Below are positions 1 to 64,000 of a stretch of 64,000 bases of DNA, piece by piece. The stretch lies in assembly GCA_977017645.1 (NCBI GenBank), contig OZ360236.1:37944001-38008000 (forward strand). The letters run 5' to 3'. Numbering within the stretch: the first letter of the stretch is position 1; each line of letters begins with the position of its first letter. Below the pieces are notes generated by a model that saw only the letters and a list, made by a program, of their open reading frames with translations, had not been told where the DNA came from and ran no database searches. The stretch comes from Torpedo marmorata (lineage: Eukaryota). The translations under genes were made by a program, and so were the position numbers.

Positions 1-490
1 CTGGTGCCTATGATGTCGCAGGCCGAGTTAACAACCCTCTGGAGTTTATTCTTGTCCTGAGATTTGGTGCCTTCATACCAGGCAGTGATGCAACCAGCCA
101 CTATGCTATTTATGGTACACCTGTAGAAGTTTTCAAGAGTCTTCGTTGACATACCGAGTCTCCGCAAACACCTCACAAAGTATAGCCGCTGACGAGCCTT
201 CTTCGTGATTGCATCAGCATGGAGGCTCCAGGACAGATCCTCGGAGATGTTGACACCCAGGAATTTGAAGTTCTTGACCCTCTCCACTACTGAGCCCTCG
301 ATGAGCACTGGGTCGTGTTCCCCTGACTCCCTCCTGAAGTCCACAATCATCTTCTTGGTTTTGCTAACGTTGAGCGCAAGGTTGTTGTTGTGACACCACT
401 CAAAGAGCTGCTCTACCTCCCTCCTGTATGCTTCCTCATTGTCGTTTGTGATTCTGCCGACAACTGCAAACTTGTAGATGGCATTGGAAT
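1..490 (-). mobile_element. LINE reverse transcriptase C-terminal fragment (Rex1/Babar- or L2-like), degenerate
   Basis: The minus strand reads like KFLGVNISEDLSWSLHADAITKKARQRLYFVRCLRRLG...KLQRVVNSACDIIGT, the same domain as 47294-47758. It is followed by a 20-bp tandem duplication at 491-530. Confidence 0.65.
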
Positions 491-2960
491 TGTGCCTGGC
501 CACACAGTCATGTGCCTGGCCACACAGTCATAAGGAAATATTGATAAATTCCTGGGTATCTATTAATGTTACTCTGAATAATGATGTGCAACTTTGGGAC
601 TCGTGCATAGTTGCTAATGTGCCGAAGCTGTAAGCAGCTGATCCTAAGAACTTTTCAACTGCATTCCAAAGCGGACTCCTCTTAGAACAGAATTTTAGTT
701 ACCGGTAATTTAGTTATCTTTTTAAATTTTATTTAAATGTTTACATGTGTTATTTTAGTTTACTTATTTATTTTAAATTATGACAAATATAATTGTTTGA
801 ATAGTTTTTGTATGTTTTCACTGCTATTCATCATGTTTTGACAGCTTTAACAGCTGGTTTAGCCGTGGAACTTGATCAGCCTGTTATCAAACTTGGTGGG
901 GCTTTTTCTTTCCTGTCAACCACACCGAATAAGATGGATTTTGCACACATAGGAAGTCATTGTTTTCCTCAACACATTGTTGATTGTATCTGTTTGGATC
1001 TCAACCAAGGGAGTCTCAGGGTTTTCAAGATTGCAATCATTAAGTATGAAAGTGTCCAGTTTTCGAGAATGGGTTATTTGCAGCACCCTTTTTCCTCAAC
1101 ACATAACCATCTCTCTGCTAATTTTAATGAAGAAAGCTAGTCATTGCCACCACTGTCACACAATTAGCTTGAGTGTTAAAATCAATGTGAACCTGACTGA
1201 TATCAGAGGAAATGAAGATTTAAAAAAAAACTGCCAACGCTTGAAATCTGAAATATAAAAAAGGGAAAATGCTGGTGACATCCAGCAAGTCGTGCAGCAT
1301 CAGTGAAAAGAGAAACGGTCAGGTCCAGAACACTTTCTGAGATGCTCACTGTTTCTCTTTCCAGAGATGCTGCCTTACCTGATGAATATTTCGATAGTTT
1401 TTTGTTTAATACCATGGGAAGTATCACTGAGCACTGAAGTTCTTTTATAAACAGACACTTCCTAGCAAAGTTGGATCTGATGGACCTCCTGAAGACTGGT
1501 GAGGGAGGGGCTGGCTCATCACCAGCAGTGAAGACCATTTGGGGCAGGCCAGATTGAGTCAGAGCCACATTGAGCCAGATTGAGTTTGCCTCCTTTTGCT
1601 TTTCTCTTGCACTTCTTATGAACCTTGAACCCTGTTACTGCAGTCATCCAATAAGGAGTAGTAGTTCATGATCAGTGGCCAGATCTCAGCAATGGATTCT
1701 GAGACCTTGCCCTGATCGGTTGTTTGGCATTGAAATCTGAAGCCTTTGAGCCATTCCTAAGTGTCTTTGATGACCAGATATTTAAAAAAATGATTAATTT
1801 AAATATGTTATTTATATTTTAAATATGTAATGCTTACATACAATGCATTTAAATGGTGGAAAATAATTACCGGTAAATCCATTAAGAGCAAACAATTTAA
1901 AAAAAATTAACCTGCAATTTTTCAAACAAGGTCAATGATCCTATTCTAATGATTGTGGTTGTGCAACAAAGGTCAATCAACACACAGGTACAGAGGCTAG
2001 ATGCGAACTAGAGACACTTTCACACAGAGTTTCAGCCCCCCATGCCTAGTATCAATGCTGAGCCATTGGTAGATTGGGATGTCTGATTTACCAGCATCTA
2101 ACCTCCTCCTTGTTCCTGACTGCTATGTGAAATTGAACAGGCAAATGTGGAATTCAGCAATGAGCACTGCAGTTCGCTAGTATTTTCTGCAGTAGAACCA
2201 ACCAAAAATCAGTACATTCCATCCCCCTGAAGCAAGGAAATGGAGACAAGTTGCAGGTCAGACGTTAGCTCATTGGGCTATACTGTGCCAAGGGGTTGAA
2301 GGAGCACCAGATGCACTCACTCCACTTGATAGCGGTATGGCTGGCATCAGTAGCACAACTTAAACAAAGGAGGCACCATCAGTACAAAGTTATTCAGGTT
2401 ATTAGTTTGTTTATTTTATTTACTTTACTTTATCTTAATGTTTTTTTATTTAATTGCATACACATAGGACGGTTTTTACCTTTTACGTGTTTTATTTATT
2501 TATTTATTTTGATAATTGTAAAATATTGAATCCGTTTTTAAGTATCTCTGATTAGTCTCTGAATCCAGATCAGATTACTATAGTGAGTTCAAGAGACAGA
2601 CCTGCCTGATTCAGTATGGTCAGCCCATAATTTCAGGTCCATAACATTTTATTAGAAAATAATATTATCAGAAAACTTGGCTTAAGCATTCTACATAGAA
2701 GCATTAACATGGTTTTTTTTTTGTTTTGTTTTTTTAAAAATATTTTATTTAAAATTTTTAAATCACAGAATACATAATATAAAATGCAAAATTATGAAAA
2801 TACATGTGATACATTTTCACCCCCCCTCCCTCCCCCCTCTAACCCTCCCATCCTTACTAATCTACTAAAATAGAAAAGAAAGAAAAAAAGAAAGAAAATA
2901 GAGTAAGGAGAATGTCAATCTAAAAAAGAACAACTATAAACTGATTTTATCCAGAGATCT

Positions 2961-5900
2961 TCAAATCCTTAAACCAACAGTTTTTATATATGGCCTCCAT
3001 ATTTTCAAAAAGAAATAATATTTATTACGTAAATTATAAGTAATTTTTTCAAGTGGTATAGCTGAATGAAGTTCTGCATGCCATCTTTCTAACCCTAAAT
3101 CTACATCAGACTTCCATGTAATAGCAATGCATTTCTTAGAAACAGCTAAAGCAATTCGCAAAAATTCTATTTGATACATATTTAATTTCATCTTAATGCT
3201 AATTCTTTTAATATCTCCAAACAAAAATATAATAGGATCCATTGGGAGTGTAATTCTTAATACTTTGTCTAAAAACTTTTAAACTTTCAACCAAAAATCA
3301 TATATCTTTGAACAAAGCCATGTAGAATGTACAAAAGAACCTTCCTCTCTATTACATCTAAAACATAAACCAGATAATGTCGGATTAAATTTCTTTAATT
3401 TTTTAGGTGTTAAATATAATTGATGAAAAAAATTATATTGCACTAGTCTATATCTAATAATCTTCGTCATACTTTGTTTACATAATTCTTTCCAATGTTC
3501 TTCGTCTATTGTTACATTCAGATCTGATTCCCATTTTAATCTTGATTTGTGAATTCTTAATTTAGGCATTTTTCTCTGTAACAATCAATACATTTGAGAA
3601 ATAAATTTATTTACACCTCCATTAGTAACTAATAATTCCAGTTCACTTTGTCTTGGTAAAGTCAAACTATAACCCAACCTTTCAACTAAAAATGCTCTGA
3701 TTTGATAATACGCAAAAAGTGTATTATTTAATACATTAAACTTTTCTTTCATTCTTTGAAAAGTAATAAATTTACCAGCTTCAAAACAATCATTTATTTT
3801 CTTAATTCCCTTTTGGAACTAAATTTTAAATAATTGATTATCAACAGTAAATGGAATAAGTTTATTTTGACATAAAGGCATTTTTCGAGAAATTAACCCT
3901 TTCCCTCCTATCCACTCTATTCCATATTTCTAACAAATGTTTAAAAATAGGAGAATTCTTCCCTCTTGTTAATAATAATTTAGGATTCCATTTATAAATA
4001 ACTTCTTCTTTCAAATCTTCTCCTATATTATTTAATTATATTCTAATCCAAGCAGAAGATTTTCCTAAATCAAACATTTCATTAATAAATTTTAATTGAG
4101 CTGCTTTATAATAATTTTGAACATTGGGAAGATGTAAACCACCCATTTCATAATTCCAAGTTAATTTCTCCACACCTACTCTAGCCAACTTTCCTTTCCA
4201 CAAAAAATTCCTAATAATTAAATTTAAATCTTTAAAGAATTTCTGAGGAATTTCATAAGGAATTGATTGAAAAAGATATTGAATTCTTGGAAAAACATTC
4301 ATTTTAATACAGTTTACCCTTCCTATTAAAGTTATAGGTAAATTTTTCCAACTTTCTAAATCTTTTTTAATATTCATAAATAATGGTAAATAATTTAATT
4401 TATATAAATTGGCTAATTTTGTATCAATCTTTATTCCCAAATATTTAATTCCTTCCTTTGACCATTTAAATTGTATAATTTCTTTACATTTACTATAATC
4501 CCCTTGTGTCAATGCCATAATTTCACTTTTATCAGAATTAATCTTATAACCAGATATTTCCCCATATTCTTTCAATAAAACATTCAATTGTATTAAAGAA
4601 GTAATAGGTTTTGTCATATAAATCAATACGTCATCTGCAAATAAACTAATTTTATGCTCTTAATTTCCAACTTTAATACCTGCAATCTTAATATCTTGTC
4701 TAATTAATTCTGCCAAAGGTTCTATTGCTAAAATAAACAATGCTGGCGACAAAGGACATCCTTGTCTGGTTGACCTAATCAAAGAGAATTTTGAAGAAAT
4801 TTGTCCATTTGTCACCACTCTAGCAGAAGGTTCTTTATATATAGTTTTAATCCAATTAATAAATGTAGTTCCAAAACCAAATTTCCCCAATACTTTAAAT
4901 AAATAATTCCACTCTAATCTGTCAAAAGCCTTTTCGGCATCTAATGTTAATACTAATGCTAATTCCTCTTTTTTTTGTGCTACATTTATTAAACTAATTA
5001 ATCTAGCTAAATTATCTTTTGAATATCTATTCTTAATAAAGCCAGCTTGATCTACATGGATTAAGTCTGGTAAATATTTAGCCACTGTATTTGCTAAAAT
5101 TTTTGCCATTATCTTATAATCCACATTTAACAATTAAATTGGTCTATATGATTCTGTTTTCAACACATCTCTATCTTTTTTAGGTATAACTGTAATTATT
5201 GCATTTGAAAATGTTTCCGGTAGCGAATGAGTTTCCGTTATTTGTTTCAACACCTCCATATATGGAGGTATCAATAAATCCTTAAACTCCTTATAAAATT
5301 CTGATGGGAAACCATCCTCCCCTGGAGATTTTCCACTCGTTAAAGAACTAAGAACATCATTGACTTCCCTCATCGAGAACGACAAATCTAAAAATTCTTT
5401 ACTTTGAGTATTTAATCTAGGTATCTTAATTTTAGATAGAAATTCATTAATTTTAGAATCATCTTTATCAGTTTGAGATTTATATAAATTTAAATAAAAT
5501 TCCTTAAAGGAATCACTTATTTCTCGAGGTTTATATGTTATTTTCTTTGAATTCTTTTTTATAGTATTTAATAGTTCTAGAAATTTGTTCTTTCTTTAAT
5601 TGCCACACCAACACTTTATGCGCTCTTTCTCCCAATTCATAATATCTTTGCTTAGTTCTTTCAATTAATTTTTCCATTTTATATGTTTGTAACGTATTAT
5701 AATGCAATTTTTTCCCAACTAAATTTTTCCTCTTTTCTTCTGATCTCTTTTTTTGCAAATCCTTCTCCAAAAATTCAACTCCCTCTCCAAATTATCCACT
5801 TCCCGAACATATTCCTTCTTAACTTTTGCTGAATAACTTATTATTTGGCCTCTTAAATAAGCCTTTAAAGCTTCCCAAATAATAAATTTATTATCAATTG

Positions 5901-6740
5901 AATTAGAATTAATCTGTAAAAATTCTTGAATTTCTCTTCGTATATAATTACAAAAATCCATTATTTTTAATAAAGAGGAGTTAAATCTCCACCTATATAT
6001 AGTTTTTTTATTTTTCTGGAATTATACATGACATTAATAGAGGCGAGTGATCAGAAATTATTCTTGCTTTGTATAGTGCTTGAGTCACCCTATCTTCTAC
6101 TTGTGAGGACAATAAAAACATATCTATTCTAGAGTATGAGTCATGCCTAAAAGAATAGAAAGAATAATCTTTTTCTCTTGGATTCAACTTTCTCCAAATA
6201 TCTATTAAATTTAAATCTTTCATCAAAATAAGAATTCTTTTAGCAATTTTAGTTCTAATAATTGATTTCGATGTTTTAACACCTCCATATTGGATCTAAA
6301 CAACAATTAAAGTCCCCACCAATTAAAATATTATCATTAGCTTCTGACAAATGCATAAAAGAATCTTGAATGAATTGTTCATCTTCCATATTTGGTACAT
6401 ATATATTCATAAGTGTCCACATTTCTGAATATATCTGACAATGTATTAAAACATATCTACCTGCCACATCTATAACCACAGATTGTATTTTAAAAGGTAA
6501 CTTTTTATTAACTAATATAGCAACTCCTTTTGCTTTAGAATTAAATGAAGATGCAACCACTTGACCAACCCATTCTCTTTTCAACTTCTGATGTTCTAAA
6601 TCTGTCAAATGTGTCTCTTGTAAAAAAGCTATGTCTACATTTAACTTTTTAATATATGCTAAAGTTTTCTTCCTTTTAATTGGATTATTTAGCCCATTTA
6701 TATTAATACTTACTACATTTATTGATTTACTATCTGCCAT
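2961..6740 (-). pseudogene. L1 ORF2p (APE endonuclease, RT, C-terminal Cys motif), frameshifted
   Basis: SININGLN, FLQETH, GGDFN and SDH endonuclease motifs; RQGCPLSP and FADD RT motifs; CFRC...H...C. Split over about 8 ORF pieces. Confidence 0.92.
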
Positions 6741-7019
6741 TTCTAAATCTTAATAACTCTCTCTCCATCAGATCCACCAGCACCCTCTTCCACATTTGTA
6801 ATCTATTTGACATCTCCTTAAAAAGAAAAAGAAAAAGAAAAAGAAAAAAGATAAAAAAGAAACAAAAAACTAAAAACCCCACTATATTCAATACTGGCAA
6901 AATTACCCCAGTATTACCACCCTCCATTGCTCGGGAAGTGGCCCTCGCCACTAAGGTGATGTGTGACTAGGTAGGAGAGAACAAAAAGTCCACCCCCCCA
7001 ACAGATTTTACACAACATT

Positions 7020-8456
7020 TATTATCATCTAACTTCTTCGAGCTCTTTATTAGTTTGGTCGTCATCGATCTCGATCTCAACCTCATCCTCTTTTTCTAAA
7101 GGACTTGGCAAAGGAATTGAGACGGTGAAATATCTTGAACTTGATGTTGTTCCATCAAATCTTGATCTTTCTCCAAATTCGGAAGGGAATTTGCATGTTG
7201 CAAAGCTTGTTGATAATCAGCAAAAAAACATGATTGATTCCCTGTAGATTGAACCTTCAAAACCGCAGGGTATCTAAATGAAAATTTATATCCCTTACTC
7301 CAAAGAATCGCTTTTGCTGGATTAAATTCCTGTTGTTTTTTAACTATTACTGAACTTAAATCAGGGAAAAGAAAACCTTATTATTCTGAATTATCAATGG
7401 ACTTTTTTGCTGCCTAGCATTTTGAACAGCTAGTTTCAATATTCTCTCTTTATCCTGGTATCGAAGACATTTAACTAAAACTGAGCGTGGCCTTTGTCCA
7501 GGATACGGTTTCCCTCTACCAACTCTATGTGCTCTCTCTAACTCCAGTCCATACTTAAAATTATCAATACCCAAAACATCTGGAATCCATTCTTGAAAGA
7601 ATTCAGTCGTATCATACCCTTCAAAATTTTCAGGTAGTCCCACAATTTTAATATTATTCCTCCGACTCTGGTTTTCCAATACATCCAATTTTTGTTAAAG
7701 TTCATTTCTTTGCTGCTCCCAACCTGTAAATGAATCTTCCACTTTATCAACTCTATCTTTATAGTCCACCATTTCTTCATAATGCTCTTTAACATCCTTT
7801 TCAATTTCTTGAACTTTCGCTTTTACTATATTCACAGTATTTGTCTTTTTTCTCATATCTTGCTTGATAGTTTTTATTTCTTCTTCAATTCCATTAAGTC
7901 TATGTTCCATACGGTGATCCATCTTTGACACCTGCTTTGTTAAATTGTCAATAGCCTTAACTATTTGTTGTTGAGCCACAGATACTTCAGTCTCTTCTCC
8001 ACTTGATTCTTCAACCTCTCCCTCCAATTCTTCTATTTCTTCCTCCATTTCTTCTTTCTTTTCTCTCTTTTTATCTTCTGAATCAGTTGAAGATAAAGTT
8101 TCAAGTCCCACATCATACTGTAATGATAGTGGGACCTCTCTTTTGCCGTCAGCCTTAGCTGACAACTCCCGTTGTCTATCGCGCATGCGCACCATTTCGC
8201 GCATGCGCGGTTGCTCATTTTCGATTTGTAGTCTTGTAGTCTTCTTTCGAGCACCAGTGCCATCTTCCCCAGCTCCCCGGGACGGCAGCGCCGGCGTTTC
8301 AATTCCTTTAAGCGCCCTCGTCCGTGTCTTCCTAGGAGGGAGAGAAACTTGAGCCCGAGGCTCCATCAAGCAGGTAGGCCGATCTTCCTCTTGAAATAAA
8401 CTTTGCTGAAGCACTACTTTCTTTGCCTTTTATTCCTTCGTTTTTCTTGTAGTCAT
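7020..8456 (-). pseudogene. L1 ORF1p (coiled coil plus Transposase_22-type RRM/CTD), disrupted
   Basis: ORFs 7695-8414 (coiled coil) and 7356-7688 (LENQSRRNNIKIVGLPE...LERAHR...PRSVLVK) carry typical L1 ORF1p motifs. Ends are approximate. Confidence 0.85.
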
Positions 8457-9219
8457 TCTTAACCCTTTACTAAACGCTCTTAACTTTTTTTATAACTAAA
8501 TAAAGTTTTTTTTAAAACAGTTTTTAATTAATTCTGTGGGGAGAGGTGTATTTCCATGTCTCCAACCTACGCCATCAAACCACGCCCCCGCATTAACATG
8601 TTTAAGTCCATGCCATGAATATTAGAGGCAGACTACAACATACTGATCCTACTTTATTGCCTCTTTAGTACTACTGAGTGTGGGATGATTTTCTGGACAT
8701 TTTCTGTAACTTTTAACCTGAACATAAAATCAGTTTAACATAAATTAATTAGACTTGGAAATTTGCGGTGAAACTTCCTTCTCCATTGTATTTCTATTTT
8801 TGGAATTGAATGTAACTTGGAGATATGAACAATTGGTATCTAAATAAATGTTATCCCCAATGCATTTGTTAGTTTTATCATTTTGGGATGACTAAGATTG
8901 GTAGAAACTGGACAGGATATGTACCATACTTACTCCTCTCCGTCTTTTGGGCTGAAGACAATCCTCCTTCTGTTTTCACAACAATTGGAACTGCACACGT
9001 AATGCTGGAGGAACTCAGTGGGTGCGGCAGCATCCATCGAAAACAATAGATCGTTGGCATTTTTGAACAAAACTCTTTCTCGGGATTCCTGATGAAGTTG
9101 TTTAACTTGAAACATCAACTATCAGAATGTTACACATGCTAGGACATGATACTGTATGGCCCCAAAGTGAAAATTACATCAGAGTCACAAGGAAAATTAA
9201 CAATAGGAAGCATGAAGTC

Positions 9220-9452
9220 GGGGCAGCACGGTTAGCGTTATGCTTAGCACAACGCTGTTGCAGCGTCAATGACCTGAGTTTGAAGCCGCCGCTGTCAGAA
9301 GTTTGTACGTTCTTCCTGTGACCACATGGATTTCATCCAAGTGCTTTGGTTTCCTCCCATCCTCCAAAAGTGTACAGGGTTTGTAGGTTAATTGGTGTAT
9401 TTGGGAGGCATGAACTTGTAGGCTGGAAGGGCTTGTAACCGTGCTGAATCTA
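9220..9452 (+). mobile_element. tRNA-derived SINE, V-SINE-like
   Basis: tRNA-like head followed by a ggtttcctcccat V-domain-like core; similar copies at 13097, 34210, 44930 and 45795. Confidence 0.65.
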
Positions 9453-9501
9453 AAAAAAAAATGTTTAAATAAGTCAAACCTTCTGGGTGGTGTGAAATAA
9501 T

Positions 9502-10116
9502 TATTATGAGCTCCTGTTTCATTTAGTGTGAGTATCACTTTAAGGGCTAGTACAGGCTGCAACCTTTCACAGCTGTGGAGAGACTGGGTGGCATCAGCTA
9601 GTACAGACTGTACCAAATTCACTACTTTGGAGAGGAAAAAGTACATTGGGTGCTTTTTCCAGAGACACAGGTGGTGAGAGAGACCTGTGTGGGGAACACT
9701 GAAGGAACAGCACTTTATGACCAGCAGCCATCTCATCGAACACTGAGCAGGAATGACTGTGTGATAATGGACAATTCGGCTGATTCACCCTGTCCGAGGA
9801 ATTATTGAACCCCACCGTGACCAATGGAAAGGTCATTTCGATTGACCCGTACCTGGGTTTTGTAAGCATCGTGGAAGTCACGCGTTTCGTTTCCCCTACG
9901 CAAGGAAAAGGGGAGTTGTGACAACCATTCGTACGAAAGGATATTTTTCTGGAAGAAACTCGACGAGGATTTGTGAGTTTTTGGCAGTCCGGTCACTCAG
10001 TCTCTCCCATCTCCTTCGTGATTACTTCTAAAAGTCTGCGTTTCAACAATGGATTTCTAAGACTGAACTTTGGAATGACTTTCCAGAATTGTGCCTAAGC
10101 TGTAATTGTTTGGGTG

Positions 10117-10174
<58 letters not shown>

Positions 10175-10351
10175 ATAGTTGGTTTTGATTTGACTAATGT
10201 GTTATATTATTAGTTGTTACTAATAAATAAATAATAAATAAATAAACAGACAGACAGACAGACAGACAGATAGATAAGATAGATAAATAAATTTTAAAAA
10301 ATATAACCCTGCCTTGGTGAATTTCCATTGCTGCTGGTCTGTGACATAACA
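9502..10351. mobile_element. Probable solo LTR (~850 bp) containing a (CA)n microsatellite
   Basis: Termini tattatg...cataaca are one mismatch from TGTTATG/CATAACA. 4-bp direct repeat taat at 9498-9501 and 10352-10355. No coding capacity. Confidence 0.55.
10118..10166 (+). repeat. (CA)n microsatellite
   Basis: Directly visible; short (gaca)n/(gata)n runs follow at about 10247-10285. Confidence 0.95.
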
Positions 10352-10496
10352 TAATCCAGAAATGGTTGTTGTAAAATTGATTTTCAATGTTGGTGTTAAT
10401 TAATATACCTTTTAAACCATTTCTGTTAGCTTTTTGTTTAAGGCATTTGTCTGTCGTCATTTTAGTAACATTGACAGCAGTAATGATAATTGTTAG

Positions 10497-10661
<165 letters not shown>

Positions 10662-12447
10662 TAATTTTGATACCAAACAATTGCCTAGAAATTGGAATTC
10701 GCTCCCTTTTGGTGCACTAAACATGCCTAATTTACACTTCTATTTATTGAAAAAAAAAATCCAAATCTTTACAAAATCATGAAATGTTGTGTCTGATGTC
10801 CTACACACAAATTCAGGCTCTAAAAGGGAATTGCAGTAATTCCCTTCAGGACCTCTGTGGAGGGTTTATGACTGTCATTATCAATATTGCACCATGAAGT
10901 GAGTCGGTGATTAAAGAAATATTCCAATGGCAGCCGTAGCACAGTGACAGGTTGGCTGTCAATATTTATGAAACTGACCACTAGCCAAAGTCAAATGCCT
11001 CGGGTAAATTGTGCTCAGAAGTGTTTTGGTAAATTTCTTTATGTTTGCTATTCAAGCGAAAACTATTGCTAACATAATCTAGCGTGCATCTGTGCAAACA
11101 TCCAAATATACTTAATTTGATCTAGTGTTGCTTGAGTGCTAATTTCATTTCTATTGTCATTCCTCTACCAACATCAGAGCTACTTCACATGTAATGAGCC
11201 TTGGATACATCACTTTTTTAGAAACACACTGCATCCAATTTCCTAACTTAAAAATAAAACAGTTCTGTTATGTGATGAAACAAAAACATAGGGTTACGTT
11301 TACATATCAGAGCATTCCAAATGTTCTGATTCATACCATTCTAATGCGCAGAATTATGAATGGGAAAGTGGTACACTAAAATGTAACATGTTGCTTGACA
11401 AGACACTGAAAAAGTACTTTTGTTATCATTCTTTCTGAGCCAGTTGCTGCACTGTTTCAGTTGAATCCAGATGAAGGGAATTCTAACAGAATAATAACTT
11501 CTGCTGTAAAGCACGAATATCTGCAGACACCGTGGTTGAAGTAAAAACACAATGCTGCTCAAGCCCGAAGTGTTGGTTATGTATCTTTATCTTTGCTATA
11601 TAAAGGACACTGTTTGACCTGCTGAGTTTCTCCAGCATTGTGTTTTTACTAATAACTTCTGCTGCCATCTAGTGGCACAAAGAATTAACTCTGTAAACCT
11701 TACTCTTGAAGAGCGGTTCAGGCCCGAAACGTCGGTAATATATCTTTACCTCCTATGGACGCTGCGAGACCGGATGAGTTCCTCCAGCATTTCTGTGTGT
11801 TTTAACTCTGTAAACCACATGACTAAAGAGCAAAAAAACAATCTGCTGAAGGAACAGTGGGAGAAAAATAACTGTTGATGTTTCGGGCCAGAACCCTTTA
11901 TCAAGAGTGAGAGTGCAGACAGCAGTTAGCTAGTACAATGAGGTCAGGGTAGGAGGGGTGAGACAGGGGCCAGTAGGGAATTAGTGAACAAGGGAGGGGT
12001 GAAGTATGATGGACAAAGTGCCAGACAAAGGGGGAGAGAGGCAAGAGGACCAAGGAGGTCGGGTCGAGGACGATGAGTCAGATGGCGGGGGAGCGTGATG
12101 AATGGGGGCAAAGGCTGCCAATGATGGAATCTGATAAGAAGAGGTGGCAATAGTGGTATAATGAGAGACCAGGTAAATGACACTCTAATCAGCAATTCCT
12201 TACAAGATTCCAGCTTTCTGCTCCTCACATACATTGAGAGGGTCACTAAAACTGCCTTCTCAAGCTCACTATTCAATTCTCCAAGGAATTCCCCAATTTA
12301 TGAAGGTGCTAATGGCAGTGAGAGCCTGTGGTTTGTTCAGTACCAATGATGTTATTATCTGGTTCTAATTCAAACTGACAAAAGCAGAACAGGTTCCAAG
12401 GTTAAAATTCTACTTGCCAAGCATTCCTTCAAACATGACAGTTTGAA

Positions 12448-12929
12448 TTTTCTGCTACCTCCTTAAATAGTGGGGTGACATTTGCGATTTTCCAATCCTC
12501 CGGGACCATGCCAGAATCTATTGATTCCTGAAAGATCATTACCAATGTCTCCACAATCTCTAGAGCTACTGCTTTTAGAACCTGAAGGTGCAATCCATCT
12601 GGTCTGGGAGACTTATCTACCCTTAGATCATTCAGCTTTCTGAGTACCTTCTCCCTTGAAATAGTTGCTGCACTCACTTCCCTTCCCTGATATCGTTGGA
12701 CAGCCGGCACACTGCTAATGTCTTCCACAGTGCAGACTGATGCAAAATACTCATTTAGCTCCTCTGCCACCTCCTTGTTTTCCATTATTATTTCTCCAGC
12801 ATCATTTTTATAGTGGTCCTATGTCTACTCTCACCTTTCTTTTACTCCTTGTATACTTGAAGAAGCTTTTTGTATCCTCTTTCATATTATTTGCTCGCCT
12901 GTGGAGGCAGAAGATGACGACCTTTCAGG
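12448..12929 (-). repeat. Inverted duplicate of 15772-16252 (CR1 5' junction plus flank)
   Basis: Reverse complement of 15772-16252, with about 2 differences seen by eye. Confidence 0.92.
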
Positions 12930-13096
12930 GTAACTCATTCCAAGCAGAGGTGCACATGCCAACACGTTTTAGGGATCTGAGGGATTGGATGCACTTTGTA
13001 TTCAACAGCCATAAGCTGGTGTGTCTCATGCCGTCTCATTCATATTCATGAAGTTATCCATCTTCATCAAAAAAGGCATTTATTTATGTCCAACAC

Positions 13097-13300
13097 TATT
13101 ACAGCGTCAGCGACCAGGGATCGAATCCGGCGCTGTCTGTAAGTAGTTTATACGTTCTCCCTGTGTCTGTGTGGGTTTCCTTCAGGCCCTCCGGTTTCCT
13201 CACCCGCTTCAAAACGTACGGGGGTTGCAGGTTAATTGGGGTATTTGGGCAGCACGGGCTCGTGGGCTGGAAGGGCCTGTTAAATGCGTAACATTTAAAA
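13097..13300 (+). mobile_element. tRNA-derived SINE, V-SINE-like
   Basis: gggatcgaatccgg B-box-like motif and ctccggtttcctc core. Confidence 0.65.
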
Positions 13301-13492
13301 TTTAATAAGCTGAATAACTCCTCCCACACACACTAATCGGTTCACCTAGTTTGCTTGTTTTTTTCACTTTTCCCTTCTGCCTTTATCCTTCACTACCTGG
13401 TTCCATCTGCCCATCATCCCCTTCCCACCTGGTTCCACTTATCACCTATCAGCCTCTGTCCTACCCCCTCCCTCGTACTGCTGTGTACTGTA

Positions 13493-15715
13493 TTGAGAAG
13501 TAAAACACGAAAATCTGTAGACACCGTGGTTGAAGTAAAAAACACAAATGCTGGAGAAACTCAGCAGGTCAAACAGTGTCTTTTATGTAGCAAAGGTAGA
13601 AATACATGACCGATGTTTCGGGCTTGAGCCCTTCATCAAAGTATGAGAAAATGCCGGCAGGCGTCCGAACAAAGGAGTGAGGGGGGAAGGGGGATGGCAA
13701 AGGCAGGAGATGATAGGTGGAGAAAGGAGGGAGGGGACAGCAGCAAAGAGGGGGAGGAGGGATGGCTGGGTGGGTGGAAAAAAACAGGAAGGACAGGTGA
13801 GAGGGGGGAGGGGAAGGGAACGACAAGCAGGTTTAGTGGAAAGCAGAAAAGTCAATGTTAATGCCATCTGGCTGGAGAGTGCCGAGACGGAATATGAGAT
13901 GTTGTTCCTCCAATTGGGGGTAGTCTGGGTGGGATAGTACATGAGGCCATGGACAGACATGTGAGTGTGGGAGTGTGACCCGGAATTGAAATGGTTGGCT
14001 ACTGGGAGGTCGCTGTTGTTGCGGACGGAGAGGAGGTGCTCAGCAAAGCGGTCTCCCAATCTACGACCGGTCTCTCCAATGTATAGAAATCCACAAAGGG
14101 AGCACCGGATGCAGTAAATAAGTTATCTGGATGTACAAGTGAAGTGTAGTTTCACTTGGAAGGCCTGTTTGGGGCCCTGGACCGTGGTGAGGGGGGAGGT
14201 GTGGGCGCAGGTGTTGCACCTCCTGCGGGCACAGGGGAAGGTTCCGGGGGTGCGATGGGTGGGGAGGGATGAGTGCACGAGTGAATCGCGGAGGGAGCGG
14301 TCCCTACAGAAGGCCGAGAGGGGAGGAGAAGGAAAAATGTGTCTGGTGGTGGGATCCTGTAGTAAGTGCCGGAAATTCCGGCGGATAATGTGTTGGATGC
14401 GGAGGCTGGTGGGGTGGTAGGTGAGGATGAGGGGGATTCTATGTTTGTTGCGTCTGGGGGCAGAGGGGGCCAGGGCAGATGAGCGGGAAATGGAGGAGAT
14501 GCGGGTGAGGGCTGAGTTGATGGTGGTGGAGGGGAAGCCACGTTTGTGGAAAAAGGCAGACATTTCAGAAGATCTGGAGTGGAACACCTCATCTTGGGAA
14601 CAGATGCGGCGGAGGCGCAGAAATTGAGAGAAGGGGATGGAGTCCTTGCAGGGGACAGGGTGTGAGGATGTGTAGTCCAGATAGTTGTGGGAGTTGGAGG
14701 GTTTGTAGTAAATGTCGGTGGAAAGCTTGTCTCCCGAGATGGAGACAGAGAGATCCAGGAAGGGGAGAGTGTTATCGGAGATGGACCAGGTGAGTTTGAG
14801 ATCGTGGTGAAAGTTGGATGCAAAGTGGATGAAGTTGACAAGCTCATGGCGGGTGCATAAGGCAGCCCCGATGTAGTCGTCAATATACCAGAGGAAGAGA
14901 TGAGGGGTCTTGCCTGTGTAGGCTTGCAGCATGGATTGCTCCACAAAGCCCACAAACAGGAAGGCGTAGCTGGGACGCATGTGGGTACCCATGGCTACTC
15001 CTTTGATTTGGAGGAAGTGGGATGAGTTGAATGAGAAATTATTGAGAGTGAGGACAAGTTCTGCCAGGCGGAGGAGGGTGGTGGTAGAGGGTGACTGGTC
15101 GGGTCTTTGGTGCAGGAAGAAGCGAAGTGCTTTCAGACCTTCTGTGTGGGGGATAGAGGTATAAAGGGATTGGACATCCATGGTGAAGATGATGCGGTCC
15201 GGTTCAGGGAATCTGAAGTCATTGAGGAGATGGAGGGCATGTGACGTGTCGTGGATGTAGGTGGGGAGGGATTGGACCAGGGGAGAAAAGATGGAGTCAA
15301 GGTAAGATGAAACTAGTTCGGTGGGGCAGGAGCAGGCAGAAACAATGGGTCGGCCCGGATGGTTGGGTTTGTGTATCTTGGGTAGAAGGTAGAAACAGGC
15401 AGTGCGGGGGTGGGGGAGAATGAGGTTGGTGGCCGTGGAGGGGAGGTGACCGTAGGTGATGAGGTCGGAGATGGTGTTGGAGATAGTGGCGTGATGTGCA
15501 GTGGTGGGGTCCTGTGGGAGGGGTCGGTAGGAGGAGGTGTCTGAGAGATGTCGACTGGCCTCGGCAAGATAGAGGTCAGTGCGCCAGACCACAACCGCAC
15601 CGCCCTTGTCTGCGGGATTGATGGTGAGGTTGGGATTGTTGCGGAGAGAGTGGAGGGCAGAGCGTTCTGAGGAGGTGAGGTTGGAATACGAGAGGGGGGT
15701 GGTGAAGTTGAGACG
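13493..15715 (-). mobile_element. 5'-truncated Penelope-like element (Neptune type)
   Basis: RT (ADKGG, KIHK, YIDD), CxxxxCxxC linker and GIY-YIG domain interrupted by a stop at 14123; 3' pLTR region present. TSD gtgtactgta at 13483-13492 and 15716-15725. Confidence 0.9.
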
Positions 15716-15802
15716 GTGTACTGTACTGGCTTCCTTTCCTCTTCCCTCTCCGTCCTGATGCAAGGTCTTAACCTGAAAGGTCATCATCTTCTGCCTCCAC
15801 AG

Positions 15803-17540
15803 GCGAGCAAATAATATGAAAGAGGATACAAAAAGCTTCTTCAAGTATACAAGGAGTAAAAGAAAGGTGAGAGTAGACATAGGACCACTATAAAAATGAT
15901 GCTGGAGAAATAATAATGGAAAACAAGGAGGTGGCAGAGGAGCTAAATGAGTATTTTGCATCAGTCTGCACTGTGGAAGACATTAGCAGTGTGCCGGCTG
16001 TCCAACGATATCAGGGAAGGGAAGTGAGTGCAGCAACTATTTCAAGGAGAAGGTACTCAGAAAGCTGAATGATCTAAGGGTAGATAAGTCTCCCAGACCA
16101 GATGGATTGCACCTTCAGGTTCTAAAAGCAGTAGCTCTAGAGATTGTGGAGACATTGGTAATGATCTTTCAGGAATCAATAGATTCTGGCATGGTCCCGG
16201 AGGACTGGAAAATCGCAAATGTCACCCCACTATTTAAGGAGGTAGCAGAAAAGAAATTATAAACCAGTTAGCCTGACATCCGTGGTTGGAAAGATGTTAG
16301 AGTCAATTGTCAAGGATGAGGTTGCGGAGTACAGAGGCACATGACAAGAATGGCCAAAGCCAACATGGTTTCCTTAAGGGAAAATCTTGCTTGACAAACC
16401 TACTGGAATTCTTTGAAGAAGTGCCCGAGCAGGCTAGATAAAGGATGCTGTGTATTTGAATTTTCAGAAGGCCTTTGACAAGGTGCCGCACATGAGGCTA
16501 CTTAACAAGATAAGAGCCCATGGTATAACAGGAAACATGCTAGCGTGGGTAGAGCATTGCTGATTGGCAGGAGGCAGAGAATCTGAATACAGGGATGATA
16601 TTCTGGTTGGCTGCCAGTTGCTAGTGGTGTTCCACAGGGATCGGTGTTGGGGACGCTTCTTTTTATGATGTATATCAATGATTATGGAATGATGGCCACA
16701 AAGATTGCAGATGATACGAAGGTAGGTGGAGGAGCTGGTAGTGTTGAGGAAACAGACAGAAATAAACGGGCAGACTATTTTCTAAATGGGGAGAAGATTG
16801 AAAATTCCCAGATGCAAATGGACCTGGGAGTCCTCTTTCAGGACACCCTGTAGGTAAACTTCCAGGTTGAGTCAGTGGTGAAGAAGGCAAATGCAATGGC
16901 GGCATTTATTTCAAGAGGAATAGAAAATAAGAGCAGGGATGTGATGTTGAGGCTTTATAAAGGAACTGGTGAGACCTCACTTGAGTATTGTGAGCAGTAT
17001 TGGGCTCCTCATTTAAGAACGGATGTGCTGACGTTAGAGAGGATTCAGAGGAGCTTCATAAGGATGATTCAGGGAATGAAAGGGTTATCATACGAGGAAC
17101 ATTTGACGGCTCTTGGCCCGTACTCGTTAGAATTTAGGAGAATTAGGGGGGGATCTCATTGAAACATTTCAAATGTTGAAAAGTATGGACAGATTAGATG
17201 TAGAAAGGTTGTCTCGCATGGTGGGAGAGTTGAGGACAAGTGGGTACCACTTCAGGATTGAAGGCATTAACTAAGAAGAGAGGTGCGGAGGGATTTCTTT
17301 AACTGGAGGGTGGTGAATCTGTGGAATTTGTTGCCACAGGTGGTTGTGGAGGCCAAGTCATTGGGTGTATTTAAGGCAGTGATTGATAGGTACTTGATTA
17401 GCCAGGGCATCAAAGGTTATGGGAGGAAGGCCGGGTAGTGGGGCTGAGTGGGAAAATGGATCAGCTTATGACTGAATGGCAGGGCAGACTCAATGGGCTG
17501 AATGGCCTATTCTGCTCCTATGTCTTATGGTCTTATGGTG
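15803..17540 (+). mobile_element. 5'-truncated CR1 LINE, degenerate
   Basis: PEDWKIANVTPLFK, ADDTK and LEYCEQYWAPH motifs; 3' end tctgctcctatgtcttatggtcttatgg. Confidence 0.88.
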
Positions 17541-18433
17541 TTGTTTGCTAGATCATCCGAGATGTCCTCCTTCAAAAAAACACCATTAACTCTGCCCTCA
17601 CCCACATATCCTCCATTAAACCCACACATCTACCCTGGCCCTCTCCGCCCCCACGTGCAACAAGGACTGGACTCCCCTTGTCCTCAGCTACCACTCCACC
17701 AGCCTCCGCATCCAACACATCATCCTCCACTATTTCTGCCACCTTCTACGTGATCCTACCAGCAGACACATTTTCCCTTCTCCCCTCTCCGCTTTACGCA
17801 GGGACCGCTCCCTCCATGACTCCCTTGTACCCTCCTCCCTTCCAACCAATCGCCCCCTTGACACCTACCCCTAAGACTGCAGGAGGTGCTGCACTTACGC
17901 CAACACCTCCTCCCTCAACACCATTTGGAGCCCCAAGCAACGCTTCACGTGAACCTGCAGGAGTCATCTACTGTATCCGATGCTCCCCTTGTGGTCTCCT
18001 CTACATTAGAGAGACTGGACGCAGACTGGGAGATTGTTTCATTGAGCGCATCGGCTCAAAAGCGGGGATCTCTCAGTGGCCACACATTTCAATTCCCCAC
18101 CCCATTCCCTTGCTGACATGTCTGTCCATGGTCTCATGCATTACCAGACTGAGACCACCCACAAGTTGGAGAAACAATACCTCAATATTCTGTCTGGACA
18201 CCCTCCAACTGGATGGCATTAACTGACTTCTCTGGTTTCCATTAGCCCCCCCCCCCCACCACCCCATCTATCCCTATGTCTCCTTTCCTCTAGCTCTATC
18301 TCTCTCTCTCTCTTCTGTTTTTCCTCTGTCTCCTTTACCCAGCTCTGCATTCACAGAGCCAAACACCCACCTCCCCCAATCTATTCTCACCTTTCCTCTC
18401 TCCTCTCCTTATATCCATATCCAATTAACACCT
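17541..18433 (+). mobile_element. Older degenerate PLE 3' fragment (continues at 23899-24130)
   Basis: ORF 17678-18226 contains a decayed GIY-YIG (VIYCIRC...LYIRETGRRLGD); split by the palindromic insertion. Confidence 0.8.
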
Positions 18434-18719
18434 AGTAAAAAACACAAAAGCTGGAGAACTCAGCAGGTCAAACAGTGTCTTTTATGTAGCAAAGGTAGAA
18501 ATACATAACCGACGTTTCGGGCTTGAGCCCTTCATCAAAGTATGAGAAAATGCCGGCAGGCGTCCGAACAAAGGAGTGAGGGGGGAAGGGAGGTGGCAAA
18601 GGCAGGAGATGATAGGTGGAGAAAGGAGGGAGGGGACAGCAGCAAAGAGGGGGAGGAGGGATGGCTGGGTGGGTGGAAAAAAACAGGTGAGGGGGGAGGG
18701 GAAGGGAACAACAAACAGG

Positions 18720-21225
18720 TTAGTGGAAAGCAGAAAAGTCAATGTTAATGCCATCTGGCTGGAGAGTGCCGAGACGGAATATGAGATGTTGTTCCTCCAA
18801 TTTGCGGGTAGTCTGGGTGGGATAGTACATGAGGCCATGGACAGACATGTGAACGTGGGAGTGTGACCCAGAATTGAAATGGTTGGCTACTGGGAGGTCG
18901 CTGTTGTTGCGGACGGAGAGGAGGTGCTCAGCAAAGCGGTCTCCCAATCTACGACCGGTCTCTCCAATGTATAGAAAGCCACAAAGGGAGCACCGGATGC
19001 AGTAGATAAGTCCTTTGGATGTACAAGTGAAGTGTAGTTTCACTTGGAAGGCCTGTTTGGGGCCCTGGACCGTGGTGAGGGGGGAGGTGTGGGCGCAGGT
19101 GTTGCACCTCCTGCGGGCACAGGGGAAGGTTCCGGGGGTGCGATGGGTGGGGAGGGACGAGTGCACGAGTGAATCGCGGAGGGAGCGGTCCCTGCGGAAG
19201 GCCGAGAGGGGAGGAGAAGGAAAAATGTGTCTGGTGGTGGGATCCTGCAGCAAGTGCCGGAAATTCCGGCGGATAATGTGTTGGACGCGGAGGCTGGTGG
19301 GGTGGTAGGTGAGGATGAGGGGTACTCTATGTTTGTTGCGTCTGGGGGCAGAGGGGGCCAGGGCAGATGAGCGGGAAATGGAGGAGATGCGGGTGAGGGC
19401 TGAGTTGATGGTGGTGGAAGGGAAGCCACGTTTGTGGAAAAAGGCAGACATTTCAGAAGATCTGGAGTGGAACACCTCATCTTGGGAACAGATGTGGCGG
19501 AGGCGGAGAAATTGAGAGAAGGGGATGGAGTCCTTGCAGGGGACAGGGTGTGAGGTTGTGTAGTCCAGATAGTTGTGGGAGTTGGAGGGTTTGTAGTAAA
19601 TGTCGGTGGAAAGCTTGTCTCCCGAGATGGAGACAGAGAGATCCAGGAAGGGGAGAGTGTTATCGGAGATGGACCAGGTGAGTTTGAGATCGTGGTGAAA
19701 GTTGGATGCGAAGTGGATGAAGTTGACAAGCTCATCGTGGGTGCATGAGGCAGCCCCGATGTAGTCGTCGATATACCGGAGGAAGAGATGAGGGGTCTTG
19801 CCTGTGTAGGCTTGCAGCATAGATTGCTCCACAAAGCCCACAAACAGGCAGGCGTAGCTGGGACCCATGCGGGTACCCATGGCTACTCCTTTGATTTGGA
19901 GGAAGTGGGATGAGTTGAAGGAGAAGTTATTGAGAGTGAGGACAAGTTCTGCCAGGCGGAGGAGGGTGGTAGTAGAGGGTGACTGGTCGGGTCTTTGGTC
20001 CAGGAAGAAGCGAAGTGCTTTCAGACCTTCTGTGTGGGGGATAGAGGTATAAAGGGATTGGACATCCATGGTGAAGATGATGCGGTCCGGTTCAGGGAAT
20101 CTGAAGTCATTCAGGAGATGGAGGGCATGTGAGGTGTCGCGGATGTAGGTGGGGAGGGATTGGACCAGGGGAGAAAAGATGGAGTCAAGGTAAGATGAAA
20201 CTAGTTCGGTGGGGCAGGAGCAGGCAGAAACAATGGGTCTGCCCGGATGGTTGGGTTTGTGTATCTTGGGTAGAAGGTAGAAACGGGCAGTGCGGGGGTG
20301 GGGGAGAATGAGGTTGGTGGCCATGGAGGGGAGGTGACCATAGGTGATGAGGTCGGAGATGGTGTTGGAGACAGTGGCTTGATGTGCTGTGGTGGGGTCC
20401 TGTGGGAGGGGTAGGTAGGAGGAGGTGTCTGAGAGTTGTCGACTGGCCTCGGCAAGGTAGAGGTCAGTGCGCCAGACCACAACCGCACCGCCCTTGTCTG
20501 CGGGTTTGATGGTGAGGTTGGGATTGTTGCGGAGAGAGTGGAGGGCAGAGCGTTCTGAGGAAGTGAGGTTGGAATACGAGAGGGGGGTGGTGAAGTTGAG
20601 ACGGTTGATGTCTTGGCGGCAGTTGGAAATAAAAAGGTCCAGAGCGGGCAGCTGGCCCGGGCGGGGTGTCCAGGAAGAGGAAGAAGGCTTGAAGCGGGAG
20701 AAAGGGTCTAGGGTGGGGGGTGGAGAATCACGGTCATGGAAGTGAGCACGGAGGCGGAGGCGACGGAAGAAGAGTTCAGCATCATGGCGTGCGCGGAACT
20801 CGTTGAGGTGTGGGCGGAGGGGGACGAAGGTGAGGCCTCTACTGAGGACGGAGCGCTCCGTCTCAGAGAGGGGAAGGTCGGAGGGGATAGTAAAAACCAA
20901 GCAGGGGTTAGAGTGGGGATCGGTGTCGTGGAGGGTGTTGGGGGGAGGGGGAGGGTTGGGGGGGTCAGAGGGGGGAGGTGGAGGGTGGGGGAGGTTGGAG
21001 GGAGTCGGAGGGGGGAGGTGGGGGGTAGGAGGGTGGGAGAGGGGGGTAGGGAGGGTAGCCAGAGAGAGGGGGGGAATGGAGGTACGGGAAGGGATGAGGT
21101 CTGAGGGTTGGGGAGGAGAGTGGGGCAGAGAGGGGGAGATGGGGGTGGAGTAGGGAGAGGTGCAGGAGGAGAGGGAAGGAGTAGTGAGGGGGATAGGTAA
21201 GTGGGATATTGTTGCAGGATGAGGA
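18720..21225 (-). CDS. PLE RT + GIY-YIG endonuclease, left arm (open frame, 5' truncated)
   Basis: Uninterrupted frame with a Pro-rich N-terminus, LSRGLTFVP, ADKGG, GVAMG, RYIDD, CARRRCNTC and LIYCIRC...YIGETGR. No natural ATG identified. Confidence 0.88.
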
Positions 21226-21387
21226 CTCCCTACCCCCCTCTCCCACCCTCCTACCTCCCCTACCCCCCACCTCCCCCCTCCGACTCCCTCCAACCTCCCC
21301 CACCCTCCACCTCCCCCCTCTGACCCCCCCAACCCTCCCCCTCCCCCCAACACCCTCCACGACACCGATCCCCACTCTAACCCCTGC

Positions 21388-23568
21388 TTGGTTTTTACTA
21401 TCCCCTCCGACCTTCCCCTCTCTGAGACGGAGCGCTCCGTCCTCAGTAGAGGCCTCACCTTCGTCCCCCTCCGCCCACACCTCAACGAGTTCCGCGCACG
21501 CCATGATGCTGAACTCTTCTTCCGTCGCCTCCGCCTCCGTGCTCACTTCCATGACCGTGATTCTCCACCCCCCACCCTAGACCCTTTCTCCCGCTTCAAG
21601 CCTTCTTCCTCTTCCTGGACACCCCGCCCGGGCCAGCTGCCCGCTCTGGACCTTTTTATTTCCAACGGCCGCCGAGACATCAACCGTCTCAACTTCACCA
21701 CCCCCCTCTCGTATTCCAACCTCACTTCCTCAGAACGCTCTGCCCTCCACTCTCTCCGCAACAATCCCAACCTCACCATCAAACCCGCAGACAAGGGCGG
21801 TGCGGTTGTGGTCTGGCGCACTGACCTCTACCTTGCCGAGGCCAGTCGACAACTCTCAGACACCTCCTCCTACCTACCCCTCCCACAGGACCCCACCACA
21901 GCACATCAAGCCACTGTCTCCAACACCATCTCCGACCTCAGCACCTACGGTCACCTCCCCTCCATGGCCACCAACCTCATTCTCCCCCACCCCCGCACTG
22001 CCCGTTTCTACCTTCTACCCAAGATACACAAACCCAACCATCCGGGCAGACCCATTGTTTCTGCCTGCTCCTGCCCCACCGAACTAGTTTCATCTTACCT
22101 TGACTCCATCTTTTCTCCCCTGGTCCAATCCCTCCCCACCTACATCCGCGACACCTCACATGCCCTCCATCTCCTGAATGACTTCAGATTCCCTGAACCG
22201 GACCGCATCATCTTCACCATGGATGTCCAATCCCTTTATACCTCTATCCCCCACACAGAAGGTCTGAAAGCACTTCGCTTCTTCCTGGACCAAAGACCCG
22301 ACCAGTCACCCTCTACTACCACCCTCCTCCGCCTGGCAGAACTTGTCCTCACTCTCAATAACTTCTCCTTCAACTCATCCCACTTCCTCCAAATCAAAGG
22401 AGTAGCCATGGGTACCCGCATGGGTCCCAGCTACGCCTGCCTGTTTGTGGGCTTTGTGGAGCAATCTATGCTGCAAACCTACACAGGCAAGACCCCTCAT
22501 CTCTTCCTCCGGTATATCGACGACTACATCGGGGCTGCCTCATGCACCCATGATGAGCTTGTCAACTTCATCCACTTCGCATCCAACTTTCACCACGATC
22601 TCAAACTCACCTGGTCCATCTCCGATAACACTCTCCCCTTCCTGGATCTCTCTGTCTCCATCTCGGGAGACAAGCTTTCCACCGACATTTACTACAAACC
22701 CTCCAACTCCCACAACTATCTGGACTACACATCCTCACACCCTGTCCCCTGCAAGGACTCCATCCCCTTCTCTCAATTTCTCCGCCTCCGCCGCATCTGT
22801 TCCCAAGATGAGGTGTTCCACTCCAGATCTTCTGAAATGTCTGCCTTTTTCCACAAACGTGGCTTCCCTTCCACCACCATCAACTCAGCCCTCACCCGCA
22901 TCTCCTCCATTTCCCGCTCATCTGCCCTGGCCCCCTCTGCCCCCAGACGCAACAAACATAGAGTACCCCTCATCCTCACCTACCACCCCACCAGCCTCCG
23001 CGTCCAACACATTATCCGCCGGAATTTCCGGCACTTGCTGCAGGATCCCACCACCAGACACATTTTTCCTTCTCCTCCCCTCTCGGCCTTCCGCAGGGAC
23101 CGCTCCCTCCGCGATTCACTCGTGCACTCGTCCCTCCCCACCCATCGCACCCCCGGAACCTTCCCCTGTGCCCGCAGGAGGTGCAACACCTGCGCCCACA
23201 CCTCCCCCCTCACCACGGTCCAGGGCCCCAAACAGGCCTTCCAAGTGAAACTACACTTCACTTGTACATCCAAAGGACTTATCTACTGCATCCGGTGCTC
23301 CCTTTGTGGCTTTCTATACATTGGAGAGACCGGTCGTAGATTGGGAGACCGCTTTGCTGAGCACCTCCTCTCCGTCCGCAACAACAGCGACCTCCCAGTA
23401 GCCAACCATTTCAATTCTGGGTCACACTCCCACGCTCACATGTCTGTCCATGGCCTCATGTACTATCCCACCCAGACTACCCGCAAATTGGAGGAACAAC
23501 ATCTCATATTCCGTCTCGGCACTCTCCAGCCAGATGGCATTAACATTGACTTTTCTGCTTTCCACTAA
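21388..23568 (+). CDS. PLE RT + GIY-YIG endonuclease, right arm (open frame, 5' truncated)
   Basis: 726-aa frame with the same motifs; only a handful of amino-acid differences from the left arm. Confidence 0.9.
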   Translation: MVFTIPSDLPLSETERSVLSRGLTFVPLRPHLNEFRARHDAELFFRRLRLRAHFHDRDSPPPTLDPFSRFKPSSSSWTPRPGQLPALDLFISNGRRDINRLNFTTPLSYSNLTSSERSALHSLRNNPNLTIKPADKGGAVVVWRTDLYLAEASRQLSDTSSYLPLPQDPTTAHQATVSNTISDLSTYGHLPSMATNLILPHPRTARFYLLPKIHKPNHPGRPIVSACSCPTELVSSYLDSIFSPLVQSLPTYIRDTSHALHLLNDFRFPEPDRIIFTMDVQSLYTSIPHTEGLKALRFFLDQRPDQSPSTTTLLRLAELVLTLNNFSFNSSHFLQIKGVAMGTRMGPSYACLFVGFVEQSMLQTYTGKTPHLFLRYIDDYIGAASCTHDELVNFIHFASNFHHDLKLTWSISDNTLPFLDLSVSISGDKLSTDIYYKPSNSHNYLDYTSSHPVPCKDSIPFSQFLRLRRICSQDEVFHSRSSEMSAFFHKRGFPSTTINSALTRISSISRSSALAPSAPRRNKHRVPLILTYHPTSLRVQHIIRRNFRHLLQDPTTRHIFPSPPLSAFRRDRSLRDSLVHSSLPTHRTPGTFPCARRRCNTCAHTSPLTTVQGPKQAFQVKLHFTCTSKGLIYCIRCSLCGFLYIGETGRRLGDRFAEHLLSVRNNSDLPVANHFNSGSHSHAHMSVHGLMYYPTQTTRKLEEQHLIFRLGTLQPDGINIDFSAFH

Positions 23569-23742
23569 CCTGTTTGTTGTTCCCTTCCCCTCCCCCCTCA
23601 CCTGTTTTTTTCCACCCACCCAGCCATCCCTCCTCCCCCTCTTTGCTGCTGTCCCCTCCCTCCTTTCTCCACCTATCATCTCCTGCCTTTGCCACCTCCC
23701 TTCCCCCCTCACTCCTTTGTTCGGACGCCTGCCGGCATTTTC

Positions 23743-23785
23743 TCATACTTTGATGAAGGGCTCAAGCCCGAAACGTCGGTTATGT
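23743..23785 (+). ncRNA. Minimal hammerhead-ribozyme-like motif in the PLE pLTR
   Basis: TTGATGA-A-GGGCT-CA-AGCCC-GAAA-CGTC. PLEs are known to carry minimal type I hammerheads. Variant core (U at C3, extra A before stem II). Mirror copy on the minus strand at 18511-18538. Confidence 0.7.
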
Positions 23786-24224
23786 ATTTCTACCTTTCCT
23801 ACATAAAAGACATTGTTTGACCTGCTGAGTTCTCCAGCTTTTGTGTTTTTTACTACATTATTACGGTGTCTACAGATTTTCGTGTTTACTTTTTACTTTC
23901 CAATTAACACCTTTTGTCTGTTGGTCTGTCCTCCTTCCCCTGCCCTTTCTTTCATTCTCCTCCAGCCTTTTAATTCAGGTGCCTGCTTGCCTTTTACTCA
24001 TACCTTGAAGAAGGGCTCAGAGCAGGAACAATTGTTATATATCTTTACCTCCTATGGACGCTGTGAGACCTGCTGAGTATTTCTGTGTTTTTACTACAAT
24101 CACAGCGTCTGCAGACTTTTGTGATCCACTCTTATGGTGTTGCTTGACCAGCTGAGTTCTACCAGTGTCATGTTTTTGATAGATAATAAAAGTTTAACTC
24201 AAAAAGCAGAACAAAAACACAAAA

Positions 24225-24624
24225 CCTAATATACCATTGGGCACTCTCCAACCAGATGGCATTAACATCGACTTCTCCAGTTTCTGTTAGGCCCTCCTCT
24301 GTCTCTCTCTCTCTCTCTGTCTATCTGTCGGTCTCTCTCTCTCTTTCTCTCTCTCTCTCTTTCCTATCCCTCTGTCTCCTTTCCTCCAGCTCCCTACCCC
24401 CTTCCCTCACCATTCAGAGAACTACCCCCTCCCCCTATCAATTCTCAGCTTTTTTCTCTTCTGTCCTCCCACCCATACTACCTATGGCCTCTTGCCTGTT
24501 GGCCTGTGCTCCACACCACCCCACCCCTCGCCACTTCTTCCCTCCTCACCCTACCTTTTTATTCAGGCACCTGCCTGCAATCTGCTCATTCCTTGATGAA
24601 GGCTCAGCCCCCAAAACATTGGTT
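24225..24624 (+). mobile_element. Old PLE 3' end/pLTR fragment interrupted by the Gypsy element (resumes 29344-29420)
   Basis: LGTLQPDGINIDFS-type end, CT-rich UTR and a decayed hammerhead motif at about 24591-24620. Confidence 0.7.
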
Positions 24625-27600
24625 TGATATACCTATCAATAACTGACGCGAGTCTAGAAGTGCAGGAATTAACAGGCTTTTATTAACAGAATCAAAGCCA
24701 GGGCTAGCTATGCCTTGACCTGATGATCCCTGCTGGATTGTCCAGGAACTGGGGAGGAGTTGCTGGCTCAAGGCCTTTATTCCAGGTAAAGGGGGAGGGG
24801 TCACCGGGACAGACAGACAGGTCATGGTCATACCTGCCTCAGGCCACAATACATACAAAGTGGTTTACCACATTCACCCCTTCTTTTAGAACAAGTCCGA
24901 CGGGGGGGTGAAGTGGATACTGTAAAAAGAAAAAAATACAAAATACATAGATAATATACAGTTTTTACAGGTCGAGTTTCGCCGGCGGCCGGATTTGCCG
25001 CCGTGACCTGCGTAGCGCCAGCGGTGATGGTAGTGGTTGTGGAATGAGGGTACGAGTGAGAAAACGTGATACCTGCGGAGATGGTTGTGGCTGTGGAATG
25101 GGAGTAGGTACAGTAGGGTGGATCTGGGGCTGGTTCGCCTCCTGCCTGGCTAGTGGCCAGACCAGCTGTGACGGAGACAACGTCGTGCTGGGAGGCGGAT
25201 GGGCCGGAGGGGGCAGCTGCGACCCGGCGTTTCCGCTGTCGGGGACCTCTTCAGACGCTCCTGCAGGCGCCAGGTCCCGTATTGACACCGTGTCTTCCCG
25301 CCCGTCGGGGAGAACCACGAATGCGTACTGCGGGTTTGCATGGATCAGCTGCACCCTCTCGACTAAGGGCTCGTACTTGCTACTCCGAAGATGTTTGCGG
25401 AGTAGCACCGGCCCCGGGGACGTCAGCCAGGCAGGGAGTGTAGTCCCGGTGGTCGATTTTCTGGGGAAGGAAAAGATACGTTCGTGAGGGGTAGTGTTAG
25501 TGGCGGTACATAAGAGAGATCGTATAGAGTGGAGGGCGTCCGGGAGAACCTCCTGCCAGCGAGCCACTGGCCACCCTTTTGCTTTCAGGGCCAGTAGTGT
25601 CGCTGTCCATACTGTGGCGTTCTCCCTCTCCACCTGTCCGTTCCCCCGTGGGTTGTACCCCGTGGTCCTACTGGTAGCGATGCCTCGGGTCTGCAAGTGC
25701 TGTCGCAGCTCCCCGCTCATGAACGCGGACCCCCGGTCGCTGTGGACATAGTTGGGGAACCCGAACACGGTGAAAACCTGGTGGAGAGCCTTGATAGCCG
25801 CCGCCGCCGAGGTATCTGGGCAGGGGATGGCAAAGGGGAACCGCGAGTACTCATCGATGATGTTGAGGAAGTACACATTGCGGTTCGTGGAGGGGAGGGG
25901 GCCCTTGAAGTCTATACTGAGACGTTCGAACGGGCGGGTGGCTTTGACCAGCTGTGCTCTGTCGGGGCGGTAGTACTGCGGTTTGCATTCCGCACAGACT
26001 CGGCAGCTGCTGGTCATGGTCTTGACCTCATCCAGGGAGAAAGGCAGGTTCCGTGCTTTAATGAAGTGAAACAGCCTGGTAACTCCTGGGTGGCAGAGGT
26101 CATTATGTAGGGAGTATAACCGGTCGATCTGCGCGCTGGCGCACGATCCCCGGGATAGAGTGTCAGGGGGCTCGTTGAGCTTCCCGGGCCGGTAAAGGAT
26201 GTCGTAATTGTAGGTGGAGAGTTCTATTCTCCACCTCATGATTTTGTCGTTTTTAATTTTACCCCGCTGCTGGCTGTTAAACATGAAAGCGACGGAGCGC
26301 TGGTCCGTCAGCAGGGTAAAATGTTTTCCGGCGAGATAGTGCCTCCAGTGCCGGACAGCCTCGACAATGGCCTGGGCCTCTTTCTCTACCGCGGAGTGCC
26401 GAATTTCGGGGCCTTGAAGGGTGCGGGAGAAAAACGCTACCGGTCTTCCCGCCTGGTTGAGGGTAGCAGCCAGTGCGAAGTCCGATGCGTCACTCTCTAC
26501 CTGAAAAGGTTCCGACTCGTCCACTGCGTGCATCGCTGCTCGGGCGATGTCCCCTTTTATGAGGTCGAAAGCCTCACGTGCCTCCGCTGCCAGGGGAAAC
26601 TTGGTGGACTTGACGAGGGGTCGGGCTTTGTCCGAGTAGTTTGGGACCCATTGTGCATAATAGGAAAAGAACCCGAGGCATCGTTTAAGTGCTTTGGGGG
26701 TAACGGGGATCGGAAGTTCCAACAGGGGGCGCATGCGGTCGGGGTCGGGTCCAATCACCCCGTTTTCCACGACGCACCCCAGGATAGCGAGTCGGGTAGT
26801 CCCGAACACGCATTTCTCCTTGTTATATGTGAGGTTCAGCGTCTCGGCCGCCTGTAAGAACTTCCGAAGGTTCCTATCGTGATCCTGGCGATCATGACCA
26901 CAAATGGTGATGTCGTCCAGGTACGGGAAGGTGGCAGTGAGCTTGAACTGGTCAATGATCCTGTCCATCTCCCTTTGGAACACGGATACCCCATTTGTTA
27001 CCCCGAAGGGAACGCGCAGAAAATGGAATAATCTGCCGTCCGCCTCGAAAGCGGTGTATACTCGGTCCTCCCGGCGGATTGGGAGCTGATGGTAAGCCGA
27101 CTTAAGGTCGATGGTGGAGAACACTTTATATTGAGCAATCTGGTTGACCATATCCGCGATCTTCGGCAGCGGATAGGCGTCCAGTTGCGTGAACCGGTTG
27201 ATGGTCTGGCTATAGTCCACCACCATCCGGCTCTTAGCCCCGTTCTTTACCACGACTACCTGTGCTCTCCAGGGGCTATTACTGGGTGCAATGATCCCTT
27301 CCCCCAGTAAACGCTGCACCTCCGCCTTAATAAACGCCCTGTCCCCTGTACTGTATCGCCTACTTTTAGTTGCGATGGGCTTACAGTCAGGGGTAAGGTT
27401 GGCGAAGAGTGGCGGGGGTTGGGTCTTTAGTGTGGAGAGACCACAGGTAGTCTGGGGCGTATTAATTAAATACTGGGGGTTAGTCACAACGATTGGGGGG
27501 TGGGGCCCATCATAGTGCATGGTGACGCTACGCAGGTGGCTTTGGAAGTCCAATCCCAGCAATACAGGAGCACACAAACGGGGCATGATTAGCAATGAAA

Positions 27601-29343
27601 ACTCTCGATATTCCGTGCCCTGTACCACTATATTCGCCACACAACCCCCCCGGATGTCTGTTGTGTGCGTTCCAGACGCCATGGCCACCCTCTGGCTTAC
27701 CGGTACAATGGTGAGGCCACAGCGCTGGGCAGTGTCTGGATGGATAAAACTTTCTGTACTGCCTGTGTCGAACAGGCAGGTGGTCTTATGCCCCTCAACG
27801 AGAATGTCCATCATGGATCTGGACAGTTGATGGGGCGCGCTCTGGTCCAGCGTCACGGATGCCAGGGTCGAGACGAAGTCTTGATCTTGATCCGGTGGCA
27901 GCTCCCGTAGCTCGTACGTGTCGCTACGAGAGGGTGGAGTCGGAAGTGCTGGAAGTGCTGCGGTGAGGTTATAAAATGGCCGCGCCGGAAATGTAGAGAT
28001 CGGAAGTGTGGACCAAGATGGCCGCCTCCAGTCCTCACACGAGGTCTCAGCAGGAAGTGATGTCATGTAAGATGGCCGCCTCCTCCCGTCGCACGTGGCG
28101 CTGCTGGAAAACGGAAGTGCTGCGCGCTGTGATGGCTGCCTCCAGACCTCACACGAGGTCTCCGCCGGAAGTGGAGTCGAGTAAGATGGCCGCTCCCGTA
28201 CCTCGCACGCGGCGCTGCTCGGACCCGTGCGCGACTTGGAGCGGCAGACCTTAGCATAGTGGCCTTTCTTGCCACAGCTAGAACAAGTCGCGTCTCGGGC
28301 CGGGTAGCGCTTGCGCGGGTGCTTGTCGAGCCCGCAGAAGTAGCACTTCTCGGGCTCCCGGGTGATAGCGGCGGCGGTTAACTCACGGGTAGCGGCGGGC
28401 TCTCGGGCAGCGGCGGCAGCGGCCAACTCACGGATAGCGTCGGCGGCGGCGAGCGGGTCCCGGTAGACGGCAGCAGCCGTCGCGTTGCTTGTAGGGCTGA
28501 CGGTTGGGGCGATCCAAGAAGCAGGCTGCGCCTGCATAGCGTCGGCGTTCTTTAGGGCTGAGTCCAGATTCAGTATGTTCTGGACAGTCGATTTCAGGGT
28601 CAGATCGGCGTGTTCCAGCAATCGCTGGCGGATGTAGCCCGACCTGATCCCTCTTATGATAGTGTCCCTTGCCAGTATCTCGGAGTGTTGCTCAGCCGTC
28701 AGGGCTCGACAGTCACACGCTCGCACCAGGAGCATCACGTCCTGGATATATTCGGAGACCGACTCTCCGGGTCGCTGGTACCGCTGCGATATCCAGTGCC
28801 TTGCGAAAATCTCGTTCGCAGGCGTCAGGTACAGCGTTCGGAGGGCGACCAAGGCATCATCAAAAGTCCTACAGTCTCTGACGGCGCCATACACTCGCTT
28901 GCTTACCCTGGACATGAGGATATCGAGTTTCTGCTCATCAGTAGCTGCTCCGGACGACCTCATGTAGGCTGTGAAGCAGCGTTGCCAAAGTTCGAAATCG
29001 CTTGCAGCGTCTTGGGCCAGGGGGTCGATGTATAGCTTGTCTGGCTTTAACAAATTCTCCATTGATTCGTATTTTGTTGAAACTGTTAATAAAATTGATA
29101 TACCTATCAATAACTGACGCGAGTCTAGAAGTGCAGGAATTAACAGGCTTTTATTAACAGAATCAAAGCCAGGGCTAGCTATGCCTTGACCTGATGATCC
29201 CTGCTGGATTGTCCCGGAACTGGGGAGGAGTTGCTGGCTCAAGGCCTTTATTCCAGGTAAAGGGGGAGGGGTCACTGGGACAGACAGACAGGTCATGGTC
29301 ATACCTGCCTCAGGCCACAATACATACAAAGTGGTTTACCACA
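24625..29343 (-). mobile_element. Intact Gypsy/Ty3 LTR retrotransposon
   Basis: 248-bp TG...CA LTRs at 24625-24872 and 29096-29343 with about 2 differences. TSD tggtt at 24620-24624 and 29344-29348. PPT aaaagaaggggtgaa next to the 3' LTR. Confidence 0.96.
24965..29062 (-). CDS. Gypsy Gag-Pol polyprotein (Gag zinc knuckles, PR, RT, RNase H, IN)
   Basis: Single open frame with CSSCGKKGHYAKVC, LFDTGS, YLDD, ESDASD, HNDLCH..CRVC and a DDE integrase. Start placed at MENLLK, the first ATG after the LTR. Confidence 0.94.
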   Translation of the reverse strand: MENLLKPDKLYIDPLAQDAASDFELWQRCFTAYMRSSGAATDEQKLDILMSRVSKRVYGAVRDCRTFDDALVALRTLYLTPANEIFARHWISQRYQRPGESVSEYIQDVMLLVRACDCRALTAEQHSEILARDTIIRGIRSGYIRQRLLEHADLTLKSTVQNILNLDSALKNADAMQAQPASWIAPTVSPTSNATAAAVYRDPLAAADAIRELAAAAAAREPAATRELTAAAITREPEKCYFCGLDKHPRKRYPARDATCSSCGKKGHYAKVCRSKSRTGPSSAACEVRERPSYSTPLPAETSCEVWRQPSQRAALPFSSSATCDGRRRPSYMTSLPAETSCEDWRRPSWSTLPISTFPARPFYNLTAALPALPTPPSRSDTYELRELPPDQDQDFVSTLASVTLDQSAPHQLSRSMMDILVEGHKTTCLFDTGSTESFIHPDTAQRCGLTIVPVSQRVAMASGTHTTDIRGGCVANIVVQGTEYREFSLLIMPRLCAPVLLGLDFQSHLRSVTMHYDGPHPPIVVTNPQYLINTPQTTCGLSTLKTQPPPLFANLTPDCKPIATKSRRYSTGDRAFIKAEVQRLLGEGIIAPSNSPWRAQVVVVKNGAKSRMVVDYSQTINRFTQLDAYPLPKIADMVNQIAQYKVFSTIDLKSAYHQLPIRREDRVYTAFEADGRLFHFLRVPFGVTNGVSVFQREMDRIIDQFKLTATFPYLDDITICGHDRQDHDRNLRKFLQAAETLNLTYNKEKCVFGTTRLAILGCVVENGVIGPDPDRMRPLLELPIPVTPKALKRCLGFFSYYAQWVPNYSDKARPLVKSTKFPLAAEAREAFDLIKGDIARAAMHAVDESEPFQVESDASDFALAATLNQAGRPVAFFSRTLQGPEIRHSAVEKEAQAIVEAVRHWRHYLAGKHFTLLTDQRSVAFMFNSQQRGKIKNDKIMRWRIELSTYNYDILYRPGKLNEPPDTLSRGSCASAQIDRLYSLHNDLCHPGVTRLFHFIKARNLPFSLDEVKTMTSSCRVCAECKPQYYRPDRAQLVKATRPFERLSIDFKGPLPSTNRNVYFLNIIDEYSRFPFAIPCPDTSAAAAIKALHQVFTVFGFPNYVHSDRGSAFMSGELRQHLQTRGIATSRTTGYNPRGNGQVERENATVWTATLLALKAKGWPVARWQEVLPDALHSIRSLLCTATNTTPHERIFSFPRKSTTGTTLPAWLTSPGPVLLRKHLRSSKYEPLVERVQLIHANPQYAFVVLPDGREDTVSIRDLAPAGASEEVPDSGNAGSQLPPPAHPPPSTTLSPSQLVWPLARQEANQPQIHPTVPTPIPQPQPSPQVSRFLTRTLIPQPLPSPLALRRSRRQIRPPAKLDL

Positions 29344-29607
29344 TGGTTATATAATCTTTGCTTCCTATGGACGCAACGGGACCTGCTGGGTTTCTCCAGC
29401 ACTTTTGTGTATTACACGACAACAGGAAGTGAAGCTTTACAAAATAGCAACTGCGCTGATGAAAGATTTTTAACAAAGAATGGTTAGCATTTGTCACATA
29501 AATTTCATTCATAATATGTTGAGATTTCCAGCTGATTATTTTTCTCCTTTATAAGTAAGCAAACATATAATTGGAAGGAAATGTAGGTCACAGACTTCCC
29601 ATTATTA

Positions 29608-30043
29608 TTATTTTTTTATATTATTTTATTTAAACTTTTAAATCACAAAATACATAAAATAAAATATAAAATTATCAAAATACATGTGATACATTTTCAT
29701 CCCCCCACCCTCCCTCCCCTCCCCAACCCCCCCATCCCCACTAATCTAGTAAAATTAAAATAAAAGTAAAAATAGAAAAAAGAAAGAAAGAAAAAGATTG
29801 AATAAGGAGAATACCATCTATAAACTAATTCTATTATGGAGGTCAAATATGCCAGTAGATCCGATATCCAGAGATCTTCAAATCCTTAAACCCACAGCTC
29901 TCATATATGGGCTCCAAATTTTCAAGAAGAAATGATATTTATTACGTAAATTATAAGTAATTTTTTCAAGTGGTATACACGAACGAAGTTCTGCATGCCA
30001 TCTTTCTAATCCTAAATCTAAGTCAGATTTCCAAGTAATAGCA
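29608..30043 (-). mobile_element. 5'-truncated L1 3' end
   Basis: Matches the ORF2 C-terminus and 3' UTR of the other L1 copies. TSD acagacttcccattatta at 29590-29607 and 30044-30061. Confidence 0.9.
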
Positions 30044-30186
30044 ACAGACTTCCCATTATTACACGTATACCGTAGTTAAGGTGCTCTATGAATTTTTATA
30101 TTTACATGACTAAGCATTATGACAACTATTGTGGGGACTTCCACAACGTGTACTTACTAACTTGATTGTGTTTTCTTGTCTCTTAG

Positions 30187-30365
30187 GTCCAAGTTGCAGG
30201 TCGATTTGTAACTTTTCTATTTGATCCTCATTCATTTGATTCAGTTGTATCAGAATCCAGTGCAAAATTGGACTTTAGAAAGTATTCATTAGCTTTAATG
30301 GATAGAATCTTCAACCTTCAGCTTCCAAACTATGATCACCATGAAGAGAAGACTTTGATGAAAAT
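30187..30365 (+). CDS. PTGIS: Prostacyclin synthase coding exon 3
   Basis: cttag|...|gtgagt, 179 bp. Encodes VQVAGRFVTFLFDPHSFDSVVSESSAKLDFRKYSLALMDRIFNLQLPNYDHHEEKTLMK; phase matches exon 2. Confidence 0.92.
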
Positions 30366-30559
30366 GTGAGTACTCTGCATTTAACTAAGATATATCCTGA
30401 AGTGTACTACAAAAAAATGATTAATTTTCTGAACAAGCCTTCTCCAAGAAATTCTTCTGAAGAACTGTAAAGCCACACTTTCTTGACAATATAAAGCATT
30501 CAAAAACATTAAATTTAAAAAAGTATTAAAACTGGGATTTCTTCTCAATGGGGGCTGAG

Positions 30560-30915
30560 TGATGATCCCACAGAGGATTTTTTTTAAATTAAGAGGGGCA
30601 CAAATAGAGTCAGAATCATTTTCCAAGGGTAGGTGAGTCTAGAAGGCATAGGTTTAAGGTGAGAGGGAAGAAATTTTAAAGGAAATCAAAGGGGCAAGGT
30701 TTTTATTCGGTGGGTGATGGGTATTTAGAACGAGCTGGCAGTGTGCGTGATTGACAACATTTAAAGGCATTTGGACAGGAACTTGTTCAGGAAAGGAGTA
30801 GATGGATGTGGGCCTAATACATGCAAATGGGATTTGTAGATGGGCAAAACGGGTGGAAGGATGAGTTGAGCCAAAGGACCCATTTTTGTAGAGTGGAACT
30901 CTAAGCATCTCTGAC
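30560..30915 (+). mobile_element. Old CR1 3' fragment
   Basis: Decayed RGH.FKVRG..FKG..RG.FF-type C-terminus and CR1-like 3' UTR. Confidence 0.6.
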
Positions 30916-31715
30916 CTGAACTTCATGAAGATGAATTAAAATATTTTAAATTCATTGTATTTGTTTTTAATTATTTGTTGCTGTACTGAGGCCACCAATT
31001 ATTTATTTTTATATTACCGTAACTATTCCGAAGGTTTTAAATGCTTTGCTGTTCTTTATAGGTTAGTTGTGTCCACATCTTTTGTTTCAAATACGTCAAA
31101 TGCTGCGGACAGAACTAGGACAAGTGCCTAGAAACTGGATTTCGCCCTGGTACATTGAACGAGTGCGATATTGTGCCGACACACAAAAGCTGACCTGTGT
31201 GTTTCTCTGCAGATTGCTGAAGAGATCGCAGTTACTGCATATTTATTACTAGGAATCATGGGAAGCAGGTCACAGCCTAATATTACTCTCTCCATGGTGG
31301 CTTCAGTACAGCCACAGAAAAGGTTGAGGCAAGAAAGATGGGATACATCTTCAATATCTGTGGCCACAACCCCCTACAATTTCTGAGCAGTTCAAATCCC
31401 AGGCCATGAGTTGCCCCAGATCACTCTGCTGGGACTGCTGTGTGAGCCTCTACAGTGTATAGCCACAACAAATACTGAGACCCAGTAATGTCACATGACA
31501 TATACAGAGCATTAAAAACTCAGGCTGGTAACAGCAGATAGTTAAATGTTGATATTCTTGTAGACTTTCTGCAGGATCTGATTCTTCTTTTTCAAAAAGA
31601 AGGCTGTAGACTGCACATAGTCAATAGAGTTATAGAGTCATACATCACAAGCATCACCTATGGCCTACCATATCTATACCAACCATTGAGTACCTATAAA
31701 TATATATATATTTAT

Positions 31716-34180
31716 CATATAGACCTATTTCATTATTAAATGTAGATTATAAAATAATGGCAAAAATTCTAGCAAACAGAATGGCTAAATATTTGCCAGA
31801 TTTGATACATATAGACCAAGCTGGTTTAATTAAAAATAGATATTCAAAGGATAATATAGCTAGATTAATTAGTTTAATTAGTTTGCATAAAAAGAAACAA
31901 GATTTACCATTAGTTGTAACATTAGACGCTGAAAAGGCTTTTGATAGATTAGAATGGAATTTTTTATTTAAGGTATTAGAAAAATTTGGTTTTGGAAATA
32001 CATTTATAAACTGGATTAAAACTATATATAAAGAACCATCAGCTAAAGTAATTACAAATGGACAAATATCGCCAAAATTTTCTTTGACACGTTCTACGAG
32101 ACAGGGATGTCCCCTGTCACCAGCTTTATTTGTTTTGGCGATAGAACCCTTTGTTGAAGTAGTTAGAAAAGATCCTAAAATAGTGGGTATTAAAGTTGGT
32201 ATGGAAGAACATAAGATTAGTTTGTTCGCAGATGATGTATTGATATATATGACAAAATCTATTATATCACTTCAACAACTATCTATTATATTAAGAGAAT
32301 ATGGTGAAATATCTGGATATAAAATTAATTTGGATAAAAGTGAAATAATGGCTTTATCTCAAGGTGATTACACTAGATGTAAAGAAATTACACAATTTAA
32401 ATGGGCTAAAGAAGGAATTAAATATTTGGGGGTTAAGGTTGATACAAAATTGGAAAATTTATATAAATTAAATTATCTACCATTATTTGTGAAAATAAAG
32501 AAAGATTTAGAGAATTGGAAAGACTTACCCATAACTTTAATGGGAAGGGTAAATTGTATTAAAATGAATATTTTTCCAAGAGTTCAGTATCTTTTTCAAT
32601 CAATTCCTTTTGGAATTCCTCAAAAATTTTTTAAAGATTTAAATTTTATTATTAGGAAATTTTTATGGAAAGGAAAGTTAGCAAGAGTAAGCATGGAAAA
32701 GTTAACCTGGAATTATGAGATGGGTGGATTGCAACTTCCTAATTTTCAAAATTATTATAAAGCAGCTCAATTAAAATTTGTCAATGAATTTTTTGATTCA
32801 ACTAAATCTTCTGCTTGGATTAAAATAGAATTAAATAATATAGGAGAAAATCTTAAAGAAGAAATTATTTATAAATGGGATTCTAAATTAATATTATTAA
32901 AAAAGAAAAATTCACCGATTATTAAACATTTGTTAGAAATATGGGGTAAGACGAATAAAGAGATAGGTGGAAGAGGATTAATTTCTTCAAATATGCCATT
33001 ATATCAAAATGGACTTATATCATTTACTGTTTATAATCAGTTACTTAAAATTTGGTTTCAAAAAGGTATTAAGAAGATTAATGATTGTTTTGAAGCTGGA
33101 AAATTTATTACGTTTCAAAGAATGAAAGATAAATTTAATATACCAGATAATACATTTTTAGCTTATTATCAAGTTAAAGCTTTTTTGACTGAGAAATTAG
33201 GTTATGCTTTGATTTTACCAAGACAAAATGAATTAGAATTATTAGTTACTAATGGAGATGTTAATAAATTTATTTCTCAAATGTATAAATTGTTTCAGAG
33301 GAAAATGCCTAAAATAGGATTGCATAAATCAAGATTAAAATGGGAATTAGATTTAAATGTAAATATAGATGAAAATCACTGGAAAGATTTATGTAAGTTA
33401 AGTATGACGAAAATTATTAATGTTAGATATAGATTAGTACAATATAATTTCTTTCATCAATTATATTTAACACCTAAAAAATTAAAGAAATTTAATCCGA
33501 CATTATCAGGACTATGTTTTAGATGCAATAATGAGGAAGGTTCTTTTGTTCATTCTACATGGTTTTGTCCAAAGATTCAAGATTTTTGGTTGAAAGTTTA
33601 AAAAATTTTAGATAAAATATTTAATATTACATTTCCAATGGATCCTATGTTATTTTTATTTGGAGATATTAAAAAATTTAGTATTAAAAAGAAATTAAAT
33701 ATGATTCAAGTAGAATTTTTTCGAATTGCTTTAGCTGTTTCGAAAAAATGCATTGCTATTACTTGGAAATCTGATTTAGATTTAGGATTAGAAAGATGGC
33801 ATGCAGAGCTCCGTTCGTGTATACCACTGGAAAAAATTATTTATAATTTACGTAATAAATATCATTTCTTCTTGAAAATTTGGAGCCCATATATGAGAGC
33901 TGTGGGTTTAAGGATCTGAAGATCTCTAGATATCGGATCTACTGGCATATTTGACCTCCGTAATAGAATTAGTTTATAGATGATATTCCCCTTATTCTAT
34001 CTTTTTCTTTCTTTCCTTTTTCTATTTTTACTTTTATTTTATATTACTAGATTAGTGGGGATGGGGGGGTTGGGGAGGGGAGGGAGGGTGGGGGGGTGAA
34101 AATGTATCACATGTATTTTGATAATTTTATATTTTATCTTATGTATTTTGTGATTTAAAAGTTTAAATAAAATAAAAAAA
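31716..34180 (+). mobile_element. 5'-truncated young L1 (RT through 3' UTR)
   Basis: ORFs 31757-33601 and 33638-33919 are separated by one frameshift; A tail; flanked by aaatatatatata..tttat repeats at about 31698 and 34181. Confidence 0.92.
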
Positions 34181-34209
34181 AAATATATATATATATTTAT
34201 TTATTTTTT

Positions 34210-34460
34210 TAAATTTAGACATACAGCACAGTAACAGACCCTTCCGGCCCATGAGCCCGTGCCGGCCAAATATCCCAATTAATCTAAAACCCCCGTATGT
34301 GTTTGAAAGGTGGGAGGAAACTGGAGCACCCGGAGGAAACCCATGCAGACACAGGGAGGACATGCAAACTCCTTAAAGACAGCATGGGATCCGAACCCGG
34401 GTCGCTGGTGCTATAATAGGGTTGTGCTAACCACTACGCTAACCATGTTGCACCTATGCT
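34210..34460 (-). mobile_element. tRNA-derived SINE, V-SINE-like
   Basis: Reverse complement of the SINE family at 9220 and 13097. Confidence 0.65.
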
Positions 34461-34571
34461 AACTGCGATATACTCATATCATTTACAAATACTTGATCTG
34501 GAGTCTTTCATGCCTTGGTGATTTAAAAGCTCTTTTAGATAATTCCTAAATGTTGTGAGAGTACTTGTCTT

Positions 34572-34878
34572 CAGCGTTGGCGCCAAGGGGGGGCATTCGC
34601 GGGCATTGCCCCCCCATCGCTTGCCATCAGACCCGCCCCCGTCACTAGCGTGGGTCTAGCGTCACTAGCGCAGGCGCAATAAAAGCAGCACTTTCGGATG
34701 CTACCGTCGGAAGTTTACGTCCATTCGGCAGGTAGTCCACCAGCACCCCCCTCCCCGTTCGGCAGGTAGTCCACCAGAACCCTCCCCCCCCCCGCTGAGC
34801 GAGTTTACAACTGTCAGACTGTGCCCCCCCTGGTTATCCTACTGCCCCCCTCTAACACTGGTTCTGGTGCCGACCCTG
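34572..34878. mobile_element. Possible hAT-type MITE inside an old CR1
   Basis: Imperfect TIRs cagcgttggcgcca / tggtgccgaccctg and imperfect 8-bp flanks cttgtctt / tttgcctt; a GC-rich insert in AT-rich DNA. Confidence 0.5.
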
Positions 34879-35581
34879 TTTGCCTTCATCATGCACTCAG
34901 GCAGTGTGTTCAAGATTACTACCACCATCAGAATGATAAAGTTCTTCCTCCAATCTCTTCTAAACTTCTTGCCCCAACGTATACCCTTTAGTTTTAGATA
35001 CTTATGGTGGAGGACAAAATGTTTCTTCTATCTAAACTTTCCTATGATCTGGAAAGATGCAGTTAGACTGGAGATGAGTGGACAGTACCTCAGCTATGGC
35101 CCAACCAGTATTTTATAAAGTTGTACATTAACCTCCCTCCTTTTATATTCTAAGCCGTAGCTAATGAAAATATGCATCTTTTATGCCTTCACCTCCTTAT
35201 CTGTCTTCGCTGCCATTTTCAGGGATCCTTTGATTGCACACCAAAATCCTTCCATCCCTGAGGCCTGACGATTCATTCTATATGTACTATCTTATTATTC
35301 CTTCTAAAAAGCTTCTCCTTCTACTTATCAGGATAAATTCCATCTGCCATTGCACTGCGCACCTTATCAGTATCATCCTATCATCTTCAGCTATCCTCCT
35401 CAGTTCAAAAACACCGTGGCTTTTCATGTTGTTTGCAAACGTACTAATTGTACACCCTGCATTCATACCCAAATCGTTAAAGTGTTTAACACACATTCAG
35501 AGTCCCAGCATTGATCTCTGTGGTACTACACTGATCATTGGCTTCCAATCATAAAAATAACACTCCACCCTCACCCGATTA

Positions 35582-36200
35582 CACTAGACAACAATTCTTT
35601 TTCAAAAAGTGTGCTTCCTGAAAAAAAATTGAGGATTATGATAGACAATTTCAAACCGAACACAAAGATAATTTCAGATTTGCTGTTTCACATAGGAAGT
35701 TGGAGAAATATTCAATGAACATTTATTGAATGTAGCATGTTTAATCGTATAATGATGCTGACACATTGCGTTGGTTCAACTGACCTAACAATGTTTTGCC
35801 ACTGACTTTTGTTTGTACTCAGTATCTGATGCTTCTTGTGTCAGTGTCCAACAATAGTCGGCCAGCATTGATGGATTCCACTTGCCCTGATACCGCTTTT
35901 CCATGGTTCCAATATCCTGGTGAAACCTTTCACCATGTTCGTCACTGACTGCACCAAGATCAGCAGGGAAGAAGTCCAAGTGTGAATGCAGAAAATGAAT
36001 TTTCAATGACATGTTGCACTTCATGTTTTTATATGCTTGAAGTAGACTTAAAACATGACAGGAAATCATAAAAATAGGTTATATCTAAAAAAAAACAGAG
36101 AGTGATAGGAAAATTTTAAGGTGATTTTCATGATTAGCAGCCCAAAATCCATAAAATACACTCAAAAGTGTTCAGGAAGCAAAATTTCTGTTGTCCAGTG
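35582..36200 (-). mobile_element. Internally deleted DNA transposon, Chapaev3-like (CMC superfamily)
   Basis: TIRs cactagacaaca / tgttgtccagtg with 3-bp TSD tta. Transposase C-terminal remnant MSLKIHFLHSHLDFFP...SDEHGERFHQDI...MLADYCW. Family assignment is from memory. Confidence 0.8.
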
Positions 36201-37055
36201 TTATTATCCCAATTTTAGATCCAATTTGCCAACTTCCCTTGAGCCTAAAGGTTCCAAGATTTGGATCAGCCTTCTCTGAAACAAGATCCCTGCTGAAATC
36301 ATCAATTACACTGCCCTCATCCTGTTACATCTTTTACATATTCATTCAAATAGTTCAGATGAAATCTCCCACTGACAAGATTTATTGCTGCCCTTCCAAA
36401 TGTGTGTTATTATTCCAATTTGTAAAGGTAAAGCAGAGGTGAGCATCACATGCATTGTGGTCATTAAGAGCACAAGTGTGATCAGAAAATGTCAGCCATA
36501 TGCCAATGCAAATTGTGCCTTGTCCAATTTTGCGATGGGCAGAATTTCAACAGGAAATGGCTTTGTTGTGTTAAAAGTTGCATTGAAGCATTTGTGTGTG
36601 AGTTTTCACATTTAAAAAAAAAAGTTTATTTGAGTCAATTTCTCAGTCAAAGTAAAGTAGTTTATCACAATCACATATAAAGTCACTTTGATTTATCTTT
36701 GCACTGTGTCAGCAGAAGAAACCAGAATGGGGACCTTCAGATACCAATTTCTATGGAAGGTGGGGTTGTCAAGGGGAATCCACCCATGGGGGGAACTGTT
36801 ACCATGTTCAATGTAACCTTGCAGAGGAAAGCAAACTTTGTCATAGGGTGATACGGGATCAAAGTTCTGGTAGAGAAATGAATGATCTTCACAGAGGCGT
36901 AAGGTCCCTGAGGAGGGAGAAACATTAACACTATAAATCGGGAATCAGGGAGAGAAGATGGTCAACATAATTGGAATGGGGACCGAGGCATTTAGTGAAT
37001 GCAAATGTCAGCTATTCATTTGAATGCTAATATTGCACATTTTTGTTTACGACAG

Positions 37056-37199
37056 GCAATTCCAAGGAAAAAATCTTTCTTCACTCACACAAGCAATGCT
37101 CTCTAATCTTAAAACATTGTTGATGACAGATGAAAATGGCAGGACCAACACTTGGAAGCAGGAAGGGCTATTCAACTTCTGTTATGATACGATGTTCAG
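37056..37199 (+). CDS. PTGIS: Prostacyclin synthase coding exon 4
   Basis: gacag|...|gtagca, 144 bp. Encodes QFQGKNLSSLTQAMLSNLKTLLMTDENGRTNTWKQEGLFNFCYDTMFR; phase 2/2 is consistent. Confidence 0.92.
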
Positions 37200-37796
37200 G
37201 TAGCATTTTAATGAGCTTATATGATTGTGTGGATTTACCTCTGAACTCAAAGATTGAGCTAGATGTATAGACCATTACTGTTCAGCAGGGACTGAAATAG
37301 ACTCATGTACATTAAACTGCTCTTTTAAAGAATTTTTGGTTATCTAGCAAGGATAAATATGTGCTGACAGCATAATATTTAGAAATTAAGTAGAATGTAC
37401 GATAACATTGTAAAATAACTAGTAAAATGCATTAGCTGTTGAGTGATTTAAGATTCAAGATTCAATTTATTGTCATAGTAATAAGACAGTGTCATATTCC
37501 ATGAAATTTCTTTTTGCCTGCTGCAAGGCAAACAGATTCGCCACCGGCAGAAATTGCCTAAGCGCCTCTAACATTCCTTACAGTCAGAGAAAGAGAAGCA
37601 AAAGAGAGTCCCCCCAGAGTCACCGAGTGTCCGTAGATTCGCCTCCAGCGCTTCCGCAGCCTCCGCAGCCACACAGAGTCCGGTCCAAACCATCGGCAAA
37701 CCGAGCTCCAGATCCAAACCTCTAACATGGTCAGGTCATCCTCGGCACCCCATCGCATCCCGGTTCAAATTAAAATTCTGCTGAGGAAAGAATATA

Positions 37797-38020
37797 CAGT
37801 AAAACTCTCCTTGTATCCGACACCTATGGGGATTGGTAGATGCCGGATAAGTGAATTTTCCCGTTGCTTGAGATTGCGTGTTGCGTAATTGGTGAACTAA
37901 CCGCGAGGGGGCGCCAATTTTAAACGTTCATATTTTTTACCTATTTATTTTCCGCAATTTTTTTGCTGGTTGCTTTAGGCTGCCGGTTGCTTGAATTCCA
38001 GATTATGGGGATTTTACTCT
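37797..38020. mobile_element. Tigger/pogo-like MITE (~220 bp)
   Basis: ta|cagtaaaa...ttttact(c)t|a termini; related copies in the opposite orientation at about 40235-40437 and 45248-45469. Confidence 0.7.
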
Positions 38021-38139
38021 ATAACAATTAAAAAGCATCCTATGTTGTCCAAAACTATATTATGACTAATCATGCACTGCAAAGTTCCCTGGTCCATCAC
38101 AGTGGTGCATTTTGGCATGAGTAACCTCATGGGTGAGGC

Positions 38140-39560
38140 AAGGTCATCAATTATTGCCCATCCCTAATTCCCCTCGAGAAAGTGGTGACAATGCACCTTT
38201 TTTGAGCTGCTGCACCACTTCAGGTGAAGGTACTCCCATTGTGCTATTGCTGAGGGAATTTCAGGACAGAACCAATGACACTGAATGGCTGCTGATATAT
38301 TTTCAAGCCTTGATGGTGAGTGACTTGAAGGGAAACCTGCAGCTGTTGGTGTTCCAATGGAACATCTCCCCTTTTTCTTCTTGGTGTAGATATTGTGGGT
38401 TTGGGAGACACTGTCAGAGTAGCCTGGCTGAATAACTGCAGTGGATCTTGGCTCCATAGTGCAGCCACTGTGTGCTGGTGGTGGAGGGAATGAATGGTTG
38501 GGGGGGGATTGATGGTATTCTAATCAAGCAAACTGATTTTGTCCTGGATCATGGCAAACTTCTTGAGAGTTTTAGTGTCAAGAAAGTGGAAGGTATTCCG
38601 TCAAACTCCTAACCTTAGCTTGTAGCTGGTGGAATTACCTTGGAATGTAAGGAGGTGAGTTGTTTCCTGAAGGATACCCAGTCTCTGTCTTGCTCTCATA
38701 GCTGTTGTCTGTATGTGTCCAGTCCATTTTAGTCCCTGGTAAAGTGAACGCCCAAAGTGTTGATGGTGGGGGGCTTGATCACAGTCATGGCATTTGAGTG
38801 TCAGAAGTGGTTGGACTCCCTTTACTTCGGTGGCTTGAATGTTGCTTGATACCTATCAGCCCATCCCAGAATAGTGTCTAGGTCCTGCAGCATGAAAGAA
38901 TGAGCTGCTTCATTTGCTGAGGAGTTGGGTATTAAATTAAACATTGTGCAGTCATTAATGAACATTCCCAATTGTCTAACCTGTTAAAGGAAGTGAGGGT
39001 ATTGATGAATCAGCTGGAGGTACTTGGAGCTAGGATGCTATCTGAGGGACTCCTATAATGATGTCCCAGAGTTAGAATGATTGATCACCAACAATTACAC
39101 CACCCTCCTTTGTAACTCAAACCGCTGGAGTGTTTCCCCTTTGATGCCTATTGATGTCAATGTAACGCCTTGATGCCACAATCTGTCAAATGCTGTCATG
39201 ATATCAAGGGCTGCCTTCTTCATCACCTCTCGAATTCAGTTCTTTTGTCAATGTTTGAAAGCATTGTTAATGGAGGTTTCCATCCTTTTGCTGATTAGTG
39301 CGGTTGTCTTTTTGGGTGGTAATTAGCCAGAATCAATTAGTCTTGCATTTTGTGAACAGTGCAAACTTGGGCAATTTTTCACATTGTCAGATGGATGCTA
39401 GTGTTATAACTATTGCAATAACATGTCCAGAGAGGCAGCTAGTTCTGCAGTGCACGTCTTCACTACCACAGCTGGTAGTACAGCGAATACTCTGTGGTAC
39501 CTATACTTCAGCATCCGATGAATATGTTGAATGCTAAATATCATAAACCTTTGGATGCAG
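38140..39560 (-). mobile_element. Ancient, heavily decayed LINE remnant
   Basis: Faint RT-like traces (e.g. the reverse complement of tgccacaatctgtcaaatgctgtcatgatatcaagg reads LDIMTAFDRLWH); no intact ORF. Confidence 0.5.
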
Positions 39561-40859
39561 GTAGTTTTGTTCCTCCCACGTGGTTTTATATTTCATTGGA
39601 TAACAACAATTTCCAGCAGGTAGGAGAGAACAATAAACTTGAAGCTGCATTCTCCATGTGGAAAGTTTTCCTCAAATGCAGGTCTCGTAATTTTAGCAGC
39701 TCCATAGTATAATTTTACTCTGCCCCTGTTTGCGACAGTTTCCACAATCGTGTCATGGGTCCATAAAGCAGTTTTGATTTTTTTAGAAACGACTTTATTG
39801 TGCTTTAAGAAACCCTTTAGTAAAAAGAAAAGCTCGGGGCTATGATAACCTTGGCAGTTGTTCAGAATGTTCTCACTGTGATAGAGATTGCCTGGAGGGT
39901 CAGTGTCCAAGCAATCCCACTGTGGTGATTATTTCTCGTGAATCTGAGAAAAGCAAGGGAATAAAGACTTCTATTTATATGAAACACAAAAACTAAAGAT
40001 GCTGGAAATTTCTGTGAAATATGAGAAGCCGGAGGGACTCAATGGGTCAGACAGCATCTATGGAGAGAAATGATCAGTCAGGACCCAACCAAAAATGTTG
40101 ACTGACCATTTCTCTCCATGGATGCTGTCTGAACAGTTCAGTCCCTCCGGCTTCTCTTTGTTCACTCTATTTATATAAGGCCTTTTACAACCTCATGATG
40201 TCCTGAAGTGTCTTACATTCAGTGAAGTGCTAGAGTAAAACTCTTGTTATCCGGAATTCAAGCAACCAGCAAAAAGATCGCAAAAAATAAATAGGTAAAA
40301 AATTTGGAAGTTTAAAATTGGCGCACCTCGTCATTAGTTCGCCAATCACGCAACACGCAAACTCAAGCAAACGGAAAATTCACTTATCCGGCATCTACCA
40401 ATCCCCATAGGTGCCGGATACCAGGGGTTTTAATGTATTATGAAGTTCAGTTAATGATGTGATACAGAAAAAATAGCAACCAATTTATGAAAAATAACCA
40501 TCCCCAAAAGTTGATTGACGATGATCAGGTCATCAATTTTATTGATGTTGATTGAGGGATAAATATTGGCCAGAACTAAAGTAATTTTGTAAAGGGAGTT
40601 TTCCTTAGTTGTACCAAGGCTAGTGTGCCTGTGACTCTATATGTCTAAAAATGGGAATCTGTCTCAAGTTTATCACCCTACTTGTTTCCTTTTTTTCATG
40701 GAACTAAAACAGTAATAATAGCTCATCTTTGAGAGCCATGTTGTAAATTAAGTGAGAACTAACTCAAAATACCTCAACTGAAAGTTCAGGACAATTGTTT
40801 TGAAAGATAGCTTGGTGCAATAAACGCAATGAGAATTCTTATCCCAGAAATCTTCATTA

Positions 40860-42062
40860 GAACCATAGAACAATAAAGCACAGAAATAGGCCCTTCAGCC
40901 CTTCTAGTCCGTGCCGAACTATTATTCTCTCTAGTCCCAAAGATCTGCACCCCGACCATAGCCCCCATATCCCTCCAATCCATGTACCTGTCCAAATTAT
41001 TTTTAAAAATTAAAATTGAGCCCGCATTCACCATTTCAGCTGGTAGCTCGTTCCACACTCCCACCACTCTCTGTGTGAAGAAGTTCCCCATAATTTTCCC
41101 TCTAAACCTTTCCCCTTTCACCCTTAACCCATGTCCTCTGGTTTTTATCTCACCTACCCTCAGTGGAAAAAGTCTACCTACATTTACTCTGACTGACCCC
41201 TCATAATTTTAAATACCTCTATCAAATCTCCCCTCATTCTTCTATGCTCCAGGGAATAAAGTCCTAACCTGTTTAACCTTTCCCTGTAACTCAGTTCCTG
41301 AAGTCCGGGCAGCATCCTAGTAAATCTTCTCTGCACTCTTTCAATCTTACTGATATTGTTCCTGTAGTTAGGTGACCAAAACTGCACACAATACTCCAAA
41401 TTTGGCCTCACCAATGTCTTATACACCTTTACCATAACATCCCAACTCCTGTACTCAATACTTTGATTTATGAAGGCCAATATGCCAAAAGCTCTCTTTA
41501 CGACCCTATCTACCTATGACACCACTTTCAGGGAATTACAGTATGTATCTGTATTCCCAAATCCCTCTGTTCTACCCCACTCCTCAGTGCCCAACCATTT
41601 ACCATGTATGGCCTTTCTTAGTCTGTCCTTCCTCAGCAGCACCTCACACTTGTCTGCATTAAATTCCATCTGCCATTTTTCAGCCCATTTTTACAGCTGG
41701 TCCAGATCCCTCTGCAAGATTTGAAAGCTTTCCTCACTGTCCACTACACCTCCAATCTTTGTGCCATCTGCAAATTTGCTGATCCAATTTACCACATTGT
41801 CATCCAGATCATTGATATAAATGGCAAACAACAATGGTCCCAGCACTGATCCCTGAGGCACATCACTAGTCACAGGCCTCCAGTCTGAGAAGCAATCATC
41901 CACTACTACTCTCTGGCTTCTCCCATCAGCCAATGTCGAATCCAGTTGACTACCTCCACATGAATACCTAGCGTCTGAACCTTTCTGACTAACCTCCCAT
42001 GTGGGAACTTGTCAAAGGCCTTACTAGAGTCCATGTAGACAACATCCACAGCTTTTCCTTCA
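40860..42062 (-). mobile_element. 5'-truncated CR1 LINE
   Basis: [22 protein letters not shown] and FFTQRVVGVWNELP; same family as 56092-60430. Confidence 0.92.
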
Positions 42063-42774
42063 TTAAACTAGTAGTTTACATTGCAGAGACAAGGGATTGT
42101 AGTTTCTGGAATCTGAACCAAAAATGAGTTTGGTGGAGGGTCAGGCGGCATCTATGGAGGCAAAGGAATGGTTGACGTGTCGGGTCAAGACCTTGCATCA
42201 GTCATTTATGCTGCCCGACCCACTTAACTTCCTCCATTGGCTTGTATTTTTGGTTCACATTTACAGAACTGGAAAACGTATCTATTTTTGAATGCTGACT
42301 ACTTGTGAATATTGGAAAACATTTTTGACAGCCTTGCTTTATATAAATATGATTAAATCAAGTGGAAACCATGTGTGAGTTTATCTACAACACATTGCTG
42401 ATAATATTATGATTTAATAAACTTCTGCTTCTTTAATCTGTACACTTAGAACTCCCCAACCTGTCAGTTCAATCATAATTTCCAATGAATTGAGGTTTCT
42501 ACCCAAATTCCATTTGTCTGTTTCACCAGTGTTATTTTAGTGGTGACATCTAGAAAACATACCCTTGTACGGAAAACTTTGATAATGCATTGGATTTATG
42601 AATAACAGGAAATAATTGTCATTACATATGTGCAGAGGTATTTGAAACGGCAATGGTTGTCATAGGATTCAAATCAGTTTTAAATAACTCAGAAAAGAAT
42701 GTTAAAATTCTTGGCGATAGTCAGTACTTGTTATTATGACCATTGGCTGTAATATTTTTTTGTTATTTAATTAG

Positions 42775-42929
42775 GGCAGGATATCTCACACTGTATGGAA
42801 ATGAAGCTGCACAAAGTTGTGAACAAACATCCAAAATTAAAGATAAAGTTAATTCATCAGAAGTCTATAACATATATAGGAGACTAGACCAACTCTTGAT
42901 GAAACTTGTCCGCTCCACATTGTCTGCAG
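42775..42929 (+). CDS. PTGIS: Prostacyclin synthase coding exon 5
   Basis: attag|...|gtgagc, 155 bp. Encodes AGYLTLYGNEAAQSCEQTSKIKDKVNSSEVYNIYRRLDQLLMKLVRSTLSA. Confidence 0.93.
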
Positions 42930-43086
42930 GTGAGCATGTCATGTATGTAATGATCAAGTTCAGGTTTAAACATCATCCGATTGCACAAGTACAACCCGTC
43001 GAAACAGTCCTTGGTGCAAAGCATGCGGACACTCAACCAGACCTAACCCACGCACAGACATACAATGCATACACAGGACAAATATA

Positions 43087-43563
43087 CAGTAAAAGTCCTA
43101 CAATCCAGACTGCTCGGGGATTGGGTCAGTCCAGTTTTTTTAATTTTCCGGATTCTCAGGCAACACTTTTAAAATTCACATTTAAGGAGGAATAAAGAAG
43201 AGATGACCAGGTAAATTTTGATAGTTTTTTCATGCTTCTTTTTATCAGAATGAGCAGATTTAAAGAAAAATAAATTCAACACTTGACAAAAATATAAATA
43301 TCATTTTTTTCACTACAAAAAAAGCATGTAATGCATGAAATTATGTTTAAAAATGAACATTGTAAAAGAAAAATACAGTATACAAATGAATTTCTTTGTG
43401 ATAAGATTACCTGCATTAAGCGTGGTCGCTTGTTGCCGCTGTGCATCTGTGGTGCTTACTCATGCACGTACGCACGCCAAAGCCCGCTAAATTTAAAACG
43501 TTTGAGAGACCGGATTCTCGGGTGGTCCGGATTTCTGGCATCTGGATTTTTGGACTTTTACTG
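43087..43563. mobile_element. Tigger/pogo-like non-autonomous DNA transposon
   Basis: TIRs cagtaaaagtcc..aatccaga / tctggatt..ggacttttactg, flanked by TA. Confidence 0.8.
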
Positions 43564-43685
43564 TACTTATATAAAAATAAATAAATAAATTTTGATAAAC
43601 TAAACTGTTATTTTTGAATATTGTGATAATTTTATTTTCAATTAGACAGATTACAGCATGTTAATAAACCTTATTCCCTTGGTAG

Positions 43686-43867
43686 ATGAGAAGAGACAGG
43701 CTGCCTCAGTAAAAGAGCATCTTTGGCAGTTGTTGTCTGTGGAGAAGTTAAGTTCAAGAGTGAACAGAAGCAGCTGGATTCAGAGTTACTGCAGCCATCT
43801 CCAGAAGCTAGGCCTACACAAGGACATGAAGGCCCGAGCGATGGTTCTACAACTGTGGGCCACACAG
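43686..43867 (+). CDS. PTGIS: Prostacyclin synthase coding exon 6
   Basis: ggtag|...|gtaggg, 182 bp. Encodes EKRQAASVKEHLWQLLS...RSSWIQSY...RAMVLQLWATQ; the I-helix LQLWATQ is characteristic of PTGIS. Confidence 0.94.
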
Positions 43868-44220
43868 GTAGGGAGTCCCTCCAATCCACTGAATAGAACT
43901 GCTTTCACTGTTGCAAACATACACTTACATTTAAATTTAAATAATATTCGATCTCTCCAGAATATACACTTTTCTCATCCATAACTCATTCATAATATTT
44001 TTTTAGCATTTGTGACCCTGATAGAGCTTACCTGTAACTAAGAGTTCCATAGAATTCAACCACCTATCTACCCTTTACTGATGTGCTAAGGACAGGTTTA
44101 GATCCAACTTGTGTTTGACCCCTTATCTTTACACCAAGCGGATGTAAGAACTGTAACCCATTAACTTGTATGGGATAATTGACCCTGTAAAAAGCTGAAC
44201 CAATGTTACTTTATTTCTGG

Positions 44221-44860
44221 AGTAAACACGAAAGTCTGCAGACGCAGTTATTGACGTAAAAACACAATGCTGGAGGAACTCAGCAGGTCAAACAGCGTAC
44301 TTTATATAGCAAAGATAAAGATACATAATCAATGTTTCAGGTTTGAGCCCTTCATCAAGGTACGAGCAAACTGTAGTCAGGCGCCTGAATAAAATGGTGG
44401 GGAGGGGCAGGGGAAGAAGCACAGGCCCACAGGCAAGAGGTAAGGGAGAGAGGGCACAACAGAAAATAGGGGAAGGGGGGATAGCTCTTTGAATGGAGAG
44501 GGATAGGGTAGAGAGCTGGAGGAAAGGAGACAGAGGGATAGGGAAGAGAGGGGGAATGTAGAATGGCCTGGCAGAAACCGGAGAAGTCGATGTTAATGCC
44601 ATCCGGTTGAAGAGTGCCGAGTTGGAACATTAGGTGTTGCTCCTCCATTTTATGGGTGGCCTTGGTTTGGCAGTGCAATGAGGTCATGGTCATACATGTC
44701 GTCGTGGGAGTAGGGTCAAGAATTGAAATGGTTGACCGCAGGGAGATCCCTGTCATTGATGTGGATAGAGCGAAGGTGCTCAGCGAAGCGATCTCCCAGT
44801 CTGTGTCCAGTCTCTCCGCTGTAGAGAGAGTCTGCTGAGTTTCTCCAGCATTGTGCTTTA
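44221..44860 (-). mobile_element. PLE 3' fragment with a short inverted pLTR piece
   Basis: Decayed GIY-YIG C-terminus (EEQHLMFQLGTLQPDGINIDFS) and hammerhead-like motif at about 44332-44360; flanked by ttact(t)ttatttct repeats. Confidence 0.8.
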
Positions 44861-45794
44861 ACTTACTTTATTTCTTATCATTTTAATACAATTTTAATGA
44901 AATAATTCAATTTTTTCAAAGTAGTTAAGCACATTGGCACAGCAGCTGTAGCAACTTGGATTCACTCCTGGGCTCGGCTGCTGTCTGTGCAGAGGTTGCA
45001 TATCCTCTGTGACTGCATGGATTTGCTCTGGGCACTTCAGTTTCCTCCCACATACCAATGACATGTGATTGACAGGTTAATTGGCCAGCCGCTGTAAATT
45101 ACCCCTATTGCAGAGGTGAATGGCAGAATATGGGGAGCTGATGGGAAAATGGAGAGAATAAAAAAATGTGATGAGTGTAAATGGGTGCTTGATGGATGTT
45201 GGGCTAAGGGGCTTATTTCCCTCCTATGATCCATATTTTTCCGTGTACAGTAAAATCCCCGTTATCTGGAATTCAAGCAACCTGCAGCCTCAAGCAACCG
45301 GCAAAAAGAATCACGGAAAGTAAATAGGTAAAAAATATGGAAGTTTAAAATTGGCGCCCCATCGTGGTCAGTTCGCCAATCACACAACATGCAATCTCAA
45401 GCAACCAGCAAATACACTTATCCGGCATCCACCAATCTCCATAGGTGCCAGATACCAGGGGTTTTACTGTATATCACACTATGAATGCTTTATCAGTTTA
45501 CATTTTATAGTCATCTCTTTGTTATTTCAAGTTCTCATGAACACTTCAAGTAGGTTGAGATCAGTTTGTAAACCATGCAGAGAGGAATGCAGTGGGAATG
45601 AATTTAGCTCTTATGGTGGGTGAAAATATCCTTCCAATGTCCAATGTCAAATCAAATCAGAAATCTGCCATTTAGTTCATTAGAGCTCTGTTCACCCAGA
45701 AATCAGGCAACTGGTGAATGTTTTAAATTTAAACAGATCAGTTCAACTGGAAATTGTTTCGAACAGTTCATCCTGATTTCTTTTTAAAATTTAG

Positions 45795-46015
45795 AGATAC
45801 AGCACGGTAACAGGCCCTTCCGGCCCATGAGCCCGTGTCACCCAATTACACCCAATTGACCTACAACCCCCGGTACATTTTTGGAAGGTGGGTGGAAACT
45901 GGAGTACCTGTTGGAATCCCCCACAGACACAGGGAGAATGTACAAACTCCTTACAGACAGCGCGGGATCTGTAACAGCGTTGCGCTAACAGCTATGCTAA
46001 CTAACCATGCCGGCC
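45795..46015 (-). mobile_element. tRNA-derived SINE, V-SINE-like
   Basis: Same family as 34210-34460. Confidence 0.65.
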
Positions 46016-47284
46016 CTAAAAAACATTATATTGCAATTGGGGAGCAAATGTTAGTATTTCCATACTGGTGTCAAGAAAGAAGTGATCTTTAAAAATGATT
46101 GGCTTGATGTTCCTCTACTCTCTTGTATATAGTTTTTGTGGAAATCTAATGATTGTGCTTGAAGAATTCTTTGTAAGAATTTGTGAGTGTGAAAATAAGG
46201 TTAATTATTGACATTTCTCGAGAGTTATTCAGTTTCTGTATGGTCTTTCCCAGCCTAATTTTCCAGACCTTTACTTCCTCACTCAGTACTGAAATTTTGC
46301 AGTGTAACAATAGTTTCTATAAGGGGCTTTGTATTCAGACTGAAATAGTTCAATGTTATGGAGTTAGAAAGGCTGGGATGCAATCACGCTCACTGAACAT
46401 GCCCATGCCTTAAAATAGATTTCTGATATTCATCTGCATTAGAAGTGATGCAGTGACACAAGCTGGTGGATTCTGTTTCCTGACACACAATAAGACCTTG
46501 TGTGATATTGTGAATCATTCCTTGGCAGCATGTACTGATCTGGAGCCTGGAGCCAGTGCTATTTTAAACATGATAATAGTAGATCCTGTTACAAGGGACT
46601 GCACTGTTATCCCTGTATATTGTAAAATGATCCTTAACTATATTTGCCTTTAAAGATTTCCCTCCTATCATTCTTCCATTTCATGGTTATTTTAGGCATA
46701 ACTATTAAGAGAGAATAGGATATGTCTATGAAAGGCACTGGAGGAAAAATACGATAGCTTCTGAAGTGTCTGTAGGGATCAGTTCTAGACCCAACAGTGA
46801 AGCAGCAATTCCCACCCACTGATAGATTCCAATGCAGCAGCCATGCAAAGTCAAAGTGCTGCAGGGACTGTGCAGGCTGCTGTCATGATGGCTATGGATT
46901 GCAGTGGGTAGTGGAGATAACAGAATCTCACAGCAGGCAACTTAATTTGAAGACTAACATAGTTGCTGAGGTACCACCCAGGGTGATTGGCTTTAATGCC
47001 TGCCTTTCTTCAGAATGACAGCATTCATCATCCACCCTTGCCACACTGCCTGCGCCCTTGTTATTGCCTATCAGTAAGCCAGCCTGAAGACCTGTCACTC
47101 ACACTGAGATGGAGCAATGTGCAAGAGTGTCTTCTGGGTCCAGAGTTGCTCAAGGTCATCCACCAAAGCCATTTGCAGTCTCCTCCACTTAAAATCATCA
47201 CCCTTGCATCAGTCATGTTGGAGCCATTCATCAGACTGTATTCACAGCCAAGGGAGCTGAGAAGTCAGACACAAGGGTAATTAA

Positions 47285-48008
47285 TTTAGGTTCTTGGGAG
47301 TCACTATCTCGGAGGATCTTTCCTGGACCCAACACACCAATGGCATCGTGAAGGAAGCACGTCAGCACCTTTACTTCCTCAGCAGTTTGCGGAGGTTTGT
47401 TATGACATCAGAAGCCCTGGCAAATTTCTACCGATGTGTGGTGGAAAGTGTGCTGACCGACTGCATCACGGTCTGGTATGGGAACACCAATACCCCTGTG
47501 TGTAAAGCCCTCCAAAAGGTAGTGGACACAGCCCAGGACATTACAGGCAAAATCTTCCCCACTATTGAGTACATCTACAGGGAACGCTGCCGTCAGAGGG
47601 CAGCAGCAATCATCAAAGACCCACACCACCCAGCACATGCTCTGTTCTCGCTGCTACCATCAGGAAAAAGGAATAGGTGCCACAAGACTCGCACCACCAG
47701 GTTCAGGAACAGCTGCTACCTCTCCACCATCAGAATCCTCAATGACAAAGTCAATTAGAGACTCATTTAAGGACTCTTACTTGTGCACTTTATTGATTTT
47801 CTTTGCTCTCTCTGTATTGCACAGTCAGTTTGTTTACATTCGTTATCTGTTTACAGTTCTTTTGATTGTTTACATGTTTATGCTGTGTACAGTTTTTTTT
47901 TGCACTACCAATTAGTGGTAATTCTGCCACGCCCGCAGGAAAAAAAGAATCTCAGGGTTGTATGTGATGTCACATATGTACTCTGACAATAAATCTGAAA
48001 TCTGAAAT
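47285..48008 (+). mobile_element. Rex1/Babar- or L2-like LINE 3' end
   Basis: FLGVTISEDLSW...LYFL..LRRF...FYRCVVESVLT...HPAHALFSLLPSG; ends aataaa(tctgaaa)2. Confidence 0.8.
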
Positions 48009-48660
48009 GTGAATTAGTTGACTTCTATACAGAATCTGACATGATTACATTTCTTAATTTATTTAGTATGTTTAGCTTGCAGTGAATTTTCCTATTTTGA
48101 CCAAGTTGGTATCACAATAGTTAGGAAGGAAAGGTGTGAAATTATTGTTTAGGGAAATGAGTACCTCACAGATGGGTCAAGCAATAAAGATTTGTCAAGC
48201 TTAGCTCCTTCTTTATCTGAAATGTCTCCCTCCTCATTTAATCTCATTTGATGCCCCAATGCAGTTTTATCTTTTAAAGAAATGTTGTTTTAAAATATGA
48301 AACACAAGGGAAAAAAATGTGTACAACCAAGACCCACAAACGCTAGTGAGATATATAACTAGATGATTTGTTATTGTGACAGAGCATTCCAAGTGTTCTT
48401 ACTGAAAGGTTAACCTATTTTATATACCTATGTCACTGGAGAGTGCTTTTATAAAATGCTCATTCTTTAATGACAATTAACACTTGAAACCTTACCACTT
48501 TTACAAATCAGTATTCCATTAAATGTGTCCTGTAATAGGGTATTTTTGAGCGCCTTCGTAAAAATAACTCCATTTGTTTTTGCTGGTAATCATCAATTTT
48601 GTGCAGACTTTCAGCTACGAATGTGCTTTAAGTACAAAATGCTTTAAGTCGTAAGGTTAT

Positions 48661-51600
48661 TATAAGTAACGGTGACTTCGCTCCACCAATAGTCACCTGG
48701 AGGCTAAGTGTGGTCCTTGCTTTTGACGCGTTTTAATTAATTTACTAACAAAGTCCAATATGTTCAAAAACCTTTATTTTCACACATGACTTGCAGTAAT
48801 CTTCAATGACTTTAATATAAACAGTTCTTGTAAACGATGTATAATGAGTTCCTTTAAATTATTCCTTAAACAATTCCAAAACGATATGAAACACTGTAGA
48901 TGATGTTAAAGTTATAAAAACATTATAACTCGATATAAAACGGTATAAAACGGTCAATAAAGATGTGGAGACCAGACTCACCCCCCATACATCTCTATCC
49001 TTTCTTTGTTCTCTCTCTCTAATGGTTCTGCGCATGCTCCAACGCGCATACTACAATTCCCAGCCTCCCACGCGCACTATGACGTCACTCTATACTGCGC
49101 ATGCGCCCGTCGGCACTCCAGCGCATGCGCAGAGCACAGAACGGGCCGATAGCGGCCCGCAGACAATGCAAGCGCTCCGAACGGGCCGAGGACGGCCCAG
49201 CAACATCCACAACAACTACGCGGCGCTCCAAGGCCCGACAAGACATCGGAGCGCCGCAACAACGGTAAGTAAACGAGCCTACGGCTCTTACACCGGCCCC
49301 TAATTATTATAATTAGACGTAATGTCTTGAATAATAATTACACTATAAATTATAAATAACAATAACCATAATATTCAAAACAATACAAATCTTCTTTCTT
49401 CCTTCTTCATAAATCTAGAGTTTACCATAACTCTGATTCAACAAAAGTCTGTAACCTGTGAAATGTACAACAACAAATAAAGTCAGTTTACATTTATCAA
49501 AGTTCCTCTGTCTCCAACAAAAGGCAGACCTTATTAATAGGTCTGTTTAGAAAACCAGTCTTAGTTTTAATTCGCACTTGACGCACAAGTCCTCTTTGTC
49601 TTGAAAAGTCTCAATAATCTTTTCCAAGTAACCAGGAATTTCTTGAAGTTGAACCATCCATAACAATCACAATGTCTCTTTAAAGTTCTTTTATCTTCAA
49701 ATCCGAGTCAAAACGTTAACCAGTAAACCTCAAATCCTCCTCAGATAAAATAGATACAGTTTTTCTTTTGAATTTAACACAAGGCACTTCTTCAGCACGT
49801 CGTTTCACTTTATTCCTTTCTTCAGTATTCCACTTCTCATGTGAAAAATTTAAACTCTTAGAATTAGAATTTGAATATTTATCTGATTCTTTCGATTTTA
49901 AACAGGTCTGTTTAACCACTCTGGTTTCTATTGCTCTTTCCTGCAATTCTAAATCCAATTTCGCAATTTTCAATTCAGTCTTAGCTCCTTCCGAGAAATT
50001 AATAATTTGATCTGAAGTCAAAATATCATGCGATACATTGATAGTTCCATTGTCAATCCTGTTGCGGTATACTTGAAATTTTTTAATTTCTTCGTCTTGC
50101 TTGTTACATTTCTGCAATGCAATTTCACATTCTTTCTGCATTGTTAATTGTTGAACATTCAATTTACATTCTTGATTGGTTTTAAAAGTTAACTGTTTTG
50201 TGTTATTAACCAATAACTTGATCTCTTTCAAAACATTAATCTCTTCCTCCAACCTTTTACATTTTGATAATGCTGAATCTCTTTCCTCAATAACTGTATT
50301 CATTTCTTCAGCAGTTATTCTTTTCTTCCGCTTTCTGACTTTGCGAGTTTTACTTACAATTAAATCTTTCTGTTTACTGTTTTCTTGATTATCTAATATT
50401 TCCAATTCCCCTTTCAACATTTTGTTCTCTGGATTCAATTGCATTAAATTATCATTCACATTATTCTTTATTCCATCAGCACAATTTTCTGTGTTTTCCA
50501 GTTTTACATCACGTTGCAATATTTCTTCATTAGCTTTGTCTGTTGTAATCTCTGAACTACAAAATCTACATTCAGATTTGTTTTCAGTCACTTGTTTTAT
50601 TCCTGTATCTGATTCAATTACACATGAATGATCAATAGTATTATTTGCAATATCTTCTAATACTTCACTTTCATCCATTTCTGACGAAATTAATTCCTTT
50701 AATGTTGTTTTAAATACCATTGATTTATTTTCACATTGATCTGTTTTCTTTTCTTCATAAGTGATTTTCTTATTCACGGTTTTTTGCTCTTCTCTTAACT
50801 CTTCAAATTTCTCAACTGAAATTTTATTAACATTTATCGCTACCTGTTCCTGAGCAATATCATTATTTCTTTCCATTGGTCCATTGATTGCCCAACCAAG
50901 TATGGTTCTAATAGCGTAAGGTCCATTCCTTTTACTTTCTATTACTTCTTTTGGTACCAAAACCTTTGGCACATCTGAACCAATCAGCATTTCTATTTCA
51001 GAATTAATTTCAGGTAAATAAACCTTCCACAGATAAGCTAAATGATGGATATCACTTTGATGAGGAATATTTCCTTCGTTCACAGGCATAGTCTTCTGAG
51101 TATATACACTTGGAAGATCACAAAATTTTTTGTCATCCAATCCAGCAACCTCTAAGCCTGAAACAATGTTAGTTTCAACAACCTTTTCTTGTCCCATGGT
51201 TTTTAACATAATTCTTGATTTTCTTCCTTGAATATTAAGTTTATTCATTAGTCCTTCCGTGCAAAAAGATGCAGTGCTACCTGGGTCTAGAAATGCATAT
51301 GTTTTTACTATTGCATCCCCTTTCTTGGCCTTAACTTGTACAGGCACTATTGAAAGTTTGCAGTTATTCACCCCGGCCCCAGTAAGACCACTTGTCTGAA
51401 CCGAGGTTATAACATTATTTTCTGTTGTTTCCTTTTCCAATTCTTTGTTTCTGTTTTGGACATGCAAAATTCTAGGATGTTTAAAATTGCATATGTCACA
51501 ATTAATTCGCTTCTCACAGTTTTTACTGATGTGCCCTTTACACAGACAGCTAAAACATATTCCATTTTCCTTTAAGAAAGCGATCCTTTCTTTATGTTCC

Positions 51601-54471
51601 TTCCTTTCCAATTGTAAACACATTTCCAAAGCATGTCCACCTTTACAGAACAAACAACTCTTTTCATTAGGCAAACTTTCCTTTTCCTTATTTATTTTGT
51701 CCTTTTCTTTACTTATAACTTGCACATTAGTAGCAAAAGTACTCCTTTTCACTTTCGGACTAGACTGTGAATTAGACTTCCTTACATCTTTGCTCATTGA
51801 ATTATCTCTGGTATTTCCATATAGTGGATCTGTTTCAACATACACTTGTCGTTCAAGAAAATTTACCAAATCCTTTAAAGTAATTCTTCGACCATAATTT
51901 ACTTGTAAATCACAAGCCAAATTTCTCCATCTATCCCATACCTTGTAAGGTAATTTTTCTAAAATGATTCGCATATTACTATGCACATCAAGCTCACGAA
52001 TACCATCGATTTCTTCCATAGCATTACAACATCCTCTTAAAAACAAAGTATATTCTTACAAAGCCTTTACATCATTTTGTTTTATTGACGTCCATTTAAG
52101 AGCTTTATCCATATAAGCTAAAGCAATTCGATGTTTGTTGCCAAAATATTGTTCCAATAAATCCTTAGCTTTATCTAATCCTCTTCCTGAAGACATTTGA
52201 TTACAACTTTTAACCAGTTCCTTTGGATGTCCCTTTGTGAACATTTCCAAATAATAAAGACATTCATCTCGATCTTGGCATTTATCTTCAATATTGCGTT
52301 TGAAAGATCTCATAAACGATTGATATTGAAGTGGATCACCATCAAAAGTTTGTATCTCTTTCTTGGGTAAAGAAGAGAGAGACTGTAACTAAAACAATGA
52401 TGCAGCAATTTCATTTTGTCTTTCCTTGGATGACAATACATTGCTCTGTTCACTGTCTCGTGTTGTATGCAACGTATTTGGAAACCTTACTGGTGTAGTT
52501 TCTTCCATATTTCTGATGCTTGGCTCACATAACAAAGAATTTACTTCGTTCGATTGGACCCAATCCGCAGCTTTGCTTTCAGATGTTACTAATGGTACAT
52601 GTGACTCGATACCAATATGCTCGTGAAAGGTTTGTCCTTGTATATGTAAGTTTTGTATCCTTGGTTCTAAAATATCTATTTTTTTGGTTGGTTTCTTTTC
52701 CTGTGACTCTTTTTTTAAATATGACCTTTTATTATCAGACACTTTAGATAATTTACTTCGAACGCCAGATACTATTGAGCCTTCTATTGCTTTCTTTTCT
52801 GCCTTGGCAATAGCAATATTTGTTTTCAGCTCATGCTGCTCTTTTCTCTTTCTTAGCTGCTCTTGTTTCTTTCTTAGTTCCTCCTCCTGTTCTTCTAAAA
52901 CATGTTTATCCTTAAGAAATTCTTGTTGTGCAAGAAGAGCGGCCAATTTAACATCAACCTTTGTACGTGACGATGCAGAACTTGAAGTACGAGAAACTCT
53001 GGAGCTTGAACCAGAACTTCTTTTGCTTCTCCTGCTTTCAGCATTTGAGACACTGTCACTTGCTTGTATTTCGTCCTGCAGTTCATATGTTGTCTTCATA
53101 CTTACCTCTTTATCCAATTCAAATTGTTCATCATTTGTTGACACAATTTCAGCCATTTCCAAGTTATATTCTTGTTCAACTAATGAAGCTGCCTCTTCAT
53201 CCTTTGCCAGCTTCAATCTTTCAATAAGAACCTTTTTATTTCCACTTATGTCCTTTTTCAGTCGCTTCAATTCTTCTTTAATATCCGCAACCTTCATGTC
53301 TTCAATACGTTGGTCCTCAACAGCAACATCAGCGGTTGCTGCGTCAGCTGCTGATAAATCAGTAGCTGCTGTATCAGTGGCTGCTGCGGCCATTTTACTC
53401 GTCTTGTTCCTCTTTCCTTCAAGCATACACAACACTAGTCAAACAACAGTCCCCAATGGACCAGCGGCAGCAATTCCAATCTGTGTTCTTACTTGCTAAA
53501 GATACACAGAAGGAGTCCACAGACTTATGCCTACCACTTCTAATGACTGTAATGTGCTGCAATCCTTAAACGAGTTTCAACCACAACATCCGTCACTAAT
53601 ATCACTGATTTTCCAAAAATAGTTTCTCCAACGTATTTATAGGACACTTTACTATAAGATTTGAAGCTTTAAATCACTCTCTGGCTGTTATTCATGGCAG
53701 ATGGATGTAGATTACAAACTGCCCCCAACTCGAGGCATCTCCAAAATGGCCACCAATTTATATCAGTTCAAAGCACAGAGAGTTTTTTCTATCTTCTTTC
53801 CTTCAAACTTCTGTTCCAAACAGCCAGCCCTTTATTGACTATAAGTAACGGTGACTTCGCTCCACCAATAGTCACCTGGAGGCTAAGTGTGGTCCTTGCT
53901 TTTGACGCGTTTTAATTAATTTACTAACAAAGTCCAATATGTTCAAAAACCTTTATTTTCACACATGACTTGCAGTAATCTTCAATGACTTTAATATAAA
54001 CAGTTCTTGTAAACGATGTATAATGAGTTCCTTTAAATTATTCCTTAAACAATTCCAAAACGATATGAAACACTGTAGATGATGTTAAAGTTATAAAAAC
54101 ATTATAACTCGATATAAAACGGTATAAAACGGTCAATAAAGATGTGGAGACCAGACTCACCCCCCATACATCTCTATCCTTTCTTTGTTCTCTCTCTCTA
54201 ATGGTTCTGCGCATGCTCCAACGCGCATACTACAATTCCCAGCCTCCCACGCGCACTATGACGTCACTCTATACTGCGCATGCGCCCGTCGGCACTCCAG
54301 CGCATGCGCAGAGCACAGAACGGGCCGATAGCGGCCCGCAGACAATGCAAGCGCTCCGAACGGGCCGAGGACGGCCCAGCAACATCCACAACAACTACGC
54401 GGCGCTCCAAGGCCCGACAAGACATCGGAGCGCCGCAACAACGGTAAGTAAACGAGCCTACGGCTCTTACA
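48661..54471 (-). mobile_element. Non-autonomous BEL/Pao LTR retrotransposon
   Basis: 632-bp LTRs at 48661-49292 and 53840-54471, apparently identical. TSD gttat at 48656-48660 and 54472-54476. PPT aggggccgg. BEL-type Gag Cys-His array and protease; integrase C-terminal remnant at about 49500-49700. Confidence 0.92.
49716..53392 (-). pseudogene. BEL Gag-protease fused to a MIPOL1-like coiled coil; two in-frame stops
   Basis: ORFs 52389-53435, 52056-52313 and 49716-52046 are in one frame. Motifs: FDGDPLQY, CLFC..H..C, CFSC..GH..C, CDIC..H..LH, FLDPGSTASF. No RT or RNase H motifs. Confidence 0.85.
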
Positions 54472-54659
54472 GTTATTGTTGGTAGACAGGACCATCCGAG
54501 CGACATCTCATTTTCCTAGACCCTGGACTATTGAGCAACTTATAGCATTCCCAAGAGGATGATCACCCAATCATTTTCTGATCCATGATCTTGACAAGCA
54601 AAAATCTGTACTGCGACCTTCAGCTCCCAAAATTTACTGCCTCAAAATATTTATTACAT

Positions 54660-56091
54660 TAAGTGATAGAACAGAGAATTTCACTGCACAGTCCACGACC
54701 TTCAGCCCATGATGTTGTGCTAACTTTTATAAACCTATTCCACGACAATCTAATCTTTCCCTGCCTCACACCCATAACCCTCTATTTTTCTTATACCCAT
54801 GTGCCGAGCTCAGAGTCTTTTAAATGTCTCTGTTGTACCAGCCTCCACCACCACCCCCGGCAATGCATTCCAGGCATCCACCACTCTCTGTAAAATAATT
54901 TACCTCTAATGTCTCCCCACTCACCGTAAACTGATGTCCTCTGGTACTTGCTATCATTGCCCCAGGAAAAAGTTGTTGGCTGTCCACCCTATCTATGCTT
55001 CTCATAATCTTATATATCTCTATTAAGTCACCTATCATCCTCTGATGCTCCAAAGAGAAAAGCTTTAGCTCAGTCAACCATGCTTCATAAGACGTTCTCC
55101 AATCCAGGCAACATCCTGGTAAATTTCCTCTGCACCCTCTCTAAAACTTCCACCTGCAATGAGATGATCAGAACTGAACATAATACCCCAAGTGTGGTCT
55201 AACAAGAGTTTTATAGAGCTGCAACATTACCTCACAGCTCTTGAACTCAATCCCCTGTCTCATAAATGCCAGCATACCATACTATTTCTTAACCACTCTC
55301 TCAACTTGTGCAGCAAACTTGAGGGAGCTATGGACACCAAGATCCCTTTGTTCCTCCACACTATTAAGGATCCTGCCATTAACCACGAACTCTGCCTTCA
55401 GGTTTAACCTTCCAAAATGCATCACTTCATACTTATCCAAATTTAACTCCATCTGTCACATCTCTATTCTATCCATATCCTGTTGTCCAAGACAACCTTC
55501 GACACTAACCACAACATCTCCAACCTTAGTGTCATCAGCGAACTTACTGGCATACCTCTCCACTACTTCATCCAAGTCATTTGTAAAATTAACAAAGAGC
55601 AGGAGTCTCAGAACAGATCCCTGCATAATGCCACTAATTACGGACCTCCAGGCAGAATACGTTCCATCTACTACCACCCTCTGCCTTCTACAGGCAAGCC
55701 AATACAAAATCCATGCAGCCAACGTTCCATGGATCCCATTCCTCATAAATGAGCCTCATAAATGGGACACCTTGTCAAATGCCTTTCTAAAATCCAAATA
55801 CACCACATCCACCACACTATTTTCATCAATTTCTTTTGTCACCTCCTCGAAAAACTCAATTAGGCACATGAAGCACAACTTGTGGCTCACAAAGTCATGT
55901 TGACTACCCCTGAGAAGAGTACACTTCGCTAAATGCTTGTAAATCCTGTCCCTAAGAATCCTCTCCAATAATTTGCAATCAACTAACGCAAGTCTCACTG
56001 GTCTATAGTTCCCAGGATTCTCCCTGTTATCTTTCTTAAACAAGGGGACTTCATTTGCCATTCTCCAATTCTCTCATACCTCTCTTATAGT
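54660..56091 (-). mobile_element. Older CR1 LINE fragment (continues at about 60431-60540)
   Basis: PLFKKDNRENPGNYRPV, YLDFRKAFDKV and KFADDTK; interrupted by a younger CR1. Confidence 0.85.
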
Positions 56092-59000
56092 CCATAGAAC
56101 CATAGAACACTACAGCACAGAAAACAGGCCATTCGGCCCTTCTAGTCTGTGCCGAAACATCATACCGCTAGTCCCACTGACCTGCACCCATTCCATAACC
56201 TCTCCCATCCATGTATCTATCTAATTTATTCTTAAAACTTAAGAGTGATCCCGCATTTATCATGTCAGATGGCAGCTCGTTCCACACTCCCACCACTCTC
56301 TGAGTGAAGAAGTTACCCCTAATGTTCCCCCTAAACCTTTCACCTTTCACCCTAAAGCCATGTCCTCTTGGATTTATCTCTCCTAATCTAAGTGGAAAGA
56401 GCCTACTCGCATTTACTCTGTCTATACCCCTCATAATTTTGTAAACCTCTATCAAATCTCCCCTCATTCTTCTACACTCCAAGGAATAAAGTCCTAACCT
56501 GTTTAATCTTTCCCTGTAACTCAACTCCTGAAGACCCGGCAACATCCTAGTAAATCTTCTCTGCACTCTTTCAATCTTACTGATATCCTTCCTGTAGATA
56601 GGCGACCAGAACTGCACACAATATTCCAAATTTGGCCTCACCAATGTCTTATACAACCTCACCATAACATCCCAACTCCTATACTCAATACTTTGATTTA
56701 TGAAGGCCAAGATGCCAAAAGCTTTCTTTACAATTCTGTCTACCTGTGATGCCACTTTCAGGGAATTATGTATCTGTATTCCCAGATCCCTTTGTTCCTC
56801 CGCACTCCTCAGTGCCCTACCATTTACTGTGTATGTCCTACCTTGCTTTGTCCTTCCAAAATGCAACACCTCACACTTGTCTGCATTAAATTCCATCTGC
56901 CATTTTCTGGCCCATTTTTCCAGTTAGTCCAGATCCCTCTGCAAGCTTTGAAAGCCTTCCTCGCTGTCCACAATGCCTCCAATCTTAGTGTCATCAGCAA
57001 ACTTGCTGATCTAATTTACCACATTATCATCCAGATCATTGATATAGACAACAAACAACAATGGTCCCAGCACCGATCCCTGAGGCACACCACTAATCAC
57101 AGGCCTCCAGTCTGAGAAGCAATCATCCACTACCACTCTCTGTCTTCTCCCATTCAGTCAATTTCGAATCCAGTTTATAACCTCTCCATGGATACTTAGT
57201 GTCTGAACCTTCTGAATTAACCTCCCATGTGGGACCTTGTCAAAGGTTTTACTAAAGTCCATGTAGACAACATCTACAGCCTTTCCTTCATCTACCTTCT
57301 TGGTAACCTCCTCGAAAAACTCTATAAGATTCATTAAACATGACGTGCCACGCACAAATCCATGCTGACTATCCTTAATCAGCCCTTGACTGTCCAAATA
57401 CTTTTATATCCGATCTCTTAGAACACCCTCCAATAATTTACCCACTACTGATGTCAGGCTCACCGGCCTGTAATTTCCTGGTTTACTTTTGGAGCCTTTT
57501 GTCAACAACGGAACAATATGAGTTACCCTCCAATCCTCTGGCACCTCACCCGTGGCTAAGGACATTTTAAATATTTCTGCCAGGGCCCCTGCAATTTCTA
57601 CACTAGTCTCCCTCAAGGTCTGAGGGAATATCATGTCAGGCCCGGGGGATTTATCTACCTTTATTCGCTGTAAGGCAGCAAGCACCTCCTCCTCTTTAAT
57701 CTCTATATGTTCCATGACACTACTGCTTGTTTCCCTTCCTTCCATATACACTATGCCAGTTTCCTGAGTAAATACTGATGCAAAAAAACTGTTTAAGATC
57801 TCCCCCATCTCGTGAGGCTCCACACATAGATGACCACTCTTATCTTCTCGGGGACCAATTTTGTCCCTTACTATCCTTTACATTATCTGCCAAAGCAACC
57901 TCATGTCTTCATTTTGCCTTCCTTATTTCCTTCTTAAGTATTTTCTTACATTTTCTATACTCTTCTAGTACCTCATTTGCTCCTTGTTGCCTATACCTGC
58001 TATACACCTTTCTTCTTCTTAACCAGATCGCCAATATCCCTTGAAAACCAAGGTTGCCTATGCCTGTTAACTTTGCCTTTAATCCTGACAGGAACATGCA
58101 AACTCTGCACTCTCAAAATTTCGCCTTTGAAGGCCTTTCACTTACTGAACACATCCTTGCCAGAAAACAAATTATCCCAATCCACTCTTCCAAGATCCTT
58201 TCTCATTTCCACAAAATTGGCCTTTCTCCAATTTAGATTCTCAACTCGAGGACCAGACCTATCCTTATCCATAATTAACTTGAAACCAATGACATTATGG
58301 TCACTGGACCCCAAAATGTTCGCCTACACATACTTCTGTCACCTGACCTGTCTGGTTCCCTAATAGGAGATGAAGTATTGCATCCTCTCTCGTTGGTACC
58401 TCTATATATTGATTTAGAAAACTTTCCTGAACACATTTGACAAACTCCAAGCCTTCCAGCCCTTTTACAGTATGGGAGTCCCAGTCAATATGTAAAAAGT
58501 TAAAATCTCCTACTATCACAACTTTCTGTTTCTTACATCGGTCTGCTATCTCTCTACAGATTTGCTCTTCCAATTCTCTCTGACTATTGGGCAGTCTATA
58601 ATACAACCCTATCAGTGTGGTCACACCTTTCCTGTTCCTCAGCTCCACCCATATGGCCTCTGTAGACGAGCCCTCTGGGCTGTCCTGTCTAAGCACAGCT
58701 GTGATATTTTCCCTGACTAGCAATGCCACTCCTCCCCCTTTCATCCCTCCCCCTCTATCACATCTGAAACAATGGAACCCCGGAACATTAAGCTGCCAGT
58801 CCTGCCCCTCCTGCAACCAAGTCTCACTAATAGCAATAATGTCGTAATCCCACGTGCCAATCCATGCCCTAACCTCATCTGCCTTTCTGACAATACTCCT
58901 TGCATTGAAATAAATACACCTGAGAATATTTCTATCACATACAAACCTTTGATTTCTGTCTATACATGCAGTTCTCGCATGACCTTTATCCTCCTCCACC

Positions 59001-60430
59001 TTACTATCTGCTCTAACACTCTGGTTCCCATCTCCCTGTCAATCTAGTTTAAACCCCCCCGGAGCAGCACAAGCAAACCTACCCGCAAGGATGTTAGTCC
59101 CCCTCCAGTTCAGGTGCAAACTGTCCCGTCGGAACAGGTCCCACCTTCCCTGGAACAGAGCCCAATTGTCCAGAAACATGAAGCCCTCCCTCCTGCACCA
59201 TCTCTTTAGCCACGTATTTAGCTGCATTAACTTCCTATTTCTAGCCTCACTAGCACGTGGCACGGGTAGCACTCCTGAAATCGCAACCCTGGAGGTCCTG
59301 TCCTTCAGTTTTGCACCTATCTCCCTAAACTCTCTTTGCAGGACCTCCTCATTCTTCCTACCCACGTCATTGGTCCCTACATGGACCACGACATCTGGCT
59401 GCTCACCCTCCCTCCTGAGAATACCAAGAACCCGATCCAAGATATCATGGACCCTGGCACCAGGGAGGCAACAGACCATCCGGGATACTCGATCTCTCCC
59501 ACAGAACCTCCTATCTGTCCCGCTATCGAATCCCCTATCACTACTGCTCTCTTCTTTTCCCTCCTACCTTTCTGAGCTGAGGGTCCAGACTTGATGCCAG
59601 AGACGTGACCAGAACAACTTGTCCCTGGTAGGTCGTCCCCACCAACAGTATCCAAAACGGTATACTTATTGTTGATGGGAACGGCCACAGGTGTGCTCTG
59701 CTCTCTCTGTCTATTCTCCTTCCCTCTCCTGACAGTCACCCGGCTACCTGCCTCCTGACCTTTGGGGGTGACTGTCTCCCTGAAACTCCTCTCTATCACC
59801 CCCTCTGCCTCTCGAATGATCCGGAGTTCATCCAGCTCCAGCTCCAGTTCCCTAACTCAGTTTGTCAGGAGCTGCAGCTGGATGCACCTTTTGCAGGTGT
59901 AGTCATCAGGGACAATTGTGCTGTCCCAGATTTCCCACATCCCGCAATCGGAGCAATCCACTGCCCTAACTGACTCCATTACCTACTCCTAATTTAATTA
60001 AAGGATTAAATTACCTCACGTCCTTACCTCACTGGAAGCAAGCTCGTCCTCAGCCTCTGCTCGCCGAAGCCTCTCGAGCCAAAGCCTCAAAGCTCCACTC
60101 CTACACTGGGCCACTCACACACTGGCCGCTCCTCTTCAGCTTCCCCTCCTTTTATTTGTCCCTGCCAATTATCTCAAGTACTCACTCCCACAAATCAACA
60201 CTCTGTTTAACCCTTCAGTTACCCTCCTCGCTCTTTTTAAAACTCACTCACCCAGACTGGTTCCCTACACTCACCGCTCTCCCGAGTCCTTTGTCTGCGA
60301 TGGCCCCGAGATCGCAATGGCCTGAGTCACTGCTCCTTTTAAAACAGCTCACTCACCTAGGCTGGTTCCCTCCACTCACCGCTCTCCTGAGTTCTTCGCT
60401 CCTCCTCTGTCTGCGACGGCCCCGAGATCA
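56092..60430 (-). mobile_element. Near full-length CR1 LINE (ORF1 with SGNH esterase; ORF2 APE + RT), disrupted
   Basis: ORF1: VIGDS, PGARV, VHVGTND, LHLN. ORF2: FNARSI, SETW, GDFN, DFSKTFDKV, LEYCVQFWSP. (ttctatgg)n tail; about 100-bp tandem unit in the 5' UTR at 60236-60430. Confidence 0.92.
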
Positions 60431-60924
60431 CAGGGAGGATCCAAAGATCATTGCCAATGTCTCAGCAATTCTTCCCTTCCTATAATAACCTAGGGTATAT
60501 TGTGTCTGGTCCCGGGGACTTATTGCTCCGAATGTTTTTAAGATAAAATACTTATTTAGTCATAGCTATTATTTAGCTGCATTCTTGGAGTTGAAATTAG
60601 GAATGTCACTGGAGAGACAAGATTTCAATGAACTGATTAACATGTAATGAATTCAGATGTTTGAAACATTACATGGACAAGTAGAACAGAAGGAAAAGTG
60701 CTTCCTAGCAAACAGGGACCAGATGAGTGTAAAATGAAGGATGAGCATTAAAGCTTAAATAAATGAATAATCTTTTTCTTTTGTCATCCAAGCAAGTCAC
60801 AAGTACAGGAAATTATGTTGTTCACCTGAATTCCTGTAGTAGCTGGGTTCCTCACAACCCATTTTATTGGGCCGTAAGAGCAAGGAGCTTTAATTTGCCA
60901 TCGTGGCCAACATCTCTCCTCTGA

Positions 60925-61335
60925 TCAAAACACCTTATCTTCCGTCTGGGAACTCTCCAGCCAGATGGCCTTAACATTGACTTCTCTGCTTTCTGCTAAA
61001 CTTGCTCGCCTTCTTTCCCCTCCCCCTTTCCAGTCTTTCCAGTTCACCCCTCCCTTCCCCTTTACCCACCCAGCCATCCCTCCTCCCCCTGATCGCTGCT
61101 GTCCCCTCCCCCCCCTTCTCCACCTATCAACTCCTGCCTTTGCCACCCCCCCCCCCCCTCACTCTTTTGTTTGGACGCCTGCCGGCATTCTCTCATACTT
61201 TGATGAAGGGCTCAAGCCTGAAACGTCGGTTATGTATTTTTACCTTTGCTACATAAAGGACAATGTTTGACCTGCTGAGCTTCTCCAGCATTTTGTGTAC
61301 CTCAACCATGGTGTCTACAGATTTTTGTGATTTAC
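60925..61335 (+). mobile_element. PLE 3' end/pLTR with hammerhead-like motif
   Basis: FRLGTLQPDGLNIDFSAF end; TTGATGAAGGGCTCAAGCCTGAAACGTC at 61200-61227. Confidence 0.85.
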
Positions 61336-61571
61336 CGGTACTTCTTTCTTTTCCATTAAAACAGATTAACTGGTCATTCATCTCAATGATTTTTGTAAGA
61401 TCCTGTTATTTATAAAAGATCTGGCTTCTTGATATCTGCAATAAAGGGCACTGCACTTCAAAATAATTTTTTGTGTTAAGATATTTTGAGAGCATTTCTA
61501 AGAGATGAAGCAATTAGTAATCTTAAATAAGACATCCTTTGCTCTACACTGTGCTTTAAAAATGCCATTAA

Positions 61572-62858
61572 TAAATTAGGTTATGCTTTGATTTTACCAA
61601 GACAAAATGAATTAGAATTATTAGTTACTAATGGAGATATTAATAAATTTATTTCTCAAATGTATAAATTGTTTCAGAGGAAAATGCCGAAAGTAGGTTT
61701 GCATAAATCAAGATTAAAATGGGAATTAGATTTGAATGTAAGAATAGATGAAAATCATTGGAAAGAATTATGTAAATTAAGTATGACGAAGATTATTAAT
61801 GTTAGATATAGACTAGTACAATATAATTTTTTTCATCAATTATATTTAACACCTAAAAAATTAAAGAAATTTAATCCGACATTATCAGATTTATGTTTTA
61901 GATGTAATAAAGGGGAAGGGTCTTTTGTACATTGTACATGGTTTTGTCCAAAAGTTTATGATTTTTGGTTGAAAGTTAAAAAAATTTTAGATAAAGTATT
62001 TAAGATTACATTTCCAATGGATCCTATGATATTTTTGTTTGGAGATATTAGAAAATTTAGTATTAAGATGAAATTAAATATATATCAGATAGATTTTTTG
62101 CGAATTGCTTTAGCTGTTTCAAAGAAGTGCATTGCTATTACTTGGAAATCTGATTTAGATTTAGGATTAGAAAGATGGCATGCAGAACTTCGTTCATGTA
62201 TACCACTTGAAAAAATTACTTATAATTTACGTAATAAATATCATTTCTTTTTAAAAATTTGGAGCCCATATATGAAAGCTGTTGGTTTAAGGATTTGAAG
62301 ATCTCTAGATATCGGATCTGCTGGCATACTTGACCTCCATAATAGAATTAGTTTATAGATTGGCATTCCCCTTACTCTATCTTTTTCTTTCTTTTTCCAT
62401 TTTTATTTTTTATATTTGCTATTACATGGAAGTCTGATGTAGATTTAGGTTTAGAAAGGTGGCACGCAGAACTTCGTTCTTGTATACCACTTGAAAAAAT
62501 TACTTATAATTTACGTAACAAATATCATTTCTTTTCGAAAATATGGAGCCCATATATAAAAGCGGTCGACTTAAAAATAAAAATTTGAAGATCTCTGAAC
62601 ATTGGATCAGGCTGGTGAACCTAATTTCCACAAAAATTTTAGTTTATAGTTATTCTTATTCTAGATTGACATTCTCCTTAGTTTATCTTTTTCTTTTCTT
62701 TACTTTATTTTATTTTATAGATTAGTACGGGTGGGGGGGTTAGGGTGGGGAGGGTGGTTGGGAGGGAGAAAATATATCACATGTATTTTGATAATTTTGC
62801 GATTTATACAATGTATTTTGTGATTTAAAATTTTAAATAAAATATTCCAAAAAAAAAT
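61572..62858 (+). mobile_element. 5'-truncated L1 with two consecutive 3' ends
   Basis: ORF 61588-62298 is the ORF2 C-terminus; a second copy of the last codons plus a different 3' UTR begins at about 62416. Confidence 0.88.
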
Positions 62859-63041
62859 GTCACCTGAGTGGCATTTTGTTTACAAATTGTTTTTGTCACG
62901 ATCTGATCAACTGACAAGAAAGAAAACACCATTTTCTTATTCGTCCAACAGTCTACTTCCACGTGGTAAAATGCACGGCGGGCTTTCTTTTCATGGTTGC
63001 TGTCAAATAACCAATAAATAAAACCTTAAAGTTTTGAAATA

Positions 63042-63628
63042 CCGTATATACGCTTGTAATTGTCGAGTTTTGTGAACCAATTTTTAGGGTAAAATATAGG
63101 GGGTTGACTATTACACGCATACTACTTTTGACCACGGTTACTACCTGCATCACTCGGGGCATTGGGAGCTCAGATAGGCGAGCGGGCGGCTGGGACTGGG
63201 TGGCAAGTCCGAGTTCGGGGCGTTGGGTTCTCGGATGGGCAGGCGGCAGGCCGGGGCCTAGGAGAGACCGTGGTCGGTGCATCGGGAGATTGGATGGGTG
63301 AGCGGGAGGACGGGGCCTAGGTGGGAGTCTGCAGTTGAGGGGGGGGGGTCGGGAGCTCAGATTGGGGGCATCGGGAGCTTGGATGGGCGGGTGGCCTGTG
63401 CCTAGGCGAGAATCCGCGGTCGTGGTGTTGGAAGTTCCTGTGGGCGGGCGACCAGGACCTGGGCGAAAGATGGTAGCTGGGGCGTCGGGAGTTCTGGTGG
63501 GCGGGCAGCTGGGGCCTGGGCAAAAATCGGTGGTCAGGGCATTGGGAACTCGGATGGGCGGGTGGCTGGGGCCAAAAATAGGGGGGTTGACTTTTACACA
63601 GTATCGTCTATTACATGCGTATATACGG
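63042..63628. mobile_element. Tc1/mariner-pogo-type MITE with GC-rich degenerate internal repeats
   Basis: ta|ccgtatatacgcttgtaat ... attacatgcgtatatacgg|ta TIRs. Confidence 0.8.
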
Positions 63629-63687
63629 TAGATTTATGTTCCCTTGACCATGGTGCTTAATTCTCAGTTGATAAAATACTCTTGTTT

Positions 63688-63857
63688 TACCTTGCTGAAG
63701 GGCTCAAGCCCAAAACGTCAGTTATGTATTTTTATCTTTGCTATATAATACCTTGATGAAGGGCTGAAGCCCGAAACGCAGGTTATGTATTTTTATCTTT
63801 GCTATATGAAGGACACTGTTTGACCAGCTGAGTTTCTCCAGCATTGTGTTTTCACTC
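63688..63857 (+). mobile_element. pLTR-only PLE derivative with two tandem hammerhead-like motifs
   Basis: 61-nt tandem unit starting at about 63689 and 63750, followed by the common pLTR tail ctgagtttctccagcattgtgttt. Confidence 0.75.
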
Positions 63858-64000
63858 TGTTGCTTTTATGTAATGTACATGACAGATGTCTCTTATTATT
63901 AACTTTATGCAGTAACATTTCCTCTGGATATATGCTAAATATGTAAGCCAAGGTCACATTACATTGATTTCTTTGTTAGATATCATTAACATTCCCTGTG

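Follow-up and report, generated by a model that had tools for sequence, protein, structure and literature searches.

In L1 twin priming, both target nicks prime reverse transcription and the cDNAs join by microhomology, which gives one target-site duplication (TSD) and a 5' inversion; the second primer anneals internally, so that there is no overlap between the inverted part and the direct one. For Penelope-like elements (PLEs), an adjacent inverted 5'-truncated copy, a one-sided tail of 30–40 nt and a TSD are described as the typical layout (PMC8557442). Inversions of this sort were interpreted by Arkhipova et al. as the outcome of self-priming, with antisense RNA as the template (PMC3846280). 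Frangieh et al. (2024, PMC11167929) showed in vitro that the PLE protein of an anole nicks both strands and extends them. It begins reverse transcription at two neighbouring sites, which mark the limits of the tail, and it has been predicted or modelled as a dimer (PMC11167929).

The head-to-head Penelope palindrome reported here is real, and its layout is that of a typical EN+ PLE insertion: an inverted 5'-truncated copy, a one-sided 44-nt tail and a TSD. The locus offers a clean specimen for the open question of how PLEs make inverted copies, with arms long enough to keep the informative sites that show a common source. The features are listed below in coordinates of the window, by which we mean the whole 64-kb stretch of DNA analysed.

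10526-10649, 30187-30366, 37054-37200, ~42770-42930 and 43688-43870, + strand: collinear PTGIS-like exon segments
10650-30186, + strand: PTGIS-like (CYP8A1) host intron, 19.5 kb, between the first two exon-like segments
11492-11664: inverted pair, TSD 15
17531-18419, + strand: 5' part of the interrupted older PLE, which has a 13-bp TSD of its own, here at 17531
18420-18433: left TSD copy, 14 bp
18434-21229, - strand: left arm, a 5'-truncated, tail-less PLE copy
18720-21229, - strand: left-arm RT-GIY-YIG frame, open for 836 codons up to the stop; its first Met is residue 303
21054-21225: unpaired loop, 172 nt, equal to the extra 5' sequence of the left arm
21226-21229: 4-nt microhomology common to both arms, CTCC (+) / GGAG (-), the predicted annealing site of the cDNA 3' ends
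21226-23898, + strand: right arm, a 5'-truncated, tail-bearing PLE copy
21223-23568, + strand: right-arm RT-GIY-YIG frame, open over 781 codons; its first Met is encoded at 21964
23569-23854, + strand: 3' UTR / pseudo-LTR of the right arm
around 23742-23785, + strand: degenerate minimal hammerhead-like motif, found by eye, with a left-arm mirror near 18500-18545
23855-23898, + strand: 44-nt tail, right arm only, its 3' end a short tandem TTTACT repeat
23899-23912: right TSD copy, 14 bp
23913-24142, + strand: interrupted older PLE, 3' part, with pseudo-LTR, tail and 13-bp TSD at 24130
44206-44875: inverted pair, TSD 13

Structure and setting of the palindrome

The longest inverted repeat in the window has arms at 18433-21058 and 21230-23855 that are 99% complementary. 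Gapped alignment of 18433-21053 with 23855-21226 gives 99.24% likeness and leaves the 172-nt loop unpaired, the paired portions being 18434-21053 and 21226-23854; on the element's sense strand the loop is a C-rich, proline-coding tract. The 14-bp TSD, TCCAATTAACACCT, occurs twice in the 64 kb, at 18420 and 23899, with no extension (chance per site 6.8e-9, based on composition). This loop and the unique TSD bear out the original prediction of head-to-head arms of ~2.6 kb around a ~170-nt spacer, inside one 14-bp TSD. The arms differ by 11 substitutions and one 9-bp indel, and the three amino-acid differences named in that prediction (ISNCRQ/ISNGRR, QAYT/QTYT, RHIC/RRIC) are all present. What had been taken for a 9-bp insertion near 21255 in the right arm is more likely an in-frame deletion near 21029 in the left arm, because a family contig (record 17 of run X3, one contig, depth 3) has the 9 bp. 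The ends of the two arms are offset in both directions: the left arm extends 176–180 nt more 5', and the right arm carries 44 nt more 3' sequence, the tail, of which ~6 nt are the terminal repeat.

The palindrome interrupts an older PLE, 73% identical to the arms, within its 3' UTR, and both flanks align collinearly to two paralogues in the window. Six PTGIS exon-like segments had been proposed; five collinear ones were seen and place the palindrome in the intron between the first two, but not all six were recovered. The best PDB match of the first segment is prostacyclin synthase (E 5.6e-17). The same intron holds other inverted pairs as well; in one of them a neighbour copy (13498-15717) matches the right arm at 96% over 2.2 kb.

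A run search listed 23 runs, all of them Logan contigs, and four of these (X1, X2, X3 and X6) were compared with 21000-24290. The family is abundant in three of these four, with coverage that climbs towards the 3' end. Among the contigs listed for the four runs, no piece spans the 21229/21230 junction or the whole structure. One X3 contig starts at 23899, and its 11 loose letters look like the left flank, which is what an uninterrupted paralogue would show.

Identity, common source and decay of the two arms

Each arm codes for reverse transcriptase (RT) and then a C-terminal GIY-YIG endonuclease (EN) in a single ORF. The Pfam matches (RVT_1, E 2.7e-6; GIY-YIG, E 5e-4) both fall just short of the curated cut-offs, and homologues with the same layout numbered 2459 among 8000 scored candidates, the best named ones being from sharks and rays at 65–78% identity, so that a cartilaginous fish is the probable host. 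A PDB search with the PLE protein returned 0 matches, and a metagenome scan gave 3 distant loci among 117 pattern matches. In alignment A1 we find the CCHH motif with two cysteines between GIY and YIG (GLIYCIRCSLCGFLYIG), the DKG motif as ADKGG, a GxKF/Y-like motif as RGLTF and, in the RT-EN linker, a zinc-finger-like CX2-5CxxC motif as CARRRCNTC (CX4CxxC). The CCHH, DKG and GxKF/Y definitions are those given for EN+ PLEs in PMC8557442, where, among elements with a C-terminal EN, the CX2-5CxxC linker marks Neptune and Nematis. Judged by these motifs, the element is a C-terminal-endonuclease PLE of Neptune/Nematis type.

The original prediction held both RT-GIY-YIG frames to be intact. From RT to EN they are indeed open to the stop codon, but both arms are 5'-truncated. 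A VxTIP motif could be recognised in 44 relatives of more than 850 aa, mostly 150–200 residues from the start, and the N-terminal domain (~165 aa in full-length relatives) was not found in either arm. With the N-terminal 175 aa of 59 relatives, each of more than 880 aa, as queries, the arms were matched only from residue 152 on, by 2 of the 59; the same queries gave two weak matches elsewhere in the window. A Pro-rich tract occupies the domain's place in the arms (alignment A1), neither arm has a Met upstream of RT, and the 5' pseudo-LTR is absent too. The X3 family contig of record 17 aligns through 21229 and then has 20 unlike letters, as expected at a truncation point. Intact active genes are ruled out by the missing N-terminal domain and, with no 5' pseudo-LTR either, both copies are by all appearances dead on arrival. 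Arm-specific changes also fall at conserved residues, C149G and I240S in the right arm and S504T and R524H in the left. In the hammerhead-like motif, C3 is changed to U by inspection while stem II folds; Rfam gave 0 matches at gathering in the window and three chance matches at E up to 10 in 23550-24650.

With respect to the origin of the arms, we tested 30 positions, drawn from 40 listed of 384 variable ones, against run X1, a run that accounts for 62% of sampled words and may be another species; left out of the 40 were three loop positions and seven at which the other letter was the X1 minority. Arm differences account for 4 of the 30, and the left arm has the family letter at all four. At no fewer than 21 of the remaining 26, both arms carry a letter absent from at least 80% of the summed X1 contig depth, a quantity that is not copy number. 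The neighbour copy has the family letter at all 15 such positions that it covers. Over 2171 aligned columns the arms differ from each other at 9, and from the neighbour copy at 58 and 59. Relative to the neighbour and an X3 contig, moreover, the two arms are 1 nt short at 23566 and 9–11 nt short at 23600.

Common coding changes comprise 11 synonymous and 9 non-synonymous, where neutrality would give 71% non-synonymous (P 0.014), and arm-specific ones comprise 2 and 7, respectively (P 0.48); the difference between the two classes, based on the 30 positions tested, is not significant (Fisher P 0.13). CpG transitions make up 4 of the 11 arm differences, with CpG sites at 7.6% of positions (P 0.007). 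Polarised by the neighbour copy, four differences fall to the left arm and five to the right. The arm differences are mildly clustered, with two pairs within 7 nt (P 0.03, post hoc). Arm divergence is 0.42% (95% range 0.21–0.75%). Taken together, the common letters, their synonymous lean and the CpG-rich arm differences therefore point to one source lineage followed by separate decay, and the arm-specific differences look like neutral, CpG-rich decay.

How the inverted pair may have formed

Head-to-head pairs are three of the nine family-type insertion units in the window (units with 3' ends listed). All three have a tail on exactly one arm, and every tail-less arm stops at the same GTGTTTTTACT-like motif. 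TSDs of 10–15 bp were found in six of the nine units and not found for three. In the pair at 11492-11664, as in the palindrome, the arm without a tail exceeds its partner in length; in the pair at 44206-44875 the arm without a tail measures 31 nt and its tail-bearing partner about 615 nt. The head-to-head layout is the family's ordinary product, and only the arm length is unusual here.

At the central junction, the predicted cDNA ends, ...ACTCC and ...GGGAG, have four complementary bases, for which the chance is 0.0017 in the local tract (313 of 181,476 truncation-point pairs) and 0.0027 over the whole arm. A 300-nt tract of 4% G holds just two GG dinucleotides here, and the left arm ends at one of them. 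Neither a second TSD nor a perfect palindrome was found at the junction. At the other end, the tail boundaries are at +102 and +146, counted from the ATG of the hammerhead-like stem.

On balance we favour a single event, in which both target nicks were primed on the RNA of one source locus and the cDNA ends annealed. The GIY-YIG endonuclease would nick both target strands, 14 nt apart, and each 3'-OH would prime reverse transcription of sense RNA from that one locus. One cDNA would begin at the inner start site and give the tail-less left arm, and the other would begin 44 nt further 3' and give the tail-bearing right arm; both would run about 2.6–2.8 kb and halt in the C-rich proline-coding tract. 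Their 3' ends would then anneal over 4 nt (CTCC:GGAG) and each be extended on the other, producing arms, loop and TSD, with both copies non-functional from the outset and subject to neutral decay thereafter. The TSD, arms, asymmetry, microhomology, truncation and common letters are read directly from the locus, and we infer the order of the biochemical steps.

That the insertion was one event, as originally proposed, is upheld by the one TSD, the common lineage-specific letters and the collinear host element. The proposal had left the choice between two-nick priming and fold-back synthesis, and of these two-nick priming is the better account, while the lone fold-back of a target-primed cDNA fails. 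Neither arm is a plain copy of the other, because the left has extra 5' sequence and the right an extra tail. One target-primed cDNA folding back cannot add a tail, and the right end was therefore RNA-primed separately or trimmed from a longer intermediate; pure fold-back is rejected, as it is the arm with less 5' sequence that carries the tail. An inverted duplication made at the DNA level once the element had inserted is also rejected, since a one-sided tail within one TSD would not be expected from it.

Within two-nick priming, we put forward tentatively a more specific version, in which a dimeric PLE protein primes both nicks on one RNA (or on neighbouring units of a tandem transcript), with one subunit at each adjacent start site and the trailing subunit displacing the leading cDNA. 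If true, it would explain the one-tail rule, the source-specific common letters and the stops within 180 nt; one-tailed pairs in 3 of 3 cases would have a chance of 0.125 if start sites were chosen independently. We did not find this model stated in the literature searched, which leaves out most subscription journals. Literature searches gave no paper joining "twin-priming" and Penelope, returned shark ecology alone for shark PLEs, and found no passage on inverted insertion in a retrozyme preprint.

Fold-back combined with a second priming is the chief competing account, though a rather unlikely route to the same structure. Here the 2.8-kb left cDNA would snap back on its own GGAG (21050-21053) and copy itself, and the second nick would prime a short tail-bearing cDNA, joined through pseudo-LTR homology. 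The same 4-nt microhomology serves this route, and a single locus cannot separate it from two-nick priming. It would yield near-identity and common rare letters without a second long RT run, and it suits the longer tail-less arm seen here and in the pair at 11492-11664. However, the pair at 44206-44875 (31 nt vs about 615 nt) needs independent starts, and the 9-bp left-arm deletion, 20 nt from the right-arm start, must be put down to later slippage.

Self-priming on antisense RNA, as proposed by Arkhipova and colleagues, appears improbable for this locus. A hairpin intermediate trimmed at one end by the endonuclease would leave a one-sided tail, and the published record includes both this reading of head-to-head junctions (PMC3846280) and the view that the tail results from endonuclease resolution (PMC8557442). 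Arms that are identical and a short self-complementary turn would be expected from such self-priming, and both are observed; however, the junction lacks a perfect palindrome and the loop is 172 nt. Moreover, tail boundaries are RT initiation sites on sense RNA in vitro, and those found here, at +102/+146, are near the +111 to +118 reported there (PMC11167929).

That the arms inserted one after the other at a single site, whether or not gene conversion between them followed, is very improbable. PLEs can home to their own sequence, the family inserts into PLE sequence and the target here is the 3' UTR of an older PLE; the mild clustering of arm differences (P 0.03, post hoc) leans the same way. 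Against this stand the junction without a second TSD, the 21 common letters and two UTR deletions lacking in the neighbour and most of the family, and the recurrence of the layout in 3 of 9 family units in the window. The synonymous lean of the common changes fits an active source lineage rather than converted decay. Finally, an assembly or fold-back read artefact is scarcely credible, for although such structures trouble assemblies (PMC8557442) and the contigs listed include no spanning piece, the non-mirror flanks continue one older element with its own TSD and are collinear with two paralogues in the window, the order of the host exons is kept, CpG-enriched arm differences and a one-sided tail are not made by a chimeric read, and the X3 contig beginning at 23899 is as expected of an uninterrupted paralogue.

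Consequences for the host and comparison with known systems

A PTGIS transcript from the + strand would hold a stem of 2.6 kb. For such an intronic stem nuclear ADAR would be the more plausible reader, and we reject MDA5 or Dicer as the likely one. With regard to the DNA itself, a review reports that longer spacers lower palindrome fragility, and that in eukaryotic cells spacers of 52 bp and 280 bp largely abolish fork stalling or fragility (PMC7999016); the loop here is 172 nt. Given the epaulette-shark mutation rate of 7e-10 (PMC10587355), which may not be the host's, and if the arm differences arose in place, their number suggests that a 5.5-kb quasi-palindrome may have been tolerated in this intron of PTGIS for as long as about 3 million generations; differences between source tandem units would make this age an upper bound. 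Such long tolerance in the intron argues against strong instability or harm.

Among described systems, the canonical EN+ PLE insertion (Craig et al. 2021, PMC8557442) is alike in its inverted truncated copy by the 5' end, flanking inverted repeats and tail at one end. The view that inverted PLE copies are usually only short pLTRs understates that account, in which an inverted 5'-truncated copy of any length is typical. By comparison with it, both copies here are truncated at nearly the same point, the 2.6-kb arms span RT and EN, and the palindrome lacks a tandem upstream pseudo-LTR. Pen2a_Av and related Penelope insertions of Adineta vaga (Arkhipova et al. 2013, PMC3846280) are alike in having a head-to-head copy, one TSD and an optional tail, and also in inserting into another PLE and in a tendency to long tandem or inverted arrangements. 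However, their TSD is 8–10 bp and not 14 bp, their inverted copy is a ~180–210-bp pseudo-LTR beside a full ORF whereas the arms here are 2.6 kb, and their junction is often a short palindrome, in contrast to the 172-nt loop and 4-nt microhomology of this locus.

Poseidon of Anolis carolinensis (PMC11167929) is similar in its two tail-bounding RT starts, its ATT-containing target, the ATG in hammerhead stem II (here a hammerhead-like stem) and, on the reading favoured here, the nicking and extension of both strands; it belongs to another clade, without the CX2-5CxxC linker present here, and the available portion of the paper gives no inverted-arm model. The asymmetry and microhomology of the palindrome link genomic structure to that two-strand, two-start-site chemistry in vitro. 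Unlike in L1 twin priming, both cDNAs would here begin at the 3' end, and the 2.6 kb that they both copy would be duplicated. The locus is thus of a known kind: a PLE that inserted in a single event, dead on arrival, in the head-to-head form already published and with a size towards the upper end of the range.

Paired Penelope-like elements

Two head-to-head pairs of Penelope-like elements (PLEs), smaller than the palindrome at 18420-23912, served as its internal controls:
11492-11664, head-to-head PLE pair, single TSD of 15 bp
44206-44875, head-to-head PLE pair, single TSD of 13 bp
In each pair, the tail is confined to one arm. Within the palindrome, differences between the left and right arms are closely paired (21667/21674, 21941/21948, and 23798/23813), with P values of 0.03 and 0.016 in post hoc simulations. 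At its end (23880-23898), the right arm carries TTTACT as a short tandem repeat, which is absent from the neighbouring single copy of the family at 13498-15717, and it looks as if reverse transcriptase (RT) had started, slipped, and then restarted. A further PLE remnant consists of pseudo-LTR fragments, for which a search found no TSD:
63688-63856, two pseudo-LTR fragments in partial tandem, a hammerhead-like core at the start of each

LINE and LINE-like inverted repeats

Inverted LINE or LINE-like sequences bracket both the neighbouring PLE copy and, as a 436-bp pair with 95.6% identity, the PTGIS-like exon starting at 30187:
12448-12933 and 15768-16252, 486-bp inverted duplication, 99.2% identical
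2741-5152, 29609-30044, 31714-34187, and 61573-62856, AT-rich LINE-like family, several copies in both orientations
The duplication, whose LINE sequence is presumably CR1-like given its motifs, showed no TSD at its flanks, and the AT-rich family, to which the pair around the exon belongs, retains an RT frame of 633 codons (31700-33598).

LTR retrotransposons

Two LTR elements were identified:
24624-29344, minus strand, Ty3/Gypsy-type retrotransposon with LTRs and an open frame
48661-49292 and 53840-54471, two direct repeats of 632 bp each with 100% identity, enclosing minus-strand frames
The Ty3/Gypsy-type element is young, with 250-bp LTRs that are 99.2% identical and a single 1456-codon frame encoding protease, RT, RNase H, and integrase. 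It splits an old PLE 3' end (24219-24623 and 29345-29415), distinct from the older PLE hosting the palindrome, and both lie in the PTGIS intron. The direct repeats, together with the enclosed frames of 779 and 349 codons, are a very recent LTR element.

Follow-up and report, generated by a model that had tools for sequence, protein, structure and literature searches.

Priming of reverse transcription by the element's own RNA has been proven for the fission-yeast retrotransposon Tf1, is regarded as characteristic of the Tf1/sushi chromoviruses and has been predicted for some plant lineages. In Tf1, the RNA's first 11 bases pair with its primer-binding site (PBS), and cleavage by RNase H falls between bases 11 and 12 (PMC7175516, PMC4600332, PMC10085805), a reaction for which a three-duplex fold is required (PMC10085805); the primer is further copied into single-stranded PBS DNA, and about half of the cDNAs retain the PBS copy (PMC11042837). 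Primer copying is not universal, since in Ty3 12 nt of the primer are copied but the plus strand is transferred without the primer copy (PMC5371799). Among plant elements, self-primers have been predicted for Tcn1 (Gypsy) and TAR (Copia) from a complement of at least 10 nt to the long terminal repeat (LTR), positioned 0-5 nt past the 5' LTR (PMC6317226), and the sections of that survey consulted here name no self-primer in animal non-chromoviruses. A different role for a stem near the RNA 5' end is provided by HIV-1, whose polyA hairpin regulates polyadenylation (PMC2645353).

The window considered here, a 64,000-nt stretch of Torpedo marmorata DNA, carries on its minus strand a Ty3/gypsy copy (the Gypsy element) with TG...CA LTRs, a target-site duplication, a polypurine tract and the pol order PR-RT-RH-IN; the copy is young, and its best match among solved structures is the Ty3 Gag-Pol. 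Its features, all on the minus strand, are as follows:

29344..29348, minus strand: target-site duplication AACCA, 5 bp (second copy at 24620-24624)
29096..29343, minus strand: 5' LTR, 248 bp, TG...CA
29245..29253, minus strand: TATA-like GAATAAAGG, putative promoter element by the motif spacing in host junction types
29218..29225, minus strand: initiator-like CCCCAGTT, with a predicted start at about 29221, 61 nt 5' of the arm
29149..29160, minus strand: LTR arm CTGTTAATAAAA, predicted self-primer, which holds AATAAA; predicted cut at its 3' end, 29149/29148
29139..29148, minus strand: left strand of the inner stem, beginning at the first base past the arm
29102..29111, minus strand: right strand of the inner stem (U5 end) in the predicted fold
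29083..29094, minus strand: leader arm TTTTATTAACAG in the primer-binding-site position, separated from the LTR CA by a single A (29095)
24965..29062, minus strand: gag-pol, a single ORF of 1365 aa with a double zinc-knuckle region, PR, RT, RNase H and IN, and no chromodomain
24873..24887, minus strand: polypurine tract adjoining the 3' LTR
24678..24689, minus strand: arm copy in the 3' LTR, likely the working poly(A) signal, with no leader arm after it
24625..24872, minus strand: 3' LTR, 248 bp, with 2 mismatches to the 5' LTR

The gag-pol frame is also open for 91 further codons upstream (29063-29335, minus strand), across the 5' LTR, and many copies of the element share this open frame of 1456 aa.

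The gag-pol ATG lies 33 nt past the 5' LTR, and the intervening 33 nt contain no TGG-led tRNA site. One base past the LTR, TTTTATTAACAG is the exact complement, over 12 nt, of CTGTTAATAAAA, whose 3' end is 53 nt from the LTR end, and a match of this length was reached by only 1 of 20,000 dinucleotide shuffles of the LTR. These measurements bear out the initial annotation, which had described a PBS replaced by a 12-nt LTR complement without TGG, and a partner that holds AATAAA about 55 nt from the LTR end and recurs in the second LTR (24689-24678). Exactly 12 bases are paired in all 53 examined copies of the window element's family. The 5' junction folds significantly better than expected (z = -4.3, 0/200 shuffles) into the outer arm duplex and an inner stem starting at the very next base, whereas the equivalent LTR stretch at the 3' end, which has no leader, does not (z = -0.3). 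As the exact LTR complement sits where a host tRNA normally binds, the element likely primes with its own RNA, and comparison of element sequences makes it probable that a self-primer binds to the leader arm across the whole of this Gypsy lineage, the biochemical steps being modelled by analogy.

In the proposed mechanism, the RNA would fold back so that the leader arm pairs with the LTR arm, and would be cut just 3' of the arm, between AAA and RCC, with the element's RNase H the likely nuclease, as in Tf1. The new RNA 3' end would then prime minus-strand DNA, yielding a strong-stop product of about 54 nt that would share only some 15-20 nt with the RNA 3' end, so that strand transfer would proceed via the short overlap between the cut and the poly(A) site. 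Plus-strand synthesis would finally copy 12-15 nt of primer back into the primer site, and one mutation would therefore become a compensated pair. In a second role, the arm duplex may also hide the poly(A) signal of the 5' LTR, because it can form at that LTR only, the 3' LTR having no leader arm.

The arrangement is abundant and widespread. The 6.2-Gb host genome holds 34,748 matches to a pattern made up of the hexamer, 44-54 nt, the LTR end and TTTTATT, versus 1 match to a reversed control, and perfect arm runs of 12-15 nt are found in 136 of 145 distinct host loci, which were not picked for mismatches. A search with the RT region retrieved 1,041 proteins at E <= 1e-60, with rays, sharks, a cnidarian, insects, an isopod and nematodes among the named hosts and no relatives found in viral contigs; the RT motif DYSxTIN is present in 99/102 relatives. 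This motif was not found in the searched part of published supplement files, atlas matches comprised generic Gag clusters only and the names of homologues were uninformative as to the clade. We found no description of the layout in animal non-chromovirus Gypsy elements in the open literature, and subscription journals, Repbase or some supplement files may hold one. Three host copies from three families (L327, L337 and L368) are internally deleted to about 2.15 kb with both LTRs and the leader arm kept, and are possible non-autonomous derivatives.

More distant relatives came from metagenome contigs, where 80 loci were found, 76 entered the analysis (4 matched inside gag only), sufficient upstream DNA was available for 74 and a CA-N-TT junction was present in 70. 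Pairing of at least 8 nt is present in 46 of these 70 loci versus 5 of 1,400 shuffles, and of at least 11 nt in 36/70 versus 0/1,400. The loci represent 20 distant families whose arms are unrelated in sequence and measure 9-18 nt (median 14), with loops that span 31-62 nt. In 17 of the 20, GCC or ACC stands directly 3' of the arm, and LTR ends were confirmed by 3' copies in some families. The arm ends on AATAAA or ATTAAA in 15/20 families and on TTTAAA, GATAAA, TGTAAA, ATCAAA or GTTAAA in the other five, with the pairing kept perfect. Among 17 families folded, the hairpin begins at the first base past the arm in 12, and a third duplex as in Tf1 was not detected in any (z from -1.6 to +1.6). 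No poly(A) tails were found at the contig ends. In four metagenome loci (L095, L108, L118 and L160) a polypurine tract lies immediately 5' of the 5' LTR, as in tandem elements with one shared LTR or in collapsed assemblies.

Whether such pairing persists and covaries in related Gypsy families, the check proposed with the initial annotation, can thus be answered positively for the lineage as a whole. At the five variable pairs of the 145 host loci, the 725 cells comprise 715 Watson-Crick pairs, 2 G.U pairs and 8 mismatches. In an alignment of 41 arm types, whose rows were picked for distinct arms and whose core 7 pairs were fixed by the search pattern, the outer helix shows 98 two-sided changes (0/500 shuffles) and the inner helix 0. 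On a gag tree of 92 copies, from which 6 copies without gag were dropped, the five variable pairs require no fewer than 37 compensated switches, one of them within a near-identical clade (L035); recombination may inflate this number, and 10/460 cells are unpaired. At one other pair, no instant compensation was seen (0 of 6 LTR-arm variants), and this search may be incomplete because no reverse-strand match was returned; all five checkable uncompensated variants differ in the 5' LTR only and look like later decay. These tens of thousands of copies amount to a natural mutation record, which argues that the primer templates the primer site.

The same record bears on priming by a tRNA end or an internal tRNA fragment, for which half-tRNA primers in Copia lineages offer a precedent (PMC6317226). 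With no TGG at the site, and with a site whose changes track those of the LTR across 41 host arm types and 20 distant families, as established by comparing element sequences, such priming is scarcely credible here.

The initial annotation had also offered, as an alternative, a hairpin that masks the poly(A) signal of the 5' LTR; were this its only role, something else would have to prime. An arm that so often ends on AATAAA or ATTAAA (15/20 distant families), a duplex specific to the 5' LTR and the HIV-1 polyA hairpin as precedent (PMC2645353) all speak for such a function. A selected RNA stem should, however, take U.G pairs, and the outer arm does not: at the pair adjoining the hexamer, the genome-wide counts are 25,401 T-A, 5,195 C-G, 140 U.G and 136 C-A, whereas G.U accounts for 194 of 1,189 predicted pairs in the inner stem. 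Wobble thus gives the outer arm no advantage, and its covariation is strictly Watson-Crick. The 3' LTR carries C in 9 and T in 8 of the U.G copies (17 usable of 29), and T in 7 and C in 9 of the C-A copies (16 usable of 23), so that, judging by their sequences, the mismatched copies look like products of decay following insertion. Since U.G is no commoner than C-A in the outer arm while G.U is free in the inner stem, primer copy-back fits better than poly(A) masking alone. Furthermore, five distant families keep perfect arms without a canonical hexamer, and the arm fills the primer position one base past the LTR, with no second primer site ahead of the ATG. A role in masking alone therefore fits worse and is unlikely, while masking as a second role is possible.

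Inverted repeats can be homogenised by template switching, and the symmetry of the arms might accordingly stem from DNA-level hairpin correction after insertion, or from chance, with no role in replication. Among 50 full-length copies (250 cells), the odd base out lies in the 5' arm in 4 cases, in the 3' arm in 3 and in the leader arm in 3, against an expectation of about 2.4 each from the 1.9% LTR divergence; the sample is unselected (62 of 82 chosen places, 50 usable) and its power low. These near-equal counts show no sign of correction and thus indicate that the concordance of the arms is set in replication with no later repair, which leaves the DNA-level explanation very improbable. As for chance, LTR shuffles, the genome control and the metagenome shuffles exclude it as the origin of the arm pairing.

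Taken together, the lineage-wide strict covariation, the absence of a tRNA-type site and the conserved inner hairpin at the predicted cut leave self-priming, as the initial annotation had proposed it, well supported by sequence comparison. That the geometry would differ from Tf1, the second half of that proposal, is plausible from the promoter motif pair by itself. A TATA-like AATAAAG precedes an initiator-like CAGT by 31-33 nt in 75 of 79 host junction types, and the CAGT in turn is found 44-67 nt 5' of the hexamer. From this spacing and the T-rich sequence that follows the downstream motif, we infer that the upstream AATAAA represents a variant TATA box and that its downstream counterpart is the poly(A) signal. 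On this reading, transcription would, on balance, start some 60 nt upstream of the arm, and the primer would therefore be internal to the RNA and carry a 5' tail.

A plain Tf1 geometry, with the start at or a few bases 5' of the arm and the primer formed by the first 12-15 nt of the RNA, would remove the geometric novelty while leaving self-priming intact, and its share is counted within the likelihood given above for self-priming. The pairing ends sharply at 12-15 nt and does not extend 5' of the arm, and in many host families a pyrimidine-rich (Y)ATTC, a weaker initiator-like motif, abuts the arm on its 5' side, so this geometry has to be allowed for. Against it stand the regularly spaced TATA-like/initiator pair upstream, the absence of a TATA at -30 from the arm in the host types and the lack of any arm-edge motif common to the 20 distant families, whose arms range from 9 to 18 nt. 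We regard it as doubtful, if a serious contender.

Chimeric copies provide a further view of the priming event. Cross-family arm-pair searches gave 54 hits, mostly with single-base changes, of which 20 were retrieved and 17 had a usable 3' LTR; these copies were hand-picked as discordant. Two young ones, L471 and L476 (LTRs 98.7% and 99.1% alike), have matching LTR arms and native U5 and leader sequences, and a leader arm of another family's type at two sites, a pattern that fits the expected trace of copying a primer supplied by another RNA. In L477, both LTR arms and U3 derive from one family and U5, the leader arm and gag from another, as would be expected if the arm lies outside the strong-stop DNA. 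The simple model does not predict the 8 of 17 discordant copies in which the 5' LTR arm alone carries differences at two or more sites, for which heteroduplex repair, intermolecular plus-strand transfer or gene conversion are candidate causes. Several of these eight (L470, L472, L473, L474, L482, L484, L485 and L489) match another family's arm, and in L470 and L472 the foreign upstream flank sits in the 3' LTR. Gene conversion among 35,000 copies could be the source of any chimera, including the two with a foreign primer site.

Copies such as L471 and L476 suggest trans events and are in keeping with a primer that originates in the 3' arm copy or in another RNA molecule, by circular or trans priming, instead of in the 5' fold-back. 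An identical arm is indeed available near the RNA 3' end, and a longer R would ease strand transfer. The conserved inner stem nevertheless requires U5, which is present only at the RNA 5' end, where the local fold is strong, and we therefore consider 3' or trans priming quite improbable, and fold-back at the 5' LTR the preferred route.

The initial annotation further held that a second LTR superfamily in the window follows the same logic, a claim that concerns the following element:

48661-54471, minus strand: BEL/Pao-like element with DUF1759 and SAP hits and identical 632-bp LTRs, ends TG...TA

We take this element to be BEL/Pao-like; a search of its ORFs revealed no RT. In 24 of the 25 junction-bearing copies, the leader GTCAATAAAG has a match in the LTR, 271-291 nt from its end, which extends to 11-12 nt in two copies; a 10-nt match was reached by 8 of 5,000 shuffles. 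The 10-nt LTR match thus stands, while the rest of the likeness does not: the site, up to 291 nt away from the LTR end, leaves the LTR's AATAAA uncovered, the pairing is absent from the predicted fold and no compensatory change occurs among the 25 copies with a junction. The element may be regarded as a weaker self-priming candidate, of a more Tf1-like layout. Elsewhere in the window, two Penelope-like copies (RT and a weak GIY-YIG) at 18433-21058 and 21230-23855 are 99% complementary and form a 2.6-kb inverted repeat with the halves 171 nt apart, a third Penelope-like copy spans about 13558-15982, and LINE-type RT fragments of one AT-rich family lie at 31700-33601, 2948-5152 and 61531-62858.

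We tentatively propose, as a possibility that the present comparisons leave short of probable, that a large and ancient non-chromovirus Gypsy lineage of animals acquired self-priming independently of Tf1/sushi, with an internal primer terminating on the element's own poly(A) signal, a single 5'-specific duplex that both blocks premature polyadenylation and sets the cut, and a primer site rewritten from the primer in each cycle. If self-priming holds for this lineage, tRNA-free priming would be much commoner than presently appreciated, with a second and very successful animal lineage, and it would be explained why PBS-based annotation misses such elements, which may also lie beyond the reach of silencing by PBS-directed tRNA fragments.

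The lineage resembles Tf1/Tf2 of Schizosaccharomyces pombe, Tj1 and Tf1/sushi in that there is no tRNA site, an LTR segment complements the primer-site position and a second duplex adjoins the first. It differs from Tf1/sushi in lacking a chromodomain, which Pfam detected in 0 of 24 aligned relatives and which is listed for none of the retrieved homologues, so the Gypsy element is not a member of that group. In contrast to Tf1 itself, the hexamer on which the arm ends is of poly(A) type and lies 31-62 nt short of the LTR end, and the primer is predicted to be internal to the RNA, where the Tf1 primer consists of the first bases. The Tf1 pretzel has three duplexes, whereas two are conserved in the Gypsy lineage and a third was not found in the 17 families folded; self-priming is demonstrated for Tf1 and inferred from sequence for the Gypsy lineage. 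By traits alone, the lineage can be likened to the Mag lineage of metazoan Ty3/gypsy elements, given its single ORF, short LTRs, lack of a chromodomain, double CCHC knuckle (92/102 long relatives) and wide animal range, which we take to be Mag-like traits. Named Mag elements use tRNA sites, unlike the present lineage with its LTR-complementary primer site. The window element answers to the same self-primer definition as plant Tcn1 and TAR, from which it is set apart by lineage and host. Finally, as in the HIV-1 polyA hairpin, a stem encloses AAUAAA near the RNA 5' end (PMC2645353); the HIV-1 hairpin lies within R and hence at both RNA ends, whereas the Gypsy partner strand lies outside the LTR, which renders the stem 5'-specific and places it in the primer position.

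Follow-up and report, generated by a model that had tools for sequence, protein, structure and literature searches.

A non-autonomous BEL/Pao retrotransposon family with spliced BRCA1, MIPOL1 and Elongin A sequence in place of pol and a permuted, probably circular-RNA-derived MIPOL1 piece

The 64,000-nucleotide stretch of Torpedo marmorata DNA that we analyzed (hereafter, the window) contains a retrotransposon in which a Gag-protease frame continues into spliced sequence of three host genes, BRCA1, MIPOL1 and Elongin A (ELOA), that replaces pol. This architecture is virtually certain, and the element is a non-autonomous derivative of BEL/Pao LTR retrotransposons. Taking all the evidence together, we consider it fairly probable that it belongs to a non-autonomous BEL/Pao family with a MIPOL1 piece derived from a circular RNA (circRNA), that this family was spread by a helper, and that its host pieces serve as translatable filler.

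The element occupies positions 48661-54471 on the reverse strand, as delimited by an LTR pair and a target-site duplication (TSD); all its parts described below are on the same strand. Self-comparison placed the 5' LTR, which starts with TGT, at 53840-54471 and the 3' LTR at 48661-49292. Both are 632 nt long, with 0 mismatches between them, and the flanks carry the 5-bp TSD GTTAT at 54472-54476 (5' side of the element) and 48656-48660 (3' side). The 3' end of the LTR is TA, where CA is usual. The position of the primer-binding site (53817-53839) is identical over 23 nt in the autonomous copy L127. The gag region (51500-53393), delimited by domain search and motifs, has a SAP domain, a BEL-type DUF1759 (PF03564, E 1.2e-5) and zinc knuckles at 51656 and 51557, and is in one frame with the aspartic protease region (50784-51400), which was recognized by the motif LDPGS at 51290 and by alignment to the helper. 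DUF1758 gave a weak match (E 0.015), on the helper only. The LTR pair and TSD agree with the assignment to BEL/Pao made in an earlier note on this DNA.

Similarity to the autonomous helper stops at 50784. The note had described a frame that stays open after the protease with no reverse transcriptase (RT), RNase H or integrase, and this is what we found: the ORF at 49716-52055 has 779 codons, contains the Gag knuckles and LDPGS, and ends with a stop codon at 49716-49718, and a Pfam scan of this ORF and of another chimera (L099) gave no match to RT, RNase H or integrase. Pfam named no domain in the insert, nor in MIPOL1 reference proteins. The C-terminal tail of integrase does remain, as had been noticed, in the form of an untranslated remnant that makes up, with the 3' untranslated region, the BEL tail at 49304-49678 (97% identical to helper L127). 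The position of the polypurine tract, read from the sequence, is at 49293-49303, ahead of the 3' LTR. The window element has three consecutive ORFs in the same frame, of 349, 110 and 779 codons. Its gag has two private in-frame stops, at 52389-52391 and 52056-52058, where all 15 relatives checked have sense codons. Interrupted by these stops, the window copy lacks the full coding capacity of the fusion. It has identical LTRs nonetheless; RNA bearing such stops may still move, or the stops may have arisen during or after the last round of replication.

A phmmer search of the post-protease region against proteins returned four matches, all to MIPOL1 (best E 3.0e-32, in Narcine bancroftii), and BLASTP also gave MIPOL1 (E 8e-37), with a second HSP at E 4e-9. 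The capture of host MIPOL1 proposed in the note is thus real, but MIPOL1 is one of three host genes and accounts for only a third of the insert. In older copies, the flank upstream of MIPOL1 is BRCA1 (5 of 5 matches, E 5.8e-75) and the downstream flank is Elongin A (6 named of 7 matches, E 1.1e-54), a piece that also matches the PDB entry 8oev. All three pieces are in sense orientation and in their native frame, fused to Gag-protease. Each host gene was found once and contains introns (MIPOL1 on contig C40, BRCA1 on C61, ELOA on C41). The insert has no introns and spans host exon junctions, which bears out the suggestion that intronless host mRNA was transduced in frame with Gag-protease; as in LTR-mediated retrocopies, both LTRs are retained around an internal ORF that has partly given way to spliced host mRNA. 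A generic coiled-coil match was considered and rejected, since only MIPOL1 proteins were matched and DNA identity at the exon level is 78-94%. A search of 1.84 billion protein representatives gave 34 matches, none with its best stretch over two host pieces.

In the window copy, the BRCA1 fragment covers 50360-50788 and consists of two colinear host exons (70-79% nucleotide identity to the host exons). It includes the stretch LNPEN (50438), which had been attributed to MIPOL1; the quoted peptides are all present in the ORF, but this one aligns to BRCA1. The fragment is followed at 50062-50363 by three spliced MIPOL1 exons that we call f (its 3' part), g and h (79-86% identity to host exons), and, across a non-colinear junction at 50061-50062, by the 5' part of exon b and exon c, joined through an in-frame deletion (49917-50061; second BLASTP HSP and alignment). 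Compared with the MIPOL1 span proposed earlier, 50066-50445, MIPOL1 starts near 50363 and continues past the proposed end, in permuted order, at 50061-49917. Remnants of two Elongin A exons, identified by protein and exon alignment, extend from 49917 to about 49700.

A search of the genome with MIPOL1 yielded older, better-preserved copies, on which we based the anatomy of the insert. Their order is BEL gag-protease-RT start, BRCA1, MIPOL1, 17 nt of LTR start, ELOA and BEL tail, with four spliced BRCA1 exons and five spliced ELOA exons. In these copies, about 2 kb of spliced host sequence substitutes for about 3.2 kb of pol. The BRCA1 and ELOA pieces are colinear with the host genes and have their outer breakpoints inside exons. 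Mean identity to host exons is 92.5% in 29 old copies and 81.9% in 33 derived ones. The BEL-BRCA1 and BRCA1-MIPOL1 switch points show only 2-3 nt of homology; at the Elongin A-BEL switch point there are about 20 unassigned nt. The host RNAs would have been captured once, through template switches of the reverse transcriptase within particles, with co-packaged cellular RNAs as templates as in the model of PMC5131818. Given the 17-nt LTR start between MIPOL1 and Elongin A, this capture probably took more than one step.

The order of the MIPOL1 exons, which we labeled a to i for this analysis, differs between host and element. In the host gene it is a-b-c-d-e-f-g-h-i, over about 318 kb, whereas the copies start at nt 48 of exon f, run through g and h, and go on with b, c and 18 nt of d. 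Host exon h ends with a GT donor, and exon b offers a pair of AG acceptors spaced by 3 nt. In the copies, the end of exon h is joined exactly to the upstream acceptor of this pair, a junction found in 28 of the 29 old copies and placed in the window copy by codon match to them. Since exons b-h total 777 nt (780 with the upstream acceptor), the junction is in frame. A search of 30 annotated loci found exons b, c, d, f, g and h only, with no match to exons a or i, and a protein search with exon i matched at the host gene only. Non-colinear junctions at splice sites are the defining mark of circRNA-derived pseudogenes, and they commonly arise through back-splicing (PMC4897178). From these sequence features, we think that the MIPOL1 piece was likely copied from a back-spliced circular RNA. 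At about 590 nt, the captured stretch covers less than a full round of the 777-780-nt circle, which is too little to demonstrate rolling-circle copying.

One might instead derive the permuted order from linear RNA, by trans-splicing or exon repetition, or from a host gene in which exons b-h were once duplicated in tandem. Trans-splicing, or a duplication lost since, would yield an identical junction, and this explanation fits with a captured stretch that falls short of one circle and with flanking introns in which inverted repeats are not commoner than direct ones (59 vs 64), i.e., show no inverted excess in support of circularization. It remains unlikely in our view: the 322.8 kb of host locus between exons a and i contain each of exons b-h once, with no tandem duplicate, back-splicing is the usual source of such junctions (PMC4897178), and exonic MIPOL1 circRNAs are on record in mouse (PMC9888537) and human (PMC8783515), in entries whose accessible part does not give the exon content. 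It is very improbable that the junction is a template switch inside linear MIPOL1 mRNA that fell on exon ends by chance, because, even if the element has many template-switch-like deletions and both exon ends have the dinucleotide AG in common, this common sequence is just 2 nt and both sides lie exactly at splice sites, whereas the other host-gene breakpoints lie inside exons.

The chimera is abundant. A degenerate 26-nt version of the derived junction had 10,013 matches in the genome and the 19-mer of the founder junction had 250 exact matches, with 0 matches for the reversed control in both cases. These counts are lower bounds, and the 57,442 and 912 candidate matches from genome searches are not copy numbers. 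With the same insert in thousands of genomic copies, we rejected a one-off nested insertion in the window copy. For comparison, we found 490 exact matches to a 26-nt motif in the RT of the autonomous clade that matches the chimera. The resulting chimera to helper ratio of 20:1 is rough because other BEL clades exist (the genome has 6,618 Peptidase_A17 candidates). Five of the eight autonomous loci fetched have a single ORF of 2,043-2,134 codons, and RT, Peptidase_A17 and integrase were found in both loci scanned (L127 and L129). Among eight young chimeric copies, six have one open ORF of 1,193-1,330 codons and seven have LTRs 99.1-99.9% identical, the eighth not being resolved by self-search. 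The LTR of the window element is 95-97% identical to those of 5 young autonomous copies; there is thus an autonomous partner with the same LTR, as the note had anticipated. Its proposal of long propagation in trans followed by a recent insertion is supported by this helper, by a diverged family of many copies and by the identical LTRs.

Helper and chimera exchange sequence. In its LTR, 5'UTR, N-terminal gag and tail, the window element is about equally close to helpers (mostly 95-99%) and to chimeras, and its C-terminal gag and protease are closer to chimeras (98-99%) than to helpers (93-97%). In a protease tree of 52 copies (19 others were left out for short coverage), derived chimeras form a ladder with young helpers nested within it, and placing the chimeras together in a single clade is rejected (p-AU 3.5e-11). 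The segment identities and the tree together show exchange of LTR and gag between helper and chimera, in one direction or the other. Co-packaging would be its cause.

To assess selection on the insert, we compared 33 derived copies: the window copy and 8 others in its vicinity, 4 copies located within the host MIPOL1 locus, and 20 from contig C1 (every fifth of the first 100 matches, over 28 Mb of one contig). The 29 old copies were picked by best MIPOL1 or ELOA match, and this sample is therefore biased toward good preservation. Variants were scored per exon against host bases, with each distinct variant counted once. Variants present in at least three derived copies comprised 148 N, 59 S and 0 stops, those in two copies 21 N, 9 S and 2 stops, and private ones 150 N, 47 S and 12 stops. 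Stops are thus depleted among shared variants (0/207 vs 12/209, p=4e-4), and the result is unchanged when the 8 nearest copies are dropped, which leaves 25, and when CpG sites are excluded. The mutation spectrum predicts 11.6 stops in 199 variants (P(0)=6e-6).

Length changes point in the same direction. The capture junctions are in frame in 12/14, 28/29 and 21/23 old copies, five large derived deletion junctions in 31/31, 32/33, 32/32, 30/31 and 28/32 copies, and two deletions common to old copies in 13/13 and 5/5. Private indels are a multiple of three in only 2 of 22 cases in derived copies and 16 of 71 in old ones. Microhomology-driven deletions in coding DNA may somewhat favor in-frame outcomes. 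The frame is open over about 340 codons in 19/31 derived copies and 25/30 nearest copies. In old copies, four stops, three of them at host CpG sites, are each present in three copies, and one 2-nt deletion is present in three copies. Many younger copies have the terminal stop shifted about 12 codons upstream, and a stop precedes the integrase tail. Judging from these variant patterns, selection very probably keeps the frame open.

The amino acids encoded by the insert show a different picture. The protease is under purifying selection (N/S of 88/64 for shared vs 86/28 for private variants, p=0.004; stem branch p=0.001). In the adjoining insert, N/S is 2.51 for shared and 3.19 for private variants (p=0.31), with p=1, 0.46 and 0.19 in the three host pieces, and within lineages it is 2.19 vs 3.25 (p=0.16). 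Pairwise dN/dS in 5 pairs, computed without transition correction, is 0.38-0.84. The insert has drifted toward A/T, and in the successful lineage deletions have removed most of the Elongin A piece and shortened the MIPOL1 and BRCA1 pieces. Hence, the host peptides may be near neutral: amino-acid constraint is not detectable, although a weak one is possible. With stops and frameshifts depleted and N/S near neutral, the frame is kept open without detectable constraint on the peptide.

The frame would also stay open if the host-derived tail had a protein function of its own, such as coiled-coil oligomerization or interference with MIPOL1, BRCA1 or Elongin A. Such a function would account for about 340 open codons in most copies, for an N/S slightly below the private value in every lineage class, for the pairwise dN/dS of 0.38-0.84 and for copies about 20 times as numerous as those of the matching helper clade. 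We find it doubtful, as none of the three pieces is significantly constrained next to a protease that is, most of Elongin A and parts of the other two were lost in the successful lineage, and the sequence drifts toward A/T. The earlier note had suggested that the MIPOL1 coiled coil modifies Gag particles or interferes with host MIPOL1; this finds no support in the MIPOL1 piece itself (N/S 2.57 shared vs 3.47 private, p=0.46), large parts of which were deleted in the successful lineage. Equally tentative is the stronger proposal that the element uses its Gag-protease-BRCA1-circMIPOL1-Elongin A fusion as an adaptive protein and thereby out-replicates the helper, with possible small-RNA cross-silencing of BRCA1, MIPOL1 and ELOA. 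If true, a tail made from two mRNAs and a circular RNA would let a defective element beat its helper about 20-fold, and would have seeded more than 10,000 partial copies of three host genes genome-wide. That the open frame is a chance legacy of a few master copies, without selection, is very hard to sustain. It is true that kinship makes shared variants non-independent draws and that we sampled few copies (33 derived ones, of which 20 come from 28 Mb of a single contig), but distinct variants were counted once each, 0 stops in about 200 stand against 11.6 expected, and every large shared deletion is in frame.

We thus return to selection on an open frame filled by host pieces. The chimera would be mobilized by the RT and integrase of the autonomous helper after co-packaging with it, and RNAs translated to near their 3' end would replicate better. 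Open copies would most likely do so by escaping nonsense-mediated decay (NMD) and by delivering Gag-protease to their own RNA. A stop right after the protease would still yield Gag-protease, and the selected property is therefore probably the position of the stop. By analogy with known systems, we lean slightly toward NMD or cis delivery as the cause of frame selection. NMD directed against long 3' UTRs would be the simplest, with retroviral precedent reported (PMC2925335, PMC5580461), and cis delivery may be a companion cause, as described for the mouse IAP 1-Delta-1 element in the available text of PMC6466679. That fusion is reported there to act in cis; here, cis action is inferred. Both elements are non-autonomous and helper-dependent, with an in-frame internal loss and a Gag fusion ORF, and IAP 1-Delta-1 outnumbers its helper among new insertions (PMC6466679), but it is a class II ERV that carries a gag-pol deletion and lacks host sequence.

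Several other systems share features with this family. Maize Bs1 has a low copy number, and acutely transforming retroviruses are helper-dependent and carry gag-onc fusions in which host coding sequence replaces pol in frame. In the latter the host protein is selected for function, whereas the element described here has no detectable peptide constraint and no env. Like our element, Bs1 is an LTR element with three transduced host genes and a chimeric ORF, but it is found in a plant, has one piece out of frame and is discussed as a new chimeric gene (accessible parts of PMC13317346 and PMC5131818), and the accessible part of PMC13317346 mentions no back-spliced piece. LTR-mediated retroposition in animals was described by Tan et al. 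2016 (PMC5131818), whose main text, as far as accessible, reports host mRNA replacing part of the internal ORF in sense and often in frame, multi-gene chimeras (e.g., one in mouse that combines four genes with an Alu), and a mosquito case flanked by BEL18_AG, with further non-autonomous rounds. The cases given there are single loci or few copies, whereas the present family counts no fewer than 10,000 copies and has given rise to one subfamily after another under frame selection, and that main text has 0 mentions of "circ", unlike the back-spliced piece here. The mouse circRFWD2/MMERVK10C pseudogenes (Dong et al. 2016, PMC4897178) have a non-colinear splice-site junction, an LTR context and multiple copies. 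They number 33 high-confidence copies; for the family described here, we counted no fewer than 10,013 matches to the derived junction and a further 250 exact ones to the founder junction, and its piece is moreover fused in frame to Gag-protease, lies between two other genes and is still moving.

Hence, each ingredient has a precedent, and we found no report of the combination at this scale, although the tables of Tan et al. 2016 could hold cases of higher copy number. Among the matches listed by searches of the open literature on circRNA pseudogenes with LTRs, circMIPOL1, BEL/Pao capture, multi-gene LTR chimeras and electric-ray repeats (bioRxiv 2025.06.08.657570), none describes the family. 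A likely copy of a circular RNA would here be a permanent part of an active vertebrate retrotransposon. The copies number 10,000 or more, some 300 times as many as in the largest case of the study that defined circRNA pseudogenes (PMC4897178), and capture within LTR particles offers a concrete route for circRNA retrotransposition. Thousands of dated copies provide a natural experiment that separates, for non-autonomous elements, selection on translation from selection on protein sequence. If mostly full length, the copies would amount to the order of 1% of the 6.2-Gb genome. In these fishes, they will cause errors when BRCA1, MIPOL1 and ELOA are predicted or reads are mapped to them.

The family is probably common to related species. 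None of the public sequencing runs listed with matches is on record as RNA. We used four runs, each from a different other organism: two have all 30 bins covered, by 419 and 562 contigs, and the other two, with thin coverage, 24 and 25 bins. Contigs listed for these organisms bridge the back-splice junction (X2 record 5 and X5 record 19), the BRCA1-MIPOL1 junction (X4 record 13) and the MIPOL1-ELOA junction (X5 record 18).

Three BRCA1 codons are kept both in the old copies, those closest to the host exons (locus L139, 4556-4625), and in the Narcine protein, and are absent from host BRCA1 (G000:C61:25488548). Since the copies and Narcine retain what the host lost, the BRCA1 capture may be older than the host's deletion. 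RING is missing from the Pfam families precomputed for the Narcine BRCA1 isoform model P0006, whose N-terminal part (residues 1-185) appears similar to retrotransposon Gag; this model is possibly a mis-annotation.

In two variant copies, Elongin A is joined to BRCA1 (L149:1391-1676, on G000:C31, and L150:1304-1678, on G000:C5). There, upstream of MIPOL1, BRCA1 meets 5' sequence from the large Elongin A exon, and these joins suggest that there was at one time a longer Elongin A capture. Exactly between MIPOL1 and Elongin A, old copies carry 17 nt of the old LTR start, from its TG (e.g., L140:5594 and L143:5613, oriented), which may record either a nested insertion or the end-joining of two elements captured separately.

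One copy (G000:C42:9563886-9564965) has a tandem-repeated MIPOL1 unit with the non-colinear h-to-b exon junction, inside an open frame of 459 codons; internal duplication and a rolling-circle relic are candidate origins of this repeat. The introns of host MIPOL1 itself (G000:C40:64322176-64645000) contain four MIPOL1-carrying element copies and two RT-bearing BEL relatives.

A SAP domain (PF02037) opens Gag in chimeric and autonomous elements alike, i.e., in the window element (53211-53306, minus strand, E 1.4e-8) and in the helper copies L127 and L129. In the derived-copy insert, the 199 lineage substitutions are mostly G>A (56), C>T (45), and C>A (27), changes through which the host sequence has shifted toward A/T richness.

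The window also holds other mobile elements. A Gypsy-like ORF of 1456 codons (24965-29335, minus strand) is open and encodes protease, RT, RNase H, and integrase. ORFs with Penelope-like RT plus weak GIY-YIG lie at 14123-23568; two of them, on opposite strands, have identical RT scores, which suggests an inverted duplicate. LINE-type RT/endonuclease fragments lie at 31700-33601 (plus strand), 4036-4659, and 58301-59038 (both minus strand).

Follow-up and report, generated by a model that had tools for sequence, protein, structure and literature searches.

A BEL/Pao retrotransposon of Torpedo marmorata likely primes minus-strand DNA synthesis with RNA derived from its own long terminal repeat (LTR), in the manner of Tf1, and not with a tRNA. 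In S. pombe Tf1, the first 11 nt of the element RNA are said to pair with the primer-binding site (PBS), resulting in self-priming. The copy described here lies in a 64,000-nt stretch of contig OZ360236.1 (the window), spans 5,811 bp on the minus strand (48661–54471) and carries, directly 3′ of its 5′ LTR, the sequence GTCAATAAAG (53830–53839, element strand). The exact complement, CTTTATTGAC, occupies positions 331–340 of the 632-nt LTR, i.e. 54132–54141 and 48953–48962, exactly where an earlier note on this DNA had located a 10-nt mid-LTR complement. That note's coordinates for a non-TGG sequence after the 5′ LTR were likewise correct, TGG being absent from the first 9 nt.

The window element and its primer-binding site

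The window copy comprises the following features:

53840..54471, minus strand: 5′ LTR, 632 bp, termini TG..TA, 100% identity to the 3′ LTR
48661..49292, minus strand: 3′ LTR, identical to the 5′ LTR
54472..54476, minus strand: target-site duplication ATAAC, 5 bp, with its partner at 48656–48660
49293..49301, minus strand: polypurine tract AGGGGCCGG, abutting the 3′ LTR
53824..53839, minus strand: primer-binding site, exact 10-nt core at 53830–53839, pairing up to 16 nt
54132..54147, minus strand: predicted self-primer motif of the 5′ LTR, core at 54132–54141
48953..48962, minus strand: second motif copy in the 3′ LTR, exact match
54259..54273, minus strand: TATA-like TATAGAG and TGACGTCA, possible promoter elements by consensus match only
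53952..53957, minus strand: AATAAA, 174 nt downstream of the motif
53850..53876, minus strand: predicted U5 hairpin adjoining the PBS, weak (z −1.7)
50784..53426, minus strand: gag (SAP, DUF1759) and protease, 88% identity to residues 1–920 of the relative L073
49524..49676, minus strand: integrase C-terminus remnant (DUF5641 region), by sequence comparison

Ten nucleotides, the duplex length given previously, hold for the exact core and not for the duplex as a whole, which reaches up to 16 nt (LTR 325–340) with one G-U pair and a 2×2 internal loop (−14.0 kcal/mol). From base composition, 0.0009 such LTR matches are expected by chance, and among 4,522 internal start positions only the PBS and one other reach a 10-nt match to the LTR. 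As the 3′ end of the motif lies opposite the first PBS base, adjoining the LTR end and facing U5, the orientation of the duplex fits that of a primer. Among the best 30 of 2,098 candidate copies, 29 contained the PBS 10-mer unchanged, and 28 the LTR 10-mer. By subfamily, the integrated LTR end was found 0, 2 or 5 nt ahead of the PBS (L062, L063, L070–L078); LTR termini are TA, not CA, in families A and B, and CA in family C.

With its identical LTRs, the window copy is a young, non-autonomous BEL/Pao element. It matches residues 1–920 and 1985–2035 of L073, an unbroken relative of 2,043 residues, has its gag-protease frame broken by two in-frame stops, and is devoid of reverse transcriptase (RT), RNase H and most of the integrase. 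L073 contains Peptidase_A17 (Pao peptidase, PF05380), DUF1759, RVT_1, rve and DUF5641, the BEL/Pao domains being PF05380, PF18701 and PF03564, in the PR-RT-RH-IN order of BEL/Pao, and its domain search returned no chromodomain family; a profile search detected DUF1759 in the window copy itself. Named matches among the proteins nearest to L073 are almost all from teleost fishes (57–70% identity). A SAP DNA-binding domain (PF02037; 53200–53310, minus strand) opens Gag, while a stretch of ~1.1 kb unmatched in L073 (49679–50783, minus strand) takes the place of RT, RNase H and most of the integrase. This stretch stays open in frame after the protease, is charged and coiled-coil-like, and gave zero matches in Pfam, as did 48500–54600 in Rfam. 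Tracts like GGGGCCGG precede the 3′ LTR in many relatives. The element is flanked by LINE-like reverse-transcriptase repeat fragments (54820–57291 and 40973–42063), presumably CR1-like.

Comparison of the PBS with 33 tRNA calls (28 distinct, 9 anticodons only) revealed no full-tRNA PBS: the best match to any sampled tRNA was 6–8 nt, tRNA ends matched by 1 nt, and TGG was absent 0–6 nt after the LTR in families A, B and C and in 12 of the 13 relatives introduced below. A nested LTR element with 899-bp LTRs and a TGG-type PBS, inserted in a family C copy (L065:1847–7741), served as tRNA-type control. A host tRNA or tRNA fragment as primer, with the LTR match being secondary, would agree with the ICTV profile of Belpaoviridae, which specifies an 18-nt PBS for tRNA-Arg or tRNA-Gly and describes replication as poorly understood (PMC8742986); the restriction of the sample to 9 anticodons and the TGG at +2 in L226 also speak for it. 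Given the missing TGG, the short matches within the 9 sampled anticodons and the observation that the PBS of each family tracks its own LTR over those of others (close kin excepted), we consider a tRNA primer very improbable.

Covariation and one-way overwriting within the genome

A search with DUF5641 yielded 23,994 candidates; 150 of them were scored, and the 30 that were fetched revealed further families. For family C, whose LTR motif reads AATTTTCGTTGAC, the PBS was predicted from the LTR before the 5′ junctions were fetched. Ten of the 30 family C loci represented 5′ LTRs; all ten start with GTCAA after a spacer of 4–5 nt, and six carry the PBS GTCAACGAAAA. Relative to family A, three of the ten core pairs have changed, in each case on both sides. 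Family B, with an unrelated LTR, has a 15-nt match of its own, AATATTTCTTTGAAT opposite ATTCAAAGAAATATT, and its TAT and non-TAT arm variants covary (13/4/2/11, n = 30; Fisher p = 0.0025), with shared descent contributing to this association.

In fixed sequence contexts, the 6.2-Gb genome contains 11,007 PBS sites and 22,350 LTR-motif sites. The ~2-fold excess of the latter suggests few solo LTRs, though the two patterns may differ in sensitivity; one tandem array of elements (G000:C1:1494933–1514809) displays five PBS sites spaced 4,964 bp apart. Positions 11–13 of the PBS in the window family normally read xGC and mismatch the LTR. Both positions 12 and 13 were changed in 56 of the 11,007 sites, to ATG in 27 cases, ATA in 12 and others in 17. 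The LTR occurs in two variants, CAT and TAT, to which ATG and ATA are complementary, so that 39 PBS sites had been overwritten towards the LTR motif, as opposed to none of the 22,350 LTR sites towards the PBS. Among 30 fetched copies, CAT was present in 14/14 with ATG, and TAT in only 4/9 with ATA (p = 0.014). ATG copies turn up in many separate parts of the tree, indicating that the change recurs. Such one-way overwriting fits plus-strand synthesis that would copy the primer into the PBS, a step described for Tf1 cDNA.

A further 86 PBS sites had an extended complement. Most of the 30 examined proved to be fold-backs or inversions joined at the motif end and the U5 end, with tracts ranging from 16 to over 410 nt, and some overwritten tracts ran through U3 into the internal region. 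Many copies with fold-backs or inversions bounded by motif and PBS are found among L258–L287. Where both LTRs of one element were affected (L267/L268, L273/L274), the rearrangement went through a round of replication. Fold-backs and inversions show the two arms interacting in replication, without proving an RNA primer or mapping the start site: longer overwrites can also come from snap-back of plus-strand DNA, and the tract lengths (16 to over 410 nt) have no readable peak from which a start site could be read.

These observations bear on two other readings. The first, an inverted repeat that arose by chance or was perfected through template switching of chromosomal DNA, might draw on the existence of inversions bounded by both motifs. 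We deem it next to impossible in view of the chance expectation of 0.0009 and of the covariation, which largely excludes it. Moreover, chromosomal correction should proceed in both directions, against the observed 39 versus 0, and the intron-split complements described below cannot pair as DNA. According to the second, the duplex would serve as a conserved RNA structure in packaging, in dimerisation or in the control of translation, with some unknown RNA or protein acting as primer. Covariation indeed reports on pairing rather than priming, and no priming intermediate was observed. Yet the duplex invariably begins 0–6 nt from the end of the LTR and points its 3′ end at U5, there is no other PBS, and overwriting of the PBS runs one way, rendering this reading improbable.

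The earlier note had proposed Tf1-like self-priming in a BEL/Pao element, provided that transcription starts near 54141, and had named covariation and a tRNA comparison as checks. Its proposal is supported by covariation across families B, C and the metagenome relatives, by the lack of a full-tRNA PBS (best match 6–8 nt within the 9 sampled anticodons) and by the one-way flow from LTR to PBS.

Interrupted motifs in relatives from metagenomes

An alignment of 25 polyproteins guided the retrieval of 80 out of 469 metagenome loci plus seven genome-contig loci. LTR repeats were sought in 64 loci, and 14 had a defined LTR end, set in 13 cases by divergence into the flank and in one (L145) by a repeat ending in CA at the contig end. 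With L176 omitted as a duplicate of L174's family, 13 elements were tested. L221–L227 are BEL/Pao-like elements on contigs assigned to seven metagenome-assembled genomes of bacteria or archaea and probably represent misbinned animal DNA. A search of viral contigs found no relatives.

Of the 13 flank-defined relatives (animal DNA in metagenomes), 11 harbored an exact self-complement of 11–14 nt, matched by 0–16 of 300 shuffles each; the other two were L167 (12/13, one mismatch) and L172, which has decayed. In three relatives, the complement is contiguous (11–12 nt). In the remaining eight of the 11, it is interrupted by a predicted intron of the form GTAAG..AG: here, the best contiguous match is short and directly follows a pyrimidine tract and AG, whereas allowing for one GT..AG intron, with no GTAAG donor demanded, restores exact complements of 11–14 nt (0–4 of 300 shuffles each). 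Nevertheless, all eight split cases have a GTAAG donor, a word making up only 1–3 of the 25–63 GT sites per LTR. The predicted introns measure 76–164 nt and are placed 4–8 nt from the motif's 3′ end. In 11/11, the PBS starts with GT, and the motif is followed by C in 9/11. Apart from close kin, each PBS fits its own LTR better than those of the other elements. Pairing at the DNA level is impossible for a complement that arises only through splicing, and this is our best evidence that pairing would take place in RNA.

For replication, a fixed rule was applied to 43 further loci, 12 of which passed, compared to 31 of 1,720 shuffles; many of the 31 loci missing the rule lacked a whole LTR or fell outside its limits. 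Under a relaxed rule, whose limits were set only after inspecting these misses, all 15 loci with a known LTR start passed (vs. 32 of 1,500 shuffles), six with contiguous and nine with split motifs. Five of the 15 repeat families already counted (shared families: L184 = L174; L187, L197 and L211 = L196; L192 = L191; L195 and L198 = L199). An unconstrained complement scan of 12 of the 15 loci gave no per-element significance, shuffle means being ~10 nt. No intron-less copy of the eight split motifs was found among the 87 loci, a sample too small to carry weight. In a quick integrase tree, from which L066 was left out as short, the window's families group beside contiguous-motif elements and split-motif elements fall mostly apart; the branches are long, and the support is insufficient for ordering the gain and loss of introns.

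A putative priming route and its relation to known systems

In the window copy, a TATA-like word is located 142 nt upstream of the motif end, and the initiator-like CCACATC overlaps the 5′ side of the self-primer motif, both being consensus matches. The AATAAA 174 nt downstream places the likely poly(A) site after the motif, and in 14 of 15 elements a poly(A)-like hexamer, either AATAAA or ATTAAA, follows the motif. Equilibrium folding assigns the duplex a probability of 0.12–0.26 if the RNA starts at LTR 321–331 and of ~0 for starts at LTR 200, 260 or 300; the predicted duplex, that is, needs an RNA start within ~10 nt of the motif. As for the side duplexes of the three-duplex pretzel of Tf1, which fell short of significance, U5 hairpins had z-scores of −1.5 to −2.2 in 7/15 elements, and the post-motif helix outperformed shuffles in one of 15. 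Since the complement in intron-bearing relatives needs an upstream exon, a longer capped 5′ RNA fragment may provide the primer with its 3′ end, in place of the first 10–11 nt of the RNA as in Tf1, and the note's condition of a start near 54141 may be too narrow. In L196, for instance, TATATAAA precedes the motif end by 296 nt, so that the first exon would measure ~110 nt.

The sequences show complementarity, covariation, an intron-like interruption and one-way overwriting; from these and by analogy with Tf1, we infer a route of RNA pairing, splicing, cutting and priming. The transcript would fold such that a motif of 10–16 nt in the R region pairs with the PBS, after removal, in one group of relatives, of a spliceosomal intron within the motif. 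RNase H, which would be supplied in trans to the RT-less window copy, would then cleave immediately 3′ of the motif, in most cases at ..AC|C, leaving a 3′-OH facing U5. RT would extend this end into U5, halt at the cut and jump to the 3′ copy of R, whereby everything upstream of the cut, intron included, would be rebuilt from the 3′ LTR; plus-strand synthesis would sometimes copy the primer into the PBS. Because of this rebuilding, an intron in R would be heritable; it would be lost if a spliced 5′ end underwent ordinary full-R strong-stop copying. Inheritance would require the 3′ copy often to escape splicing, which weighs against the route. With moderate confidence, the sequence relationships point to a widespread self-priming BEL/Pao lineage in which many families would build their primer by splicing, such that splicing gates replication and the intron persists as minus-strand synthesis stops at a cut downstream of it.

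The same primer sequence might instead derive from the 3′ copy of R or from a second packaged genome rather than from the 5′ end folding back in cis: the motif also precedes AATAAA in the 3′ LTR, folding in cis is predicted to be weak, and some fold-back tracts take in U3 and internal sequence. However, in intron-bearing relatives inheritance demands an intron retained in the 3′ copy, and priming a spliced RNA, which seems to point to the 5′ copy; we regard this variant as unlikely, albeit the least so among the alternatives.

If the 5′ LTR transcript does prime, BEL/Pao would become a third LTR superfamily with self-priming, besides Gypsy (shown for Tf1, predicted for some others) and Copia (predicted for some), contrary to the tRNA statement in the ICTV profile, and a single genome would contain a self-priming family with ~11,000 PBS-bearing copies. 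More surprising still is the primer split by an intron: if true, a reverse-transcription primer would be made by the spliceosome, offering a reason for the persistence of an intron inside an LTR. PBS annotation based on tRNAs would, in that case, miss such elements. The literature searched held no account of self-priming in BEL/Pao elements or of a primer split by an intron, although Repbase Reports, GyDB or subscription papers may contain an earlier mention. Neither PBS nor priming came up in term searches of the Sinbad paper (PMC554778), a survey of BEL/Pao elements (PMC3118150) and PMC2774666, and PMC3601003 and PMC4558846 added nothing in the portions covered.

Belpaoviridae are defined by LTRs of 0.2–1.2 kb, a single gag-pol, PR-RT-RH-IN order, a polypurine tract and animal hosts (ICTV 2021; PMC8742986). 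The window copy has an LTR length within this range, a polypurine tract and a target duplication, and the lineage shares with the family the LTR length, the single gag-pol with its domain order, the polypurine tract and the animal host. Unlike the family, the studied lineage does not possess the 18-nt PBS for tRNA-Arg or tRNA-Gly; its polyprotein is BEL/Pao yet a tRNA-type PBS is absent, so that it departs from a stated trait of Belpaoviridae.

As excerpted from PMC6317226, the sequence criterion for self-priming is an LTR complement of at least 10 nt at an offset of 0–5 nt, and self-priming is listed for Tf1/sushi, Tcn1 and the Copia elements TAR, Houba and Osr-1. Complements of this kind, at least 10 nt long and 0–5 nt after the LTR, were found in the window copy, in families B and C and in relatives. 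The Copia TAR lineage (Houba, Osr-1), for which self-priming was predicted from sequence by the same criterion, belongs to plant Ty1/copia, and the excerpted text does not mention an intron-split primer.

The closest parallel is with Tf1/Tf2 and the Tf1/sushi group (Tj1, Tosmo, Tcn1), which, according to the sections available to us, likewise have no tRNA PBS, a 5′ LTR complement of 10–14 nt and a PBS adjoining U5. The Tf1 mechanism is set out in portions of PMC7175516, PMC4600332, PMC5341516 and bioRxiv 2022.12.06.519325; RNase H cleavage 3′ of the primer is the mechanism that naturally suggests itself (PMC7175516, PMC4600332, bioRxiv 2022.12.06.519325, in the parts at hand), and Tf1 copies its primer into the cDNA's 3′ end (PMC11042837, in extract). 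Unlike the chromoviral Gypsy elements of Tf1/sushi, the lineage described here has BEL/Pao domains (PF05380, PF18701, PF03564), no chromodomain and a spacer of 0–6 nt; unlike Tf1, many relatives have an intron-split primer, which may not consist of the first RNA bases. Judged by its domains, the window element thus falls outside the Tf1/sushi group, although it appears to work like Tf1.
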